In this document: positions 1 through 64,000 of the stretch, in pieces
Numbering within the stretch: the first letter of the stretch is position 1
How the letters are laid out: every line of letters begins with the position of its first letter
Made by a program: the position numbers and the translations under genes
NCBI GenBank assembly: GCA_963834795.1
Contig: CAWIDL010000032.1
Location: forward strand, 34,979-98,978
DNA: 64,000 nt
Origin: an uncultured delta proteobacterium
Lineage (GTDB): Bacteria > Desulfobacterota > Desulfobaccia > Desulfobaccales > 0-14-0-80-60-11
Reading direction: 5' to 3'
Notes under the pieces: model-generated
The model's database searches: none
What the model saw: the letters and a program-made list of their open reading frames with translations, nothing else
Told to the model about the DNA's origin: nothing

Positions 1-219
1 GGCAATTTTTACCTCACTGGGCGGCGCCCAGGCCGGAGCGGCGCTGGGCCAGAAATGGGGTCTTCCAGCCGATCAGCTGGAAGCTGTTTTTATTCACGCC
101 TTTCACATAGCTATGCTCACCTGCATGATCATTGCCAGTATCGGGGTGTTCACTTCACTCATGCGCGGCCCTCGGGGCAGCAGCTACCGCTGACCGCGGC
201 TAGGCGCGGGAGAAATTTT

Positions 220-1167
220 ATGGAAGCTGGCAAAAAGATCTTGATTGCGGTGGACGGATCTTCTTACTCACTCCAAGCAATCAAATATGTGGCCACCATG
301 TGCCCCGGGTCTCCGGTGGAAGTGGGTCTTCTCCATGTTCTACCCATGGCGTCCGAGGAACTGCTCTGGCAGATCAACGTGGATGAAAACTTCAAGTCGA
401 AGATCAAAGAGCAATACGAGCGCTTCAACGACGAATGCCAGCGTGCGGCTCATAAATTCTTAGACCAGTCCAAAGAGATCCTGGTTGACTCCGGCTGTTA
501 TGTTCCGGACCTCATCATAACCATGCTGCGGCAGTGGCAATCCGGGATTGCCAGGGATATCATAACCGAAGCGAAAAAGGGTTATGATGCCGTGGTCATT
601 GGCAGAAGGGGAATAGGGAGGATCGAAGGCCTGATGCTGGGAAGTGTCTCGGCCCAGGTCGTGCAGGGAGTTGATTGGATCCCAGTTTGGGTCATCGGCG
701 GGGAAGTCATTCCCGGGAAAATGTTGCTGGCCGTGGATGCTTCGCTAAATTGCCGCCAGGCGGTGATATACGCCGCCCCCTATGCGGCGCAAACCGAGGC
801 GGAAGTCACCCTCTTGCACGTGGTGCGCAAATTCTTCCCTGGAGGGAGCCCGTATTTGACGTCGGCCGGGGAAGAAATCGAGACGGCGCTCAATGAGAAT
901 TTGAAAGCAAAGATTCAGGGAATCTTTGATGATTACCGAAGGTGCCTGGAGAAAGCGGGCGTGGCGCCTGAGAGGATTAGCACGGAATGCACGATTGGCA
1001 GCTATAGCCGTGCGGCTGTTATCCTCGCGGCAGCCAGAGAGGGGAACTACGGCACCGTTATTATGGGCAGAAGGGGAATATCAGCAATACGCGAATTCAT
1101 TCTAGGCCGGGTAACCACCAGGGTGCTGAATGGGGCCGAAGGCCTGGCCGTCTGGATTGTCCCCTGA
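220..1167 (+). CDS. Universal stress protein, tandem UspA domains
   Basis: Two Usp repeats (KKILIAVDGS...VVIGRRGIGRIEGLMLGSVS; KMLLAVDAS...VIMGRRGISAIREFILGRVT). Start moved to ATG 220 (MEAGKKILIAVDG). Confidence 0.9.
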   Translation: MEAGKKILIAVDGSSYSLQAIKYVATMCPGSPVEVGLLHVLPMASEELLWQINVDENFKSKIKEQYERFNDECQRAAHKFLDQSKEILVDSGCYVPDLIITMLRQWQSGIARDIITEAKKGYDAVVIGRRGIGRIEGLMLGSVSAQVVQGVDWIPVWVIGGEVIPGKMLLAVDASLNCRQAVIYAAPYAAQTEAEVTLLHVVRKFFPGGSPYLTSAGEEIETALNENLKAKIQGIFDDYRRCLEKAGVAPERISTECTIGSYSRAAVILAAAREGNYGTVIMGRRGISAIREFILGRVTTRVLNGAEGLAVWIVP

Positions 1168-1211
1168 ACACCGCGGAGTGCGCTGGCCCATTGCCACCCG
1201 GGAGATAAGCA

Positions 1212-2477
1212 ATGACTTTTGACCAGAGGTTCGAGAAGGTGAGGGAATTGATCAAGGCGCTCGGCCAGCGGCGGGATCAGATGATCGCCCAGGCTGCCCT
1301 TGATCTCCAGTTTGCCGCAAAAGACACCGCCCACGAGTTGGATCTGACTCTGGATAGGTTGGGGACCTTTATTGAGGTCCGGGAATCTTTAGCCTCCAGG
1401 AGACCTTTGGGGGGGCCGGACTCATGGGTGGCGGTGACGTTGTCTTATAACGGCAGTGCCTGGCTAAACCTGGTCATCACCGCAGCTTATATGGCTGGAA
1501 ACCGGGTCCTGGTGAAGCTTTCCTCCAAGGGGTCCGGGCTGCTGAACCTGATGGAGGAAATTTATCAGCCTATCTTTGGAGACGGTATCAGGTTTTACCG
1601 GGGCAGGGGCCAGAGCTTCATGGAGGAGGCTCTAAAAAACCCCAAGGTCTCGGGGGTGGTGTTTTTCGGGTTTGACCAGCACGTGCTCCCCTATCAGGAA
1701 GCCTTCCGCCAAAGCGGCAAGAAGTTCATTTTTGAAGGCCCGGGAGCGGACCCGTTCATTGTTTTCCCCGACACCGACCTGCAAGTGGCCCTGGCCGATC
1801 TGATGGATGCCAAGTTTGCCTATTCCGGGCAGACCTGCACGGCGCCCAAGAGGATCTTTATCCATCAGGCCATCTACGAGCAATTCCTAAAAATGATCGC
1901 GCCTAAAGTTGAGGGCCTCTTGGTGGGCGATCCGAGGGATCGAAGCGTGGAGGTGACCCCGCTGGCCAGCGATCTGGCCGTGGCCGGCATCAAGGCGGCC
2001 CTGGCCGAGGCGGTGGCAAAGGGCGCCAAAATCCTGGTGGGAGGTAAAATCGCGGGGAACCTGGTGTATCCCACGCTGATCCGGGATGCCACTGATGACC
2101 TGCTGGGCATGAAAAAAGAGGTCTTCGGCCCGGTATTATTCACCAGCAGTTTCTCTGAGCGGGAAGTGGTAGTGGCGCGGGCTAAAAATCACCAATATGG
2201 CCTCCGGGCATCAGTATACGGCGGAGAAGAGGCCGCCCTGACCGCCGCGGATTTGAGAGGTGAGAAATACTGCCACCCGGTGCCTGATTATACTTTCGGC
2301 AAATTCGGCACGGTTTCCCTCAATGAACCTCGGGCGAAATCCTGGCGCGGGGCCCTGGTGACCAAGGCGGTGGGCGGCTACGGCTATTCCGGCTGGATCT
2401 GGGAGACCGTGGATGGGCGCTTCCAGATCAAGCAAGGCCCCAAACTTATCCACCTGGAGGCGTCCACCCCGGCGTAG
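1212..2477 (+). CDS. Aldehyde dehydrogenase family protein (short, divergent)
   Basis: EGPGADP (ELGGxxP equivalent), FAYSGQTCTAPKR with catalytic Cys, EVFGPV. RBS-like GGAG upstream. Confidence 0.85.
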   Translation: MTFDQRFEKVRELIKALGQRRDQMIAQAALDLQFAAKDTAHELDLTLDRLGTFIEVRESLASRRPLGGPDSWVAVTLSYNGSAWLNLVITAAYMAGNRVLVKLSSKGSGLLNLMEEIYQPIFGDGIRFYRGRGQSFMEEALKNPKVSGVVFFGFDQHVLPYQEAFRQSGKKFIFEGPGADPFIVFPDTDLQVALADLMDAKFAYSGQTCTAPKRIFIHQAIYEQFLKMIAPKVEGLLVGDPRDRSVEVTPLASDLAVAGIKAALAEAVAKGAKILVGGKIAGNLVYPTLIRDATDDLLGMKKEVFGPVLFTSSFSEREVVVARAKNHQYGLRASVYGGEEAALTAADLRGEKYCHPVPDYTFGKFGTVSLNEPRAKSWRGALVTKAVGGYGYSGWIWETVDGRFQIKQGPKLIHLEASTPA

Positions 2478-2627
2478 CCGGATTTACCTGAACTCCTGGG
2501 GCTGCCTTGACCTGGTGAGCTCATGGCGGCTGAGGCGCCAGCCGTTTCTGATCCGGGATCAGATAGGCTTTGGATAAGGCTCAGCGAGAGTTTTTTGTCG
2601 ATGACAACCCAATAACGAGGGATACGA

Positions 2628-3302
2628 ATGAAGATAATTGCCTTAGTGGGAAGTCCTCATAAAGCCACGGGAAACACTGCAAAGCTGACTCGGATCGTGC
2701 TGCAAGGGGCGGAGCAGGAAGGAGCCCATACGGAGACCATCTACCTGCCGGGAAGTACCGTGCTCCCCTGCCTGGGGTGTGATTATTGCCATAAAAAGGG
2801 GCGCTGCGCTCAGAAGGATGCCTTCCCGGAGATTCAGCAGAAGATCCATGGGGCGGATGGAGTGGTTCTCGGCAGCCCCAATTATATCTTCAGCGTCAGC
2901 GCCCAGATGAAAGCCTTTATGGACCGTTGCAGTTCTATGGTCCACTGCCTTGGCTTTTATGGAAAGTACGGGGCTTCAGTGGTAACCTCCGGCGGAGGGG
3001 ACGAGGAGCCCATTGCTGAGTATCTGAACCATTTCCTGATGATTACTGGCATTCAATCGGTGGGCTCCGTCTGGGCCACCATGGGTCTGATTTTTGGAGA
3101 CGGTTTCCCGGAGGACATTGTCAGCCGGGCGCTGGGTCTGGGAAAGCGGCTGGTTCAGGCCTGGCGGGATCAAGAGGCTTTTCCTGAAATCCAGGAAAAA
3201 ATGTCAGCTTTCAGAGACCGCATGCGCCGGCTGATGGATTACCGCAAGGAAGAGTGGCCTTATGAATATGATTACTGGCAAAAGAATTGGGGGCTCAAAT
3301 AA
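2628..3302 (+). CDS. Iron-sulfur flavoprotein / NADPH-dependent FMN reductase family
   Basis: MKIIALVGSPHKATGNT, CX2CX2CX5C (CLGCDYCHKKGRC), LGSPNYIFSVSAQMKAFMDR. Confidence 0.9.
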   Translation: MKIIALVGSPHKATGNTAKLTRIVLQGAEQEGAHTETIYLPGSTVLPCLGCDYCHKKGRCAQKDAFPEIQQKIHGADGVVLGSPNYIFSVSAQMKAFMDRCSSMVHCLGFYGKYGASVVTSGGGDEEPIAEYLNHFLMITGIQSVGSVWATMGLIFGDGFPEDIVSRALGLGKRLVQAWRDQEAFPEIQEKMSAFRDRMRRLMDYRKEEWPYEYDYWQKNWGLK

Positions 3303-3338
3303 TAGGGGGCGCATCCTCGCTCCCCTCAGGATTTGGGG

Positions 3339-4871
3339 CTAAGGTTTTTTCTCCGCCACCTCTTCTTTTATCACTGGTATTGGCGGCGCCTGTTCCCATC
3401 CCCCGCCCAGGGCCTTGTAGAGGGCGATGAGATCGGTGGAGATGTTGCTGTTGCTCTGCACCAGCGCGTTTTCGGCGGCGTAGAGCGAGGTCTGGGCGAC
3501 CAGTACGTTAAGGAATTCGAGCAGCCCCTCCGTGTAGAGCTTCAACGACAGGTCCAAGGCTTTACTGTTAGCGGCGACGGAGTCTTTGAGCGACTTGTAG
3601 TGTTCCTGCTCCTTGGCAAACGCAATCAGGGCATTTTCCACGTCCTGGAAGGCGGTTAACACGGTCTTGCGATAGGTGATGAAGGCCTGATCACGCAACG
3701 CTTCCTGCACTCGGATATTCGATACGATCGCACCTCCCTGGAAAATCGGCCAGGTCACCGCTGGGCCGAAGGAAGCGGTGCGATTGGCAACAGTCCACCA
3801 GCTATTCAGCAGGTTGCTCTGCCAGGTCACCGTGCCGGTCAGCGAAAACTTGGGGAATAAATCTGCGGTGGCGACCCCGATCTGCGCCGTGACGGCGTGC
3901 AGTTGCGCCTCGGCCTGGCGGATGTCGGGACGGCGGCGCAACAGGTCAGACGGCAGACCGGCGGGAATCTGCGCCGGCACGCCGGGGATGTCGCCCGTCG
4001 GCGTCAACTGCTTCAGCAGGTCGGCCGGAGGCCGGGCCAGCAGTATGCTCAACGCGTAGATCGACTGCCTCGCGGAGGTTTCGAACACTGGAATTTGCGC
4101 TGCGGTGGTTGCGACACTGGCCTCGGCGTTGGCGACGTCCAGGGCGCTGCTAAACCCTGCCCCCGCTTTCTGGCGTGTGATTAGCGCCGTGTTTTGCATG
4201 GCTTTCAGATTTTTTTGCGCGATTGCTATTTGCTGTTGATAACCGCGGAGTTGAACATAGTTGAGCGCCACCTCGGCGGCGATGGTGACCTGCACGTTGC
4301 TGATGCCTTCGATGGCGGCCTGGACACCGGCGTCGGCCGATTCAACATTTCGGCGCTGCCCGCCGAACAGGTCGATCTCCCATACCGCATCGAAGCCCGC
4401 CTGATAGAGATTTGGGGACTGGACTGCCGTACCCGCCGTACCCGCCGTACCCGCCGTACCCTTTGAGGGTGGTAGGGTGGTGCCGGAGGTGGATTCCCGC
4501 AGATATTCGCCGGAGGCGGTGATCGCCGGCCACAAAGCTCCAACGGCGATGCCGCGTGCGGCGCGAGCCTGCCGCAGATTAGCTACGGCAAATTGCAGGT
4601 CGAGGTTCGTTTTCAGGGCATCTTTGACCAGTTGAGTCAACGTAGGATCATCGAACCGTTTCCACCATTGTGTCAGTTCGGCCGGCTGCGCGGTGGCAAC
4701 GGAAGGTGGTCGCGGCGCCGGCGCTTCCGTCACGCCGGCCCAGGCGGAGGGCGCCTCAGGATGCGGCGCGTGATAATCGGGCCCGACCATGCAGCCGCTT
4801 ATCGGCAACACGATGAAAATGCAGACTGCAAACAGGATCGGTACGAAAAGCAGTGGCCGGTTCGTTTTCAT
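3339..4871 (-). CDS. NodT/OprM-family outer membrane efflux lipoprotein
   Basis: Lipobox ISGC followed by MVGPDY; WEIDLFG; GLPSDLLRRRPDIRQAE; LYKALGGGW. ATG 4871 (alternative GTG 4880). Confidence 0.92.
   Translation of the reverse strand: MKTNRPLLFVPILFAVCIFIVLPISGCMVGPDYHAPHPEAPSAWAGVTEAPAPRPPSVATAQPAELTQWWKRFDDPTLTQLVKDALKTNLDLQFAVANLRQARAARGIAVGALWPAITASGEYLRESTSGTTLPPSKGTAGTAGTAGTAVQSPNLYQAGFDAVWEIDLFGGQRRNVESADAGVQAAIEGISNVQVTIAAEVALNYVQLRGYQQQIAIAQKNLKAMQNTALITRQKAGAGFSSALDVANAEASVATTAAQIPVFETSARQSIYALSILLARPPADLLKQLTPTGDIPGVPAQIPAGLPSDLLRRRPDIRQAEAQLHAVTAQIGVATADLFPKFSLTGTVTWQSNLLNSWWTVANRTASFGPAVTWPIFQGGAIVSNIRVQEALRDQAFITYRKTVLTAFQDVENALIAFAKEQEHYKSLKDSVAANSKALDLSLKLYTEGLLEFLNVLVAQTSLYAAENALVQSNSNISTDLIALYKALGGGWEQAPPIPVIKEEVAEKKP
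4426..4461. repeat. In-frame 9-bp tandem repeat (GCCGTACCC)x4 encoding GTA x4 in the OMF
   Basis: Read directly: gccgtaccc four times at 4426-4461. Confidence 0.9.
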
Positions 4872-4880
4872 GAGTACCAC

Positions 4881-6254
4881 TTACTCATAGCGAAGCGCCT
4901 CGATGGGATCGAGCCGGGAGGCTTTATAGGCCGGGTAAAAGCCAAAGGCGATGCCGACGCTGGCCGAAACGAGCACGGCGGCGATGATCGCTCCCACCGA
5001 AACCGCCACCGGCCAGTGCAACACCAAAGATACCACGTACGAACTGCCGCGCCCTAGCAGGATGCCCATAGTCCCGCCCAGCAGGCACAGCAGGACGGCC
5101 TCGGTCAAAAACTGCCGCAAGATGTCACCCGGCTCCGCACCGACCGCCATACGCAACCCGATCTCACGGGTTCGTTCGGTTACCGAGACGAGCATAATAT
5201 TCATGATGCCTATGCCGCCCACCACCAGCGAGATCATGGCCACGCACAGGAGCAGTTTGGTCATCATCTCTGCCGTCGCACTCATCGTCTTGGTAATCTC
5301 GGTCATGTCACGAATGATGAAGTCATCCGGATCGGAATCGCGCAGGCGGTGCCGCTGCCGCAGCAAGCCGCTGAGTTGTTGGATTGCAGGGGGAACCTGA
5401 TCGGCGGAAGGCGCGGCGGTCAGGATCTGATCGACGTTGGGGAATCGAATCGGTTGTGCGGTGTCGGTCTGTTCCGTGGTCGATGGAACCGAATAAAGAT
5501 TTTGCTGCAGCTCCGGGTAGATCATGTTAAGCGTATTGACTTCGGCGCTATTGGCGATGCTCGTAGAGCTCTGGTTGCCGCCGGAAAGCGAGGCAGCGAC
5601 CACGCGATATTTGATCGTCGTCCACGGGGCCAAAAGAATATCGTCCTGGTCCAGGCCCATCAGATTGGCGCCTTTCTTGTGCAACACGCCGATGACCTTG
5701 AAATCTACGTTCCTGATGCGCACATGCTTGCCGAGGGGCGACTGGCCGCCAAAAAGCTCTCTTACGATAGTCTGGCCGACCACGCACACTTTGCTCGAGT
5801 TCAGGACTTCATGGTCGGTAAAGGCTTCCCCTTCAGCCATTTCGGTCCAATCGCGTATATCGAGAAACAACGGGGCGGTGCCATAGACGTAAGTCGGCAC
5901 CCAGTTGCGATTGCCGTACACCACCTGGGCGCGGGCGCGCACGATGGGCGCCGCCCAGACCACGGACGGGCATTCTTTCAGGATCGCCTCCACATCCTGC
6001 GGTGTCAACGTCATCATGGCCCCGGAGCCGGTGTTTACGCCTGCTATGGTCATGGCCCCCGGCAGGATCACTAGAGTGTTGGCGCCCATGCTGGCCATGG
6101 TGCGCTGGATGGCCACCTTGGCCCCATTGCCGATCTCCATCATGGTGATCACCGCCGCCACGCCGATGACAATGCCCAAGGTCGTCAGCGCCGCGCGCAT
6201 GATGTTGTGGCGCAGCGCCAGGGAGGCCATCTTCAACGTGCGGAACATTTTCAC
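4881..6254 (-). CDS. MacB/FtsX-family ABC transporter permease
   Basis: LTTLGIVIGVAAVITM; GGIGIMNIMLVSVTERTREIGLRMAVGA; PAYKASRLDPIEALRYE. Confidence 0.93.
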   Translation of the reverse strand: MKMFRTLKMASLALRHNIMRAALTTLGIVIGVAAVITMMEIGNGAKVAIQRTMASMGANTLVILPGAMTIAGVNTGSGAMMTLTPQDVEAILKECPSVVWAAPIVRARAQVVYGNRNWVPTYVYGTAPLFLDIRDWTEMAEGEAFTDHEVLNSSKVCVVGQTIVRELFGGQSPLGKHVRIRNVDFKVIGVLHKKGANLMGLDQDDILLAPWTTIKYRVVAASLSGGNQSSTSIANSAEVNTLNMIYPELQQNLYSVPSTTEQTDTAQPIRFPNVDQILTAAPSADQVPPAIQQLSGLLRQRHRLRDSDPDDFIIRDMTEITKTMSATAEMMTKLLLCVAMISLVVGGIGIMNIMLVSVTERTREIGLRMAVGAEPGDILRQFLTEAVLLCLLGGTMGILLGRGSSYVVSLVLHWPVAVSVGAIIAAVLVSASVGIAFGFYPAYKASRLDPIEALRYE

Positions 6255-6970
6255 GGGGCGCCTCCGGCACCCGCTACGGCAGCACCGCTCTCGATCAGGC
6301 CGTCCTTGATCAGGATGATACGCTGCGCATGTTGAGCGACGCCGGGATCATGGGTCACGATGATCATCGTGATGCGCTCCATTTGGTTCAGCTGCTGAAA
6401 TGTCTGGAGGATTTCCTCGCTGGTGCGCGAGTCGAGATTGCCGGTCGGCTCGTCGGCGAAAAGCACCTGCGGATGGTTAATCAGAGAACGGGCGATGGCC
6501 ACCCGCTGCTGTTCACCTCCCGAGAGTTGCGACGGCCGGTGATGAAGGCGACCCGATAACCCGACTTTTTCGAGCAATGCAGCGGCGCGCCGTTCCATCT
6601 CGCTTTCAGTGAGGTTATCCCTGCAGTACATGAGCGGCATCAGGACGTTTTCAAAAGCCGTCATCCGCGGTAGCAGGTTGAAACTCTGAAACACAAAACC
6701 GATCATGCGGTTACGCAACCTGGCGCGTTCTTTTGGCGTCAGCCTGGAGATTTCACGGCCGTCGAGCCAGTATTCACCCGAGGTCGGATGATCGAGGCAA
6801 CCCATAATGTTCATCAGGGTGCTCTTACCGGAACCGCTGGCCCCCATCAGCGCCACGAACTCAGACCGGGCGACCTGCTGGGAAATCCCTCTGAGCACCG
6901 GCAGATCCAGTTCACCCAGGTGGTAAGTCTTGCAGATGTCGTGGAGTTCGATGAATTCCATATCCGGCAT
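6251..6970 (-). CDS. MacB/LolD-type ABC transporter ATP-binding protein
   Basis: [38 protein letters not shown]. 4-bp overlap with the permease. Confidence 0.95.
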
Positions 6971-6984
6971 ACCCCTGGCCGGGT

Positions 6985-8379
6985 TCAGTGTCCGCCGCCG
7001 GGAGGGGGTTGACCTTGCCCGCCGCGAAAGCGCCCCATTTGAGGGATGAATGGACTGGCGCCGGTACTTTGACTGCCGGCAGTTTCCCGTTTGCCTTCAG
7101 CGGTGACCACTCGCAGACCCTCAGTCATTCCCTGGCCGCTGACTTCGGTCCAGACGCCGTCCGTCAATCCAACGTGCACAGCGATGGGCCGAACGGTATC
7201 ACCTTGGGCGACCCAGACAGTTCCGTGGGATGCAGACGCCCCGCTCCTGGTGATGCGCCCCTCTCCGTTCCTGGACGTAACGGCCGCAGTTTCGGGCGCC
7301 CCGCCCGATTCCAAGGCTATCCGGCTGGGCCGCGGAGCCCAGCGCAGTGACGCGTTCGGCACCATCAGCACGTTCTGACGGCGGCCAACTTCGAATTGCA
7401 GGTTAGTCGTCAGATAGGGCAGCAGTTTGCCATCGGAGTTGTCGCAGTTGACCTCGACCGTGTAGGTGACCACGTTCTGGGACATGGTGGCATTTAGCCG
7501 AATCTTGCCGACAATGCCATGAAAAACCTGATCGCCAAAGGCGTCCACCGTGAAATTTACCGGCTGGTCAGGGTGAATATTGCCGATGTCGGCTTCGTTG
7601 ACCGATGCCCATACCTGGATGCGCTTGAGGTCTTTGGCGATCAGGAACAGGCTTGGAGTGGTCGTAGTGGAAACGATAGTCTGGCCGATATTGACGCGGC
7701 GGTCAACGATGACGCCGGCGACCGGCGACTTGACGGTACAGTATGCGAGGGTTTCTTCATCTTTTTTCAGTGTGGCTGCCGCCTGCGACACAGCCGCGGC
7801 CGCCTGCGATACAGCCGCCTCGGCTACCGCCACGTTCGCCTTGGCAACCTCGTAATTTGCCTTGTATTGATCATAGGTGGTCGGCGCCAATGCCTGGGAC
7901 GGTCCGAGCTTCTGGGCGCGATGCCAGTCCACCTCAGCCTCCCACAGCTTGGCCTTCATCTGAAGTACGTTGGCTTTGGCGTTGGTCAGGTTGGCGCGGG
8001 CCTGTTGCAACTGGGCCTTATCAATCTCGACCGCGGCCACATAGAGCGTGTCGTCTATGCGCGCCAGCACAGTCCCCTGGCTCACGACCGACCCATAATC
8101 GACGGGATTATCGTGCGCGTCCCGGCCGAAGGCAAGAATAATACCGACAACCTGCGCGCCGACGTCGACGACCTGCTCCGGCTCAACAGTCCCCGTGGCG
8201 CTGATCGTCGCCACCAGGTCGCCCCGCTTCACCTGGACCGTGCTGAACCCGGTGGACCTGCGGTCGCCGCGGAGCAGGTATCCCAGCAATAATAGAACGG
8301 CGATCAGCCCCCCCAGGACGATAAGCTGGAGGCGCTTATCGAGCCGCTTCAATTTTTCAATCCGATACCTTATGGCCAC
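6985..8379 (-). CDS. MacA-type periplasmic adaptor (membrane fusion protein)
   Basis: N-terminal TM, ISATGTVEP...VDVGAQVVG, SPVAGVIVDRRVNIGQT, ASVNEADIG, NVVTYTV. Confidence 0.92.
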   Translation of the reverse strand: MAIRYRIEKLKRLDKRLQLIVLGGLIAVLLLLGYLLRGDRRSTGFSTVQVKRGDLVATISATGTVEPEQVVDVGAQVVGIILAFGRDAHDNPVDYGSVVSQGTVLARIDDTLYVAAVEIDKAQLQQARANLTNAKANVLQMKAKLWEAEVDWHRAQKLGPSQALAPTTYDQYKANYEVAKANVAVAEAAVSQAAAAVSQAAATLKKDEETLAYCTVKSPVAGVIVDRRVNIGQTIVSTTTTPSLFLIAKDLKRIQVWASVNEADIGNIHPDQPVNFTVDAFGDQVFHGIVGKIRLNATMSQNVVTYTVEVNCDNSDGKLLPYLTTNLQFEVGRRQNVLMVPNASLRWAPRPSRIALESGGAPETAAVTSRNGEGRITRSGASASHGTVWVAQGDTVRPIAVHVGLTDGVWTEVSGQGMTEGLRVVTAEGKRETAGSQSTGASPFIPQMGRFRGGQGQPPPGGGH

Positions 8380-8842
8380 GTTGGCGCAATCTCTGAATGG
8401 CCCTTCCCGACCCCAATAAAATCAGTCCCAGAAAAGGGGACGTGGGAGAGAGACAAGCCAGGTAGTTTAGGCCCGTTATGAAGGACAACCAAAATCCTGT
8501 CAATCTGGCTAGCAATGTTACCATTACCTTATTAACCAATTTTCGGGTAGATATCGGCGGCGGTCTCCCCGAATAATTGGCGGAAGCCCTGGAACAGATT
8601 CAAGCTGGCGATTGGCGGGACCGAGGAGGGCGTGGGAATTAAAAATTCTTTTAGGCAAATAAAGTCGGATATTCCGCAGGAAGCGAAAAGAAATTCCCTC
8701 TCACCCTCGGCCTCCCGGCGGGGATCGGGTTACGGGAACGACCCCGGCGGCGATGGCGGCCTGAGCGTTTTTTTCAGTGGCTTTTGGCGAATTTTAGGTT
8801 AACATTAAAAATTGAATTAGAAATGCAAAGCGGAACGGAGTT

Positions 8843-9070
8843 ATGAAAACAGCCATTCATCCCAAACTTCTAAAAACCACGGTGCGCTGCGCCTGTGGCA
8901 GTGAGTTCGTCACCGGTTCCACCAAGGACAAGATCCGGGTGGAGATCTGCTCCAAGTGCCATCCCTTCTTCACCGGCAAGCAGAAACTGGTGGACACCGC
9001 CGGCCGGGTGGAACGCTTCCGGCGCAAATACGCTCACCTGGAAAAAGCAGTTGCCGAAAAGGCCGAATGA
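8843..9070 (+). CDS. rpmE: 50S ribosomal protein L31 (Zn-binding type)
   Basis: [12 protein letters not shown]...[25 protein letters not shown]. Confidence 0.97.
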
Positions 9071-10059
9071 AGCCGGCGGAAACCCAACTGGCGGTAGGAG
9101 GCCAGGCGGTGCTGGAGGGCGTGATGATGCGCTCCCCCCATGCCCTGGCCATCGCGGTGCGGCGTCCCGACGGCTCCATTTGCCTCAAGGATGAGCCTTA
9201 CCATTCTCTGGCGGAGCGCCTCCCGGTTCTGAAGCGCCCCTTGCTGCGGGGCCCCCTGATCCTCCTGGAGGCCATGGCGACCGGGGTCCGGGCCCTCAGC
9301 TTTTCAGCCCAGGCCGCTCTCCAGGAGGAGGAAGACGACGAGCCGCCCCTGGGCTGGGTCAGTATCTCCCTTACCCTGGGGGGCGCCTTCCTGCTGGCCT
9401 TCCTCCTCTTCGGCTTTCTGCCCCACTGGCTCAGCGGTTTTGGCGGCCGTCTGCTGGGGCATTCCCTCACCCCGGCGGACCTCTCCTTCCACCTCATCGA
9501 TGGCCTCCTCAAGGCGTCCTTTATCCTGTTATATCTCTGGGGCATCTCCTTTTTCCCTGATATCCGCCGGGTCTTCCAATATCACGGCGCCGAACACAAG
9601 TCTATCTGCACCTTTGAGTCGGGCCAGCCCCTGGAAGTGGAGTACGCCCGGCGCCACCCCACCGCTCATGCCCGCTGCGGCACCTCCTTCATCCTGGTGG
9701 TGCTTCTGGTGAGCATCTTGATCTTCGCGGTCTTCTTCCCGCTGTTTCCCGGTTTGACCCACAGCGGCCTGGCCAACAATCTTCTCCAGGTGCTCGTCAA
9801 GGTAGGCCTGATGCTCCCTATTGCCGCCATTTCCTATGAAATCATCCGCTGGGGGGGGGAACATCGGGACCATTTCCTGGCCCGCTTCCTCCTCTGGCCG
9901 GGGCTGGCCACCCAGCGCCTCACCGCCCTGGAACCGGACGATTCCCAGTTGCAAGTGGCCCTGGAAGCCTTGAAGGCGGTGGTGGTCCGGGAACAGCAGC
10001 CCCAGGCCGGGGAGACCTTGGACCTGGCGTCGCATCCATGGGCCCAATGTCAGCATTGA
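9067..10059 (+). CDS. DUF1385 family membrane protein
   Basis: [46 protein letters not shown] overlap with rpmE. Confidence 0.9.
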
Positions 10060-10976
10060 TCCCTGACCCGGACAATATACCTGCATCCGCAAACGCCAAC
10101 CGAAACCTGAAAACCGAAAACCGAAAACTTTACATTGGTCCGGCCGGCTGGGATTATCCCGACTGGCAGGGGGTGGTTTATCCCGCCGCGGTAAAGGGCG
10201 CAGGCCGCCTGGCCTTCCTGGCAACGCTCTTCAACGTGGTGGAGATCAATGTCACCTTTTACCGGCCCATCGCCCCTAAGGATGCGGCCCGCTGGCTGGC
10301 GGCGGTGGCGGCTAATCCGGAGTTTCGCTTCACCGCCAAGCTCTGGCAGGTTTTTACCCACGAACGCCGCGGGGCCGCCCCGGAATGGGCCCAATTTAAT
10401 GAGGGGCTTTCGCCGCTTAAGGCCGCCGGGCGCCTGGGGGCGCTCCTGGCCCAGTTTCCCTATTCCTTCCATAACACCGGGGAAAACCGGGAATACCTGC
10501 TGAGACTCAAATCCCACTTAGGGGAATACCCCCTGGCGCTGGAGGTGCGGCATCGGTCCTGGCAACAACGGTCGGTGCGGGAGTTCTTGCAGGACGCGGG
10601 GCTCGATTTTTGCAATATTGACCAGCCCCAGGTCTCCTATCCCATGGGGGCCACCCGCTGGGTCACCGGCTCCCGGGGCTACCTGCGGTGCCATGGCCGC
10701 AGGCGGGAGGCCTGGTTCCAATTCGGGGAGGACCGCCAGGCCCGTTATGACTACCTGTACAGCCCGGAAGAACTGGCGGAGGTGGCAGACCGGGCCCGGG
10801 AGCTAATGGCCAAGGCCCCCGAAGTCTACGTCATCTTCAACAACCACCCTGCCGGCCAGGCGGTGGCCAACGCCCTGGAGCTGCTCCACCTCCTTAAACC
10901 GGCTCACCCCCCTACCCTGCCCCCCGGCCTGGCGGCGGCCTTCCCCCGGCTCGCCAGGAGCCGCCCGCCTGCGTAG
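10047..10976 (+). CDS. DUF72 (YecE-like) TIM-barrel protein
   Basis: IGPAGWDYPDWQGVVYP, VEINVTFYR, LAQFPYSF, LEVRHRSW, YLRCHGR, RYDYLYSPEEL, IFNNH. Start uncertain (ATG 10038 or 10047). Confidence 0.88.
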   Translation: MSALIPDPDNIPASANANRNLKTENRKLYIGPAGWDYPDWQGVVYPAAVKGAGRLAFLATLFNVVEINVTFYRPIAPKDAARWLAAVAANPEFRFTAKLWQVFTHERRGAAPEWAQFNEGLSPLKAAGRLGALLAQFPYSFHNTGENREYLLRLKSHLGEYPLALEVRHRSWQQRSVREFLQDAGLDFCNIDQPQVSYPMGATRWVTGSRGYLRCHGRRREAWFQFGEDRQARYDYLYSPEELAEVADRARELMAKAPEVYVIFNNHPAGQAVANALELLHLLKPAHPPTLPPGLAAAFPRLARSRPPA

Positions 10977-11285
10977 CATGTTCTGGTAGCCGCAGGCTTT
11001 AGCCTGCGCTCTTATTATTGAGGATTTTCACAAGCTTAAGCTGAGCGGCTGCATTTTAAAGGCCTAAAGATGAAGGACATTTTTTATTAAAGAAAAATCT
11101 GAGACCTGACACTGGCAAGACCCCTTGACAGTAGCCTGCGGCCACGATATCAACAGCCCGATGGGTAGGTGCTATTCCTGCCAGCAACCGTTGATCTCTG
11201 TTATAGTAATATTATCCGCATGCCCCTGAGCTGCTGGCGGCTTTGAGGATCAGGCGTTTTTGCCGGATTGGAGGCCCGACACCTT

Positions 11286-12665
11286 ATGCCCCAGAAAATC
11301 TCAGCCGTATCTCAACCACCGGCTTCCTCGAAAGTTTTGGCGCCCGCCGCTCCCGGCACGATCCGGAGTCTGAAGGCGGACCCGCTCATCAAGCTGCTGG
11401 TGCCCCTGCTGCTGGCGCTGACTTTCTGGATGGCCTACGCCTGGGGCTCGCGGGGCGCCTATTGGCAGTGGCTCAGCGGCTACGCTCACGGCTCCGTGTT
11501 GCTGGGCCTGGCTTGCGCCTATAGCCTGATGATGCTGGCCTTACAGATATTACGCACCATTTTTTGGGCCGGCTATCGCCCCTACCCGCTGGCGCAGGGC
11601 ACCTGGCCCACCCTGACCGTCATCATCCCGGCCTATAACGAAGGGGCCATGGTGGAGAAGGCCGTGTCCCACGTGGCGGCCTCCGACTATCCGGCCGACC
11701 GCCTGGAAATCATTTGCATCGACGACGGCTCCCAGGATGATACCTGGGAATTTATCCAGCGGGCCTGCCGCCGCTTTCCCCACCTGGTCAAGGCCATCTG
11801 CTTCCCCGCCAACCGTGGCAAGAAAGAGGCCCTGTACGCCGGCTTCAGCCAGGGCCGAGGGGAGGTCTTCGTTACCGTGGACTCCGACAGCGTCATCGAA
11901 CCGGAGGCCCTGCGCCACCTGGTTTCCCCCCTGATGCAGGATGAGAAGATAGGGGCGGTGGCCGGCAACGTCAAGGTCTTCAACCGCCACCAGAGCCTGA
12001 TGGGCAAGATGCAGGGGGTGCGCTTTATTAACCTTGACTACCTGCGGGCCGCCCAATCCTGGTATCGCACCGTGATCTGCACCCCGGGCTCCCTATCGGC
12101 CTACAGGCGCGGCGCCCTGCTGCCCATCCTGTCCGCCTGGCGGCGGCAGACCTTTCTGGGGGCCCCCTGCCACCACAGCGAAGACCGGGCCCTGACTAAT
12201 TTTATCCTGCGGGCCGGCTACTACACCTGCTACCAGCGCACCGCGGTGGTCCACACCCTGGTCCCCGAAACCTACCGCGGGGTCTGCAACATGTACCTGC
12301 GCTGGGAGCGGGGTAACGTGCGGGAATCCTTCGTCCAACTGAGCTATCTCTTTACCCGATACCGCACCGAACATCGCCTCCTGCCGGTGGTGGAATTCTT
12401 TCTGAGCCAGTTGGAATATCCTCTGGCCTTGCTCTTCTTTGGCCTCCTGCTGGCCTCGATCGCGGCTTATCCCGCGATGATCCTCAATCTGCTGTGGTTG
12501 CTGGCGCTCGGTTCTCTGCTGAATTTAATCTATTATTTTTGGCTGGAACGGGACCTGGATTTCGTCTATGGCGTCATCTACAGCTTCTACGCCTTTTTCC
12601 TGCTGCAATGGATCTATCCTTACGCCTTCGCCACCGTCCGTGACTGCCATTGGCTGACGCGCTAG
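11286..12665 (+). CDS. Processive family-2 glycosyltransferase, hyaluronan synthase/NodC-like
   Basis: IIPAYNE, IDDGS, TVDSDS, GAVAGNVKVFN, SEDRALTN, LRW; two N-terminal and several C-terminal TM segments. Confidence 0.85.
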   Translation: MPQKISAVSQPPASSKVLAPAAPGTIRSLKADPLIKLLVPLLLALTFWMAYAWGSRGAYWQWLSGYAHGSVLLGLACAYSLMMLALQILRTIFWAGYRPYPLAQGTWPTLTVIIPAYNEGAMVEKAVSHVAASDYPADRLEIICIDDGSQDDTWEFIQRACRRFPHLVKAICFPANRGKKEALYAGFSQGRGEVFVTVDSDSVIEPEALRHLVSPLMQDEKIGAVAGNVKVFNRHQSLMGKMQGVRFINLDYLRAAQSWYRTVICTPGSLSAYRRGALLPILSAWRRQTFLGAPCHHSEDRALTNFILRAGYYTCYQRTAVVHTLVPETYRGVCNMYLRWERGNVRESFVQLSYLFTRYRTEHRLLPVVEFFLSQLEYPLALLFFGLLLASIAAYPAMILNLLWLLALGSLLNLIYYFWLERDLDFVYGVIYSFYAFFLLQWIYPYAFATVRDCHWLTR

Positions 12666-12761
12666 GGTCCAGCCATTATGTGAGCGCACCTAACAATATC
12701 TGCGTTTGACTGTCTAAAATAATGAAGGGGTAGGATCTCGCAATTCATTGATAGGCAGGTG

Positions 12762-12887
12762 ATGAACATGGATTTCTTCCTGTTTTCCACTGTATCTTTC
12801 TCCGGCATCTATGCCCTGGCCTGTTGCGTTTTCTGCCTTTGTGACAGCTCGCGCCGGGGCCAGGCGCTCTATCGGCTCCATAAATGA
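12762..12887 (+). CDS. Possible 41-aa hydrophobic Cys-rich small protein (MNMDFFLFSTVSFSGIYALACCVFCLCDSSRRGQALYRLHK)
   Basis: Manually translated; AGGCAGGT upstream; TM-like stretch then basic tail. Below the ORF-track cutoff; no family recognised. Confidence 0.25.
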   Translation: MNMDFFLFSTVSFSGIYALACCVFCLCDSSRRGQALYRLHK

Positions 12888-13108
12888 TCGCCACTTAGTT
12901 AATTCTTGGAAGGCGCAGAGGCTTGCCCAGGCGGCGCCTGGCAAAATCGAGCAGCATCGGGGCGACCCGGCCTACGGAAAATCGGCGGCCACCGGCTGCC
13001 CTAGAAAATCCATTCTCCTTACCAGCTCCTAGGGCTGGCTGTGCCCGCCGCCTTAATTGACAGCAAGCCGGTGGCGCCGGCCCTCCGCCCCTCACCCAAG
13101 TTTCCCTT

Positions 13109-15031
13109 CTAAAATACCAGCGTCGCGAAGGCCCGGGCCAGGAGGGCCAGACCGGTGGCCAGGGCCAGGCTGCTCACCACCGCTACGGCCGCGCCCTTCC
13201 AGCCGATCTCCCGGCTCAAGGCGGCGATGGTGGCGGCGCAGGGGATGTAAAAGAGCACGAAGATGGTGAAGGTGAGAAGCTGCGCCAGGCTCAGGGCCTC
13301 GGTGATGTGGGTGGTACCCAGGGCCTCGGTGAGCATGATGAGGGATAGTTCCTTGCGCATGATCCCGAAGAGCAGGGTGACTCCCACCGCCGCAGGCAGC
13401 CCCAGGAGGGTGGTAAAGGGGCGGCAGGCCTCATTCACGTAGGACTCGAAGCCAAAATATTTCAGCAGGCTCAGGACCAGGCTACCCAGGATGAGGATGG
13501 GCCAGGCCACCACGATAAATTCCTTCAAACTGTGCCAGGACTTGCGGGCCACGTTAACCCAGGTGGGCATTCGGTATTCGGGGATCTCCATGAGCAGCCC
13601 CGGGGAGACCTCCGGCAGGATGAAGGTGGATAGCCGCCCCAATACGGCGATGACCACCAGGTTGAAGAGGTAGACCCCCAGAGCCCAATACGGCCCCAGG
13701 GCGTAGGCCACCAGGGCGAAGATAATTACCGAGCGGGCCGAACACGGGATGAGGATGGCCAGCATGGCCACCACCATTCGGTCCCGGGGGCTCTCCAGGA
13801 TGCGGGTGGACATCACCGAGGGCACACTGCAGCCATAGCCCAGGATGAAAGGGATAATGGACTTGCCATGGAGGCCCATGTGGTGCATGAGGTTGTCCAT
13901 CAAAAAGGCCACCCGGGGTAGATAGCCGCTGTCTTCCAGGACCGCCAGGCCCATGAGGAAGGGAACCAGGTATGGCAGAACGATGGCCACCCCCCCGAAG
14001 ACGCCCATGAGCAGTCCCTCGGCGACGGTGTAGGCCAGGGTCTGGCTCCCCAGCCAGACCTGCCCCAAACTCTGGGCGAGATCCAGGTAGGAGGTGAGAA
14101 AGTTTTCGAGATACTGGCCCACCCTGAAGACCGCCTGAAAAAAGAAGCCCAGAATCAAGACCAGCAATACGTAGCCCCAGAAGCGGTGGGTGGCGACCCG
14201 GTCCAGGCGCTTGCGCCAATCCGGCTTTTCCGCGGCCTTGACCCTCGCCACCTGCTCGAAGACATTGGTGCTCAAGGCGTGGCGTTCCGAGGCGATCACC
14301 GTCTCCGGGGGGCGGCCGTGGCTGTCAGCCAGGATCTTCTGGTGCTCCTTGACTGCCGTCAGGCAGTGGGGATGACGCCGGCCCGCCTCCTCCATCAGAT
14401 AGGGGTCGTCCTCCAGGAGTTTGACCAGCAGAAAGCGGCGGGGCAGGTCCAGTTCACAGGTTCGCTCGCGGTCCAGGCGGTCACTGAGCGTGGCGATCTC
14501 CTGCTCTACGTCGCTGCTGAAGAGAATCTGGGCCGGGCGCACCCCGGTATGCCCGGCCTGAACTGCCCCCTCTAAAAGTTCGGTCAGGCCCCGTCCTGCT
14601 GCGGCCACGGTGGGCGCCACCGGCACCCCCAGGAGTTCCGAGAGTTTCCCGGCGTCGATGCTGATCCCCTTGCGGCCGGCTTCGTCCATCATGTTCAAGG
14701 CCACCACCAGGGGGCGCTCCAGACTCATCAACTCCAGGGTGAGCTCCAGGCTGCGCCCCAGGAGAGAGGCGTCGATGACGTTGATGATGACGTCGGCCTC
14801 TCCGGATAACAGGTAATTCCTGGATTCCAGCTCGGCCTGGTCGGTGGAGGTGAGGGAATAGACCCCGGGCAGGTCCACACAGGTGATCGCCTCGCCCTGG
14901 AACACCACCTGGCTGACGGTATATTTCACCGTGGTGCCGGGAAAGTTGGAGACCGCAGCCTTGTAACCGCTGAAGTAATTAAAAATGGTACTTTTACCGC
15001 AGTTGGGCTGGCCGATGAGGGCAATTTTCAT
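13109..15031 (-). CDS. feoB: Ferrous iron transport protein B
   Basis: G1 GQPNCGKST, G2 NFPGTTV, G3 DLPG, G4 NMMD; LEDSGYLPRVAF; GYGCSVP; PCSAR; LFYIPC. Confidence 0.95.
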   Translation of the reverse strand: MKIALIGQPNCGKSTIFNYFSGYKAAVSNFPGTTVKYTVSQVVFQGEAITCVDLPGVYSLTSTDQAELESRNYLLSGEADVIINVIDASLLGRSLELTLELMSLERPLVVALNMMDEAGRKGISIDAGKLSELLGVPVAPTVAAAGRGLTELLEGAVQAGHTGVRPAQILFSSDVEQEIATLSDRLDRERTCELDLPRRFLLVKLLEDDPYLMEEAGRRHPHCLTAVKEHQKILADSHGRPPETVIASERHALSTNVFEQVARVKAAEKPDWRKRLDRVATHRFWGYVLLVLILGFFFQAVFRVGQYLENFLTSYLDLAQSLGQVWLGSQTLAYTVAEGLLMGVFGGVAIVLPYLVPFLMGLAVLEDSGYLPRVAFLMDNLMHHMGLHGKSIIPFILGYGCSVPSVMSTRILESPRDRMVVAMLAILIPCSARSVIIFALVAYALGPYWALGVYLFNLVVIAVLGRLSTFILPEVSPGLLMEIPEYRMPTWVNVARKSWHSLKEFIVVAWPILILGSLVLSLLKYFGFESYVNEACRPFTTLLGLPAAVGVTLLFGIMRKELSLIMLTEALGTTHITEALSLAQLLTFTIFVLFYIPCAATIAALSREIGWKGAAVAVVSSLALATGLALLARAFATLVF

Positions 15032-15080
15032 ATCATGAAAAAATGGGGCGCCGCCGCCCCCAGGTTTTTCCCTGAAAATC

Positions 15081-15108
15081 TTGACACCTTGATATACTTC
15101 TTTATATT
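15081..15108 (+). promoter_or_regulatory. Sigma70-type promoter for yceD-rpmF
   Basis: TTGACA-16 bp-TATATT about 45 bp upstream of yceD. Confidence 0.6.
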
Positions 15109-15152
15109 AGTAGTTTTATGAATCGTGGCCAAGCCTTTTTTCGGCTCTCTTG

Positions 15153-15698
15153 ATGAAGACCCACAAGACCCTGCAAATATCCGTCAAATCCATTCCCGAA
15201 ACCGGCAAGGAACTGGGCCTGCAGCTGGGAAAGGAGTGGTTTGACCGCTGGCGGGAGGAAGACCCCGGCCTGGAGTTCACCCAGGCGAACATCCGCGGCG
15301 CGGTGAACCTGGCCAAACACGGCAAGGACATCCTCATCCGGGGGGTCCTGGAAGGGCGCCTGGCTCTCTCTTGCAGCCGCTGTCTGGAGCCTTTCGCCGC
15401 CCAGCTGGCCACGGAGTTCGAGGTCCTTCTAATGCCCGCCCCCCAGAGCGAGGCTCCGGATAAGGAAGAATTGTCCGCCCAGGAATTGGACCTGGATGTT
15501 TACTCCGGGGAGACGGTGGACCTGGAGGCCCTGGTGCGGGAACAGATCATCCTGCTGGTGCCCTTGAAGCCGCTATGCCAGGAGGGCTGCCGGGGCTTAT
15601 GCCCCACCTGCGGGGCCAATCTCAACCGGGAAACCTGCTCCTGCAAGGTGGAAAAAGGCGCTGCTTCCCTGGCCCGGCTGGCGAAGCTCAAAGGATAA
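15153..15698 (+). CDS. yceD: DUF177/YceD family protein
   Basis: CSRCLE, DLEALVREQIILLVPLKPLCQEGCRGLCPTCGANLN; sits directly before rpmF. Confidence 0.92.
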   Translation: MKTHKTLQISVKSIPETGKELGLQLGKEWFDRWREEDPGLEFTQANIRGAVNLAKHGKDILIRGVLEGRLALSCSRCLEPFAAQLATEFEVLLMPAPQSEAPDKEELSAQELDLDVYSGETVDLEALVREQIILLVPLKPLCQEGCRGLCPTCGANLNRETCSCKVEKGAASLARLAKLKG

Positions 15699-15740
15699 TT
15701 TAACGGACATTACAGGCAAATTTGCCTAAGGAGATTTACC

Positions 15741-15923
15741 GTGCCTTTACCCAAACGTAGGAAATCTATCTCCAAAAAGAACACGCGCCGGGCTCACGAT
15801 CATCTTCCGGCGCCGCAGTTGTCCAACTGCCCCAAATGCGGGGAGGCCCGTCTGCCCCATCACGCCTGCCCCTCCTGCGGCTTTTATAAGGGGCGCCTGG
15901 TGGTGCCGAAAGCCGCGGAGTAA
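15741..15923 (+). CDS. rpmF: 50S ribosomal protein L32
   Basis: MPLPKRRKSISKKNTRRAH, CPKC...HHACPSCGFYKG; GTG start with AAGGAG RBS. Confidence 0.97.
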   Translation: MPLPKRRKSISKKNTRRAHDHLPAPQLSNCPKCGEARLPHHACPSCGFYKGRLVVPKAAE

Positions 15924-15931
15924 GGAAGACC

Positions 15932-17089
15932 ATGGACTACCTGCTCACCGAGGAGCAACGGATGCTCCAGGATCTGGCCCGCCAGATCGCCCAGGAGCGC
16001 ATCAAGCCCATCCGGGCCCAACTGGACGAAGAAGAGAGCTTCCCCCGGGACATCATCGCGGACCTGGCCCAGGCGGATCTCTGCGGCACCATCATCCCGG
16101 AGTCCTACGGCGGCCTGGGGTTGGGGTGTCTGGAGAACTGCCTGGTCCTGGAGGCCCTGGCGGAGGGCTGCGTGGGGGTAGCCACCACCTATGCCGCCAG
16201 CTTCCTGGGGGCCTATCCGTTGCTGCTTTTCGGCTCCGAGGCGCAAAAAGACCGCTATCTACCCCCTATGGCCCGGGGTGAGGCCTTGTCCGCCTTCTGC
16301 CTCACCGAACCCCAGGCGGGCTCCGACGCCGGGGCGATTGCCGCCACCGCGGTGAGAGACGGCGACACCTACGTCCTCAATGGCACCAAGCAATGGATCA
16401 CCAACGCCGGGGAGGCGGAGTTCTACACCGTCATTGCCCTCACCGACCGCGCCAAAGGGGCCCGCGGCGTCAGCGCCTTGGTGGTGGAAAAGAATGATCC
16501 CGGCATCTCCTTCGGCAAAAAAGAGAAAAAGATGGGCATCCGTGCCTCGGTCACCCGGGAGGTGGTCCTGGAGGACTGCCGCGTCCCCAAAGACCGCCTC
16601 ATCGGCAAGGAGGGACTGGGCTTCATTGTCACCATGAAGACCCTGGACAACGCCCGCCCCGGCGCCGGAGCCCTGGCGGTAGGCCTGGCCCAGGGGGCCC
16701 TGGATGAGGCCGCCTCCTTCGCCAAGGAACGCCATCAGTTCGGGGTCCCCATCTTCTCCTTCCAGGCGGTGCAGCACCTGCTGGCCGACATGGCCACCAG
16801 GATCGAGGCGGCCCGGGCCCTGGTCTACGCGGTGGCGCGCTATATCGACAGCAGCCCCAAGGATTATTCCAAGGAAGGGGCCATGGCCAAACTCTTCCCC
16901 ACCGACATGGCCATGCAGGTGACCGTGGACGCGGTGCAGGTCATGGGCGGCCACGGCTACATGCGGGAATACCCGGTGGAAAAGATGATGCGGGACGCCA
17001 AGATCCTGCAGATCTACGAAGGCACCAACCAGATCATGCGCAACATCATCGGCCTGGCCTTGAATAAAGAATACTCGAGGAAGAAATAG
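15932..17089 (+). CDS. Acyl-CoA dehydrogenase (butyryl-CoA/short-chain type)
   Basis: FCLTEPQAGSDAG, LNGTKQWITN, KMGIRAS, ERHQFG, QVMGGHGYMREYPVEKMMRDAKILQIYEGTNQI. Confidence 0.95.
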   Translation: MDYLLTEEQRMLQDLARQIAQERIKPIRAQLDEEESFPRDIIADLAQADLCGTIIPESYGGLGLGCLENCLVLEALAEGCVGVATTYAASFLGAYPLLLFGSEAQKDRYLPPMARGEALSAFCLTEPQAGSDAGAIAATAVRDGDTYVLNGTKQWITNAGEAEFYTVIALTDRAKGARGVSALVVEKNDPGISFGKKEKKMGIRASVTREVVLEDCRVPKDRLIGKEGLGFIVTMKTLDNARPGAGALAVGLAQGALDEAASFAKERHQFGVPIFSFQAVQHLLADMATRIEAARALVYAVARYIDSSPKDYSKEGAMAKLFPTDMAMQVTVDAVQVMGGHGYMREYPVEKMMRDAKILQIYEGTNQIMRNIIGLALNKEYSRKK

Positions 17090-17120
17090 GGGTTAGGGGT
17101 TAGGGGTTGAGGTTAGGGAT
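17087..17120. repeat. Heptamer array (TAGGGGT)x3 plus degenerate units
   Basis: taggggt taggggt taggggt tgaggt tagggat, starting on the acd stop codon. Confidence 0.85.
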
Positions 17121-17214
17121 CAGCAGCAGGTTCTAATGTAGGGTGCGCACCTCGCACCCCCTTTCTGAATCCCTACCTCAAAATAGCGCCTCTAAAAGTA
17201 AAGGCTTTTCCCTC

Positions 17215-17319
17215 CCCCCTCACCCCAGCCCTCTCCCCCCGCTGGGGGGAGAGGGAGGATTTCAGTAATCTTTCTTTATCCCCTCTCCCCCAATGGGGGA
17301 GAGGGTTAGGGTGAGGGGG
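17215..17319. repeat. Inverted pair of CCCCTCACCC...CTCTCCCC-N-GGGGAGAGGG palindromes (third copy 19084-19121)
   Basis: 17215-17255 and reverse-oriented 17280-17319. The copy at 19084-19121 is nearly identical to the second. Confidence 0.85.
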
Positions 17320-17487
17320 AATTAAATCATTTTTATTTTCCCGCTCCCAAATTGAACTTGGGAACCCATATTGTTTTCAAAGACTTGCTTTTTAGGCCAG
17401 GGGCACCCTGGCCCAAAGATCCGTTCCCAGACTCAGCTTAGGACCAAGATTGAAAGTTTTTGGGATCGAGACTAGGAAAATTTGAAA

Positions 17488-18108
17488 ATGGACCCAATCT
17501 TTACTTTACCATGGTCCGAGTTTTTTATAGCGGATAAACTTCGGCGGCTTCTGTCGCCTAAGAAGGATTATTCCATTTTTATCCCTTTGTCTCGCCAAGA
17601 AAAAGGCATTGACCTTGCGGTTTTATTAAAGACAACTCCAGAAAATAACTCAGCGGTTACTACGATTCAAGTAAAGACATCTCGCATTTGGCATGGAAAA
17701 GCGCCGAAACATAAAAACATCATTCGATACCAATATAATTCCTGGTTTAATCGTTTTGATGTTCCTGAACGGGCTGACTTTATTATCTTAATTGCTATGT
17801 ATACCACAAATATTGACAGACCTGGGAAAGGGTGGAAGGGATGGTATAAAGACTGTTCTCTCCTTTTTACAAACAACGAAATGCATCAATTTTTCAAAGA
17901 TTGTAAAAACAAAAAAGGAGAACCAGATAGTAGTTTTTATTTTGGTTTTAATGACCTGTCTTCAATTATTTTGACTCGAGGCGATATGAATTATCCTAAA
18001 ACTCGGAAGGACTTCGCCGGATTCTTATTGGGAAATAGACTTAATGACATAGAGAGAAAAATAAAAGGTGAAGAGCCGAATGAAACCTTTCCTATAATTT
18101 TGAACTGA
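17488..18108 (+). CDS. AT-rich PD-(D/E)XK nuclease-superfamily protein (restriction-endonuclease-like)
   Basis: SE...EKGIDL...TIQVKTSR pattern; AT-rich compared with flanks; inserted between acd and etfB. Confidence 0.6.
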   Translation: MDPIFTLPWSEFFIADKLRRLLSPKKDYSIFIPLSRQEKGIDLAVLLKTTPENNSAVTTIQVKTSRIWHGKAPKHKNIIRYQYNSWFNRFDVPERADFIILIAMYTTNIDRPGKGWKGWYKDCSLLFTNNEMHQFFKDCKNKKGEPDSSFYFGFNDLSSIILTRGDMNYPKTRKDFAGFLLGNRLNDIERKIKGEEPNETFPIILN

Positions 18109-18138
18109 AAAGATAAGATTCAATCTGACAAATAATTT

Positions 18139-18933
18139 ATGATTAAAATTATTGTCTGCATCAAGCAAGTCCCCGAAACCCAGGAGGTGCGCCTGGACCC
18201 GGTGACCCATACCCTGAAGCGCGAGGGCGTCAAGGCCATCATCAATCCCTTCGACCTCTACGCCCTGGAGGAGGGGCTGCGGGTCAAGGACTCTCAGGGC
18301 GGCCGGGTCACGGTGCTCACCATGGGTCCGCCCCAGGCCGAGGAGGCCCTGCGGGAGGCCATGGGCTATGGCGCCGACGCCGCGGTGCTCCTCTCTGACC
18401 GCGCCTTCGCCGGCGCCGACACCTGGGCCACCGCCCTCACTTTGGCCAGGGCCATCGAGAAAATGGGGGGCACCGACCTGATATTTACCGGCAAGCAGGC
18501 CATCGACGGCGACACCGCCCAGGTGGGGCCCATGCTGGCCGCCATCCTGGAGATCCCTTACGCCTCCTGGGCCCGCAAGCTCAGCTTCCTGGATGGCGGG
18601 GCCTTGAGGGTGGAGCGCCTCCTGGATCACGGTTATGATGCCGTGGAGGTTAAACTTCCGGCCCTGATCACCGTGGTCAAGGAGATCAACGAGCCCCGGC
18701 TCCCCTCCTTCAAGGCCAAATTGAGGGCCAGAAAAGAGGCCATCCCGATCTGGGGCCTGGCGGACCTGGATCTGCCCCCCGACCAGGTGGGCCTGGCCGG
18801 TTCCTTCACCCAGGTGGTGAAGGTCTTTCCGCCGCCGGCCCGGGGCGCCGCGGAAATCTGGACCGGGGAGCCCGGAGAGTTGGCCGGCCGCCTCTGGCCG
18901 CGGCTCAAAGAAATCTCCAAAGCCGCTCTTTAG
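18139..18933 (+). CDS. etfB: Electron transfer flavoprotein beta subunit
   Basis: IIVCIKQVPET, INPFDLYALEEGL, FAGADTWATA, GKQAIDGDTAQVGP, EINEPRLPS. Confidence 0.96.
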   Translation: MIKIIVCIKQVPETQEVRLDPVTHTLKREGVKAIINPFDLYALEEGLRVKDSQGGRVTVLTMGPPQAEEALREAMGYGADAAVLLSDRAFAGADTWATALTLARAIEKMGGTDLIFTGKQAIDGDTAQVGPMLAAILEIPYASWARKLSFLDGGALRVERLLDHGYDAVEVKLPALITVVKEINEPRLPSFKAKLRARKEAIPIWGLADLDLPPDQVGLAGSFTQVVKVFPPPARGAAEIWTGEPGELAGRLWPRLKEISKAAL

Positions 18934-18962
18934 GATAACCGAGGCTCCAAGCCAGTCCGACA

Positions 18963-18988
18963 GGGGACGGGTTTAAAACCCGCCCCTA
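18963..18988. repeat. REP palindrome GGGGCGGG-TTTAAAA-CCCGCCCCTA (copies 25105-25131, 45698-45728)
   Basis: Three near-identical copies read directly; the 45698 copy has perfect 12-bp arms. Confidence 0.9.
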
Positions 18989-19172
18989 TCCTGAATAGGC
19001 TGCCGGTTACCGCCGTCAGGCGGCAGACGCGGCACACCCATAATCTTTCATCCTTGGTCCTATTAATGGGAGCATTATTATTTCCTCTCCCCCGATGGGG
19101 GAGAGGGTTAGGGTGAGGGGGAAATAATCTCTTTTCCGCTCCCATTAATAGCTAAATCGCTGATAGCTTCTA

Positions 19173-19913
19173 ATGGCGCTGCAAGAAGAGTTCGAAAGCC
19201 TCGGCAACCGGTTTTTCCGCTGGCGCAGTTACCTGCCGCTCTTCATGGCCGTGTTATTCTTGGCGGCGTTGTTGAGTCAGCCCGGCGCGGCCTCGCCGGA
19301 GCACCCCGACCGACCCTGGCAAACCGCCTGCCTGCTGGTCTCCCTGGCCGGCCTGGGCCTCCGCTTCTTTACCGTGGGGTTTGCTCCCCGGGGCACCTCG
19401 GGGCGCAATACCCGGGGCCAGGTGGCCGAAACCCTGAACACCACGGGGATGTATTCCCTGGTGCGGAACCCCCTTTACCTGGGCAATTTCCTGATCTGGC
19501 TGGGGTTGTCCCTCTTTATCAAGGTCTGGTGGTGCAGCGTAATCGTCATTTTATGCTTCATCTTATTCTATGAAAGGATCATCTTCGCGGAGGAAGCGTT
19601 TTTGCGGGAAAGCTTCGCAGCCTCCTTCACGGACTGGGCGGCCAGCACCCCGGCCATGATTCCCCATTTCAAGAACTGGAGGGCGCCCTCCCTGCCGTTT
19701 TCCTGGAAATCGGCCCTGAACCGGGAATATTCGTCCTGGTTCGCCACCATCACTTCTTTTACGGTTTTGGCGATCCTGCGGGACAGCCTGCAACACGGCC
19801 GGCTTAAGCTGGATAAGAACTGGGTAATTATTTTCGTCTTCAGCATGGTAATTTATCTGATCATCCGGGCTTTGAAGAAAAAGACACAAATATTAAGTAC
19901 GGTTGATCGATAG
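19173..19913 (+). CDS. ICMT/Ste14-family methyltransferase, LmtA (lipid A phosphate methyltransferase)-like
   Basis: MALQEEFESLGNRFFRWRSYLP, GTSGRNT, LNTTGMYSLVRNPLYLGNF, YERIIFAEEAFL. Confidence 0.75.
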   Translation: MALQEEFESLGNRFFRWRSYLPLFMAVLFLAALLSQPGAASPEHPDRPWQTACLLVSLAGLGLRFFTVGFAPRGTSGRNTRGQVAETLNTTGMYSLVRNPLYLGNFLIWLGLSLFIKVWWCSVIVILCFILFYERIIFAEEAFLRESFAASFTDWAASTPAMIPHFKNWRAPSLPFSWKSALNREYSSWFATITSFTVLAILRDSLQHGRLKLDKNWVIIFVFSMVIYLIIRALKKKTQILSTVDR

Positions 19914-19982
19914 AAGGCATTAAAGGTGGGGCGGCCGTCCCTGGCCGCCCTAAATTGGGCGGGCACGGAGGCCCCCCCCCAC

Positions 19983-20046
19983 CGATGACTGATAACCGAA
20001 AACCGAACACTGAAAACTAAAAACTCGAAACCCGAACTCGAAACCA
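19983..20046. repeat. Degenerate heptamer array (AACCGAA/AACTGAA/AACTCGA-like) upstream of etfA
   Basis: gactgat aaccgaa aaccgaa cactgaa aactaaa aactcga aacccga actcga. Confidence 0.8.
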
Positions 20047-20049
20047 TAT

Positions 20050-21243
20050 ATGAGCCTGATCTTTTACTCCGAGAAATGTATCGCCTGCGGCCAGTGCGTC
20101 GATGTCTGCCCCTTCGGGGTCCTGCGCCTTGAGGGCGAAACCCTGGTCATTGGAGAGGGCTGTAATCTCTGCGGCGCCTGCGTGGAGGTTTGCGAGGTTG
20201 AGGCGCTGGCCGCGCCTCCGACCCCCGGCCCCAGTCCCCGGCCAGATGTGCCGCCGGATGGGGTCTGGATCTTTGCCGAGCAGCGGGGCGGGGTCCTGGC
20301 CCCGGTGACCGCGGAACTGCTGGGAGAAGGGCGGCGTCTGGCCGAAGAGCTCCAGACCCCCCTGGCTGCGGTTCTCCTGGGAAATCAGGTGGCCTCCCTG
20401 GCCCCAGAGCTGCTGGCCGCTGGGGCTCACAAGGTCTACCTGGTGGAACACCCGAGACTGCAGGATTTTCTGGAAGAGCCCTACGCCACCGCCGTCGCTA
20501 CGCTGGCCCGGAAGTTCCGGCCGGAAATCATCCTGGCCGGGGCTACCTACGCCGGCCGGGCCTTCATCCCCCGAGTGGCCGCGGCCTTGCATACCGGCCT
20601 CACGGCCGACTGCACCGCCTTCGCCATCGACCGGGAAAAGCGCCTGCTACTGCAGACCCGCCCGGCCTTTGGCGGCAACATCATGGCCACCATCATCACT
20701 CCCCGCACCTTTCCCCAGATGGCCACCGCCCGCCCCGGGGTCTTCAAACCCCGACCCCCGGCGGCAACGCCTGCGGCTGCGGTGATCCCCGTGGACGCCT
20801 CGTTTTTAGACAGTGACCGTCGCAGCCGCTTCCTGGCCACGGTGGCCGAATTCAAGGAGCGGGTGCATTTGTCCGCGGCGCAGGTGATTGTCGCCGGCGG
20901 CCGGGGCCTGAAGGAGGCCGGGAATTTTGGCCTGCTGGAGGAACTGGCGGACCTGTTGGGCGGCGCGGTGGGCGCCAGCCGGGCCGCGGTGGACGCGGGC
21001 TGGATCGACTACGCCCACCAGATCGGCCAGACGGGCAAGACCGTGGGCCCTAAGATCTACATCGCCTGCGGTATTTCTGGCGCCACCCAGCACCTGGTGG
21101 GCATGCAGTCCTCCGATTTCATCGTGGCCATCAACAAGGACCCCCAAGCCCCCATCTTCCAGGTGGCCGATGTGGGCCTGGTGGGCGATCTGTTTCAGAT
21201 CATCCCGGCCCTGATCCAGGAAATCAAGCGGGACCGGGGATGA
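20050..21243 (+). CDS. etfA: Electron transfer flavoprotein alpha subunit with N-terminal 2[4Fe-4S] ferredoxin domain
   Basis: [12 protein letters not shown] and [12 protein letters not shown], then [43 protein letters not shown]. Confidence 0.95.
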
Positions 21244-21453
21244 GCGGTGAGGGTGGCCGGCCGCCCGCCCACCGCTGGTCTTTGCTAAATTGTCTGATTT
21301 TAATCGCCCATACGTGGAAAAAAGTATAAGAAACCTCTTTCATTTTGGTGAATTTCGATTTATTTAATTAACCCAGCGCCGCTTTGCACCCGGAGGCCAG
21401 GCCGCGATGGGTGTAGTGCGGCTTAACTAGTTGATTTCGGACGGTAACCCATT

Positions 21454-22200
21454 ATGAAGCAGATGGCCTCAGTGGCCCTGGTAACCGGCGCCGCCCGGGG
21501 GATCGGCCGAGCCATCGCGATATTCCTGGCCCGCCCCGGATTGACCCTCTATCTTAACGATATCGCCCTGGGGGAAGAGGCCTCCAGGACCCAGCAGGAG
21601 GTGGCAGGCAGAGGGGCTCAGGCAAAACTGATCGAATTCAACGTGGCCGATGCCGGGCAGGTGCAGCAAGCCGTGGATGAGATCCTTAAGGAGAGTGGCC
21701 GCCTGGATCTCTTAGTGAACAACGCCGGCATTACCCGGGACAACCTCATCCTGCGGATGAAGGAGGAGGAGTGGGACGCCGTGCTGGCGGTGAACCTCAA
21801 AGGGGCTTATAATTGCATACGGGCGGTGAGCAAGGCCATGGTCAAGCAACGCTTCGGACGCATCATCAACATCAGTTCGGTGGTGGGGGTGATGGGCAAC
21901 CCGGGCCAGGCCAATTATGTTGCTTCCAAGGCCGGGTTGATCGGCCTGACCAAATCGGTGGCCCGGGAGCTGGCCTCCCGCAATATTACCGTGAACGCCG
22001 TGGCCCCCGGCTTCATTCAGACGGAAATGACCGAATCTTTGCCGACCAAAGTTAAGGAAGAGATGCTGGCCCAGATTCCCCTGGGCCGTTTCGGCACTCC
22101 GGAGGAGGTGGCCCAAACGGTGGCCTTCCTGGCCTCCGAGGCCGCGGCTTACCTCACTGGCCAGGTGATTCATGTTAATGGCGGCATGCTGATGATTTAA
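21454..22200 (+). CDS. fabG: 3-oxoacyl-ACP reductase
   Basis: TGAARGIG, NNAGITRD, YVASK, NAVAPGFI, VNGGM. Confidence 0.96.
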   Translation: MKQMASVALVTGAARGIGRAIAIFLARPGLTLYLNDIALGEEASRTQQEVAGRGAQAKLIEFNVADAGQVQQAVDEILKESGRLDLLVNNAGITRDNLILRMKEEEWDAVLAVNLKGAYNCIRAVSKAMVKQRFGRIINISSVVGVMGNPGQANYVASKAGLIGLTKSVARELASRNITVNAVAPGFIQTEMTESLPTKVKEEMLAQIPLGRFGTPEEVAQTVAFLASEAAAYLTGQVIHVNGGMLMI

Positions 22201-22222
22201 CAGAAAATAGGAGGTTTCTTCG

Positions 22223-22459
22223 ATGGGTGCAACTGAAGAAAAGGTGATTGACATAATCGTGGACAAATTGGGGGTGGAACGCTCCGAGGTCACCCCGGAG
22301 GCGGTCTTTGTGGATGACCTGGGGGCCGACTCCCTGGATCTGGTGGAGCTGATCATGGCCATGGAAGAAGAATTCGGCATGGAAATCGCTGATGAGGAAG
22401 CGGAAAAGTTGAGGACCGTCCAGGATGTCATCACCTTCGTCACCGCCCGGGCCGCCTGA
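22223..22459 (+). CDS. acpP: Acyl carrier protein
   Basis: [21 protein letters not shown]. Confidence 0.97.
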
Positions 22460-22934
22460 GCCCGGAGGCGTCATCGCCATTGCCTGCGATCACGCCGGCT
22501 TTGCCCTGAAAAAAGAGATCGTCCAACTGTTGCACGAACTGAAGGCGGAGGTTTTGGATCTCGGCTGCGCCAATGCACAAGAATCGGTGCATTACCCGGT
22601 GTTCGGGAAAAAAGTAGTGGACGCCTTGTTGGGCCGGCCCGGAAGCCGGGGTATCCTGATCTGCGGCACCGGCCTGGGGATGAGTATCATGGCCAACCGC
22701 TTTCCGGGCATCCGGGCGGCCCTGTGCCACGACCTCTATGCCACCATGATGAGCAGACGGCATAACAACGCCAATCTCCTGGTCATGGGCGGCCGGGTTA
22801 TCGGCCCCGATCTCGGCAAAGAGATCGTGCGCACCTGGCTGGGCACCCCCTTTGAAGGCGGCCGCCATCAGGAGCGCCTTGATTTGTTGGAACGGTTGGC
22901 CCGGGAGGAACACCGGGCCGGAGCTGCCCCGTAA
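22425..22934 (+). CDS. rpiB: Ribose-5-phosphate isomerase B (start uncertain)
   Basis: [46 protein letters not shown]. The only in-frame ATG overlaps acpP by 35 nt. Confidence 0.9.
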
Positions 22935-24196
22935 TGGACCAGATGGATGACTTGGCCCGCACCGATCCTGCCATTTACTCGGTCATCGAGCGGGAACAGC
23001 AGCGGCAGCTCCATAAGCTGGAGATGATCGCCTCGGAAAATTTCGTGAGCAACGCGGTGCTCCAGGCCCAGGGCTCCATCCTGACCCACAAGTATGCCGA
23101 AGGTTATCCGGGGCGGCGCTTTTACGGCGGCTGCGAATTTGTGGACACCGCCGAAAACCTGGCCCTGAGCCGGGTGAAGGAGATCTTCGGCGCGGCCTAC
23201 GCCAACGTCCAGCCCCATTCCGGCACCCAGGCCAATATGGCCGTTTATTTCTCCTTCCTGAAGCCCGGGGACACCATCCTGGGCATGGACATGTCCCACG
23301 GCGGTCATCTGAGCCACGGAGCCTCGGTGAATTTTTCCGGCCGCCTCTTTAACGCAGTGACCTACGGAGTGGATCACCAGAGCGAAGAAGTGGACTTCGC
23401 CGCGGTACGGGAACTGGCCCGGAACCACCGCCCCAAGATGATCATCGCCGGCGCCAGCGCCTACCCCCGGATCCTGGATTTTTCCAAGTTTGCCGAGATC
23501 GCCCGGGAGGTGGGGGCATATCTCTTGGTGGACATGGCCCATATCGCCGGTCTGATCGCCGGGGGGCTCCATCCAAATCCCGTACCGGCGGCGGACTTCG
23601 TCACCTCCACCACCCACAAGACCCTGCGCGGCCCCCGGGGCGGCCTCATCCTGGCCCAGGCGCAATACGGCAAGGCCCTGGACAGCCAGATCTTCCCAGG
23701 GATTCAAGGCGGTCCCTTGATGCATATCATTGCCGCCAAGGCCGTGTCTTTCAAGGAAGTCTTGGCGCCGTCCTTCAAGCGCTACCAGGCGCAGATCGTG
23801 GCCAACGCCCGCACCCTGGGGCAAGCATTTATCCGCCGGGGCTACCGCCTGGTGGCCGGCGGCACCGACACCCACCTCATCATGGTGGACCTGAACGCCA
23901 CCGGCCTCACCGGGCGCGAGGCGGAAGAGGCCCTGGACCGGGCCGGCATCACGGTCAACAAAAATGCCATCCCCTTCGATCAGCGCCCCCCCACCATCAC
24001 CAGCGGCATCCGGGTGGGCACCCCGGCCCTCACGACCCGGGGCATGAAGGAGAAGGAGATGGAGGTGGCGGCCGACTTCATGCACCAGGCCCTTAGCTCC
24101 CCCGTGGATACCCTTCTCCTGGCCAGACTGGCGGACCAGGTGCAGGACTTCTGCTCCCAGTTTCCCCTGTTCGCCGAGGAATGGACCGCGGTCTGA
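22934..24196 (+). CDS. glyA: Serine hydroxymethyltransferase
   Basis: [48 protein letters not shown]. Confidence 0.98.
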
Positions 24197-24464
24197 TAAG
24201 AAGGTTTTCGGTTTCGGTTATCGGTTTCCGCTAAGGCGCTTCGGTATCAGCTCTTTCGTCCAGCGGACCATACTTCATTCCGTTTAGTCGCATCGCTAGA
24301 TATCCTCTAAAGAGGTCAAACCTGAGGCTGCCGGAAATATTTACCCCTTTCCTTAAACCTGGGATAAAATCAAATAGCTTTTCACGATGTGGCTGTTTTG
24401 CTTGCTATCTCAAGTAATCTCTACCGGACAGCAGTGAACCGGAAACGGAAAATTTTATTTTACC

Positions 24465-24938
24465 ATGCGCTGCCCTTACTGCCACAGCACCAACAATAAG
24501 GTGATCGATTCCCGCCCCAGCCGGGAGGCCAATGCCATCCGGCGCCGCCGGGAGTGCCTCCACTGCCAGCGGCGCTTCACCACCTACGAGCAGGTGGAGG
24601 AGTCCATGCCCCTGGTCGTGAAGAAGGACGGCCGCCGGGAACCCTTTCAGCGGTCCAAGTTATATGAAGGCATCATTAAGGCTTGCGAGAAGCGGCCGGT
24701 CTCCATTGACGCCATCGAGAATTTCCTGGACGGCCTGGAACGGGAGATGCTGGAGGGCGGCCAGCGGGAGATCGCCTCCACCTGGATCGGCGAACGGGTG
24801 ATGGCGCAATTGCGCCAATGGGATGAAGTGGCCTACGTGCGCTTCGCCTCGGTCTATCGCCACTTCACCGACGCCACCGACTTCATGGAGGAGATTCGCC
24901 GCCTCCTGGCCAGCCGCAAGGAAGAAAAGAAAGAGTAA
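24465..24938 (+). CDS. nrdR: Transcriptional repressor NrdR
   Basis: MRCPYC...RRRRECLHCQRRFTTYE, ATP cone, DEVAYVRFASVY. Confidence 0.97.
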   Translation: MRCPYCHSTNNKVIDSRPSREANAIRRRRECLHCQRRFTTYEQVEESMPLVVKKDGRREPFQRSKLYEGIIKACEKRPVSIDAIENFLDGLEREMLEGGQREIASTWIGERVMAQLRQWDEVAYVRFASVYRHFTDATDFMEEIRRLLASRKEEKKE

Positions 24939-24940
24939 TT

Positions 24941-25012
24941 TGGGGGGAGAGCCAGGGGCTTTTTGTAAGTGGCCCCTGCCCTCCCCCCAAACCCCCCTCC
25001 CAACCCCCATAA
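24941..25012. repeat. Dispersed ~70-bp element (GGGGAG..GCCA.GGGC..TTTGTAAGTGGCCCCTGCCC..CCCCAAACCCC..ATAA); copies 26765-26837 and, more diverged, 44101-44172
   Basis: The first two copies share TTTGTAAGTGGCCCCTGCCC and a CCCCAAACCCC...CCCATAAGGGG tail. Confidence 0.8.
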
Positions 25013-25159
25013 GGGGAACTTATTTCTTGATTTAATGCCATACTATTTACGAAGCACAACAATAGGGCGGCCGCGGGCCGCCCTTATTCCTGGGACCAAA
25101 ACTCAGGGGCGGGTTTAAAACCCGCCCCTACGCCAATTCCACCAGGAATTCCTGCCGCC

Positions 25160-26557
25160 CTACATCACCAGGATCTCTTCCAGGCCATCCTTCCAGCCAT
25201 CCCAGAGAAAGGCGTCCAGCCTCCCCTGGGCGATGACCCGAAAGGCATAGCGAGCCTGGGACGCATAAAAGTCGCAATTGGGCGCCGGGGCCTGAAGCTG
25301 CCCATTAATGGCATAGACCTCGGCGGGACAGGGGGCCCCGCAGAAGTGCCGCACCGCGCAGCGGTTGCAGGGGTCCAACTGCTCCACTGCCCGGCCAGTC
25401 ACCTGTTTGAAGGCCGGGGTGGCCAGCAGCTCGGTGACCGGGGTCTCAAAGAGGTTGCCGCCGTGGAACTCCGGCAGCCCCAGAAACTCGCTGCACGGGG
25501 CCACTTCGCCCGCGGCCCCCACTGCAAAGAAGCAGCGGCCGCCGCCGCAGGGGGAGAGGTCGCACATCAGCCGCCGGGCCCCCGGCGCCGCCAGCCCCAG
25601 AAGCAGGTTGGCGAAGTTGCCCACCACCAATTTCCGACCCGTCCGTTCATAGAGCTCATAGCTCCGGTCCAGGGCCTGGAAGAAGAAATGCGCCAGTTCC
25701 TCCTGGTCCGGCATCAGCGAGCGCCCGCCGGCCTGGGTGCCCCGCACCGGGTTGAGCAGGACATTGCCCGTCCCCCGCTGGTGGAAAAACTCCACCAGCT
25801 CCGGCAGGTGCCGGACATTTTCTTTGGTAACCGTGGTGATGACGTTGAGCCCGGGGTAGTCGTGCAAATCCTCCAGTACCTTGACGGTCTCGGCGAAGAC
25901 GCCGCGGCCGCCCCAGGTGCGCCGGCTGCGGTCCGCGATCTCGGCGGTGGCCCCATCTAAGGAGATGCCGATGCCGGCCCCCTGGGCCATCAGGAAATCC
26001 CGGGCGTTTTTGTCCAGCAGCACCGTGTTGGTCTGCACCCCGAAGCGGAAGTAACCGCCGTACCGGGCGATGCCCTGAAAGACCGCATCCTTGGCCAACA
26101 GCGGCTCGCTGCCATGAAAAACCAGTTGCGGTCTGGCGCCGGCCGGCAGTGTCTTTTTAAAAAATTCCTGCAGCAGGGAGAGGGCCTCCAGCACCCTGGC
26201 CGGCTCCATGTCGCGGCCGGTCCGCCGGGCCTCCCGGGGTAGATAACAGTAGCCGCAATCGAGGTTGCAGCGCTCCGTTGGGTTGAAATAGACTGCGGAG
26301 GGCAGCAACCCGAAGCGGACGTTGTGCAGGTCCGCGGCCAGCCTGGCCTCTTTTTCCCGGAATACCCGGGGTAGCTCGCTCCCCAGCAGGTAATCCAGGG
26401 CCTCCTCTCGGGGCGAGAGCACCCAAAAGGCGGTGTCCGCGTTGATCAGGGCCACGTAGTCCGGATGGCCCACCTCCAGGACGTCGAAGTGGGGCCCGGC
26501 CCCGGCGTTGACCGCAGCCAGGGACGGGCCCTCGAGGTTTGGGGTTTTGGTCGCCAC
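25160..26557 (-). CDS. cbpB: Peptide-modifying radical SAM/SPASM enzyme, CbpB-like
   Basis: YFNPTERCNLDCGYCY (CX3CX2C); SPASM-like CDLSPCGGGRC...PCSEF...CNRCAVRHFCGAPCPAE...NC. Starts 4 nt after the peptide gene; family assignment (TIGR04163) from recall. Confidence 0.85.
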   Translation of the reverse strand: MATKTPNLEGPSLAAVNAGAGPHFDVLEVGHPDYVALINADTAFWVLSPREEALDYLLGSELPRVFREKEARLAADLHNVRFGLLPSAVYFNPTERCNLDCGYCYLPREARRTGRDMEPARVLEALSLLQEFFKKTLPAGARPQLVFHGSEPLLAKDAVFQGIARYGGYFRFGVQTNTVLLDKNARDFLMAQGAGIGISLDGATAEIADRSRRTWGGRGVFAETVKVLEDLHDYPGLNVITTVTKENVRHLPELVEFFHQRGTGNVLLNPVRGTQAGGRSLMPDQEELAHFFFQALDRSYELYERTGRKLVVGNFANLLLGLAAPGARRLMCDLSPCGGGRCFFAVGAAGEVAPCSEFLGLPEFHGGNLFETPVTELLATPAFKQVTGRAVEQLDPCNRCAVRHFCGAPCPAEVYAINGQLQAPAPNCDFYASQARYAFRVIAQGRLDAFLWDGWKDGLEEILVM

Positions 26558-26561
26558 GGCC

Positions 26562-26678
26562 CTACTTGGCCTTTTTGGCGTCCGCCATCAGGTAGTGGGA
26601 CAGGCCCACCTGCTCGCCGTTGGGGGCGCAGGTGTAGCGGATACTGATGGGTTTCTTACAACTAGATTTTTTTGCCAT
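26562..26678 (-). CDS. cbpA: 38-aa modified-peptide precursor, CbpA-like (MAKKSSCKKPISIRYTCAPNGEQVGLSHYLMADAKKAK)
   Basis: Strong AGGAGG RBS; GLSHY motif recalled from the CbpA family (TIGR04164); position directly upstream of the rSAM gene. Confidence 0.82.
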   Translation of the reverse strand: MAKKSSCKKPISIRYTCAPNGEQVGLSHYLMADAKKAK

Positions 26679-26866
26679 ATAGGGGTCCTCCTTCCTCCGG
26701 TGGTTTACCGGCCAGGCCAGCGAATTCGCGGCCGCCGGGGGAAAGCTTGGTGTAATGTGATTCTTGGGGAGGGAGCCATGGGCTTCTTTGTAAGTGGCCC
26801 CTGCCCCTTCCCCAAACCCCACCCCCAATCCCATAAGGGGGTGGCACCGGCGTCCCGCCGGTGCTT

Positions 26867-26903
26867 AAAAAAAAAGAAGTCCCATCGCTCGGATGGAACT
26901 CCC
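26867..26903 (-). terminator. Intrinsic terminator in the cbpA leader (probable riboswitch expression platform)
   Basis: Minus strand GTTCCATC-cgagc-GATGGGAC then CTTC and a T9 run. Confidence 0.75.
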
Positions 26904-26928
26904 TTTACCATCAGGAGTAGCCTCTAAA

Positions 26929-27057
26929 AGGTCGTTGAAAAACTCCCATAATTGAGAATTTGTCATTCTGAGCGAAGCGAAGAATCTAGTCATATTAATA
27001 AGTTCTAGATCCTTCACTTCGTTCAGGATGACATAAAAACGCGTTTTTCAACAACCT
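26929..27057. repeat. Nested palindromic MITE/REP-like element
   Basis: 15-bp terminal IRs (AGGTCGTTGAAAAAC / GTTTTTCAACAACCT, 14 of 15) enclosing 29-bp inner IRs (TGTCATTCTGAGCGAAGCGAAGAATCTAG / CTAGATCCTTCACTTCGTTCAGGATGACA, 25 of 29). Confidence 0.85.
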
Positions 27058-27067
27058 GCTAATAACC

Positions 27068-27232
27068 GCCAGGCAGGTCTTCTGGCTCTGGGATCTACCG
27101 GAGGAAGCCAGCCTTCCCGCCGGGGTTTTTGGTAAGTCCCCGGCAGTGGCCGGCCTCAGCCTTGCTTCCTCCGTCCCCCATCACAGCGGCGGGACCGCCC
27201 CGGATTCGCACCGGGTTCCGGATTGCCTGGAA
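27068..27232 (-). ncRNA. Cobalamin (B12) riboswitch
   Basis: Minus strand: P1 CCAGGCA/TGCCTGG; GGAAcCCGGTGcgAATCCGGggCGGtcCCgCCgCTGTGA; GCCACTG; GGGAAGG; B12 box AGCCAGAAGACCTGCC. Confidence 0.95.
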
Positions 27233-27245
27233 GTCTTTATGATAA

Positions 27246-27272
27246 ATTATAGCGGTGATCGGTTTTTGTCAA
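27246..27272 (-). promoter_or_regulatory. Sigma70-like promoter driving the riboswitch-cbpA-cbpB transcript
   Basis: Perfect TTGACA and TATAAT hexamers about 14 nt before the riboswitch, but spacer is only 15 bp. Confidence 0.6.
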
Positions 27273-27323
27273 GTGAATGTTTATTTTATAGCAATGATGC
27301 CTTCTTAAAAATTAATTATTAAT

Positions 27324-28385
27324 TTACTTAATGCCAATTTCTTTATAAATTTCAAGTGCTTTATTAGATAATTTTAGCGCTATTAGCTTCTCCATATCCA
27401 ATATATTTTTATTTGCATAAATAACCAAGAGAAATATAATTGTAGTATATGAAATAGCATAAGATTTCAAATTATTCTCTTTGGCAATTTTGAAAAAAGT
27501 AGAGAGGGCTTCTTGGGCCCACGAAAGAGAATCTTGTAGTATTTTATCCAATTCGGCTATTTTATTAATATTTAGTATATATAATAAATTAAATAACTTT
27601 CCTAACATAATTGATTTCTCATCTATTTTGTGCTCTCTTACGGTAAATCCAGCTTTGGTTGCAAGTTCAGCAAAAAGGGTACCTTCTTTTGTCGAATCAA
27701 GATATATAGCAAGAGAATTCAAGTTAATGTCTACATCTAATTTTCCTTTGAGTACATCTCGTGAATAAATTCTTTCAACTTTTTCAGTTAATTTTTTCAA
27801 ATTTGAAAATTCTTCGTCACCTAGTTCTAATAATGCACTTAAACGAAATAACTTTCTCCGCAGATTAAGCGGCACTTCTTTCGCAGTTTTATATCTCAAC
27901 TTATGATCAATAGCAGCCCAAGCATGTTGTAATGCGGTTCTAACTTGAATCTCAGCCTTTATTTCCGAGTAATCTTTCCATTCAGTAAGATCTTTCCGAT
28001 TATCAGCTAATGTTATGATATAATGAACCGATAAATAGCCAAATTTATCCGGATCGAGAATCTGACTTTTATCAATAGAATTTTCCAAATCTATTTTAAA
28101 TTCTCGTTTTAATATCTCACTAACCACATTAACATCTTCCAAGTAATAGCAAATTATTCGGATTCCTACTAAATCTGTAATTTCTTGTATCGGATCAAGG
28201 TAATCCTTCCCTTCTCTGTTTATTTTATCAGCGAAACTTTCTATAGTTTTGGGTCTGTAATTTATCTGAACTATATCAATAGCATGTAAGAGATCCTTAA
28301 TCAAATCCTCTAATTTATTTGTAAAATTTTCATATATTCCAAATTTTGATCTATAGAGGTCAACCCATTCATCTGGTGCTTTCAT
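27324..28385 (-). CDS. AT-rich RelA/SpoT-synthetase-domain protein (small alarmone synthetase-like) with C-terminal extension
   Basis: RPKTIESFADK, DLVGIRII, GYLSVHYII, EIQVRTALQHAWAAIDHKLRYK; no hydrolase, TGS or ACT domain. Confidence 0.88.
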   Translation of the reverse strand: MKAPDEWVDLYRSKFGIYENFTNKLEDLIKDLLHAIDIVQINYRPKTIESFADKINREGKDYLDPIQEITDLVGIRIICYYLEDVNVVSEILKREFKIDLENSIDKSQILDPDKFGYLSVHYIITLADNRKDLTEWKDYSEIKAEIQVRTALQHAWAAIDHKLRYKTAKEVPLNLRRKLFRLSALLELGDEEFSNLKKLTEKVERIYSRDVLKGKLDVDINLNSLAIYLDSTKEGTLFAELATKAGFTVREHKIDEKSIMLGKLFNLLYILNINKIAELDKILQDSLSWAQEALSTFFKIAKENNLKSYAISYTTIIFLLVIYANKNILDMEKLIALKLSNKALEIYKEIGIK

Positions 28386-28559
28386 ACCAAACCCCGTAAA
28401 ATATGTTTTTAACTTATTGATAAATTTAATAATTATGTCAAGTAAAAATTTTAATATAAAAGCTTCGTCTCTCTGCTTATCAATGGCTCAATCGCCTTGA
28501 CAACAGGCCCCCTGGCAGGTTAACCTATCCTTTTGAAACAGGTTTCACAAAGGTGGGGG

Positions 28560-29825
28560 ATGATTAAGGCGATTCGGGGCATGCGGGACCTGCTGCCCCC
28601 GGAAACGGCCCGCTGGCAACGGGTGGAGCAGGTGGCCCGGGAGGTCTTCGCCCTCTATGGCTACCGGGAGCTCCGTCTGCCCCTGCTGGAACGCACCGAG
28701 CTCTTCGCCCGCTCCATCGGGGCCGACACTGACATCGTCGGCAAGGAGATGTACAGCTTTCCGGACCGCAAGGGCGAATCCCTGACCCTGCGCCCCGAGG
28801 CCACCGCCTCGGTGCTGCGGGCGGTCCTGGAAAACGGCCTGGACAAGGGCGGCGGAGTCAAAAAGCTCTACACCCTGGGGCCCATGTTCCGCTACGAACG
28901 GCCCCAGAAGGGGCGCTACCGCCAGTTTTACCAGATCAACTGCGAGGCCTTCGGGGTGGAGGCGCCGGAGCTGGACGCGGAGGTCGTTCTACTTCTCTTG
29001 GAAATCCTGGGGCGCCTGCGACTGGGGGCGGTGCGCTTGTTAATCAATTCTTTGGGTTGCCCGGAGTGCCAGGTGAAGTTCAAGGCGGCCCTGGGCCTGT
29101 TTCTCATCAGCAGGGAGGGTCTGTGCGAGGACTGCCAGCGCCGCCGGACCACCAACCCCTTGCGGGTCCTGGACTGCAAGTCGGTGCATTGCAAAGAGAT
29201 TTTAAAAGACGCCCCGGTGATCCGGGATTATCTGTGCGCCGACTGCGCCGCCCATTTCGCCCGAGTGCTGGAGTTGCTGCGCCGCTTTGGGGTGGCCTAC
29301 GAGGAGCAGCCCCGCCTGGTGCGAGGGCTGGACTACTATACCCGCACCGCCTTTGAGGTGGTGGCCCCGGGGTTGGGGGCCCAGGACGCGGTGGCCGGAG
29401 GCGGCCGCTACAACGGCCTGTCCCAGCAACTGGGCGGCCCGGCCCTGCCCGCGGTGGGCTTTGCCATCGGCCAGGATCGCCTCCTGGAAGTCTTGCCCCG
29501 GGACCCTTTGGGCCAGGACCGGGAATTCAAGGTCTTCCTGGCGGCCCTGGGCGGGGCGGCCCGGGATCGGGCCTTCGCCTTGCTGCAAGAGCTGCGGCAG
29601 CACGATATCGCCGTCGAAATGGACCTGGAAGGGCGCTCTCTCAAGGCGCAGATGTCCCTGGCGGATCGTCTCAGGGCCGCCTGCGTGATCATCATCGGCG
29701 AAAAGGAATTGACCGACAATAAAGCCCAGGTTCGGGATATGGCTGCCGCACATCAGCAATCAATATCTTTCGCTGGCATTGTGGATCATCTGGAGATGGT
29801 AAAAGAGCGCCACGCCAATATATAA
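28560..29825 (+). CDS. hisS: Histidine--tRNA ligase
   Basis: MIKAIRGMRD, LRPEATA, MFRYERPQKGRYRQF, LVRGLDYY, GGGRY. TTGACA promoter box at 28497. Confidence 0.97.
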   Translation: MIKAIRGMRDLLPPETARWQRVEQVAREVFALYGYRELRLPLLERTELFARSIGADTDIVGKEMYSFPDRKGESLTLRPEATASVLRAVLENGLDKGGGVKKLYTLGPMFRYERPQKGRYRQFYQINCEAFGVEAPELDAEVVLLLLEILGRLRLGAVRLLINSLGCPECQVKFKAALGLFLISREGLCEDCQRRRTTNPLRVLDCKSVHCKEILKDAPVIRDYLCADCAAHFARVLELLRRFGVAYEEQPRLVRGLDYYTRTAFEVVAPGLGAQDAVAGGGRYNGLSQQLGGPALPAVGFAIGQDRLLEVLPRDPLGQDREFKVFLAALGGAARDRAFALLQELRQHDIAVEMDLEGRSLKAQMSLADRLRAACVIIIGEKELTDNKAQVRDMAAAHQQSISFAGIVDHLEMVKERHANI

Positions 29826-29874
29826 GAAATTCTAAATCAGACTCTCGCGCCGCGATAATCGGGCGTGGCGGCAG

Positions 29875-29985
29875 GTCAGTTTTCAGCTTTTGGATTTTCG
29901 GTTTTGGGTTTTCGGTTTTTTATTAGCGGTCAGCTTTTGGGTTTTTGCTTTTAGCTGACTGCTGATCGCTGAGAGCTGACAGCTA
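29875..29985. repeat. Heptamer-periodic hairpin element (TCAGCNN / NGCTGAN arms, T-rich heptamer core)
   Basis: gtcagtt ttcagct tttggat tttcggt tttgggt...tagctga ctgctga tcgctga gagctga cagcta. Confidence 0.85.
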
Positions 29986-30057
29986 TTAGGGGAATTCTAT
30001 TCAGGTTTCCTGAAAATCCCCCGCCCCCCCCCTTGAAAAGGGGTAGAAGGGACACCA

Positions 30058-31836
<1,779 letters not shown>

Positions 31837-32076
31837 GTCAGCTGTCAGCTATCAGCGATCAGCAGTCAGCTAAAGCAAAAACAAAAAACCAAAGCTGAAA
31901 AGCCGACAGCTGATGAATAATAGCAAATGTCAAGGCCGGCTGATATATTTGATGGGTATATCCACAAATGAAGGCACTAATTGAATTTACTTAAAAGCAC
32001 CCAAAACCCAAAAGCTGACAGCTGACAACTGAACGCTGTAGCTAAAAAAAGCTGAAAGCTGAAAGCTAACAGCTAA
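31837..32076. repeat. Two heptamer-periodic elements between aspS and Re-citrate synthase (31837-31915, 31995-32076)
   Basis: gtcagct gtcagct atcagcg atcagca gtcagct-A-rich-agctgaa...; aagctga cagctga caactga acgctgt...aagctga aagctga aagctaa. Confidence 0.85.
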
Positions 32077-32086
32077 GGATTAAATT

Positions 32087-33916
32087 ATGGCACGCTGGAA
32101 CAAGGACCGCCGCTTATTGGACCACGAGCACTCCGGCTTCTGGAAATACCGCTTGCAGGAAGTGGAGACGCCCAACCTGATGCGGGATGTCTTTCCTTAC
32201 ACCGAGGTAGCCCGCATCGATTTCGATTATAAATACGTGTTGCCCTTGCCCCCGGAGGATATGCTAATCACCGACACTACCTTCCGGGACGGGCAACAGG
32301 CCCGGCCCCCTTATACGGTGCGCCAGATCGTGGATATCTTTGACATGTTGCATCGCCTTTCCGGCCCCTGGGGGATTATTCGCCAGAGCGAGTTTTTCCT
32401 TTACAGCGACAAGGATAAGGAGGCGGTGGAGCACTGCCGGCAGCGGGGCTACGCCTTTCCGGAGATCACCGCTTGGATCCGGGCCAATGCCAAAGATCTG
32501 GCCCTGGTGGAGGAGATGGGTCTCAAGGAAACCGGCATCCTCACCTCGGTTTCCGATTATCATATCTTTCTCAAGCTCAACTGGAACCGGCGCCGGGCCC
32601 TGGACGAATACCTGGGCATCGTCAAGACGGCGCTGGAGATGGGGATCAAGCCTCGCTGCCATCTGGAGGATATCACCCGGGCGGATATCTACGGCTTTTG
32701 CGTGCCCTTTGCCCTGGAGTTGATGCACTTGCGGCAAGAGAGCGGCATCGACATCAAGCTGCGCCTGTGTGACACCATGGGATATGGAGTTCCCTATCCC
32801 GGCGCCGCCCTGCCCCGCAGCGTCCCCAAACTGGTGCGGGCCATGATTGACGACGCCGGGGTTCCGGGCCACCTCTTGGAATGGCACGGCCACAACGACT
32901 TTCACAAAGTCATGGTAAACAGCGCCACTGCCTGGCTTTACGGCTGCAGCGCGGTGAACGGCGCCGTCCTGGGGTTCGGGGAGCGCACCGGCAACGCCCC
33001 CATCGAGGGCATGGTCATGGAGTACATCTCCCTGCGGGGCAGCACCGACGGCATGGACCCCCGGGTGATCACCGAGATCGCCGATTACTTCGAAAAGGAG
33101 CTGCACTACCACATCCCCGCCAATTATCCCTTTGTGGGCAGGAACTTCAACAGCACCAGCGCCGGTATCCACGCCGACGGTCTGCTGAAAAACGAAGAAA
33201 TCTATAACGCCTTTGACACCGCCAGTATCTTAAACCGGCCCGTCTCCATCACCCTCACCGATAAATCCGGCAAGGCCGGCATTGTCCATTGGATCAATTC
33301 CCGGCTCGAATTGACCGGGGAACGGGCCGTGGACAAGAACCACCCGGGGGTGGCCAGTATCTACAAGCGCATCATGCAACAATATGAAGAGGGGCGCTGC
33401 ACCTCCATCTCCACTGAGGAGATGGAGAAGCTGACCCGCAAGTATCTCCCGGAGCTCTTTGTCTCGGAGTTCGACCAGCTCAAGGCCAAGGCCCACACCT
33501 TAGCGGCCCACCTGGCCGAAGACCTGGCCCAGCGGTCCGAGATTAGATCCATGAGTCCGGAGGTCATTGAGCCGGTGTTGCAAGAGGCCTTGGAATTATT
33601 CCCCTTTATCCAGTTCATGTACGTCACCAACACGGAAGGCCGCAAGGTTACCCGGAACATCACCCATATTGTTTACCGGGCCAAATATGCGGAGATGCAA
33701 TTGGACGAAGACTTATCCAACCGCCCCTGGTTCATCGAGCCCATTAAGAGCGGCAAGGTCTTTGTCTCCGATTTTTACACCTCCCGATTCACCGGGGCCC
33801 TGTGCATCACGGTGAGCGTGCCGGTGCTCAACGACCAGGAAGAGGTCCAGGGCGTCTTGGGGCTGGATATCCGCTTTGAGGCCCTGGCCAAGCTGGAGCA
33901 GGAGGAGGAAAGCTGA
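32087..33916 (+). CDS. Re-citrate synthase-like (DRE-TIM/LeuA family) with C-terminal Cache/PDC-like domain
   Basis: ITDTTFRDGQQAR, WHGHNDF, GERTGN; closely resembles the Syntrophus aciditrophicus Re-citrate synthase as recalled. C-terminus RPWFIEP...FYTSRFTGALCITVSVP...GVLGLDI is Cache-like. Confidence 0.85.
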   Translation: MARWNKDRRLLDHEHSGFWKYRLQEVETPNLMRDVFPYTEVARIDFDYKYVLPLPPEDMLITDTTFRDGQQARPPYTVRQIVDIFDMLHRLSGPWGIIRQSEFFLYSDKDKEAVEHCRQRGYAFPEITAWIRANAKDLALVEEMGLKETGILTSVSDYHIFLKLNWNRRRALDEYLGIVKTALEMGIKPRCHLEDITRADIYGFCVPFALELMHLRQESGIDIKLRLCDTMGYGVPYPGAALPRSVPKLVRAMIDDAGVPGHLLEWHGHNDFHKVMVNSATAWLYGCSAVNGAVLGFGERTGNAPIEGMVMEYISLRGSTDGMDPRVITEIADYFEKELHYHIPANYPFVGRNFNSTSAGIHADGLLKNEEIYNAFDTASILNRPVSITLTDKSGKAGIVHWINSRLELTGERAVDKNHPGVASIYKRIMQQYEEGRCTSISTEEMEKLTRKYLPELFVSEFDQLKAKAHTLAAHLAEDLAQRSEIRSMSPEVIEPVLQEALELFPFIQFMYVTNTEGRKVTRNITHIVYRAKYAEMQLDEDLSNRPWFIEPIKSGKVFVSDFYTSRFTGALCITVSVPVLNDQEEVQGVLGLDIRFEALAKLEQEEES

Positions 33917-33922
33917 ATTTAA

Positions 33923-34021
33923 TAGCTTGCGGCGGTCAGCGGGCAGCAGTAATAGCTGTCAGCTAAGGCAAAAGACAAACGAGGTTTTGTTTTAAGCTGA
34001 TCGCTGAAAGCTGACCGCTAA
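33923..34021. repeat. Heptamer-periodic hairpin element
   Basis: ggtcagc gggcagc...agctgtcagct-aaggcaaaagacaaac...gttttgtttt-aagctga tcgctga aagctga ccgcta. Confidence 0.8.
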
Positions 34022-34420
34022 TAATGGTCCTTCCCTGTAAAAATCTTTTTGACAAGAGAATCACAATTTCCTGGATTCTCAGCCTTGCGGCGATTCGCTA
34101 TACTGCAACCATTACCATGGCCGGGTCCGGCAGCGGGGTCGGGGAAATGAGCAGAATTTCCTTACCTATTCACCTTTGCCTGGCAGCCATGCCCGTTGAG
34201 AGGCGCAGCTTTACGGTGGCCCCGGTCTGGATTATCCTGGGCGGCAGGCAAGAATTAGCGGAAAACCTGGGAGGGGAGCCCTTAAGTAATCCTGGCGAAG
34301 GATAGCTTCGGTTAGAGAAGGGTTGTTAATGGCTGGTCCGGCTGCCGGTGGCTCCAACCCTTTTCCGTGGCCTCCTACCCCCTGAATGATTTTCTTAACA
34401 TCCCCTAGTGAGGTGGCGGC

Positions 34421-36097
34421 ATGTGCGATCCCTATAAATTAGAAGAAGTTAAGGCCGCTAAGGCCAAGTATGACGAGACCGTGGCCAAGGTGTTGACCAA
34501 GATTCCGGAGCGCAAGGCGGAGTTCGTCAATACCTCCGGGATCCCCATCGCCCGGGTTTATACCCCTCTGGACATGGCGGATTTCGACTATCTGCAGAAA
34601 TTGGGGGTGCCGGGCCAATACCCTTACACCCGGGCGGTGCAGCCTACCGCCTACCGGGGCCGCTATTGGACCATGAGGCAATACGCCGGCTTCGGCTCCG
34701 CCGAGGAGACCAACGAACGCTACCACTTTCTGCTGAAGTCCGGCCAGACCGGCCTCTCGGTGGCCTTCGACCTGCCCACCCAGATCGGCTATGACTCCGA
34801 CGCCCCCCTGGCCCGGGGGGAAGTTGGCAAGGTAGGGGTGTCCATCGACTCACTCTGGGACATGGAGCGCCTTTTTCAGGGCATCCCCCTGGACCAGGTG
34901 TCCACCTCCATGACCATCAATTCTCCTTGCGCCGTGCTCCTGGCCATGTACCTGGTGGTGGCGGAAAAACAAGAGGTCGCCTTTGACAAGCTGCGGGGGA
35001 CGGTGCAAAACGACATCCTCAAGGAGTATTCCTCCCGGGGCACCTACATCTTCCCGCCCCGGCCCTCCATGCGGCTGATTACCGATATCTTCGAGTATTG
35101 CACCAGGGAAGTCCCCCAATGGAACACCATCAGCATCAGCGGCTACCATATCCGGGAGGCCGGCTCCACTGCGGTGCAGGAGATCGCCTTCACCCTGGCC
35201 AACGGCATCGCCTACGTAGAGGGGGCCATTAAGGCGGGCATGAAGGTGGATGAGTTCGGCCCGCGCCTGTCCTTCTTCTTCAACTCCCATCTGGATTTCC
35301 TGGAGGAAGTGGCCAAGTTCCGGGCCGCCCGGCGGCTGTGGGCCAAGATCATGAAGGAGCGCTTCGGGGCCAAGGATCCCCGCTCCCTGATGCTGCGCTT
35401 CCACACCCAGACCGCCGGCTGCTCTCTGACGGCCCAGCAACCCTTGAACAATATCATACGGACGGCCTTCCAGGCCATGAGCGCCGTCCTGGGCGGCACC
35501 CAATCCCTGCACACCAACTCCTTCGACGAGGCCATGGCCCTGCCCTCTGAAACCGCGGTGCAGGTGGCCCTGCGCACCCAACAGGTCATTGCCTATGAGA
35601 CCGCGGTGAGCGACACCGTGGATCCTCTGGCCGGCTCCTACTACCTGGAGAACCTGACGGACGCCATCGAATTCAAGGCTCAGGAGTATATCGACCAGAT
35701 CGACCGCCTGGGAGGAGCCGTGGCCGCCATCGAACAGGGCTTTGTGCAGCGGGAGATCGGCGCCAGCGCCTACCGCTACCAGAAGGAGATTGAAAAAGGC
35801 GAGCGGGTGGTAGTGGGGCTGAACCGCTTCCAGGTGAAAGGTGAAGAGAAGATTCCCCTCCTCAAGATGGCCCCCGAGATGGAGGATAAACAAAAGGCCC
35901 GCCTTAAGGAACTGAGGCAGACCCGGGACAACGCGATGGTTCGCCAGACCCTGGCCCAACTCAAGACTGCGGCCCAGGGCGCCGACAACCTCATGCCCCC
36001 TATCCTGAGCGCGGTGAGGACCCTGGCCACCCTGGGGGAGATTTGCGACACCCTGCGGGAGGTCTTCGGCGAATACGAAGCCCCGGCTATGGTCTAA
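34421..36097 (+). CDS. Methylmalonyl-CoA mutase, substrate-binding (large) subunit of a split enzyme
   Basis: WTMRQYAGF (Tyr specificity residue), [29 protein letters not shown] (Arg), [21 protein letters not shown]. Confidence 0.93.
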
Positions 36098-36102
36098 GAT
36101 TT

Positions 36103-36186
36103 TAGTTCAAAGTTCAAAGTTTAGGATTCGAAGTTCAAGTGAGAAGGGCTTAGGGCTCTTAACCTTGAACCTCGAACTTTGAACTA
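36103..36186. repeat. Heptamer hairpin with a different unit (TTCAAAG arm / TTGAACT arm)
   Basis: ttcaaag ttcaaag tttagga ttcgaag ttcaag...cttaacc ttgaacc tcgaact ttgaact. Confidence 0.85.
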
Positions 36187-36204
36187 TCTATAAGGAGATC
36201 CGAG

Positions 36205-36609
36205 ATGCCGGAAGAGAGAAAAATCAGGGTGCTGGCCGCCAAACCCGGATTGGACGGCCATGACCGCGGAATCAAAGTGATCTGCGCCGCCTTGCGGGAC
36301 GCCGGGATGGAGGTGATCTACACCGGCCTCCGCCAGACCCCGGAGCAGATCGTCGCGGCAGCCGTCCAGGAGGACGCCGACGTCATCGCCATGAGCGTCC
36401 TGTCCGGGGCCCACAACCATCTGTTTCCCCGGGTGATGGAACTGGTCAAGGAAAAGGGCATTCAAGACGTCCTGGTCATGGGGGGCGGCATCATCCCCGA
36501 AGAGGACATTACCCCCTTGAAACAGGTGGGGATCGCCGCCATCTTCACCCCGGGCACAAACACCAGCGACATCATCAATTTCATCCGGGAACACGCCAGG
36601 AAAAATTAA
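36205..36609 (+). CDS. Cobalamin-binding small subunit of methylmalonyl-CoA mutase
   Basis: [10 protein letters not shown] (DxHxxG), SVLSGAH, GGGIIP, IFTPGT. Confidence 0.95.
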
Positions 36610-36620
36610 CCGTAAACCCT

Positions 36621-36902
36621 ATTAGCTGTCAGCGATTAGCTTTCAGCTATCAGCTTTCGGGTTTTTGGTTTTTGGTTTTTGGTTTTTGCTTTTTGCTTTT
36701 TGCTTTTAAGCTATTGCCTTCCTTTGTGGATGGCCCGGCGGCCACAGGCCGCCCTATAAAATCCCCTAGCCCTACCGCTTATCGGGCGGGCTGTGCCCGC
36801 CGCCTTACTCTGCCCAATACTCATTAGTTGTGAGCGGTTTCAGCTTTAAGCTTTCAGATTTTTGCTTTAGCTGAGTGCTGATGGCTGATAGCTGACAGTT
36901 AT
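36621..36902. repeat. Heptamer-periodic elements at 36621-36714 and 36833-36902 plus REP-like palindromes
   Basis: tgtcagc gattagc tttcagc tatcagc ttt; (ggttttt)n (tttttgc)n; tagctga gtgctga tggctga tagctga cag. Confidence 0.85.
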
Positions 36903-37016
36903 TACGCCCGCCCCCCTGCCCTTTCGTGGCACAAGCCTTGCCCCCCCCATAAATTATCGTCACGCCATGGGCGGTTGAGCCCGGCCCTGCGACTGCGCTG
37001 AAAAAACCGAAAAAGG

Positions 37017-37098
37017 CGGTTTTCCGTTTTTCGTTTTCTGTGAAAATTAAAAGCAAATTCAAAGGCCCCTGAGCACGGACGGAAAACAGAAAACAGAT
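37017..37098. repeat. Dispersed ~80-bp element with (GTTTTCT)n/(AGAAAAC)n arms and TGTGAA..CAAA..TCA.AGGCCCC core; copies 39791-39877 and 52629-52700 (inverted)
   Basis: Three copies aligned by eye; core and arms conserved. Confidence 0.85.
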
Positions 37099-37182
37099 AG
37101 GGCGGCCCGTGGCCGCCACCCACGGGGCGACAGTGGCACAGGCTTCCAGCCTGTGATTGGGGCGCCCTGGCGATGGCGGCTG

Positions 37183-37274
37183 TCAGCTTACCGCGGTAAG
37201 CCGTCAGCCTTTGGATTTTATGGGTTTTTGTTTTTGCCTTTAGTTGACTGCTGACCGCTTACTGCTGATAGCTA
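37183..37274. repeat. Heptamer-periodic hairpin element
   Basis: ctgtcagc...cgtcagc ctttgga ttttatg ggttttt gtttttg ccttt agttga ctgctga ccgctta ctgctga tagcta. Confidence 0.8.
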
Positions 37275-37422
37275 TTGGGCACTTTTGCCCAAGGGGAAAT
37301 AGGTATTTTTGCCAATGGCAGAGGGAGCTATCTGTTCTTATTTTGCAAAAAATGAGGGAATGGCCATTTGCTCCCCCGGGTTCCCTCTTAGCAAGACCGG
37401 ATCATACTCAGGGTGGCGTCTT

Positions 37423-37710
37423 ATGAAAACTCCGACCAATATTATTAAGATATCCCTGGCCGCAGCCATTTTGGCGCTACTGACCTTTAATCCCGGGAGC
37501 CCGAGGTGCGAGCCGCAGCCGGCCGGCCCGCCTGAGGCGCAGCCCCAGGTCAGGCAAGACCACCCCAGGGCCGGCAAAATCGAGGACCGGGACCGTCGGG
37601 ATGAAAAGAACCAAAGGTTTAGAGAACTCGAATCGCTGATCAAAGGAAGTCTCATGATCCAGTATCAGAGACTGGATGCCATTGCAGACCTGCAATATCA
37701 ACTTGATTAA
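37423..37710 (+). CDS. Hypothetical secreted protein (95 aa)
   Basis: Signal-peptide-like N-terminus (MKTPTNIIKISLAAAILALLT) then a charged helical tail; no family recognised. Confidence 0.5.
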   Translation: MKTPTNIIKISLAAAILALLTFNPGSPRCEPQPAGPPEAQPQVRQDHPRAGKIEDRDRRDEKNQRFRELESLIKGSLMIQYQRLDAIADLQYQLD

Positions 37711-37739
37711 AGATTAACGTCAGTCTCTACCCTCCTGCC

Positions 37740-38102
37740 TCACTCCTGGATCCAGATCCAGGCTTCCGCCAGGTGTTCCCGCAAAAAGGTGCGCACCTCC
37801 CCGGGCATGAAACGGGCGAATAACTTCAGCAGGGCGTCGGCCCAAAAAGAGGCTCCGACCAGGGCCACCTTTTCGAAGTCGCCCCGGTGTTTCAGGTCCA
37901 GCTTGACATCCTCCCACCAGGCCCCCGGGGTCCAGCCCCGAAAGTCCGGGTCCAGATGAAACAAGAGCCGCACCTTGCCGTGCTCCCGGATAACCATTCT
38001 CAGGCGGGGAACGAAGACCTCCCGGTAATCCTGGACGGTGAGCCGCTCCCTGGCCCGCAGCCATAGGAGCGGGCCTTCGCTTTCCGGCATAACCTCCAGC
38101 AT
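37740..38102 (-). CDS. STAS/SEC14 (SpoIIAA-like) domain protein
   Basis: LTVQDYREVFVPRL, HGKVRLLF, F.GW...AWWEDVKLDLKHRGDFEKVALVG, EAWIWI; GGAGG RBS. Confidence 0.88.
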   Translation of the reverse strand: MLEVMPESEGPLLWLRARERLTVQDYREVFVPRLRMVIREHGKVRLLFHLDPDFRGWTPGAWWEDVKLDLKHRGDFEKVALVGASFWADALLKLFARFMPGEVRTFLREHLAEAWIWIQE

Positions 38103-38675
38103 GGCGCCCCTCCAAAGCTTTTATGCTGCAAGTTGGTACGTCACGCAGGTGGGCCTGGCCCATCTTCTCCAACCGGCGGGCCAACTTATGGTGGAGAGTG
38201 CCCACGCTACCTAAACAAGTTAATGAGCCCGCACCGGAAAGTCAAAGTAAGGGTGCGTCGCATCTACCCTTAACGACTCGTAAGACGCGTCCTACCTGGT
38301 ACGCCGGCCCGCCCCGCCTTATATGTTGGCATGGACAGGTTCCCGGAAATCTTGCTGGGAGTTTTGCCGGGTCTGCCTCCCTGACAGGCAGCGTATTTCT
38401 TGTATTTCCATTTAGAGAGATTATCTTGGAAGCCCAAAGAACATCCGCGCAACTCTCTACCAAGTTGCCGTCAAACATAGAAAAATCTGTGGTAGGGGCG
38501 CACCCATGCGTGCGCCCACCCAAGGGCGGACACACCGGTCCGCCCTTACACCAGAACAAGATTAGGGCTTCTGAGAGGCGCCCGGCTGGAAATCCTGGGG
38601 CTCCTCCTCCCTGAACGTCTTGATTTCTATGATCCCCTCGGCTATATTTTATGAGTGAGGTTCACGAGACGATCC

Positions 38676-38849
38676 ATGAGCCCGGAGGAACTGGAGGCGA
38701 AAATCCGGCTCGCGGCTCCCCAGGGCAAAATTGCCTGCGCCGCGGCCTTTCGCCTGGCCGAGGAATTGTCCATTTCCACTCAGGAAATGGGAAAGCTCCT
38801 GGACAAACTCGGAATCAAAATCGAGCTGTGCCAGTTGGGTTGTTTTTAA
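38676..38849 (+). CDS. Small conserved Cys protein (57 aa; KIACAAAF...IKIELCQLGCF)
   Basis: C...CQLGCF pattern seen in small proteins of anaerobes; ends 2 nt before the rSAM start. Confidence 0.75.
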   Translation: MSPEELEAKIRLAAPQGKIACAAAFRLAEELSISTQEMGKLLDKLGIKIELCQLGCF

Positions 38850-38851
38850 CC

Positions 38852-39787
38852 ATGTCCCATTCCCATCTATTCGGACCGGTGCCTTCCCGCCGCCTCGGGC
38901 GGTCCCTGGGGGTGGACTTGATCCCCCGGAAAACCTGTCCCTTTGACTGCATCTATTGCGAGGTGGGCCCCACCAGCCACCAGACGGAAACCCGCTTCGA
39001 TTACGAGGCGGAGGCCATGGTGGCGGAGCTGAGCGCCTACCTGGAGGGCAGCGCTCCGGAACTCGATTTCATCACCCTGGCCGGCAGTGGCGAGCCCACC
39101 CTGAACCAGGGGATGGGGGGCATCATCCGGCGCCTGAAAGAGTTGACCGCCATCCCGGTGGCGGTGCTGACCAACGGCGCCTTGCTCCACCTCCCGGAAG
39201 TGCGCCGCGAGCTTAAGGCCGCGGACCTGGTGCTGCCATCCCTGGACGCCGCCCGGGACCAGGCCTTCCAGGCCGTCAACCGCCCCTTGCCAGGCTATCC
39301 CCTCAGCCGGCTGTTGCAGGGCCTGGAGGCCTTCCGCCGGGAATATCCGGGCCCTATCTGGCTGGAGGTGCTGTTGCTTAAGGGCCTCAACGACTCCCAG
39401 GAGGATCTGGAGGCCCTGCGCCGGGCCTTGCGGACCCTGGCCCCGGACAAAGTGCAGCTCAACACCGCGGTGCGCCCGGGGGTGCTGAACCAGGCCCAGC
39501 CATTATCTTTGGAGGCCCTGGCGGCCATCGCTTGTGGCCTGGAGGGCGAGGTGGAAGTGATCGCCTCCTATGAGGGCGCCTGCCAGGCGGCCGCGGCCCC
39601 GGATGACGCAACTCTGACCGAGATGCTGGCCCGACGGCCCATGACCGCCGTCGATCTGGCCGGGGTCTTGGCCCTGCCCCTGCCCCTGGTGCAAGAGAAG
39701 CTCCAGCGCCTGGAGCAAGCAGGCCAAATTTTCTGCACCTGCTATCATGACCAAGATTTTTATCAGCTTGTAATGCCGGGTTGTTAA
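38852..39787 (+). CDS. Radical SAM protein (COG0731/TYW1-like FGPVPSRRLG family) with C-terminal helical extension
   Basis: LFGPVPSRRLGRSLGVDL, CPFDCIYCE, TLAGSGEPTL, AVLTNG, PSLDA, VQLNTAVRP. Confidence 0.88.
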   Translation: MSHSHLFGPVPSRRLGRSLGVDLIPRKTCPFDCIYCEVGPTSHQTETRFDYEAEAMVAELSAYLEGSAPELDFITLAGSGEPTLNQGMGGIIRRLKELTAIPVAVLTNGALLHLPEVRRELKAADLVLPSLDAARDQAFQAVNRPLPGYPLSRLLQGLEAFRREYPGPIWLEVLLLKGLNDSQEDLEALRRALRTLAPDKVQLNTAVRPGVLNQAQPLSLEALAAIACGLEGEVEVIASYEGACQAAAAPDDATLTEMLARRPMTAVDLAGVLALPLPLVQEKLQRLEQAGQIFCTCYHDQDFYQLVMPGC

Positions 39788-39906
39788 GGCAGTTTTCGGT
39801 TATCTGTTTTCTGTTTTCTGTGAAAGGCAAAATCAAATTCAAAGGCCCCTTGGCAGAGACAGAGAACAGAAAACAGTTTCGATCCGCGCCTTCGGGGGTT
39901 TCGAAT

Positions 39907-42900
39907 ATGGTGGATAGATTCGATGTGGGAATGGACGTTGGTTCGGTTAGCCTCAACCTGGTGGTGCTGGATGGTCAAGGGCAGGTGATTCTGGAAGAGT
40001 ATCTCCGTCACCTGGGGGACCCCTACCGCAGCGCCCTTAACCTCCTGGAATCCCTGGAAGCTCAGTTTCCGGCCGGGCGCTGCGGCCTGGCCGCCTTCAC
40101 CGGCATAGGCGGCAAGGTCCTGGCTGGGATCCTGGGCGGCCTCTTCGTCAACGAAGTCATCGCCCTGGGATGGGGGACGCACCATTTCCTACCTAAGGCC
40201 CGCACCATCATTGACATTGGGGGAGAGAGCGCCAAGATGGTTCTGGTGGCCGAAGTTAACGGCCATCTGGTGATCCAGGACTTCGCCATGAACACCATGT
40301 GCGCCGCGGGCACCGGCTCCTTTCTGGATCAGCAGGCCCATCGCCTGGGCTACAGCATCGAGGAATTTAGCCAACTGGCCCTGAAGTCCACTACCCCGCC
40401 CCGAGTGGCCGGGCGCTGCAGCGTCTTTGCCAAGACGGACATGATCCACCTGCAGCAGGGGGCCACCCCGGACTTTGAGATCATCGCCGGCCTCTGCCGG
40501 GCCATGGGCCGCAATTTAAAAAGCAATATCGGCAAGGGCAAAACTATCACCCCGCCGGTGGCCTTTCAGGGAGGAGTGGCCCACAACCTGGGGGTGCGCC
40601 AGGCCTTCCGCCAGGTCTTCGGCCTGGATGAAACCGGCCTCCTCATCCCGCCCCACTTCTGCAGCCTGGGCGCGGTGGGCGCGGTCCTGGTGGCCCGGGA
40701 AAACCCGCCGCCCCATTTCACCCTGGATCTTTCGCCCCTGCGCCGGCACCTGCAGGAGGAATCCGAGCCGACCCGGCATCTTCCGCCCCTCTCACCGCCG
40801 CCGCTCCTGGGGCCGGACCACTACCAGGTGGAGGAGATCCCGCCGGGCCGGGTGGCGGAAGGCTACCTGGGTGTCGATGTGGGCTCCATCAGCACCAACG
40901 TGGTGGTCATCGACTCCCAGGGCCGGGTCCTGGCCCGGGAGTATCTGATGACCGCGGGCCGGCCCCTGGAGGCCATCACCGAGGGCCTGCGCCGGGTAGG
41001 CGCCAGGATCGGGGACCGGGTCCGGATCCTGGGGGCGGCTACCACCGGCTCCGGTCGCTACCTCACCGGAGACTTCATCGGCGCCGACGTGGTACGCAAC
41101 GAGATCACCGCCCAGGCCACTGCGGCCGCGGCCATCGACCCGGAGGTGGACACCATCTTCGAGATCGGCGGCCAGGACTCCAAGTTCATCTCCCTGAGCA
41201 ATGGCGCCATCGTCGACTTCATGATGAACAAGGTGTGCGCCGCGGGCACCGGCTCCTACCTGGAGGAGCAGGCGGAGAAACTGGGCATCTCCATCCGGGA
41301 AGAGTTTGGCAGCCTGGCCCTGCAATCCAACAACCCGGTGCGCCTGGGGGAACGCTGCACCGTATTCATGGAATCGGACATCGTCCACCATCAGCAGCGG
41401 GGCGCCGCCAAGGAGGACCTGGTATCGGGCCTCTCCTACTCCATTGTTCAGAACTACCTGAACAAGGTGGCCGAGGACCGCCCCATCGGCAAACGCATCT
41501 TCTACCAGGGGGCCACCGCGGCCAACCGCGGCATTGTGGCGGCCTTCCAGCAGGTCTGCGGCAAGCCCATCACCGTGCCGCCCCACCACGACGTCACCGG
41601 GGCCATCGGTGCGGCGCTGTTGGCCATGCGGGAGCGGGACTGGGAAACCTCCAAATTCAAGGGCTTCGACCTGGCCGACCGCCAGTATCGCATAACTTCC
41701 TTTGAGTGCCAGGGCTGCGCCAACCACTGCGAGATTCGCCAGGTGCAGATCGAGGGGGAACAGCCCTTGTTCTACGGCAGCCGCTGCGAAAAATACGAAG
41801 TCGCCGCCTCCCGCAAGAAGGTGGACCTGGTTGACCTGTTGGCAGAGCGGGAAGCCTGGCTCTACGGGCCCGAGCCCCCCCAGGAAGGCAAGCAGGGCGC
41901 CATCGGCATCCCCCGCACTATGTTCTTCCAGGAGCTCATGCCATTTTTCCGGGCCTTTTTCGAGGACCTGGGCTTCACCGTGGTCTATTCCCAGAAGACC
42001 AACAAGTCAGTGATCAATGAGGGGATGGAGGCCCTGGCGGCGGAGCCCTGCTATCCGGTGAAGGTGGCCCACGGCCACCTCCTGGACCTTCTCAAGGCCG
42101 GGGTGCAGCGCATCTTCCTGCCCAGCGTCATCGACATGCCCCACCCCGACCCGGAGGTGCGGGCCGGGGTGGTCTGCCCCATGGCCCAGTCCCTGTGCTA
42201 CACCGCGCCCAGCGCCATCGATTTTGCCGCCTACGGCGCCAGGGTCCTCACCCCGGTGCTCTATTTCGGCCGGGGGGAGAAGCGGCTGCGCCAGGGACTG
42301 CGGAGTCTGGGGAGAGAATTGGAAGTCTCCCCCTTCCGGGTGAATCGGGCCATGAAAAAGGCCATCGCCGCCCAACAAACCTACTATAACCGCCTCCACG
42401 CCCGGGGCCGGGAGATCCTGGAGTCGCTTCCGCCTGACGGCCGCCTCATGGTCCTCATCGGCCGCCCCTATAACGCCTTCGACCCGGGAATGAACCTCAA
42501 TCTGCACCGCAAGCTGCGGCAGTTGGGGGTCTTAGCCCTGCCCATGGATTTCCTGCCGGTGGACCAGGTCCAGGACCTGGACGAAATCAAGCCCATGTAC
42601 TGGCGGTTCGGCCAAAAGATCCTGGGGGTTGCGGAGCACATCCGCCGGGATCCGCGGCTTTACGGCATCTTCATCACCAACTTCGGCTGCGGCCCCGATT
42701 CCTTCATCCAGCACTTCTTCAAGGATCGCATGCGGGGCAAGCCCTACCTGGAGATCGAAATCGACGAACACTCCTCCGACGTGGGGGCCATCACCCGCCT
42801 GGAGGCCTTTCTGGACAGCCTGAAGAACGTCAAGGTGGCGCCGGCCGCGGAGAAGCTCTCCCCCTATCGCTACCGCGTGACCGGCTCTCTGAAACGCAAG

Positions 42901-44079
42901 ATTTATCTGCCACCCATGACCGACCAGGCCCTGGCCCTGGTGGCAGCCTTCCAGGCCTGCGGCGGAGAGGCCGAGGCCTTGCCGGACTCCGACGAAGAGA
43001 CCCTGGAGCTGGGCCGCCGCCTCACCTCGGGCAAGGAGTGCTATCCCCTGATCCTCACCACCGGTGACCTGGCCAAGCTTCTGCGCCGCCCGGATTTCGA
43101 TCCCGACCGCAGCGCCTTCTTTATGCCCGCGGCCAACGGCCCCTGCCGCTTCGGCCAGTACCACCGCTTCCACCGCCTCATCCTGGACGAGTTGGGCTAC
43201 CCCCAGGTTCCGGTCTATTCTCCGGATCAAAGCGAAACCATGTATCAGGAAGTCGGCATGGTGGGGCAAGACTACGCCCGTATCGTCTGGAACGGCGTGG
43301 TGGCCATCGACCTTTTGGAGAAGAAACTCCGGGAGGTCCGGCCCTATGAACGTTATGCCGGCGAATCCGACAAAGTCTATAAGCACTACTTACAAAAAAC
43401 CTTTGAAACGGTCCGGGACCGGCAAGACCTGCCGGCCGTGCTCCGCCATGCCCGAGGCGCCTTCGAGGACCTGGCCATGCAAACCAATGGCCGCAAACCC
43501 ATCGTCGGCATCGTGGGCGAGATCTATACCCGGGCCAACAAGTTCTCCAACGAAAACGCGGTGCGGGAGATCGAGGCCCTGGGAGGCGAGGTCTGGATGC
43601 CGCCCATCGGAGAGTGGCTCCTCTACGTTACCCACTCCTCCCGCCATGACGCCTGGACCGCCCGGCATTACGGCCGCTACCTGAAGTTTTGCCTGGAGGA
43701 CCGGGTGCAGAAAAAGGTGGAGCACCGCCTGGAAGAGATCTTCCACGGCAGCATCAAGAACCTGCGGGAGCCCTCCATCGCCGAAGTCCTGGAAATGGCC
43801 AAAGATTACCTGCACCCCTCCTTCGAAGGCGAGGCCATCCTGAGCATGGGCAAATCCCGGGATTTCGTGCGCAAGGGGGCCGCGGGGCTGGTGAACATCA
43901 TGCCCTTCACCTGCATGCCCGGCACCGTGGTCAACTCCCTGCTCAAACGCTTCCGGGAGGACCACGACAACATCCCCTTCCTCAACCTGGCCTATGACGG
44001 CCAGGAACAGAGCCATACCCGCACCCGCCTCGAAGCCTTCATGTACCAGGTGCGCCAGTTCCGCGAACGGCGGAAGTAG
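39907..44079 (+). CDS. CoA-substrate-specific enzyme activase fusion (2x BadF/BcrAD ATPase + DUF2229 + 2-hydroxyacyl-CoA dehydratase-like domains), about 1390 aa
   Basis: GMDVGSVS...IDIGGESAK...MNTMCAAGTGSFL; GVDVGSIST...FEIGGQDSK...MNKVCAAGTGSYL; CQGCANHC; CYPVKVAHGH; NFGCGPDS; GPCRFGQY; MPFTCMPG. Confidence 0.9.
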   Translation: MVDRFDVGMDVGSVSLNLVVLDGQGQVILEEYLRHLGDPYRSALNLLESLEAQFPAGRCGLAAFTGIGGKVLAGILGGLFVNEVIALGWGTHHFLPKARTIIDIGGESAKMVLVAEVNGHLVIQDFAMNTMCAAGTGSFLDQQAHRLGYSIEEFSQLALKSTTPPRVAGRCSVFAKTDMIHLQQGATPDFEIIAGLCRAMGRNLKSNIGKGKTITPPVAFQGGVAHNLGVRQAFRQVFGLDETGLLIPPHFCSLGAVGAVLVARENPPPHFTLDLSPLRRHLQEESEPTRHLPPLSPPPLLGPDHYQVEEIPPGRVAEGYLGVDVGSISTNVVVIDSQGRVLAREYLMTAGRPLEAITEGLRRVGARIGDRVRILGAATTGSGRYLTGDFIGADVVRNEITAQATAAAAIDPEVDTIFEIGGQDSKFISLSNGAIVDFMMNKVCAAGTGSYLEEQAEKLGISIREEFGSLALQSNNPVRLGERCTVFMESDIVHHQQRGAAKEDLVSGLSYSIVQNYLNKVAEDRPIGKRIFYQGATAANRGIVAAFQQVCGKPITVPPHHDVTGAIGAALLAMRERDWETSKFKGFDLADRQYRITSFECQGCANHCEIRQVQIEGEQPLFYGSRCEKYEVAASRKKVDLVDLLAEREAWLYGPEPPQEGKQGAIGIPRTMFFQELMPFFRAFFEDLGFTVVYSQKTNKSVINEGMEALAAEPCYPVKVAHGHLLDLLKAGVQRIFLPSVIDMPHPDPEVRAGVVCPMAQSLCYTAPSAIDFAAYGARVLTPVLYFGRGEKRLRQGLRSLGRELEVSPFRVNRAMKKAIAAQQTYYNRLHARGREILESLPPDGRLMVLIGRPYNAFDPGMNLNLHRKLRQLGVLALPMDFLPVDQVQDLDEIKPMYWRFGQKILGVAEHIRRDPRLYGIFITNFGCGPDSFIQHFFKDRMRGKPYLEIEIDEHSSDVGAITRLEAFLDSLKNVKVAPAAEKLSPYRYRVTGSLKRKIYLPPMTDQALALVAAFQACGGEAEALPDSDEETLELGRRLTSGKECYPLILTTGDLAKLLRRPDFDPDRSAFFMPAANGPCRFGQYHRFHRLILDELGYPQVPVYSPDQSETMYQEVGMVGQDYARIVWNGVVAIDLLEKKLREVRPYERYAGESDKVYKHYLQKTFETVRDRQDLPAVLRHARGAFEDLAMQTNGRKPIVGIVGEIYTRANKFSNENAVREIEALGGEVWMPPIGEWLLYVTHSSRHDAWTARHYGRYLKFCLEDRVQKKVEHRLEEIFHGSIKNLREPSIAEVLEMAKDYLHPSFEGEAILSMGKSRDFVRKGAAGLVNIMPFTCMPGTVVNSLLKRFREDHDNIPFLNLAYDGQEQSHTRTRLEAFMYQVRQFRERRK

Positions 44080-44271
44080 GGAAGAAAGGCAGAAATAACT
44101 TGGGGGAAGGTGCTAGGGGGCCGACGGCCGCTTACAATCCTTCCCCCAAACCCCCATCCCCAACCCCCATAAATTGTGGGGCACGGCGAGCCGTGCCCCT
44201 TGAAATTTTGTTGTAGGGTGCGCACTGCGCGCACCAAATAGATTTTATGGCATATCAGTCACTGGCCGTTC

Positions 44272-44637
44272 CTAAGAGGACTTGAGGATGAAGGTTCCGG
44301 AAATTGAAGCCCGTAGGGCGGGAAAGCGAAGCGCATCCCGCCTTTGGCATTCTGAAAGCCTTGCCCCTCTGGAAATTTGTGCTGCAAATCGTGCTTTGAT
44401 ATCATGCCAGCGGGCGGAAAAATCCGCATCCCCGCAAGGCAAAGTCCAGATGCAATGCAGGTGATCGGGCAAAATAACGATGGCCTCGATCGTAAATGGT
44501 CGGCGTCGGCGGGCCGCCTTGAACACCCCCCGAAGGTTATCAATGTTTTCGGTCAAGAGTTTCCGGCGGCGTTCCAGCAGCGTGACCGTGAAGAAGAACG
44601 TGCCGCCGGGAACAAAGGCGCGGTTATATTGGGGCAT
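44272..44637 (-). pseudogene. 3'-truncated REP-associated tyrosine transposase (RAYT/TnpA-REP)
   Basis: YNRAFVPGGTFFFTV, ILPDHLHCIW (HUH), DFSARW; runs into the REP before the WQxRF and catalytic YxxxNP motifs. Confidence 0.88.
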
Positions 44638-44702
44638 AAGTCAGGCCTTACCCAATTGCCGATTTCTGAAGGCGGGATGCGCTTCGCTTTCCCGCCCTAC
44701 GG
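44311..44702. mobile_element. REP-flanked RAYT remnant: perfect 34-bp inverted repeats at 44311-44344 and 44669-44702
   Basis: CCGTAGGGCGGGAAAGCGAAGCGCATCCCGCCTT and its exact reverse complement. Confidence 0.9.
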
Positions 44703-44908
44703 CAAAAAATATGGACCAGTAAGTTTACACAATATCTCTATAACAAAAATCGCCCACGGCAAACTCACTGCTTTATCTGCGCAGCTTCAACCAAAATAAG
44801 CGATTTTCTATCTGGGTTTCATATCTAAATTTCAGAGCATACCGGTTTTTAAATTTTCGTCCTGCATCCCAAACCTAATCTGACTCCGATTTGCCGAAGG
44901 TCTGCGCC

Positions 44909-45477
44909 TCAAATCCGCCGGGCATTATCTTCCGGATAACGATATTCCATGTGCCTCGCCGTGGCCCGGGCCACACCCTCGCCGTAATAACGCTCCACCA
45001 CCTTCAGGGCCAGGTCCAGGCCCGCGGCGATGCCCGCCGAAGTGAGCAGGTTTCCATCCTCCACTACGTGCAGTTGTTCCTCCACGGTCACCAATGGGAA
45101 GGACTCCCGCAACACCTTAAGGGAGCGCCAGTGGGTGGTGGCCCGGCGCCCGTCCAGCAGTCCTGCCTGCCCCTGCGGGCGAGCCAATCAATGAGGGTTT
45201 CATTCTGCATCTGCCGCCGCGTGCCCCAGCCGCCGGGCACCACCAGAATATCCAGGGGCGGGCAGGCCGCCAGGGCGCAGTCGGGGAGCACCCGCATCCC
45301 CGCGGCGGTGGCGATCGCCTCCTCCCGCTCCGCCACCAGCAGCACCTGGAAGGGGGAAGGCTCTTCCCGACGCCGGGCCTCATCCAACCGGGTGACGGTA
45401 AAGACCTCGTAGGGTCCGCAAAAATCCAGGACTTCCACTTCCGGAAAAATGACGATGCCCACCCGCTTGCGCTTCAT
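44909..45477 (-). pseudogene. DJ-1/PfpI family protein with internal deletion and frameshift
   Basis: N-half (VGIVIFPEVEVLDFCGPYEVF...VVPGGWG...RRGRQ) and C-half (AGLLDGRRATTHW...TSAGIAAGLD) are in different frames; the SVCTG segment is absent; junction at about 45162-45176. Confidence 0.85.
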
Positions 45478-45748
45478 CTGCTTATCCCTTTCTTTGAGGC
45501 CTGGCCCTTGATGCAAACAAATCCCCTCTCCCCTCGCCGGTAGGGGCGGCGTTTCGGGTGGGGCAGGCGTCCCTGCCTGCCCTGGTTGGCGGGCACGGAG
45601 GCCCGCCCCACCTAGCGGCGGGGGGATTTTTTGTAAGGGATAGGGTGCGGGGTGGCTTCGCATGGTTTTTCGTAGGGGCCGACCCACGTGTCCGCCCTGT
45701 AGGGGCGGGTTTAAAACCCGCCCCTACAAGACCGTCCATTACCCCCCC

Positions 45749-46531
45749 TCACTTCCCCCGAAAAACCGGCTTCCTTTTCTCCAGGAAGGCCATCAGCCCC
45801 TCCTGATAGTCCTCACTGTCATAGACCAGCCGCCGCAGGCCCTGGATGCGCTCAAAGGTCTCCGGGCTCAGGGGCAGGGCGTTGGCCAGCAGGCGGAACT
45901 GCTCCTTGATCACCGAGATGCTGAGGGGAGAATTCCCGGCGATCTCCCGGGCCAGGGTATAGGTGAAATCCTCCAGTTCCGCGGCCGGCACCAGGTGATT
46001 GAGAAGGCCGACCCTGAGGGCCCGCTCCGCCGCCACCGGCTGGGCGGTGAAAAACATCTCCCGGGCCATGTTTAGGCCTATCATGTTGATAATGTGCAGG
46101 ATGCCGGTGGGGTTATAGGGAACTCCCAGGTGGGCCGGAGTTATGGCAAAGGAAGTCTTCTCGGTGCCGATGAGGATGTCGCAGACAAAGGCCAGCTCGC
46201 AGGCGCCCCCCCAGACGCTGCCCTCCAGCATGGCGATCACCGGCGCCGGACAGCGCTGAATGGCACGGATGGCCTGCTCCAGCGGATCGTTGTAGGACAG
46301 CGGATCCCGCCCTTGCTTGGGTAATTCGCTGACGTCGTGACCCGCGGACCAGATCGCCGCCCCCGGATTGGCCCGCAAGATGACAACCCGGGCCGGATGG
46401 TAAATCATGTCGTTCAGCGCCTTGATGAGTTCATGGATGAAATCCCCGCTCAAGGCGTTGCGCTTGCGATCATTATTGAAGGTGATGGTGCCGATGGTCT
46501 CGGATTGGAAATCCGCGGAAACCAGAGCCAT
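45749..46531 (-). CDS. scpB: Methylmalonyl-CoA decarboxylase, crotonase family (E. coli ScpB/YgfG-like)
   Basis: SAGHDVSELP.QGRDPLSYNDPL, GSVWGGA, LGVPYN, FERIQGLRRLVYDSEDYQEGL.AFLEKRKP; strongly resembles E. coli ScpB as recalled. Confidence 0.88.
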   Translation of the reverse strand: MALVSADFQSETIGTITFNNDRKRNALSGDFIHELIKALNDMIYHPARVVILRANPGAAIWSAGHDVSELPKQGRDPLSYNDPLEQAIRAIQRCPAPVIAMLEGSVWGGACELAFVCDILIGTEKTSFAITPAHLGVPYNPTGILHIINMIGLNMAREMFFTAQPVAAERALRVGLLNHLVPAAELEDFTYTLAREIAGNSPLSISVIKEQFRLLANALPLSPETFERIQGLRRLVYDSEDYQEGLMAFLEKRKPVFRGK

Positions 46532-46705
46532 GACTTGATCCTCCCTGAATAACACGGCCGGCATCCTGAGCTTCAGAGATGCCGCTCCCTGATAATATTT
46601 GCCATTTGCTCCCATAACTGATAGCATCGCGTGCGGTTCAGGTAAACAATTTAATCATCAGAAAAGAGCAAAACCATTCTCCATTGCCCCCATTGCGGTC
46701 AGGAG

Positions 46706-47434
46706 ATGCTGAAGACTGACAGTGTTTGTCCCAACTGCGGGCAGGCGGCGCCCAAGCTGCCCGGTGTGCCCGAGCCCACCACCAGACGTACCACTTCTTC
46801 TCTGCCACTGGGGGAATACCTGAAGACGGGCTGGGAGCTGTTTAAACGCTATCCCGGAGGGTTTATCGGCTTCTCCCTGGTCTACTTCCTGATTCAAATC
46901 GCCTTAGCCATCATCCCCTTCCTCGGCTGGGTGGCCAGCGGCGCAGTCTCCCCGGTGCTGCTGATAGGGTACTTTATCGTCAGCGCCAAGATGCTGCAGG
47001 GCTGCAGCCCTCAATTCAGCGATTTCTTCCTGGGCTTCCGGTTCTTCGTCCCCCTGCTGCTGACGGGCCTGGTGGGAGGGCTGCTCACCGGGATCGGCAC
47101 GCTGTTCCTGATTATTCCCGGTGTCTATTTAATGGTGAGCTACCTCTTCGCTACCTCTCTGGTGGTGGATCGCCGCCTCGATTTCTGGCCGGCCCTCGAG
47201 TTGAGCCGGGGCGCGGTCAACCCCATCTGGTTCGGCATGTTTGGCTTCTTCCTGCTGCTGGTGCTGGTCAACCTGTTAGGCGTCATCGCCTTATTCGTCG
47301 GCCTTCTGGTCAGCGTACCGGTCACCTGCTGCGCCGTAACCGCCGCCTATGCCGACCTCTTCGGCTTGCAATCCGATTATTCCGAGGGTTTCCCGGATAA
47401 CCTCGCTCCAGAATCGGGAATATCCGCCCAATGA
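46706..47434 (+). CDS. Integral membrane protein (DUF975-like) with N-terminal CxxC
   Basis: CPNCG; 4-5 hydrophobic helices; IIPGVYL.VSY.FA..LVVDRRLDFWPALELSR. Confidence 0.75.
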   Translation: MLKTDSVCPNCGQAAPKLPGVPEPTTRRTTSSLPLGEYLKTGWELFKRYPGGFIGFSLVYFLIQIALAIIPFLGWVASGAVSPVLLIGYFIVSAKMLQGCSPQFSDFFLGFRFFVPLLLTGLVGGLLTGIGTLFLIIPGVYLMVSYLFATSLVVDRRLDFWPALELSRGAVNPIWFGMFGFFLLLVLVNLLGVIALFVGLLVSVPVTCCAVTAAYADLFGLQSDYSEGFPDNLAPESGISAQ

Positions 47435-47494
47435 CCTCTGGGTTAAAAAAAGCTCTCCAACGGATAATTAGCCAAATCTTTCGTCAATTTTCTT

Positions 47495-49758
47495 ATGTCG
47501 GCAGCGCCTGCCTCCATTAAGACCGGTCCAGAAGCCGCCGATCTCTGGGAAGTGGCGGTGGCCCTACCCCTGGCCCAGACCCTCACTTATCGGCGGCCGC
47601 CGGAGCTGGCGGCCGCGGGGGTGGGAAGCCTGGTGCAGGCGCCGGTGGGGCGGCAGACGGTGACCGGTTACCTCCTGGCCCCGGCGATGCAGGCCCCGCC
47701 GGTTAAGCTGCGGCGCCTCAAGAAGCTGCTGGACCACGTCCCCCGCTTCGGCCCGGAGATGGTGCCCCTGTTCCGCTGGCTGGCCGACTATTATCAGTAT
47801 CCCCTGGGGGAGGCCCTGAGCCGTATCATCCCCGGGGGGGCCCGGCCTTCCGGGGGCCGCCAGGAGACCTGGGTTGCCCCGGTTCCGCCGGCGGCGGCGC
47901 CGCCCCTGCCGCGCCTGCGGCCCCGAAGCCGGGCGTTGCTGGCCCATTTGCAGGAAGCCGGAGCAGCAGTTGCCGTAAGCGACCTGCGGCCGCTGTTTCC
48001 CGGATGCCTGCCGGTCCTGCGCCGCCTGGAGACCAGGGGCCTGGTGGTTCTCTCCCGGCGCCCCGCCTTGCAAGACCCCCTTGAGAGTCACCCCTGGATT
48101 CCGGAAGAAGCTCTCCTGCCCCTGGCGCCGGAGCAAGAGCTGGCCCTCACTGCCATTATCCGGGGGATCGCCTCCGGTTCCTTCTCCCCCTTTCTGTTGC
48201 ACGGGGTAACCGCCAGCGGCAAGACCGAGGTCTACCTGGCGGCGGCGGCCCAGGCCCTGGCCCGGGGGCGCCAGGTCCTGGTGCTGCTGCCGGAGATCGC
48301 CCTGAGCCACCCGGTGGCCCAGGCCTTCCGGCGCCGCTTCGGGCCTCGGGTCACCTTGCTGCACAGTGGCCTCTCCGAGGCCGCCCGCCTGGACCAGTGG
48401 CGCCGCGTCATGCTGGGAGAAGTGGACGTGGTGGTGGGAGCCCGCTCCGCGGTCTTCGCCCCCTTGCCCCGCCTGGGCCTGGTGGTGGTGGACGAGGAGC
48501 ACGACTCCGCCTACAAGCAGGAAGGCGGCCTGCTCTACCAGGCCCGGGACGTGGCCCTCTACCGGGCCAAGCTGGCGGCCGCGGCCGCGGTGCTGGTCTC
48601 CGCCACCCCCCAGATAACCACCTATCACCTGGCCCGCACCGGCAAATATCGCTATCTCAACCTGTCCCGCCGGGTCACCCCCCAGGCCTTGCCGGAGATT
48701 CACCTTGTCGATCTGCGGGCCCAGCGGGGGGGGGACGGGCCATGAAGATCATCTCCCGGCCATTGCTGACTGCCCTGGAAGGGGTGTTATCCCGGGGGGA
48801 GCAGGCCCTGCTCTTCTTAAACCGCCGGGGCTATGCCCGGGCCCTTTTTTGCCTGTTTTGCGGCCACGTCTTCCAGTGCCGCCAGTGCAGCGTGGCCATG
48901 ACCCGCCATCAAGTGGGAGAGGACCGCCTCATCTGCCACTACTGCGGCTTCAGCCAGGAGGTGCCGCAGAGCTGCCCCCAATGCCAGGCCACCGCCATCA
49001 AGCAATACGGGGTGGGCACCGAGAAGGTGGAGAGCGAACTGCGGCGCCTGCTGCCCGGGGCCCGGGTGGCCCGCCTGGACCGGGACACCGCCCCCCATAG
49101 CGGCCGGGCCCTCGCCGTGTTGGAGAGCTTTGCCGCCGGAGACCTTGACCTCCTGGTGGGCACCCAAATGATCGCCAAGGGCCACCATTTCCCCCGGGTC
49201 AGCCTGGTGGGGGTGGTGGCCGCGGATTTGAGCCTCTTTTTCCCCGAGTATCACGCCGGAGAGCGCACCTTCCAGCTTCTCTCCCAGGTGGCCGGCCGGG
49301 CAGGCCGGGGTGAGGCCCCCGGGAAGGTCCTGGTGCAAACCTTCCATCCGGAGCATTACCTCTTCCAACTGGTGCAGAGCCAGGATTGGGTCGGTTTCTA
49401 TGAACGGGAAATCGAGATTCGACGCCGGCTGGGCTATCCGCCCTTCACCCGTCTGGCCCTGGCTCGACTCGACGGCCCCTTCGAGGCGGCCGTGGCCCGG
49501 GAGGCCCAGCGACTGACGGTGGCCTTGAAAAGGGAAGTGGAGCGGGACGGCCAGCTGCGGTCCCGGGTGCAGGTGCTGGGGCCGGCCCCGGCGGGATTGA
49601 GCCGTCTTCAGGGCCGCTACCGCTGGCAGTTGCTCCTGAAAAGCTACGGCCGGCCAGCCTTGGCCACGGCCTTAGGCCACCTGCGCCGCCTCTTTCGCCC
49701 TCTTCCCCGAGCCCGCCTGAACCTTACCCTGGACATCGACCCCAATAATCTCTATTAA
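47495..49758 (+). CDS. priA: Primosomal protein N', split by a frameshift at G9 (48726-48734) into 47495-48745 and 48742-49758
   Basis: LHGVTASGKTEVY, LLPEIAL, VVDEEHD, SATP in part 1; FLNRRG, four CxxC pairs, GTEKVE, GTQMIAKG, QVAGRAGRG, PPFTRL in part 2. One extra G restores a single ORF. Confidence 0.9.
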
Positions 49759-49775
49759 GGGCGACGGATATTAGT

Positions 49776-49808
49776 CAGTTCCCAGTTGCCAGTTGCCAGT
49801 TGCCAGAC
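49776..49808. repeat. Heptamer array (CCAGTTG)n
   Basis: tcagttc ccagttg ccagttg ccagttg ccagact. Similar CGGTTTT-type arrays at 24203-24230, 52481-52505 and 57127-57150. Confidence 0.85.
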
Positions 49809-49973
49809 TGGACCTCTATCCCCATAATCTCTATTAAGGGCGCCCCTACTTCCATAAACCACGCCTTTTCATGCGGTTTTGTAGGGGCGGCCTGTGGCCG
49901 CCCGTTATCTGGCCCCGCCCATGAACCGCGGCCTTTGCCTGCGGGCGGGAGTTGCCTCCTGACCCGCGTGCTT

Positions 49974-50309
49974 TTACCCCCTTTTTTCTATTTCCGCCAA
50001 ATACTCGGCATATAGATCCACGTCGCCGCTCCTGGCCAGCTGTCGGTCTTCATAAGGGACCGCCAGCCTCCGATAAAATTCCTGACCGAGGTTGGTGAAG
50101 ATACCGCTGAGCATGGCGATCAGCCAGTAGCGCATCCCGCCGCAGCGGCGGCGAACGACCTGCAAGGCCAGGCGGGTGCAGGCGTAGTTCAACAGCCCGG
50201 CGAAGGCCCCCTCCCCGCCGTCCTCCCGGGCCAGCCGATTGATGCAGCCTGCCAGCTCATCGATCAGTCCATCACAGAGCTTTCTCTGTGCTGCCGGAAT
50301 GTAGGGCAT
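49974..50309 (-). CDS. Conserved hypothetical protein (MPYI...LNY..TRL...EFYRR...PYED..GDV family)
   Basis: CAGGAGG RBS; pattern resembles a small family (DUF6899-like) often seen in phage genomes, from recall. Confidence 0.7.
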   Translation of the reverse strand: MPYIPAAQRKLCDGLIDELAGCINRLAREDGGEGAFAGLLNYACTRLALQVVRRRCGGMRYWLIAMLSGIFTNLGQEFYRRLAVPYEDRQLARSGDVDLYAEYLAEIEKRG

Positions 50310-50701
50310 GACGGCTTCCTCCTGGGTTTTTTGGTTAGCGCGGGCAAGGCCGCCTTTGGTTTACGGTTAATTTGCCGTGCCGCTTTAATGAGCGGCTAGT
50401 GTTGTGCTCCGCAAATAGTATGGCATTAAATCAAGTGAAAACCTAAGTCCAAAGGGTATTAAAGTCCCCCTTTGGAAAAGGGAGATTTCGGGAGGTTATT
50501 TTAAATCCCCCCTGCCCCCCTTTTTCAAAGGGAGGTTAAAAAACCGTGGTTTGAAATCTCATAGCAATTATGAAGTTTCACACTAGTGCCCACCCCTTAC
50601 CAGACCTCACCTGGCCCCTCACCCTTGACCTTTGCCCTGGCAGAGGTTATAAAATTTTTGTCAGGGTTAGGGAACCCTTCCTGGCGACCAGAGTAATAAG
50701 T

Positions 50702-50779
50702 GCGCCCGTAGCTCAGCCCGGATAGAGCAACGGACTACGAATCCGTGTGTCGGAGGTTCGAATCCTCTCGGGCGCGCCA
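50702..50779 (+). tRNA. tRNA-Arg (anticodon ACG)
   Basis: GCGCCCG acceptor stem, ACGGA-CT ACG AA-TCCGT anticodon arm, GGTTCGAATCC, encoded CCA. Confidence 0.97.
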
Positions 50780-50873
50780 ATGATTCGTCTGCCCCCACTT
50801 TAGTAAAGATGGGGGGATGCGAATTATCCTGCCATCCCTTCTCCCCCACGGGAGAGCCTTAGGGGGAGATGAT

Positions 50874-52238
50874 ATGGAGTCTTATAAAATCCACTTGAGC
50901 GAGCAGGAGATGCCCCAGGAGTGGTATAATCTCTTGCCGGATCTGCCCGCGCCCCTGCCGCCCTATCTCCATCCGGGCACCGGCGAGCCCATCGGGCCCC
51001 AGGACCTCGCCGCCATCTTTCCCATGGAACTCATTCAGCAGGAAGTGAGCCCCGCGCGTTGGATCCCCATTCCCGACGAAGTGCGGCGCATCTATCATTT
51101 ATGGCGGCCCAGCCCGCTGCACCGGGCCCGCAATCTGGAAGCCGCCCTGGGCACCCCGGCCCGCATCTATTATAAGAACGAGTCCGTGAGCCCCGCCGGC
51201 AGTCATAAACCCAATACCGCCGTGGCCCAGGCTTATTACAACAAGGCCGCGGGCATCAAACGGCTGGCCACCGAAACCGGCGCCGGGCAATGGGGCAGCG
51301 CCCTGGCCCTGGCCTGCAACCTTTTCGGACTGGAATGCACGGTGTACATGGTCAAGGTGAGCTATCAGCAGAAGCCTTACCGCCGCTCCCTGATGCATAT
51401 CTGGGGGGCCAGCGTCTACCCGTCCCCCACGGACCGCACCCAGGCGGGCCGCCAGATCCTGGCCCGGGACCCGGAAACCCCGGGCAGCCTGGGGATGGCG
51501 ATCTCCGAAGCGGTGGAAGACGCCGCCAGCCACGCCGATACCAACTACTCCCTGGGCAGCGTCCTCAATCACGTCCTGCTGCACCAGACCATCGTCGGCC
51601 TGGAGACCAAAAAGCAACTGGCCCTGGCCGGCGAAGAGCCGGATATCCTCATCGGCTGCGTGGGTGGGGGCAGCAACTTCGCGGGCTTCTGCTTTCCCTT
51701 TGTCCGGGGTAAACTGCAGGGCAAGGACCGGCGCTTCATTGCGGTGGAGCCCACCGCCTGCCCCACCCTCACCAGGGGAACTTACACCTACGACTTCGGA
51801 GACACGGCCGGCCTCACCCCCCTGATCATGATGTACACCCTGGGGCACTCCTTTGTGCCTTCGGGCATCCATGCCGGCGGCTTGCGGTATCACGGCGACG
51901 CGCCTTTGCTCTGCCTGCTGGTGCACGAAAAGGTCATCGAAGCCCGGGCCTATCCCCAGAACCTCGTGTTTGAGGCGGCGCGCCTCTTCGCCGAAACCGA
52001 GGGCCTTATCCCGGCGCCGGAGACGGCCCACGCCATCAAGGCGGCGGTGGACGAAGCGCGGGTGTGCAAGGAGACCAACCGGCCTAAATGCATTGTCCTC
52101 AATTTCTCGGGCCACGGCCACTTCGACCTGGCGGCCTACGACGCTTACCTGGAAGGGCAACTGCAAGATATCGAGCTGGACCCCGATGCCATGATCCAAA
52201 AGGCCCTGACGGAGCTGCCCAAACTGCCGGGGAAATAA
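50874..52238 (+). CDS. trpB2: TrpB2-type PLP enzyme (tryptophan synthase beta-like, stand-alone)
   Basis: [59 protein letters not shown]; no trpA nearby. Confidence 0.93.
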
Positions 52239-53014
52239 GCCTGCCCCGACACCGGATGCGGTGGAAAGTGGGCAAACCTCTCGTCCGCGCGGGCGCACCC
52301 AAAAATTTACGAGCTTGGGTCTCTGACCCACACTTTTATTTTTCGGGGCCGGCCGGGTATCCTGCCCTTGCCCGGGCCAACCCCAGGTAACCACCGTGAA
52401 AAACCAAGGGTTTCCTGAATAGAATCGAATATATTTGGGCCTAGCCCCGATAATCGGCGGCCACAGACCGCCCTATTCTCCGGTTTTCGGTTTTCGGTTT
52501 TCGGTAGGGGGTTCTGGTCCGGTTTGCGGGCAGATGAACATTTTTCTGGTGGCACAGGCGTCTCGCCTGTGCGGCGCAGTCTAAAGCTTTAGGTAAAAGG
52601 GCCTTTAGTGGCACAGGATTTTAGAAGACTGTTTTCTGTCTCTGCTAGGGGGCCTCTGATTTTGCCTTTGACTTCACAGAAAACCGAAAACAGATAACAG
52701 CTCCCAGGGCGGGCTGTGCCGCCACCTTAACCAGTGCTACTTAGGCGCCGGGTCCATATCTGGCGCCTTTCTCACCTAAAGACTTCCCCCAGGCCACCCG
52801 ATTTTCTCTAAATTCCCCTGGCGCCCAGGAAAATTCTGGTATCCCTCTTGCAATACGTTTGACAATAATTTTCTTATCCGCCAAGATTTTTTGCCGATTC
52901 TATGGTTAGCGGCTCAGATATTCAATAACAGATAACTATCGGGTAGACGGTCTGGTGTTTAAACGGGCCGATGGAGCAGGCTGATCCATTTCCCGGTGCT
53001 CTTAAGGATCTTCA

Positions 53015-55540
53015 ATGGTGCAAACGAATCTGGAAGTCGGCTATGGAATGGCCAAGGGAAAGGATGCCCTAGCGGTTGGCAAAAAAGCCGCCCGCCAGGC
53101 CCTGGAGGCCATCAAGGAACACCCCCTTTCCCTGGTCCAGGTGTTCGCTTCGCCCCACTATGACCCGGAGGCTTTGCTCCGGGGGATCCGCCAGGTGGTA
53201 GGCCCGGCGCCGCTGATTGGCGCCAGCGCCGCCGGAGAGATCTGCAACGGCGTCCAGCGCCGGGCGGTGGTGGTGTTGGCGCTGGCCTCCCCTTATCTTC
53301 AAGTGAAGGTGGCAGTGGGCCGCGGGGTCTCCCAGGACTGGCAGCGGGCGGTGATTGAGGCGATCGCCGCTCCGGAAATCGCCCCCTATTTCTCCGGCCC
53401 GGAGAACGGCATTGGGTCGCTGCTGAGCTGCCAGGGCGAGTCGGCCTTCGCGCTGCTGTTTTCCCCGGGCGCCACCCACACTGCCGATTCCCGCAGCTTC
53501 CAGATCCTGGAAACCCTCGAGCGCCTCTCCAAGGGACGGCTCCCCATCATGGGGGGCAACGCCGCGGATGATTGGGGCCTGGAAGGCAATTACGTCTTTT
53601 CGGGCGCCGAGGTTTACCACGACAGCATTCTGGTGGCGGTCTTTGAGACCAGCCTGACCTTCGGCATCTCCCTGGCCCACGGCTTCCGGCCCACCTCCCC
53701 CCGGGCCACGGTCACCCTGGCCCGGGGCCTGGAGGTCCTGGAATTGGACGGCCAGCCGGCCGCCGACGTCTATTGCCGCATGCTGCAGCTCCCCCGGGAT
53801 GCCCTGGCCGGGAAGCACCTGGCCCTGACCACCGGGCGGCCCCTGGGGATCCTTGATCCTTCCGGCCAGATCAACGTGGCCACCTGCTTTACCGATTGCG
53901 GCGGGGTGCGCTTCACTCAGCCGCCGCCCGAGGCCGCCTGCTTGACCTTGATGCCAGCCGCTCACGACCACCCGGTGGCGGCCGGCGGCGAAGCCCTGCG
54001 CAAGGCCCTGCTGCGCGGCTCCATCATGGACCCGGGGCTGGCCCTGGTCTTTTCCTGTGCCCTCAGGAGCCGCACTTTGGGGTCCCGCCTCGGCGAGGAG
54101 ATCTCCGGCATGATGGAGCTGGCCCCCCAGGTCCCCATGGTGGGTTTTTACAGTTGCGCCGGACAGGGATTGGCCGACGACGGGGTCAACCGCCACCATA
54201 ATGAGGTGATCGCCGTACTGGCCCTGGGTCGTGATCTCTCCCAGGCCGCCCAGATGGCCTTGGAAAACGAATCCCTGCGCGCCGCCCTTCGACGCCAGGA
54301 CATCGTTGTCGAAATCGATGAGCGAATGGCGCGTGCAGTTGCCGAGCGGCGGCAGGTCGAGGAAAAGATGGGAAAGAGCGAGGCATTAGAGCAACTGCTG
54401 CAATCCCAGAGAATGGAGGCGGTAGGAAGGTTGGCGAGCGGAGTGGCCCATGACTTCAACAACATGTTGACTGCCATCATGGGCTACAGTGAGATCGTCA
54501 TGATGTCTTTCCAGGAGGAAGATCCCATCTTCCACCACCTGGAAGGAATCACTAAATCGGCGGAGCGGGCCGCCACCCTGACCCGCCAACTCCTGGCCTT
54601 CAGCCGCAAGCAATTGCTGCAGCCCCGGGTGACCAACCTCAATACGGTGATCACCAACCTGGAGGCGATGCTGCGCCGGCTCATCGGCGAAGACATCAAC
54701 CTGGTCATCCTTCTCGACCAGGCCCTGAAGGCGGTGAAGGCCGATCCGGGCCAGTTCGAACAGGTCATCATGAACCTGGTGATCAATGCCCGGGACGCTA
54801 TGCCCAGGGGAGGCAAAATCATCGTGCAGACGGCCAACGTCTATGTGAACGAAACCTTTACCCGCCGCCACCCCGAGCTCCAGCCCGGTCCTTATATCCA
54901 GGTTTCGGTGATCGACCACGGCCTGGGCATGGACCCGGAAACCCTGGCTCATATCTTCGATCCCTTCTTTACCACCAAGGTGTCCGGCAAGGGTACCGGA
55001 CTGGGGCTTGCCACCGTCTACGGGATCATCAAGCAGAGCGGCGGCCACATCGAGGTCTCCAGCCAGCCGGAAGGGGGCACGGTCTTCGAGATCTACCTGC
55101 CGCAGATTGAAGATTCCCTGGAGGAATCTTCGGAGCAGTGCGTCTCCGGCGTCACCCGCCAGGGCAGCGAAACCGTTCTGGTGGTGGAAGATGAGGAGCT
55201 TCTCCTGCCATTGATCCAGGAGGCCCTGGAGATGCACGGCTATCACGTGCTGACGGCCCGCAACGCCACGGAGGCCCTGGAACTGGTCAAAGGTCATGCC
55301 GCCCCCATCCACCTGTTGTTGACGGACGTGGTGATGCCCCACAAGAGCGGCCGGGAATTGGCCGAACTCCTATCGCCGCTGCACCCGGAAATGAAGATCC
55401 TCTTTATGTCGGGTTATACGGAGGACTCCATGGTGATTCGCGGCTTGCTGAATGCGGCTCTGCCCTTTATCCAGAAACCTTTTCCGCCCATGGACCTGGT
55501 GTGTAAGGTCCGGGAGATGATAGATGGCCCAGGGAGTTAG
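53015..55540 (+). CDS. Hybrid sensor histidine kinase: FIST-N/FIST-C + HisKA + HATPase + receiver
   Basis: PLIGASAAGEI, GGNAADD, FSCALR, VGFYSCAGQ (FIST); AHDFNN, NLVINARDAMP, FFTTK, GTGLGLA; LLLTDVVMP, KPF. Confidence 0.92.
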   Translation: MVQTNLEVGYGMAKGKDALAVGKKAARQALEAIKEHPLSLVQVFASPHYDPEALLRGIRQVVGPAPLIGASAAGEICNGVQRRAVVVLALASPYLQVKVAVGRGVSQDWQRAVIEAIAAPEIAPYFSGPENGIGSLLSCQGESAFALLFSPGATHTADSRSFQILETLERLSKGRLPIMGGNAADDWGLEGNYVFSGAEVYHDSILVAVFETSLTFGISLAHGFRPTSPRATVTLARGLEVLELDGQPAADVYCRMLQLPRDALAGKHLALTTGRPLGILDPSGQINVATCFTDCGGVRFTQPPPEAACLTLMPAAHDHPVAAGGEALRKALLRGSIMDPGLALVFSCALRSRTLGSRLGEEISGMMELAPQVPMVGFYSCAGQGLADDGVNRHHNEVIAVLALGRDLSQAAQMALENESLRAALRRQDIVVEIDERMARAVAERRQVEEKMGKSEALEQLLQSQRMEAVGRLASGVAHDFNNMLTAIMGYSEIVMMSFQEEDPIFHHLEGITKSAERAATLTRQLLAFSRKQLLQPRVTNLNTVITNLEAMLRRLIGEDINLVILLDQALKAVKADPGQFEQVIMNLVINARDAMPRGGKIIVQTANVYVNETFTRRHPELQPGPYIQVSVIDHGLGMDPETLAHIFDPFFTTKVSGKGTGLGLATVYGIIKQSGGHIEVSSQPEGGTVFEIYLPQIEDSLEESSEQCVSGVTRQGSETVLVVEDEELLLPLIQEALEMHGYHVLTARNATEALELVKGHAAPIHLLLTDVVMPHKSGRELAELLSPLHPEMKILFMSGYTEDSMVIRGLLNAALPFIQKPFPPMDLVCKVREMIDGPGS

Positions 55541-55646
55541 CAAGGTTATAGAAGCCAACCGGAACCCCAAGCAATCCTGGGTAGCATGGGATGCTGATCG
55601 GCAGAAAAGCGGCAGGTCAGGAGACTCGCTGGTGGAAAGACCACCT

Positions 55647-57065
55647 ATGGCAAGAGTTTTGATCATCGACGACGACCAGATGTTCGGAGAGATGCTCTCC
55701 GAAATGGTGCAAACCCTGGGCCAGGAGAGCCTTTGCGCCCCAACCCTGGCGGAAGGTTTGCGGCTGGCCACCACCGGGGCCTTCGACGTGGTCTTTCTCG
55801 ATGTGCGCATGCCCGACGGCAGCGGGTTGGAGATCTTGCCGCAGGTGCGGCAAACTTCCTCCGCTCCCGAGGTCATCGTTATCACCGGGGCCGGCGATCC
55901 CGATGGGGCCGAACTGGCCATCCTCAAGGGCGCCTGGGATTACATCGAAAAGCAGTCCTCCCTTAAACAAATCTCCCTGCCTTTGGTCCGAGCCTTGCAG
56001 TACCGGCAGGAGAAACGGCTCAAAAAACCGTCGGTGGCTTTAAAGTTGGAAGGAATTGTGGGACAAAGCCCGCAGATGCGGGCCTGCTATGATTTAGTGG
56101 CCCAGGCCGCCGACAGCGACGCCAATGTGCTGATCTACGGCGAGACCGGCACTGGCAAGGAGCTGTTCGCCCAGGCGATCCACCACAACAGCCACAGGTC
56201 CGACAAAGGTTTTGTGGTAGTGGATTGCGCCGCCCTCCCGTCCTCCCTGGTGGAGAGCGCCCTCTTCGGACATGAAAAGGGGGCTTTTACCAGCGCCGAT
56301 CGCTCCCAGGTGGGCCTGATTAAGCAAGCGGATGGCGGTACCCTGTTTCTGGATGAGGTGGGCGAACTCCCCATAGAGATACAAAAGGCCTTTTTGCGGG
56401 TGCTGCAGGAACGGCGCTTTCGACCCGTGGGCAGCAGATTTGAGACCGAGAGCGATTTCCGCCTGGTGGCCGCCACCAATCGCGACCTCGATGAACTGGC
56501 CGACAAAGGCCTGTTTCGCCGTGACCTGCTTTTCCGTTTGCGAGCCATCACCCTGGATTTGCCGCCTTTGCGCCACCACTCTGGCGATCTAAAGGATCTG
56601 ACCCTGTTCCATACCGCGCGCATTTGCGAAAAATGGGGCATCGGACCCAAGGGCTTTGCCCCGGAATTTCTGGAGGCCCTCCTGGCCCATGATTGGCCGG
56701 GAAATATTCGGGAACTGTTCAATACCCTGGACCGTGCTTTGGCTGAGTCACGTTATGAACCCAACTTATTTCCCAAGCACCTGCCCAGCCAAATCCGCAT
56801 CAAGGTAGCCCGGGCCGCGGTGGCCAAGGAACCCTCCGCCGACGCCGCTGGCGGGAACGGCACTGGAGAAAGGGCCGCGTCCAAGACCCTGCCCAGACTG
56901 CATGATTTCCGCCAAACGGCCATCGAGGAAGCGGAAAAATACTACCTGTTCGATCTGATGTCCCGGACGGCGGGCAATGTCCAGGAGGCCTGCCGCATCT
57001 CCGAATTATCCCTGCCCCGCCTTTACGCCCTCTTAAAGAAAAACGGCATTTCCAGAAGGCCATAA
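55647..57065 (+). CDS. Sigma54-dependent response regulator (NtrC family)
   Basis: VLIIDDD, LDVRMPD, GETGTGKE, GAFTSA, FLDEVGE, WPGNIREL, C-terminal HTH. Confidence 0.95.
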   Translation: MARVLIIDDDQMFGEMLSEMVQTLGQESLCAPTLAEGLRLATTGAFDVVFLDVRMPDGSGLEILPQVRQTSSAPEVIVITGAGDPDGAELAILKGAWDYIEKQSSLKQISLPLVRALQYRQEKRLKKPSVALKLEGIVGQSPQMRACYDLVAQAADSDANVLIYGETGTGKELFAQAIHHNSHRSDKGFVVVDCAALPSSLVESALFGHEKGAFTSADRSQVGLIKQADGGTLFLDEVGELPIEIQKAFLRVLQERRFRPVGSRFETESDFRLVAATNRDLDELADKGLFRRDLLFRLRAITLDLPPLRHHSGDLKDLTLFHTARICEKWGIGPKGFAPEFLEALLAHDWPGNIRELFNTLDRALAESRYEPNLFPKHLPSQIRIKVARAAVAKEPSADAAGGNGTGERAASKTLPRLHDFRQTAIEEAEKYYLFDLMSRTAGNVQEACRISELSLPRLYALLKKNGISRRP

Positions 57066-57085
57066 GCGGACTTCCAGGGGACCTT

Positions 57086-57123
57086 CCCGCCCTGCCGGCT
57101 CCGGCGGGGCGGACTTTTTTTTT
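57086..57123 (+). terminator. Intrinsic terminator after the sigma54 regulator
   Basis: CCGCCCTGCCGG-ct-CCGGCGGGGCGG followed by T9. Confidence 0.85.
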
Positions 57124-57322
57124 GGAGTTTCCGGTTTCCGGTTTTCGGTTTGGAGAATCGTCGCTTGCCCTCCCGGCGCCGTGGCGCCAGGGCCGGTGAG
57201 AAACCTTCCTCCGCCACATAAATGGCATTCTTTCCAGCTGGCGCCAGCTGGCGCCAATCTTCGGCATGTATTTTGTAACACTCAGGTTAAAGACAAAAGT
57301 TCAATGAGGATGGTACCTACTT

Positions 57323-57505
57323 ATGGAACCCAAACCAAAGAGGCCAGCGCTTCCGGACCTGCAGGCGTTGATGGACTCACCCTTGTATTGGACGATGAAA
57401 GTCAAAGACAGGTTGGCCCTGGTTCGACATAAGGCGAGCTCCCGCGGTGATGGGGTCGCCACTTTGCGGCAAAGGATCCTGGCCTGGATCAAGACGGGGT
57501 TATGA
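57323..57505 (+). CDS. Possible 60-aa hypothetical protein
   Basis: ORF with GAGGA upstream and a helical-looking sequence; no family recognised. Confidence 0.35.
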   Translation: MEPKPKRPALPDLQALMDSPLYWTMKVKDRLALVRHKASSRGDGVATLRQRILAWIKTGL

Positions 57506-57907
57506 GCCAGGATAACTCTTGACGATATTTGAGAAATTAAACCTGAAATCCCCTTAGCCGGTTGTTGGCAAACTGTCCCCTGGCCTGGAATGTTCCCATT
57601 TCGGGAGTTTTTCCACCACCTGCTATCTTCTTCTTCACCTCCTCCCAAATCCTCCGCAAGGCTGCCGGGTCTCCAAGGGCCGGCATTCTCAATTCATGAG
57701 AAATTTCTCATTCCCCAAGAATTTCTCTCTATTTCAGTTGACGGGTTTGGCCCGAATTATCGAGTCCTGTGGATAACTATTGGATATTTTAATTAATTTA
57801 GAATAATCGGGGTTTGGCATATTTATTATTGATGGTAACCATATCGAAGCTCGCCAGTAATGCTCCCAGGAATCGTATTTCTCCCGGGAGAACGGAAAGG
57901 AGGGACG

Positions 57908-58059
57908 TTGTCAAAAATTTTCCGGAATGAGGAGAGAGCGAGCGCCGTGGAATACGGGTTGTTGCCAGCCCTGGTCGCCGTAGTGATCATCACCGCGGTG
58001 ACTACCCTGGGACCAACTTGAGCGGTTAATTCAATACGGCAGCCGTTGCCTCCTGATAG
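57908..58059 (+). pseudogene. Degenerate Flp pilin copy 1
   Basis: KIFRNEERASAVEYGLLPALVAVVIITAVTTLG, then a 1-nt deletion (TGA 58019) and a further TAA in the restored frame. Confidence 0.85.
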
Positions 58060-58145
58060 TTGCAGCGGCCAGGGGTCAACGGCGGGGGGTAACCCCACCA
58101 AACCAAGGCGGCGATCGCCTTGTAACCTGAGAGGAGAGTATCCAA

Positions 58146-58316
58146 ATGGCAACAATCAAGCGGTTTATGAAGGATGAGTCCGGAGCCACCGCCGTGGAAT
58201 ACGGCCTGCTGGTAGCCCTGATCGCGGTGGTGATCATCACCGCGGTCACCACCCTGGGCAGCAACCTGAGCGCCAAGTTCAACACGGTAGCCACTCAAAT
58301 CGCCAACGCCAGTTAA
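58146..58316 (+). CDS. flp: Flp (type IVb/c) pilin, intact, 56 aa
   Basis: MATIKRFMKDESG/ATAVEYGLLVALIAVVIITAVTTLGSNLSAKFNTVATQIANAS; GAGGAG RBS. Confidence 0.95.
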   Translation: MATIKRFMKDESGATAVEYGLLVALIAVVIITAVTTLGSNLSAKFNTVATQIANAS

Positions 58317-58358
58317 TCTAGACCTCCAGGGGACTACACCCTGTAAGGAGGTCTGCTC

Positions 58359-58499
58359 AGGGAGAGGGTCGAGCGGTTTTTCCGTGAAGAATCCGGGGAG
58401 CCAGCGCGGTGGAGTACGGCCTGCTGGTGGCCTTGATTCACCCTGGGCGCTAACCTGAGCAGCAAGTTCAACAGCGCTGCCACCCGTGTGGGAACGTAA
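58359..58499 (+). pseudogene. Degenerate Flp pilin copy 3
   Basis: RFFREESG(+1 G)ASAVEYGLLVALI[about 26-nt deletion]TLGANLSSKFNSAATRVGT; AAGGAGG RBS but no ATG. Confidence 0.85.
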
Positions 58500-58724
58500 T
58501 GCGTGGCTCGCATGATCAGACTGTCCCGGGTCCTGGGGATCAGTCCTCCGGACCCGGCCTCCCCTCCGCCGCCTCGCCTAGGAAGAATAGGCGAAGGAGC
58601 GAGGGAAGGGACCTGTAGACCATAAGCCTTGACGGGCGAGAGGATCACGGCTGCCGCCTTTGGAGCTTAACCATCATTGGCGCCCGAGTCACCCTGGCGG
58701 CGAACCGGGTAAAAGGAACCGATC

Positions 58725-59523
58725 ATGAATTTATCTAAGGGGACCATCTTTATGGCGATTTCCGGGTTGGTGGGACTGGCCGCCATGTATTCAGTCCATC
58801 ACTATATTTCCGCTCAAACCCAGGTGGCCGCCAAATCGGTGGGCCAGGTGATGGTCGCCGCCGCGGACATCTCCCCCGGCGCCATCATCACCAAGGCGAT
58901 GGTGAAGAGCGCTACCTGGCCTCGGGAATTGATTCCTCCCAAGGCCGCCGGCAACCCGGTCCAACTAGAGGGCCGCAGCATTAACACGCCCGTGAGCGCC
59001 GGAGAGCCCATCTTGCTCACCAGGCTAACCCCGGGAGGGGGCTGCCGCCGGTTTAGCGGGCCTGCTGACTGAGGGGAAGCGGGCTCTCTCGGTGCGGGTC
59101 GATGATGTTTCGGGGGTGGCCGGCTTCATCCATCCCGGCGATCATGTGGATGTCCTGATGGAAATGGCCAAGCCCGGTTCCACGGACCATTTTTCCAAAA
59201 CCATCCTGCAAAATATCGTGGTTTTGAGCGCCGGCCAAACCTGGGAGCAGGGTCGGGATGAAAAGCCCGCGGTGGTAAACACCGTAACCCTGGTTTTGAC
59301 CACGGCACAGGCGGAGATCATGAACCTGGCCAGCAATCAGGGCAAGATCCGCCTGGCCTTGAGAAACCGCAACGATGTGGCAGAGCTGGCGACCCGAGGA
59401 GTGGATACCTCGAATCTCTTCGGCTCCGACAGCGAAAAGAAGGAGGCTCCCAAGGGGGCGACTCCCAACCGGAAGAATGTGGAAGTGATCAAAGGGCTGG
59501 CGCGTTCCCGGGTCAATCTTTAG
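58725..59523 (+). pseudogene. cpaB: Flp pilus assembly protein CpaB/RcpC, frameshifted near 59030-59041
   Basis: SAF domain (VMVAAADISPG...GEPIL) in one frame; KRALSVRVDDVSGVAGFIHPGDHVDV...TVTLVLT...GKIRLALRN in another; extra base in CCGGGAGGGGG. Confidence 0.85.
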
Positions 59524-59574
59524 TTTTCCGGTAGCCTCACTACGCTGAGGCTGTTGCCAAGAAACCAAGAGACG

Positions 59575-60761
59575 ATGGACACGGATAAACTAAATATCTC
59601 AATTATTTACGCGGACGGCCTTCCCTTCGCCCCTCTTTCGGATTTGCTGAATAATCTTCCTCTGGTGGAGGCCACCGAGCAATTCCACGATGTGACGGCA
59701 TTCCTGAGGAAGGGCCCGGAGACCCCGCCGGACTCGGTGGTGGTCTACCTTAACGGCCTTACCACCCCGCCCCAGTGGATCGAGGCCCTGTGCCGCAAGT
59801 TTCCCCAGGTCCCGGTAATGGCCTGTCCCGAGAGATTGGAACCGGACTTTCTGATGCGCGCCATGCAGTTGGGGGTCCGGGAGTTTCTGCCTTGCCCCTG
59901 ACCCGGGAGGTGCTGGAAGGGGCGCTGCAGCGGGTGCAGCTCTCCAAGCAGCGCCAGGCCACCGGTCACGCCCAGGGCGCCGTAGTGGCGGTTACCGGAC
60001 ATAAGGGCGGCAGCGGCACCACCACCATAGCCATCAATCTGGCGGTGGCCCTGGAGGAGCTAAGCGCGGAGCGCTACGCCCTGGTGGATCTGGGCCGCCC
60101 TTTCCCCGATATCGGCAATTTCCTGGACCGTGACAGCACCTACGACCTGGTCGATGTAATCCACAATCTCGATTCCCTGGACCAGTCATTCTTCCAGAGG
60201 ATCATGCAACCTTACGGGAATAATCTGGATATCCTCCATGGCATCTCGGACTTTAAGGAGCAAGATAGCCTGGACCTGGAAGGCGTGGGGAAGATCTTCA
60301 GCATTCTGCGCGGGCTCTACCAGCATATCGTGGTGGACCTGGGCCATTTATTTGATGAATTGTTTTTCCGGGTGTTTCAGGAGGCCGACCTGGTACTGAT
60401 GCTGACCGAGCTCAATGTCCCCAATATCCGCAACCTGAGGAAACTTTGGCCCACGCTCAAGGACTGGGACCAGGGTCGGAAAAAACTCAAAGTGGTGGTT
60501 AACCGTTATGACAAGGGCAATGACCTGGGAATGCGGGAACTGGAAATGATCATAGGTGAACCGCCCCTGGCCATCCTCGCCCGCGATTACCAGCCATTGA
60601 TCGAGGCAATCAACAAGGGAGTGCCACTGGCGAAGGTGGGACCCCGTTCCAAGCTCTATCTGGGATTAAAGGAGGTGGCCCAAAAGATCATCCGCCTCCA
60701 CGGAGGAGAAGTGAAAGGCGCCGATGGCGCGGCAGCGCGTCGGCGTTTCTGGATATTTTAG
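59575..60761 (+). pseudogene. cpaE: CpaE/TadZ (receiver-like + MinD/ParA ATPase), frameshifted near 59890
   Basis: LMRAMQLGVREFLP (frame 1, stops 59901) continues as LPLTREVL...KGGSGTTTIAINLA...VVNRY (frame 2); one C missing. Confidence 0.85.
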
Positions 60762-60792
60762 TTATTTGGCACCTGCATAAGAGGATAGAAAA

Positions 60793-62181
60793 ATGGCACT
60801 GATGAAAATTCGCCCGGCGGCTTTCCAGGAACTGGCTCTGCTGGGAGTCAAGCCCAGAACCGGCGTAGTGAGCAGTGGGGACCCGGGGCGGGAAGTCCGC
60901 CTCTATGCGGTGAAGAGCCGGATACACCATCGCCTGCTGGAAAGGCTCGATTTTGCCCAATTGGAGACCCTGGAACAGGCCAAGATGGCCCAGGAGATTC
61001 GCCAGGTATTGAACCAGCTCTTGGAAGATGAGACCGAGCCCCTGAACCTGGGTGAAAAGGCCCGCCTGGTAGAGGAATTGGAATTTGAGATCCTGGGGCT
61101 CGGACCCCTGGAGCCCTTGCTGAAGGATTCCACCATCTCGGACATCCTGGTCAACCGGTATGATCAGGTATACATCGAAAGGCGCGGGCAGCTGGAGCTC
61201 ACCGCTGTGCGGTTCCAGGACAATGAGCATTTACTGAAAATTATCAACAAGATAGTCTCAAACGTGGGGCGCCGCATCGATGAGTCCACCCCCATGGTGG
61301 ATGCCAGGCTTCCCGATGGCTCCCGGGTCAATGCCATCATCCCCCCCCTGGCCCTGGACGGCCCCATACTGTCCATTCGGCGCTTTGCGGTCCAACGCCC
61401 CAAGTTGGAGGATTTGCTGGAAAAAGGTAGCCTCTCCCCGGAAATCGGCGAAGTGATCAAAGCCCTTGCGGTGGCCAAACTGAACATCCTCATCTCCGGG
61501 GGCACGGGGGCCGGCAAAACTACCCTGCTCAACATCCTCTCCGGCTATATCCCGTCCTCTGAGCGCATCCTTACCATCGAGGATTCCGCTGAGCTGCAAC
61601 TGCAGCAGGAACATGTCTGCCGCCTGGAGACCCGGCCGCCCAACGTGGAAGGCAAGGGAGAGATAACCCAGCGGGACCTGGTGCGCAATGCCCTGCGGAT
61701 GAGGCCGGACCGGATCATCGTTGATGAGGTGCGCGGCGCTGAAGTGATCGACATGTTTCAGGCCATGAACACCGGCCATGAGGGCTCCATGACCACCATC
61801 CACGCCAACACCTCCCGGGACGCCCTGCTGCGTATGGAAACCATGATTTCCCTCTGCGGCATCAACATCCAGGAGAAGGCCATGCGGCAGATGATCTCCT
61901 CGTCCTTGAACGTCGTCATCCAACTGGCGCGCCACAGCGACGGGGTTCGCCGGCTGGTGAGCCTCTCTGAGATTACCGGAATGGAGAGCGGCATGATCAG
62001 CATGCAGGATATCTTTGTCTTCGAAAGGCACGGTATGGACCATGAGGGCAGGATCCTGGGAAGATTTGGGCCCACCGGGGTGATGCCCCACTTTGCCGCG
62101 CGCTGCCGGCTCTTTGGGGCGCCGCTGCCAGATATATTCGAGCCCCTGTCGGACCTGGAACATCCGCTTATTAACTGCTAA
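60793..62181 (+). CDS. cpaF: CpaF/TadA pilus assembly ATPase
   Basis: [46 protein letters not shown](V-D)[19 protein letters not shown]. Confidence 0.95.
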
Positions 62182-62199
62182 GGAGGAGAGGTTACCCCT

Positions 62200-63201
62200 A
62201 TGGAAGCCCTGATCAATTATTTGACCGCTTCTCCGGAGACTCAGTATTTCTTCGTTATGTCCAGCGTCTTAGCGGGATTGGCCTTATTTCTATCCGGGTT
62301 TTATTTCTCCTTCGTGCGGCCTATGGGCCACCATAAGATGAACCAACGGTTCTTGGGAAATAGCGGGAAAAGACTGGTTGACGCCCGCCTCTTCAAGCCC
62401 CAGGACGAGTCGCCGGCAAGCCCGCTCTTGTTTATGTTAAAAGCTGTGCTGGGCTGGGCCAAGGTGGAAAACTTGCAGCGCACCTTATACCAGGCCGACA
62501 TCTTTTGCCCTCCCGAGGCCTTCCTCAGTGTGGCGGGAATCCTGGCCTGTGCGGGTTACCTGGCCGGGTCCCTCTTCGAGGCGTTTTATTGGCGGATCGT
62601 CCTCGCCGTGGCCCTGGGGACGGCGCCATACCTCTACCTGCGGATCAAAAGGAACCGTAAGGCCGCCCGCCTGGAGAGGCAGATGCCGGGAGGCATGGAC
62701 CTGCTATCCCGCTCTCTGCGGGCCGGCCACACCCTCCAGTCTGCCATGGAAATGGCGAGCGCTGAGATTGGCTCTCCTCTGGGAGTGGAAATGAAGATCG
62801 CCTTCGAGGAGCAACGCCTGGGGCTTGGTCTGAATAAAGCCTTGCACCGTATGGCTGATCGGGTGGCCAGCCAGGACCTGCGGTTTTTTGTTACCGCCGT
62901 CTCGATCCAAAGCGAGACCGGGGGCAACCTGGCGGAGATCATGGAGAACATCGGCAAACTTATCCGGGCCCGCTTGCAGTTAAAGGGGAAGATCCAGGGC
63001 CTCACCGCCGAGGGACGTTTTTCCGCCCTGATTTTGGCGATGCTTCCCGTGGGCATCTTCCTGACCCTCTATTTTGTCAACCCGGATTACATCATGCTGC
63101 TGCTGACCGATTCCCAGGGTCACCGGTTGCTGATGGGCGGGATCTTGAGCATGGGCATAGGAATCCTCTGGATGAGTAAAATTATTAAAATCAAGGTGTA
63201 A
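62200..63201 (+). CDS. tadB: TadB (T2SSF-domain) inner membrane protein
   Basis: DLLSRSLRAGH, EQRLGL, FFVTAVSIQSETGGNLAE, LTAEGRFSA. Confidence 0.93.
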   Translation: MEALINYLTASPETQYFFVMSSVLAGLALFLSGFYFSFVRPMGHHKMNQRFLGNSGKRLVDARLFKPQDESPASPLLFMLKAVLGWAKVENLQRTLYQADIFCPPEAFLSVAGILACAGYLAGSLFEAFYWRIVLAVALGTAPYLYLRIKRNRKAARLERQMPGGMDLLSRSLRAGHTLQSAMEMASAEIGSPLGVEMKIAFEEQRLGLGLNKALHRMADRVASQDLRFFVTAVSIQSETGGNLAEIMENIGKLIRARLQLKGKIQGLTAEGRFSALILAMLPVGIFLTLYFVNPDYIMLLLTDSQGHRLLMGGILSMGIGILWMSKIIKIKV

Positions 63202-63215
63202 TAGCGGGAAAGACC

Positions 63216-64000
63216 ATGAGTCAACAGATCTATCCATATGTGATGATGGGTATCACCTTCATCAGCTTCGCCCTGCTCACTTACGGACTGGCTACCTATA
63301 ATTACCAACGCCGGACCATGAGGGAGCGATATCGCAGCACCGACGGGAAGGACTTCCCGCACCTCCGGGGAAGAACCGCCGCCGCTCTTTCCTTTAAAAA
63401 GCGCTTCCTGGATTGGCTGTCCAATCTCGGGAAGTTGACCTTGAAGGACAAAACCCAGGGGACCGAACTCAAGACCACCCTTTATCAAGCCGGGTTCCGT
63501 CATCCCAATGCCTCGGCCATCTATTTCGGCCTGCGCACCCTCTGCGCCTTCCTCCTGCCCCTGCCCTTCATGTTTCTCAATATCTGGCGCGGGCAGGCCG
63601 TCGGCGCCAGCTTGATGCTTGGCTGCCTCCTGGCTGGGGCCGGCTATTTTCTGCCTAACTATATTCTCCGGGTTTCGTTGCGCCGGCGGCAAGATCGCCT
63701 AGACCGGGCCTTACCGGATGTCCTGGACTTGATGATCGTCTCCATGGAAGCGGGGTTGGCTTTGCAGGCCACCCTGGTGCGGGTGGCCGACGAGGTCAGG
63801 GGCATATCCAAGGACCTCTATAAGGAACTGCAATTCACCAATGCCGAGCTGCGCACCGGCAGCTCCCGGGAAACGGCCTTAAAAAACCTGGCGGAGCGCA
63901 CCGGGGTGCAGAGCATCAAGTCTTTGGTGAGCCTGATGTTGCAATCGGGGAAGATGGGGACCAGCATTGCCGAAGCCCTGCGTACCCATGCCGATTTCAT
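63216..64000 (+). CDS. tadC: TadC (T2SSF-domain) protein, runs off the window end
   Basis: Manual translation: QAGFRHP, ALPDVLDLMIVSMEAGL, GTSIAEALRTHAD; open to 64000. Confidence 0.9.
   Translation, partial: MSQQIYPYVMMGITFISFALLTYGLATYNYQRRTMRERYRSTDGKDFPHLRGRTAAALSFKKRFLDWLSNLGKLTLKDKTQGTELKTTLYQAGFRHPNASAIYFGLRTLCAFLLPLPFMFLNIWRGQAVGASLMLGCLLAGAGYFLPNYILRVSLRRRQDRLDRALPDVLDLMIVSMEAGLALQATLVRVADEVRGISKDLYKELQFTNAELRTGSSRETALKNLAERTGVQSIKSLVSLMLQSGKMGTSIAEALRTHADF

Follow-up and report, generated by a model that had tools for sequence, protein, structure and literature searches.

What is a 38-aa peptide made for when it is encoded beside a single radical SAM enzyme and placed behind a vitamin B12-sensing riboswitch? 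This question is raised by a locus on the minus strand of the window, by which we mean the whole 64,000-nucleotide stretch of DNA that was analyzed. The locus, which comes from a Desulfobaccales bacterium, comprises a complete cbpA-cbpB cassette in the order aptamer, intrinsic terminator, 38-aa cbpA and 465-aa cbpB. Every part listed in the original prediction is indeed found on this strand. The features of the region, together with two mutase genes located elsewhere in the window, are as follows.

25064..25130, minus strand: two terminator-like GC hairpins 3' of cbpB (25130..25104 and 25084..25064, terminator scan), at the end of the unit
25160..26557, minus strand: cbpB, encoding a 465-aa radical SAM/SPASM maturase (TIGR04163, PF04055, PF13186)
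26562..26678, minus strand: cbpA, encoding the 38-aa peptide MAKKSSCKKPISIRYTCAPNGEQVGLSHYLMADAKKAK (TIGR04164, conserved small ORF)
26708..26738, minus strand: 5' UTR hairpin located 5' of the Shine-Dalgarno sequence and kept across the Desulfobaccales clade (alignment A4)
26760..26862, minus strand: 5' UTR segment with the GC hairpin GCACCGGCG-GGA-CGCCGGTGC and a G-rich, REP-like repeat (families D7 and D8)
26863..26906, minus strand: intrinsic terminator of the expression platform, AAAGGGAGUUCCAUC-CGAGC-GAUGGGACUUCUUU followed by U9 (terminator scan)
26928..27058, minus strand: MITE-like insertion of 131 nt between aptamer and terminator, with TIRs CAGGTTGTTGAAAAAC and AAGGTCGTTGAAAAAC
27055..27245, minus strand: cobalamin riboswitch aptamer, RF00174 (cmscan, 80.5 bits, gathering score 31.5, E 3.2e-18)
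27246..27272, minus strand: promoter-like hexamers TTGACA (27272..27267) and TATAAT (27251..27246), read from the sequence directly 5' of the aptamer
27241..28485, minus strand: AT-rich island of ~1.2 kb between hisS and the aptamer (GC ~0.3, composition profile)
28385..27324, minus strand: gene on the island encoding a RelA_SpoT domain (PF04607, 7e-23; PADLOC PDC-S33, 1e-19)
34421-36097: acyl-CoA mutase (TIGR00641, 816 bits)
36205-36609: B12-binding subunit of the mutase (TIGR00640)

The divergent neighbor of the cassette in the window is hisS, and nrdR (24465-24938) is convergent with it. Annotation of the neighboring genes bears out the earlier claim that the unit itself includes no transporter, protease or exporter.

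CbpB scores 608.8 bits against TIGR04163 (equivalog cutoff 375) over model positions 2-428 of 428, and proteins closely homologous to it carry the NCBI annotation 'peptide-modifying radical SAM enzyme CbpB'. The gene begins with a GTG codon 4 nt past the cbpA stop. Its product carries the radical SAM motif C97xxxC101xxC104 and the seven-cysteine SPASM pattern C342-x12-C355...C397xxC400x5C406x3C410...C428, plus C332 and C337. The cysteines of the motif and of the SPASM domain are all invariant or at least 90% conserved, and those of the SPASM domain suffice for two auxiliary 4Fe-4S clusters. An AF2 model (pLDDT 84) has an N-terminal beta-beta-beta-alpha-alpha domain, and the protein is built from three domains: an RRE-like N-terminal domain, the radical SAM core and the SPASM domain. 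The PDB holds no CbpB structure; the top Foldseek match is CteB (5why, E 1.5e-18, full-length alignment), with anSME, TigE, ChlB and SuiB also among the highest-ranked, and a PDB sequence search likewise finds CteB at 2.8e-16. The next-best NCBIfam models for CbpB (PapB at 110, DynA at 102, anSME at 100 and AmcB at 98 bits) all fall far under their cutoffs. Because these models and the PDB matches are equally distant, we rejected assigning a modification chemistry to CbpB by homology.

The peptide matches TIGR04164 over model positions 1-25 of 25 (E 1.6e-8) at 33.9 bits, so that one of the two family assignments expected for this locus, that of the enzyme, is secure and the other lies narrowly under its cutoff of 35. 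Peptides that are paired with bona fide CbpB proteins elsewhere score 21-34 bits on the same model, and only GTGLSHY forms reach 43-62 bits. We attribute the miss to the narrow seed of TIGR04164, and we class the peptide of the window as a sub-threshold variant of CbpA belonging to a Desulfobaccales clade rather than as a new type. This variant, ISIRYTCAPNG[D/E]QVGLSHYLMADAKKAK, has an eight-residue spacer between Cys and GLSHY, and the residue preceding GLSHY is V instead of T. Its core had been described as divergent on the basis of NGEQVGLSHY, yet ...APNG(D/E)QVGLSHY... is common to ~38 related genomes. Eight residues is also the commonest spacing (58 of 79 peptides), in a sample that is biased to relatives of the window.

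The core of the window peptide consists of R14, C17 and G25-L-S-H-Y29, and the same residues are present in all 79 of the 79 peptides. The family core can be written as R-x-x-C-(x6-8)-G-L-S-H-Y, set within a Lys/Arg-rich peptide of 30-50 aa. Of the two cysteines to which attention had been drawn, only Cys17 is conserved, and Cys7 is missing from most relatives. Two motif-based mechanisms were considered for this core and set aside. First, an anSME-like C-x-P/A-x-R motif is suggested by C-A-P-N-G in the clade of the window, but positions +2 and +4 are not conserved in other clades. Second, a PapB-like thioether from Cys to Asp/Glu fails as a general mechanism, since the acidic residue is not conserved among CbpA peptides.

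The riboswitch aptamer exceeds its gathering score and covers RF00174 model positions 1-189 of 189, which answers the covariance check called for by the original prediction. The hairpin arms of the terminator span 26906..26872, with the T-run after them, and the terminator sequence is kept in L001-L006, L084 and L081. In the window, the terminator does not adjoin the aptamer as had been supposed, because the 131-nt element lies between them; its end is 193 nt past the aptamer owing to this insertion, whereas among the 73 other leaders with a terminator the distance is 56-91 nt in 70. A hairpin followed by a T-run is found in 74 of 76 leaders. An aptamer followed by a terminator is the usual arrangement of OFF switches, and the design of these leaders is therefore consistent with induction by B12 shortage. 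Folding of whole leaders by MFE gave no trustworthy antiterminator.

The promoter reported upstream of the aptamer is less certain. Good hexamers are present, but their 15-nt spacer is suboptimal (16-18 nt is typical), and a sigma-70 scan restricted to spacers of 16-18 nt does not list the pair. Furthermore, the spacer and the -10 region reside in strain-variable DNA that is absent from the closest strain, L084. At the equivalent position, L001-L006 have CTTGACAA (alignment A2). We retain the hexamers as promoter-like elements only, with a presumptive function in transcription initiation.

The remainder of the 5' UTR is a mosaic of repeats and a conserved hairpin. Copies of the D7/D8 repeats also occur at 24955-25016 and 44139-44172 of the window, and blastn finds copies of the 5' UTR repeat in L001, L018 and L026; this stretch varies among relatives. 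For the hairpin at 26708..26738, drawn by hand, 84% of cells pair, versus 13-51% with slid partners, and a C-G to U-A change occurs in four sequences; RNAalifold predicted no structure for the 5' UTR segment. Sub-threshold Rfam matches in 24900-27400 were dismissed, since they reflect only the generic resemblance of the MITE and REP hairpins to miRNA models.

How general is this arrangement? We surveyed 80 related loci from anaerobes of several phyla, 77 of them with upstream DNA, and scored neighboring genes by codon usage, given that longest-ORF calling produces antisense shadow ORFs in GC-rich genomes. An aptamer lies on the same strand 200-830 nt 5' of cbpB in 76 of the 80 loci, or 76 of 77 when those lacking upstream DNA are set aside. 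Three of the four exceptions are the loci that have no upstream DNA, and the fourth, L070, has its aptamer 3.4 kb upstream at the head of an operon. Because the order aptamer, terminator, peptide and enzyme recurs in 74-78 of the 80 loci across several phyla, this four-part module is conserved beyond what chance would produce. The matches to RF00174 and TIGR04163, together with this recurrence, establish that a CbpA/CbpB pair preceded by a cobalamin riboswitch was correctly recognized at this locus. The cassette is an ordinary member of this catalogued and named gene pair and not a new type. What is new here is the MITE, the AT-rich island, and the location of cbpAB beside or inside B12 operons in other phyla.

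These B12 operons offer hints about function. In L070, a member of the Chloroflexota, the riboswitch is followed by cbiM, an ABC ATPase gene, cbpA, cbpB, cbiX, cbiC and cbiD. In L066, L075 and L078, cobT is located directly 3' of cbpB. A divergent second riboswitch with cobC, cobU, cobT and cobS is present in L057 and L065, and in L030 and L033 cbpB is followed by a second riboswitch together with cbiK and FecCD genes. The suggested link to cobalt or corrinoids thus gains some support from cobalt and cobamide operons in other phyla, but such adjacency is limited to 9 of 80 loci. The clade that includes the window carries the cassette among the housekeeping genes hisS, aspS, nrdR or prs, and no other function recurs beside cbpAB across phyla in the 80 loci. 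A B12-dependent mutase had also been noted nearby. The gene is real, but it lies 7-9 kb away and does not accompany cbpAB among related loci; we therefore rejected it as part of the functional context, and it lends no weight to the interpretation. Overall, the original prediction is upheld in the identity of the pair, but not in the weight given to the mutase, the divergent core or the two cysteines.

Comparison with known systems places the cassette more precisely. The window shares with other CbpA/CbpB cassettes (TIGR04164 'cobo_pep', TIGR04163 'rSAM_cobopep') the enzyme, the R...C...GLSHY peptide, the riboswitch and the lack of accessory genes, and differs from them, besides its peptide variant, in a leader expanded by repeats and a MITE. 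SCIFF systems (ScfA/ScfB; CteA/CteB, PDB 5wgg/5why) are likewise accessory-free pairs of a short peptide and an RRE-rSAM-SPASM enzyme. They, too, are found in anaerobes. However, SCIFF peptides carry six cysteines and several thioethers, whereas CbpA has one conserved cysteine, and CbpB scores only 84.1 bits on the SCIFF maturase model TIGR03974 (cutoff 425). To our knowledge, SCIFF pairs are not controlled by riboswitches. PqqA/PqqE and MftA/MftC similarly combine a small peptide with an RRE-dependent rSAM-SPASM enzyme to yield an intracellular metabolic product, but their clusters always include a protease and tailoring enzymes and their peptides have C-terminal conserved residues, and CbpAB has neither; CbpB reaches 64 bits on the mycofactocin model, against a cutoff of 265.

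The enzymes PapB (ranthipeptide), DynA (dynobactin), AmcB/YhhB/GrrM (triceptide/cyclophane) and anSME belong to the same rSAM-SPASM superfamily, with CbpB scoring 80-110 bits on their models, far under the cutoffs. These relatives suggest candidate chemistries for Cys...SHY, namely a thioether, a His-Tyr or aromatic cross-link, or Cys oxidation. Membership of CbpB in the PapB family NF047865 is not indicated by its 110 bits (cutoff 340) or by the peptides, in which the Cys-X3-Asp/Glu motif is not conserved. The leader itself resembles those of the cobalamin riboswitch regulon in having a full-length aptamer followed by a Rho-independent terminator, and differs in its cargo, which is a RiPP-like pair. 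Classically, RF00174 aptamers control cob/cbi genes, transporters of cobalt and of B12, and isozymes that do not need B12.

With moderate confidence, we favor the reading in which the cassette produces a modified peptide that is repressed by B12, stays inside the cell and contributes to the supply of cobalt or cobamide. Abundant adenosylcobalamin would cause the aptamer to fold and the terminator to stop transcription, and under B12 scarcity transcription would read through into cbpAB. The N-terminal domain of CbpB would then bind CbpA, and the enzyme would use a 5'-deoxyadenosyl radical to modify it within R-x-x-C-(x6-8)-G-L-S-H-Y. The product is most likely an intramolecular cross-link; our first guess would be a thioether from Cys17 to a residue of the LSHY block, and our second a cyclophane-type link involving His or Tyr. 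Given the lack of a signal sequence, cleavage motif, protease and exporter, matured CbpA would probably be a small modified protein that is retained inside the cell. Its most likely role would be in cobalt or corrinoid handling during cobamide supply, as suggested by its consistent placement under a B12 riboswitch and by the cobalt-transport and cobamide genes that neighbor cbpAB in other phyla. Counting against this role, Cys17 would not be available as a metal ligand if it were consumed in a thioether. We tentatively consider it possible that CbpA is a peptide chaperone that conveys cobalt or corrinoid from CbiMNQO to the CbiK/CbiX chelatase, or else a building block or cofactor of the pathway. 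Either role would explain why the module has its own riboswitch across phyla and why it is placed between cbiO and cbiX in the Chloroflexota operon.

The same riboswitch control could also serve to spare B12, with the modified peptide substituting for, regulating or protecting a process that needs B12, as is the case for metE and nrdDG under B12 riboswitches. It is well established that these riboswitches commonly govern B12-independent isozymes, most loci including that of the window lack an adjacent cobamide gene, and the organism uses B12 enzymes, as its mutase (34421-36609) attests. However, an enzyme is unlikely to be replaced by a peptide of 32-45 aa with a single maturase, and the operon partners of cbpAB are genes for cobalt transport and cobamide synthesis rather than for B12-independent isozymes. 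We therefore regard a B12-sparing role as rather unlikely.

Two strain-specific insertions bear on whether the unit in this particular organism still responds to B12. The 131-nt element displays all the hallmarks of a MITE: its TIRs match at 15 of 16 positions; TTAG direct repeats at 27062..27059 and 26927..26924 flank it as a target-site duplication; the empty site ATTAG|AGGC is seen in two sister strains (L084 and L081) with leaders ~96-98% identical and CbpB proteins 98% identical to those of the window; related copies occupy other sites in L004, L028, L008, L027, L074, L043 and L001; and it has no coding capacity. At this site it is also absent from L001-L006, and no partner transposase was identified for it. 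As for the island, the homology shared with L084 is lost at 28486 and regained at 27240, and hence the island replaces 83 nt of L084. It extends into the promoter region of the cassette, where the native promoter spacer has been replaced. At the same site, L081 and L082 have an IS1595 transposase and a 372-aa ORF.

Together, the MITE and the island could have altered the B12 response in the strain of the window. A stronger version of this idea is that they uncoupled the unit from B12, leaving it constitutive, silent or expressed by read-through, with genes that may be in the course of being lost. The lengthened distance between aptamer and terminator, the restriction of the insertion to one strain and the loss of the native upstream 83 nt would fit such uncoupling, as would the RelA_SpoT-like gene, given that sequence inspection and the terminator scan reveal no terminator between it and the aptamer. 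On the other hand, the MITE RNA forms a single closed hairpin on folding (-61.8 kcal/mol, z -9.4), a self-contained structure that would rejoin the flanking sequences. Likewise, no functional part (aptamer, terminator, Shine-Dalgarno sequence or either ORF) is disrupted, and identity to the counterparts in sister strains is 96-99%. We consider uncoupling quite unlikely.

Most of the rSAM/SPASM-modified peptides that have been studied are secreted, and the closest structural relatives of CbpB are RiPP maturases. CbpA might by this analogy be a secreted RiPP that leaves the cell through unlinked exporters and, when B12 is scarce, scavenges corrinoids or cobalt outside, serves as a signal or has antimicrobial activity. 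Yet none of the 80 loci has a conserved transporter, protease or immunity gene, and CbpA exhibits no signal peptide, recognizable leader/core boundary or cleavage motif. Its conservation is in the middle of the peptide, between Lys/Arg-rich ends. A secreted product is accordingly very unlikely in our estimation. Finally, that the small ORF is a chance frame and CbpB acts on another substrate, as its score just under the TIGR04164 cutoff and the lack of a Pfam model for the peptide might suggest, merits almost no credence when a cbpA-type ORF lies 2-60 nt before cbpB in 78 of 80 loci across phyla, its invariant R, C and GLSHY residues use 2-5 synonymous codons each, codon entropy is highest at third positions (1.03, versus 0.79 at first and 0.53 at second positions), a strong Shine-Dalgarno sequence (GGAGGAAGGAGGA, 26698..26686) precedes it in the window, and the 38-aa gene is also called in metagenome annotations.

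The open-access literature contains no publication that we could find on the chemistry or function of CbpA/CbpB, and this agrees with the earlier description of the product as uncharacterized. These findings have consequences for annotation, since TIGR04164 with its present cutoff fails to detect genuine precursors from entire clades; other clear family members score 21-31 bits. Nearly identical strains with and without the MITE constitute a natural experiment on how well a riboswitch tolerates a structured insertion. The single invariant cysteine and the GLSHY block narrow the candidate mutants and cross-links. CbpA/CbpB is among the few RiPP-like systems whose regulation points straight to physiology, in this case the economy of B12. 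We know of no dedicated cobalt chaperone for the anaerobic B12 pathway, and CbpA would fill this gap if it does prove to handle cobalt or corrinoids.

Judged from its sequence, the unit at 25160-27272 is a CbpA/CbpB cassette of the kind already defined by NCBIfam; its enzyme is typical, and its precursor is a clade variant. Its original prediction as a B12-sensing peptide-modification unit is correct, yet not new, and homologues of the maturase already carry the NCBI name 'peptide-modifying radical SAM enzyme CbpB'. We found no experimental work on CbpA/CbpB in the searchable literature, and the statement that the chemistry is uncharacterized therefore appears to stand.

Elements of the cbpAB unit and its upstream neighbor
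27324-28385, minus strand: RelA_SpoT-domain gene, 353 aa (PF04607; PADLOC candidate defence family PDC-S33, 1e-19)
27272..27267 and 27251..27246, minus strand: promoter-like hexamers TTGACA and TATAAT, 15-nt spacer, immediately 5' of the aptamer
27245..27055, minus strand: cobalamin riboswitch aptamer RF00174, full-length (Rfam score 80.5 bits, gathering cutoff 31.5, E 3e-18)
26906..26872, minus strand: terminator-like hairpin and U-run, 3' of the aptamer (terminator scan)
26892-26906 with 27213-27219: candidate antiterminator pair, terminator 5' arm with aptamer core (complementarity)
26678..26562, minus strand: cbpA, 38-aa ORF MAKKSSCKKPISIRYTCAPNGEQVGLSHYLMADAKKAK, behind a Shine-Dalgarno sequence
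26557..25160, minus strand: cbpB, 465-aa ORF beginning four nt past the cbpA stop
3' of the cbpB ORF: two GC hairpins (terminator scan)

The predicted cobalamin riboswitch was recovered by the Infernal/Rfam check, which returned no other meaningful RNA match in 24900-27400, permissive thresholds included. Both hexamers of the proposed promoter are present, but the pair was missed by a promoter scan restricted to 16-18-nt spacers because its own spacer is 15 nt, and the spacer and -10 hexamer lie within the promoter-proximal end of an AT-rich island. A repeat-rich UTR of ~190 nt separates the terminator hairpin from the strong Shine-Dalgarno sequence GGAGGAAGGAGGA that precedes cbpA, and the next gene past cbpB is nrdR, in convergent orientation.

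Membership of the NCBIfam models, as had been proposed, is clear for the enzyme, which scores 608.8 bits on TIGR04163 against a cutoff of 375 and also matches the Radical_SAM and SPASM domains, but narrowly missed by the peptide, which matches TIGR04164 across all 25 model positions at 33.9 bits, just below the cutoff of 35. Homologues of CbpB fall into 2227 clusters at E<=1e-30, the closest being from Desulfobaccales MAGs. The radical SAM cysteines C97, C101 and C104 are invariant or nearly so, as are nine C-terminal cysteines that contain the canonical 7-Cys SPASM pattern and are predicted to be enough for two auxiliary clusters. No CbpB structure was found by sequence search of the PDB, where the best match is the SCIFF thioether synthase CteB. 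An AlphaFold model (pLDDT 84, pTM 0.85) likewise has CteB as its best whole-chain Foldseek match (E 1.5e-18, 455 columns), followed by anSME, TigE, ChlB and SuiB. In this model, residues 24-82 form an N-terminal domain of three strands and two helices before the barrel, which, from its topology and the alignment coverage, we infer may be an RRE-like peptide-binding domain. The next-best HMMs (PapB, DynA, anSME and AmcB) score 98-110 bits, all far under their own cutoffs, and so we rejected an assignment of chemistry by homology. Like SCIFF and peptide-cofactor systems, CbpA/CbpB is a minimal peptide-maturase pair, but it falls outside the HMM membership of both.

At least 480 GTDB species carry cbpB, and cultured carriers include Desulfacinum hydrothermale DSM 13146 (L079) and Desulfobacca acetoxidans. 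We surveyed 80 cbpB loci, which are contigs representing one genome per species. A small ORF encoding G[LIVM]SHY lies immediately 5' of cbpB in 78 of them. After start-codon assignment, in which a few starts are over-called, the set including the window comprises 79 peptides, mostly 32-51 aa long and Lys/Arg-rich at both ends, in which one Arg, a single Cys and G-L-S-H-Y are invariant. Cys and Gly are spaced by 8 residues in most peptides (58), by 6 in 16 and by 7 in the remaining 5. For the 8-spaced core, compared as 53 distinct DNA sequences, entropy is highest at the third codon position (1.03, versus 0.79 and 0.53), and each invariant residue is encoded by 2-5 synonymous codons. This pattern argues that selection acts at the protein level and that CbpA is translated.

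Two details of the original prediction do not survive this comparison. Of the two Cys residues it listed, Cys7 of the window peptide is absent from most relatives. Furthermore, NGEQVGLSHY, which had seemed divergent, is the standard form in the Desulfobaccales clade, with D commoner than E at the E position. Peptides of the GTGLSHY form, to which those of L065 and L070 belong, score 43-62 bits on TIGR04164, versus only 21-31 bits for peptides from several other clades with genuine CbpB, and the curated model is narrow.

The riboswitch is part of the conserved module. Among 19 diverse loci, Rfam placed RF00174 directly 5' of the module and on the same strand in 16, and two others have no upstream DNA. 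Using a profile built from the aptamers found by Rfam in these 19 loci, we located an aptamer 200-830 nt 5' of cbpB in 76/80 loci; three of the other four end before the leader, and in the last (L070) the aptamer lies 3.4 kb upstream, heading a longer operon. Of 76 leaders, 74 have a stable hairpin and then a T-run in the segment from aptamer to start codon; this terminator ends 56-91 nt past the aptamer in 70 of 73 non-window cases. This appears to be the usual transcription-terminating (OFF) layout, and therefore repression by B12 would be expected.

In many loci from different phyla, out of L001-L080 and the window, terminator 5' arms such as GGG(A)GUUCC, GGGUUCCG and GGGAGUUCC are complementary to the aptamer core CCGGAAC, a pairing that could be an antiterminator. 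In two loci (L066 and L075), where the core has GGAAU, the arm has GGAUUCC; one locus (L074) is a counter-example. Nearer the start codon, a 5' UTR hairpin (26708-26738, minus strand), 10-40 nt 5' of the Shine-Dalgarno sequence, is kept across the Desulfobaccales clade in our alignment of this segment: pairing holds in 84% of cells, and four sequences have U-A instead of C-G at one pair. The UTR extension that bears this hairpin is absent from loci outside the clade. The hairpin may act in mRNA stability, in processing or as a second layer of control.

The window leader also carries a 131-nt insertion (27058..26928), evident on alignment with six relatives and two sister strains (L084 and L081, whose CbpB is 98% identical to that of the window). 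It lies three bases past the aptamer closing helix and just 5' of the conserved terminator. Its terminal inverted repeats, (C/A)AGGT(T/C)GTTGAAAAAC, match at 15 of 16 positions, a TTAG duplication is present on both sides with the empty site ATTAG|AGGC in the sister strains, the element folds into a single closed hairpin at -61.8 kcal/mol (z -9.4), and related copies are found in other Desulfobaccales genomes, at sites that do not correspond to this one. These features together identify the insertion as a MITE. Relatives of the MITE, recognized by its inner hairpin (CATCCTGAACGAAGTGAAGGATC...), were seen in another cbpA leader but 3' of the terminator (L028, 3776-3868) and between cbpB and nrdR (L004, 6495-6594). 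The MITE shifts the terminator from ~60 nt to 193 nt past the aptamer, and may be tolerated by the riboswitch because its RNA is predicted to fold on itself.

Upstream, window homology to L084 stops at 28486 and restarts at 27240. The intervening island (28485..27241, 1245 nt), with a GC content of ~0.3 in surroundings of 0.6-0.68, encodes the RelA_SpoT-domain protein and stands in place of 83 nt of L084. At the same hisS-riboswitch site, where L084 carries nothing, both L081 and a third sister strain (L082) have an IS1595 transposase together with a 372-aa ORF without a Pfam match. The site is a hot spot for insertions, perhaps of defence genes. Past cbpB, a 131-nt stretch (25071..24941) that includes a REP-like copy is missing from L084. 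The cbpA and cbpB coding sequences of the window are intact.

G-rich REP-like repeats (...GGGGTTGGG..GGGGTTTGGGG..GGGCAGGGGCCACTTACAAA...) lie on both sides of cbpAB (24940-25071 and 26760-26862), and a third stands at 44139-44172, 17 kb from them. The AT-rich part of the post-cbpB stretch (25026-25065) recurs in inverted orientation at 50396-50435. Short periodic CGGTTTT/CAGCTNT repeats fill intergenic regions (9900-10130, 19975-20025, 29869-29985, 31840-31881, 36620-36900, 52465-52514 and 57100-57151), and 40-nt inverted repeats (AGCTGTCAGCTATCAGCGATCAGC...) occur on either side of aspS and near the mutase genes; the intergenic repeats look like a genome-wide family. Elsewhere, a 1432-aa ORF (39781-44079) has an internal duplication (40279-40365 versus 41215-41301, 75% identical) encoding ...MNxxCAAGTGSF.... 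Three short tandem paralogous segments at 57927-58437 share ...GCCGTGGAATACGGCCTGCTG..., predicted to encode AVEYGLL, which we take to resemble a Flp-type pilin signature; longer ORFs 3' of these reach the window end.

No conserved accessory gene accompanies cbpAB in the neighborhoods of the 80 loci. In the clade of the window the cassette lies between hisS/aspS and nrdR or prs, and across phyla the sole recurrent neighborhood theme is cobamide metabolism.

Cobamide-related arrangements at cbpAB loci
Chloroflexota MAG (L070): riboswitch, cbiM, ABC ATPase, cbpA, cbpB, cbiX, cbiC, cbiD
Two Kiritimatiellia MAGs and one Smithella MAG: cobT next after cbpB
Two Planctomycetaceae MAGs (L057, L065): divergent second riboswitch driving cobC, cobU, cobT, cobS
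Two Thermodesulfobacteriota loci (L030, L033): second riboswitch, cbiK-like gene and FecCD permease after cbpB

Second cobalamin riboswitches adjoin cbpAB in five loci (L030, 3172-3357; L033, 6564-6711; L057, 4137-4267; L065, 2779-2931; L072, 4230-4364), and with the genes they drive are small B12-regulated islands. A Dehalococcoidia MAG (L059) has a nitroreductase-family gene (3403-4074) two genes 3' of cbpB, which may be coincidental; the DMB synthase BluB belongs to this fold family.

As for the modification itself, our guess is that the single Cys and the LSHY block take part in an intramolecular cross-link. The variable 6-8-residue Cys-GLSHY spacer looks like a tolerated loop. The main alternative to a Cys cross-link would be a cyclophane-type link at His/Tyr. 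To the existing family definition, our analysis adds a survey across the family, the correction to one conserved Cys, the settings within cobamide operons and a strain-specific MITE within a riboswitch. Because the riboswitch is invariant, and because CbpA shows neither a signal peptide nor a cleavage motif and no protease or exporter was found for cbpAB, the best-supported reading is that the cassette would make a modified peptide that stays inside the cell and serves to handle cobalt or corrinoids when B12 is scarce.
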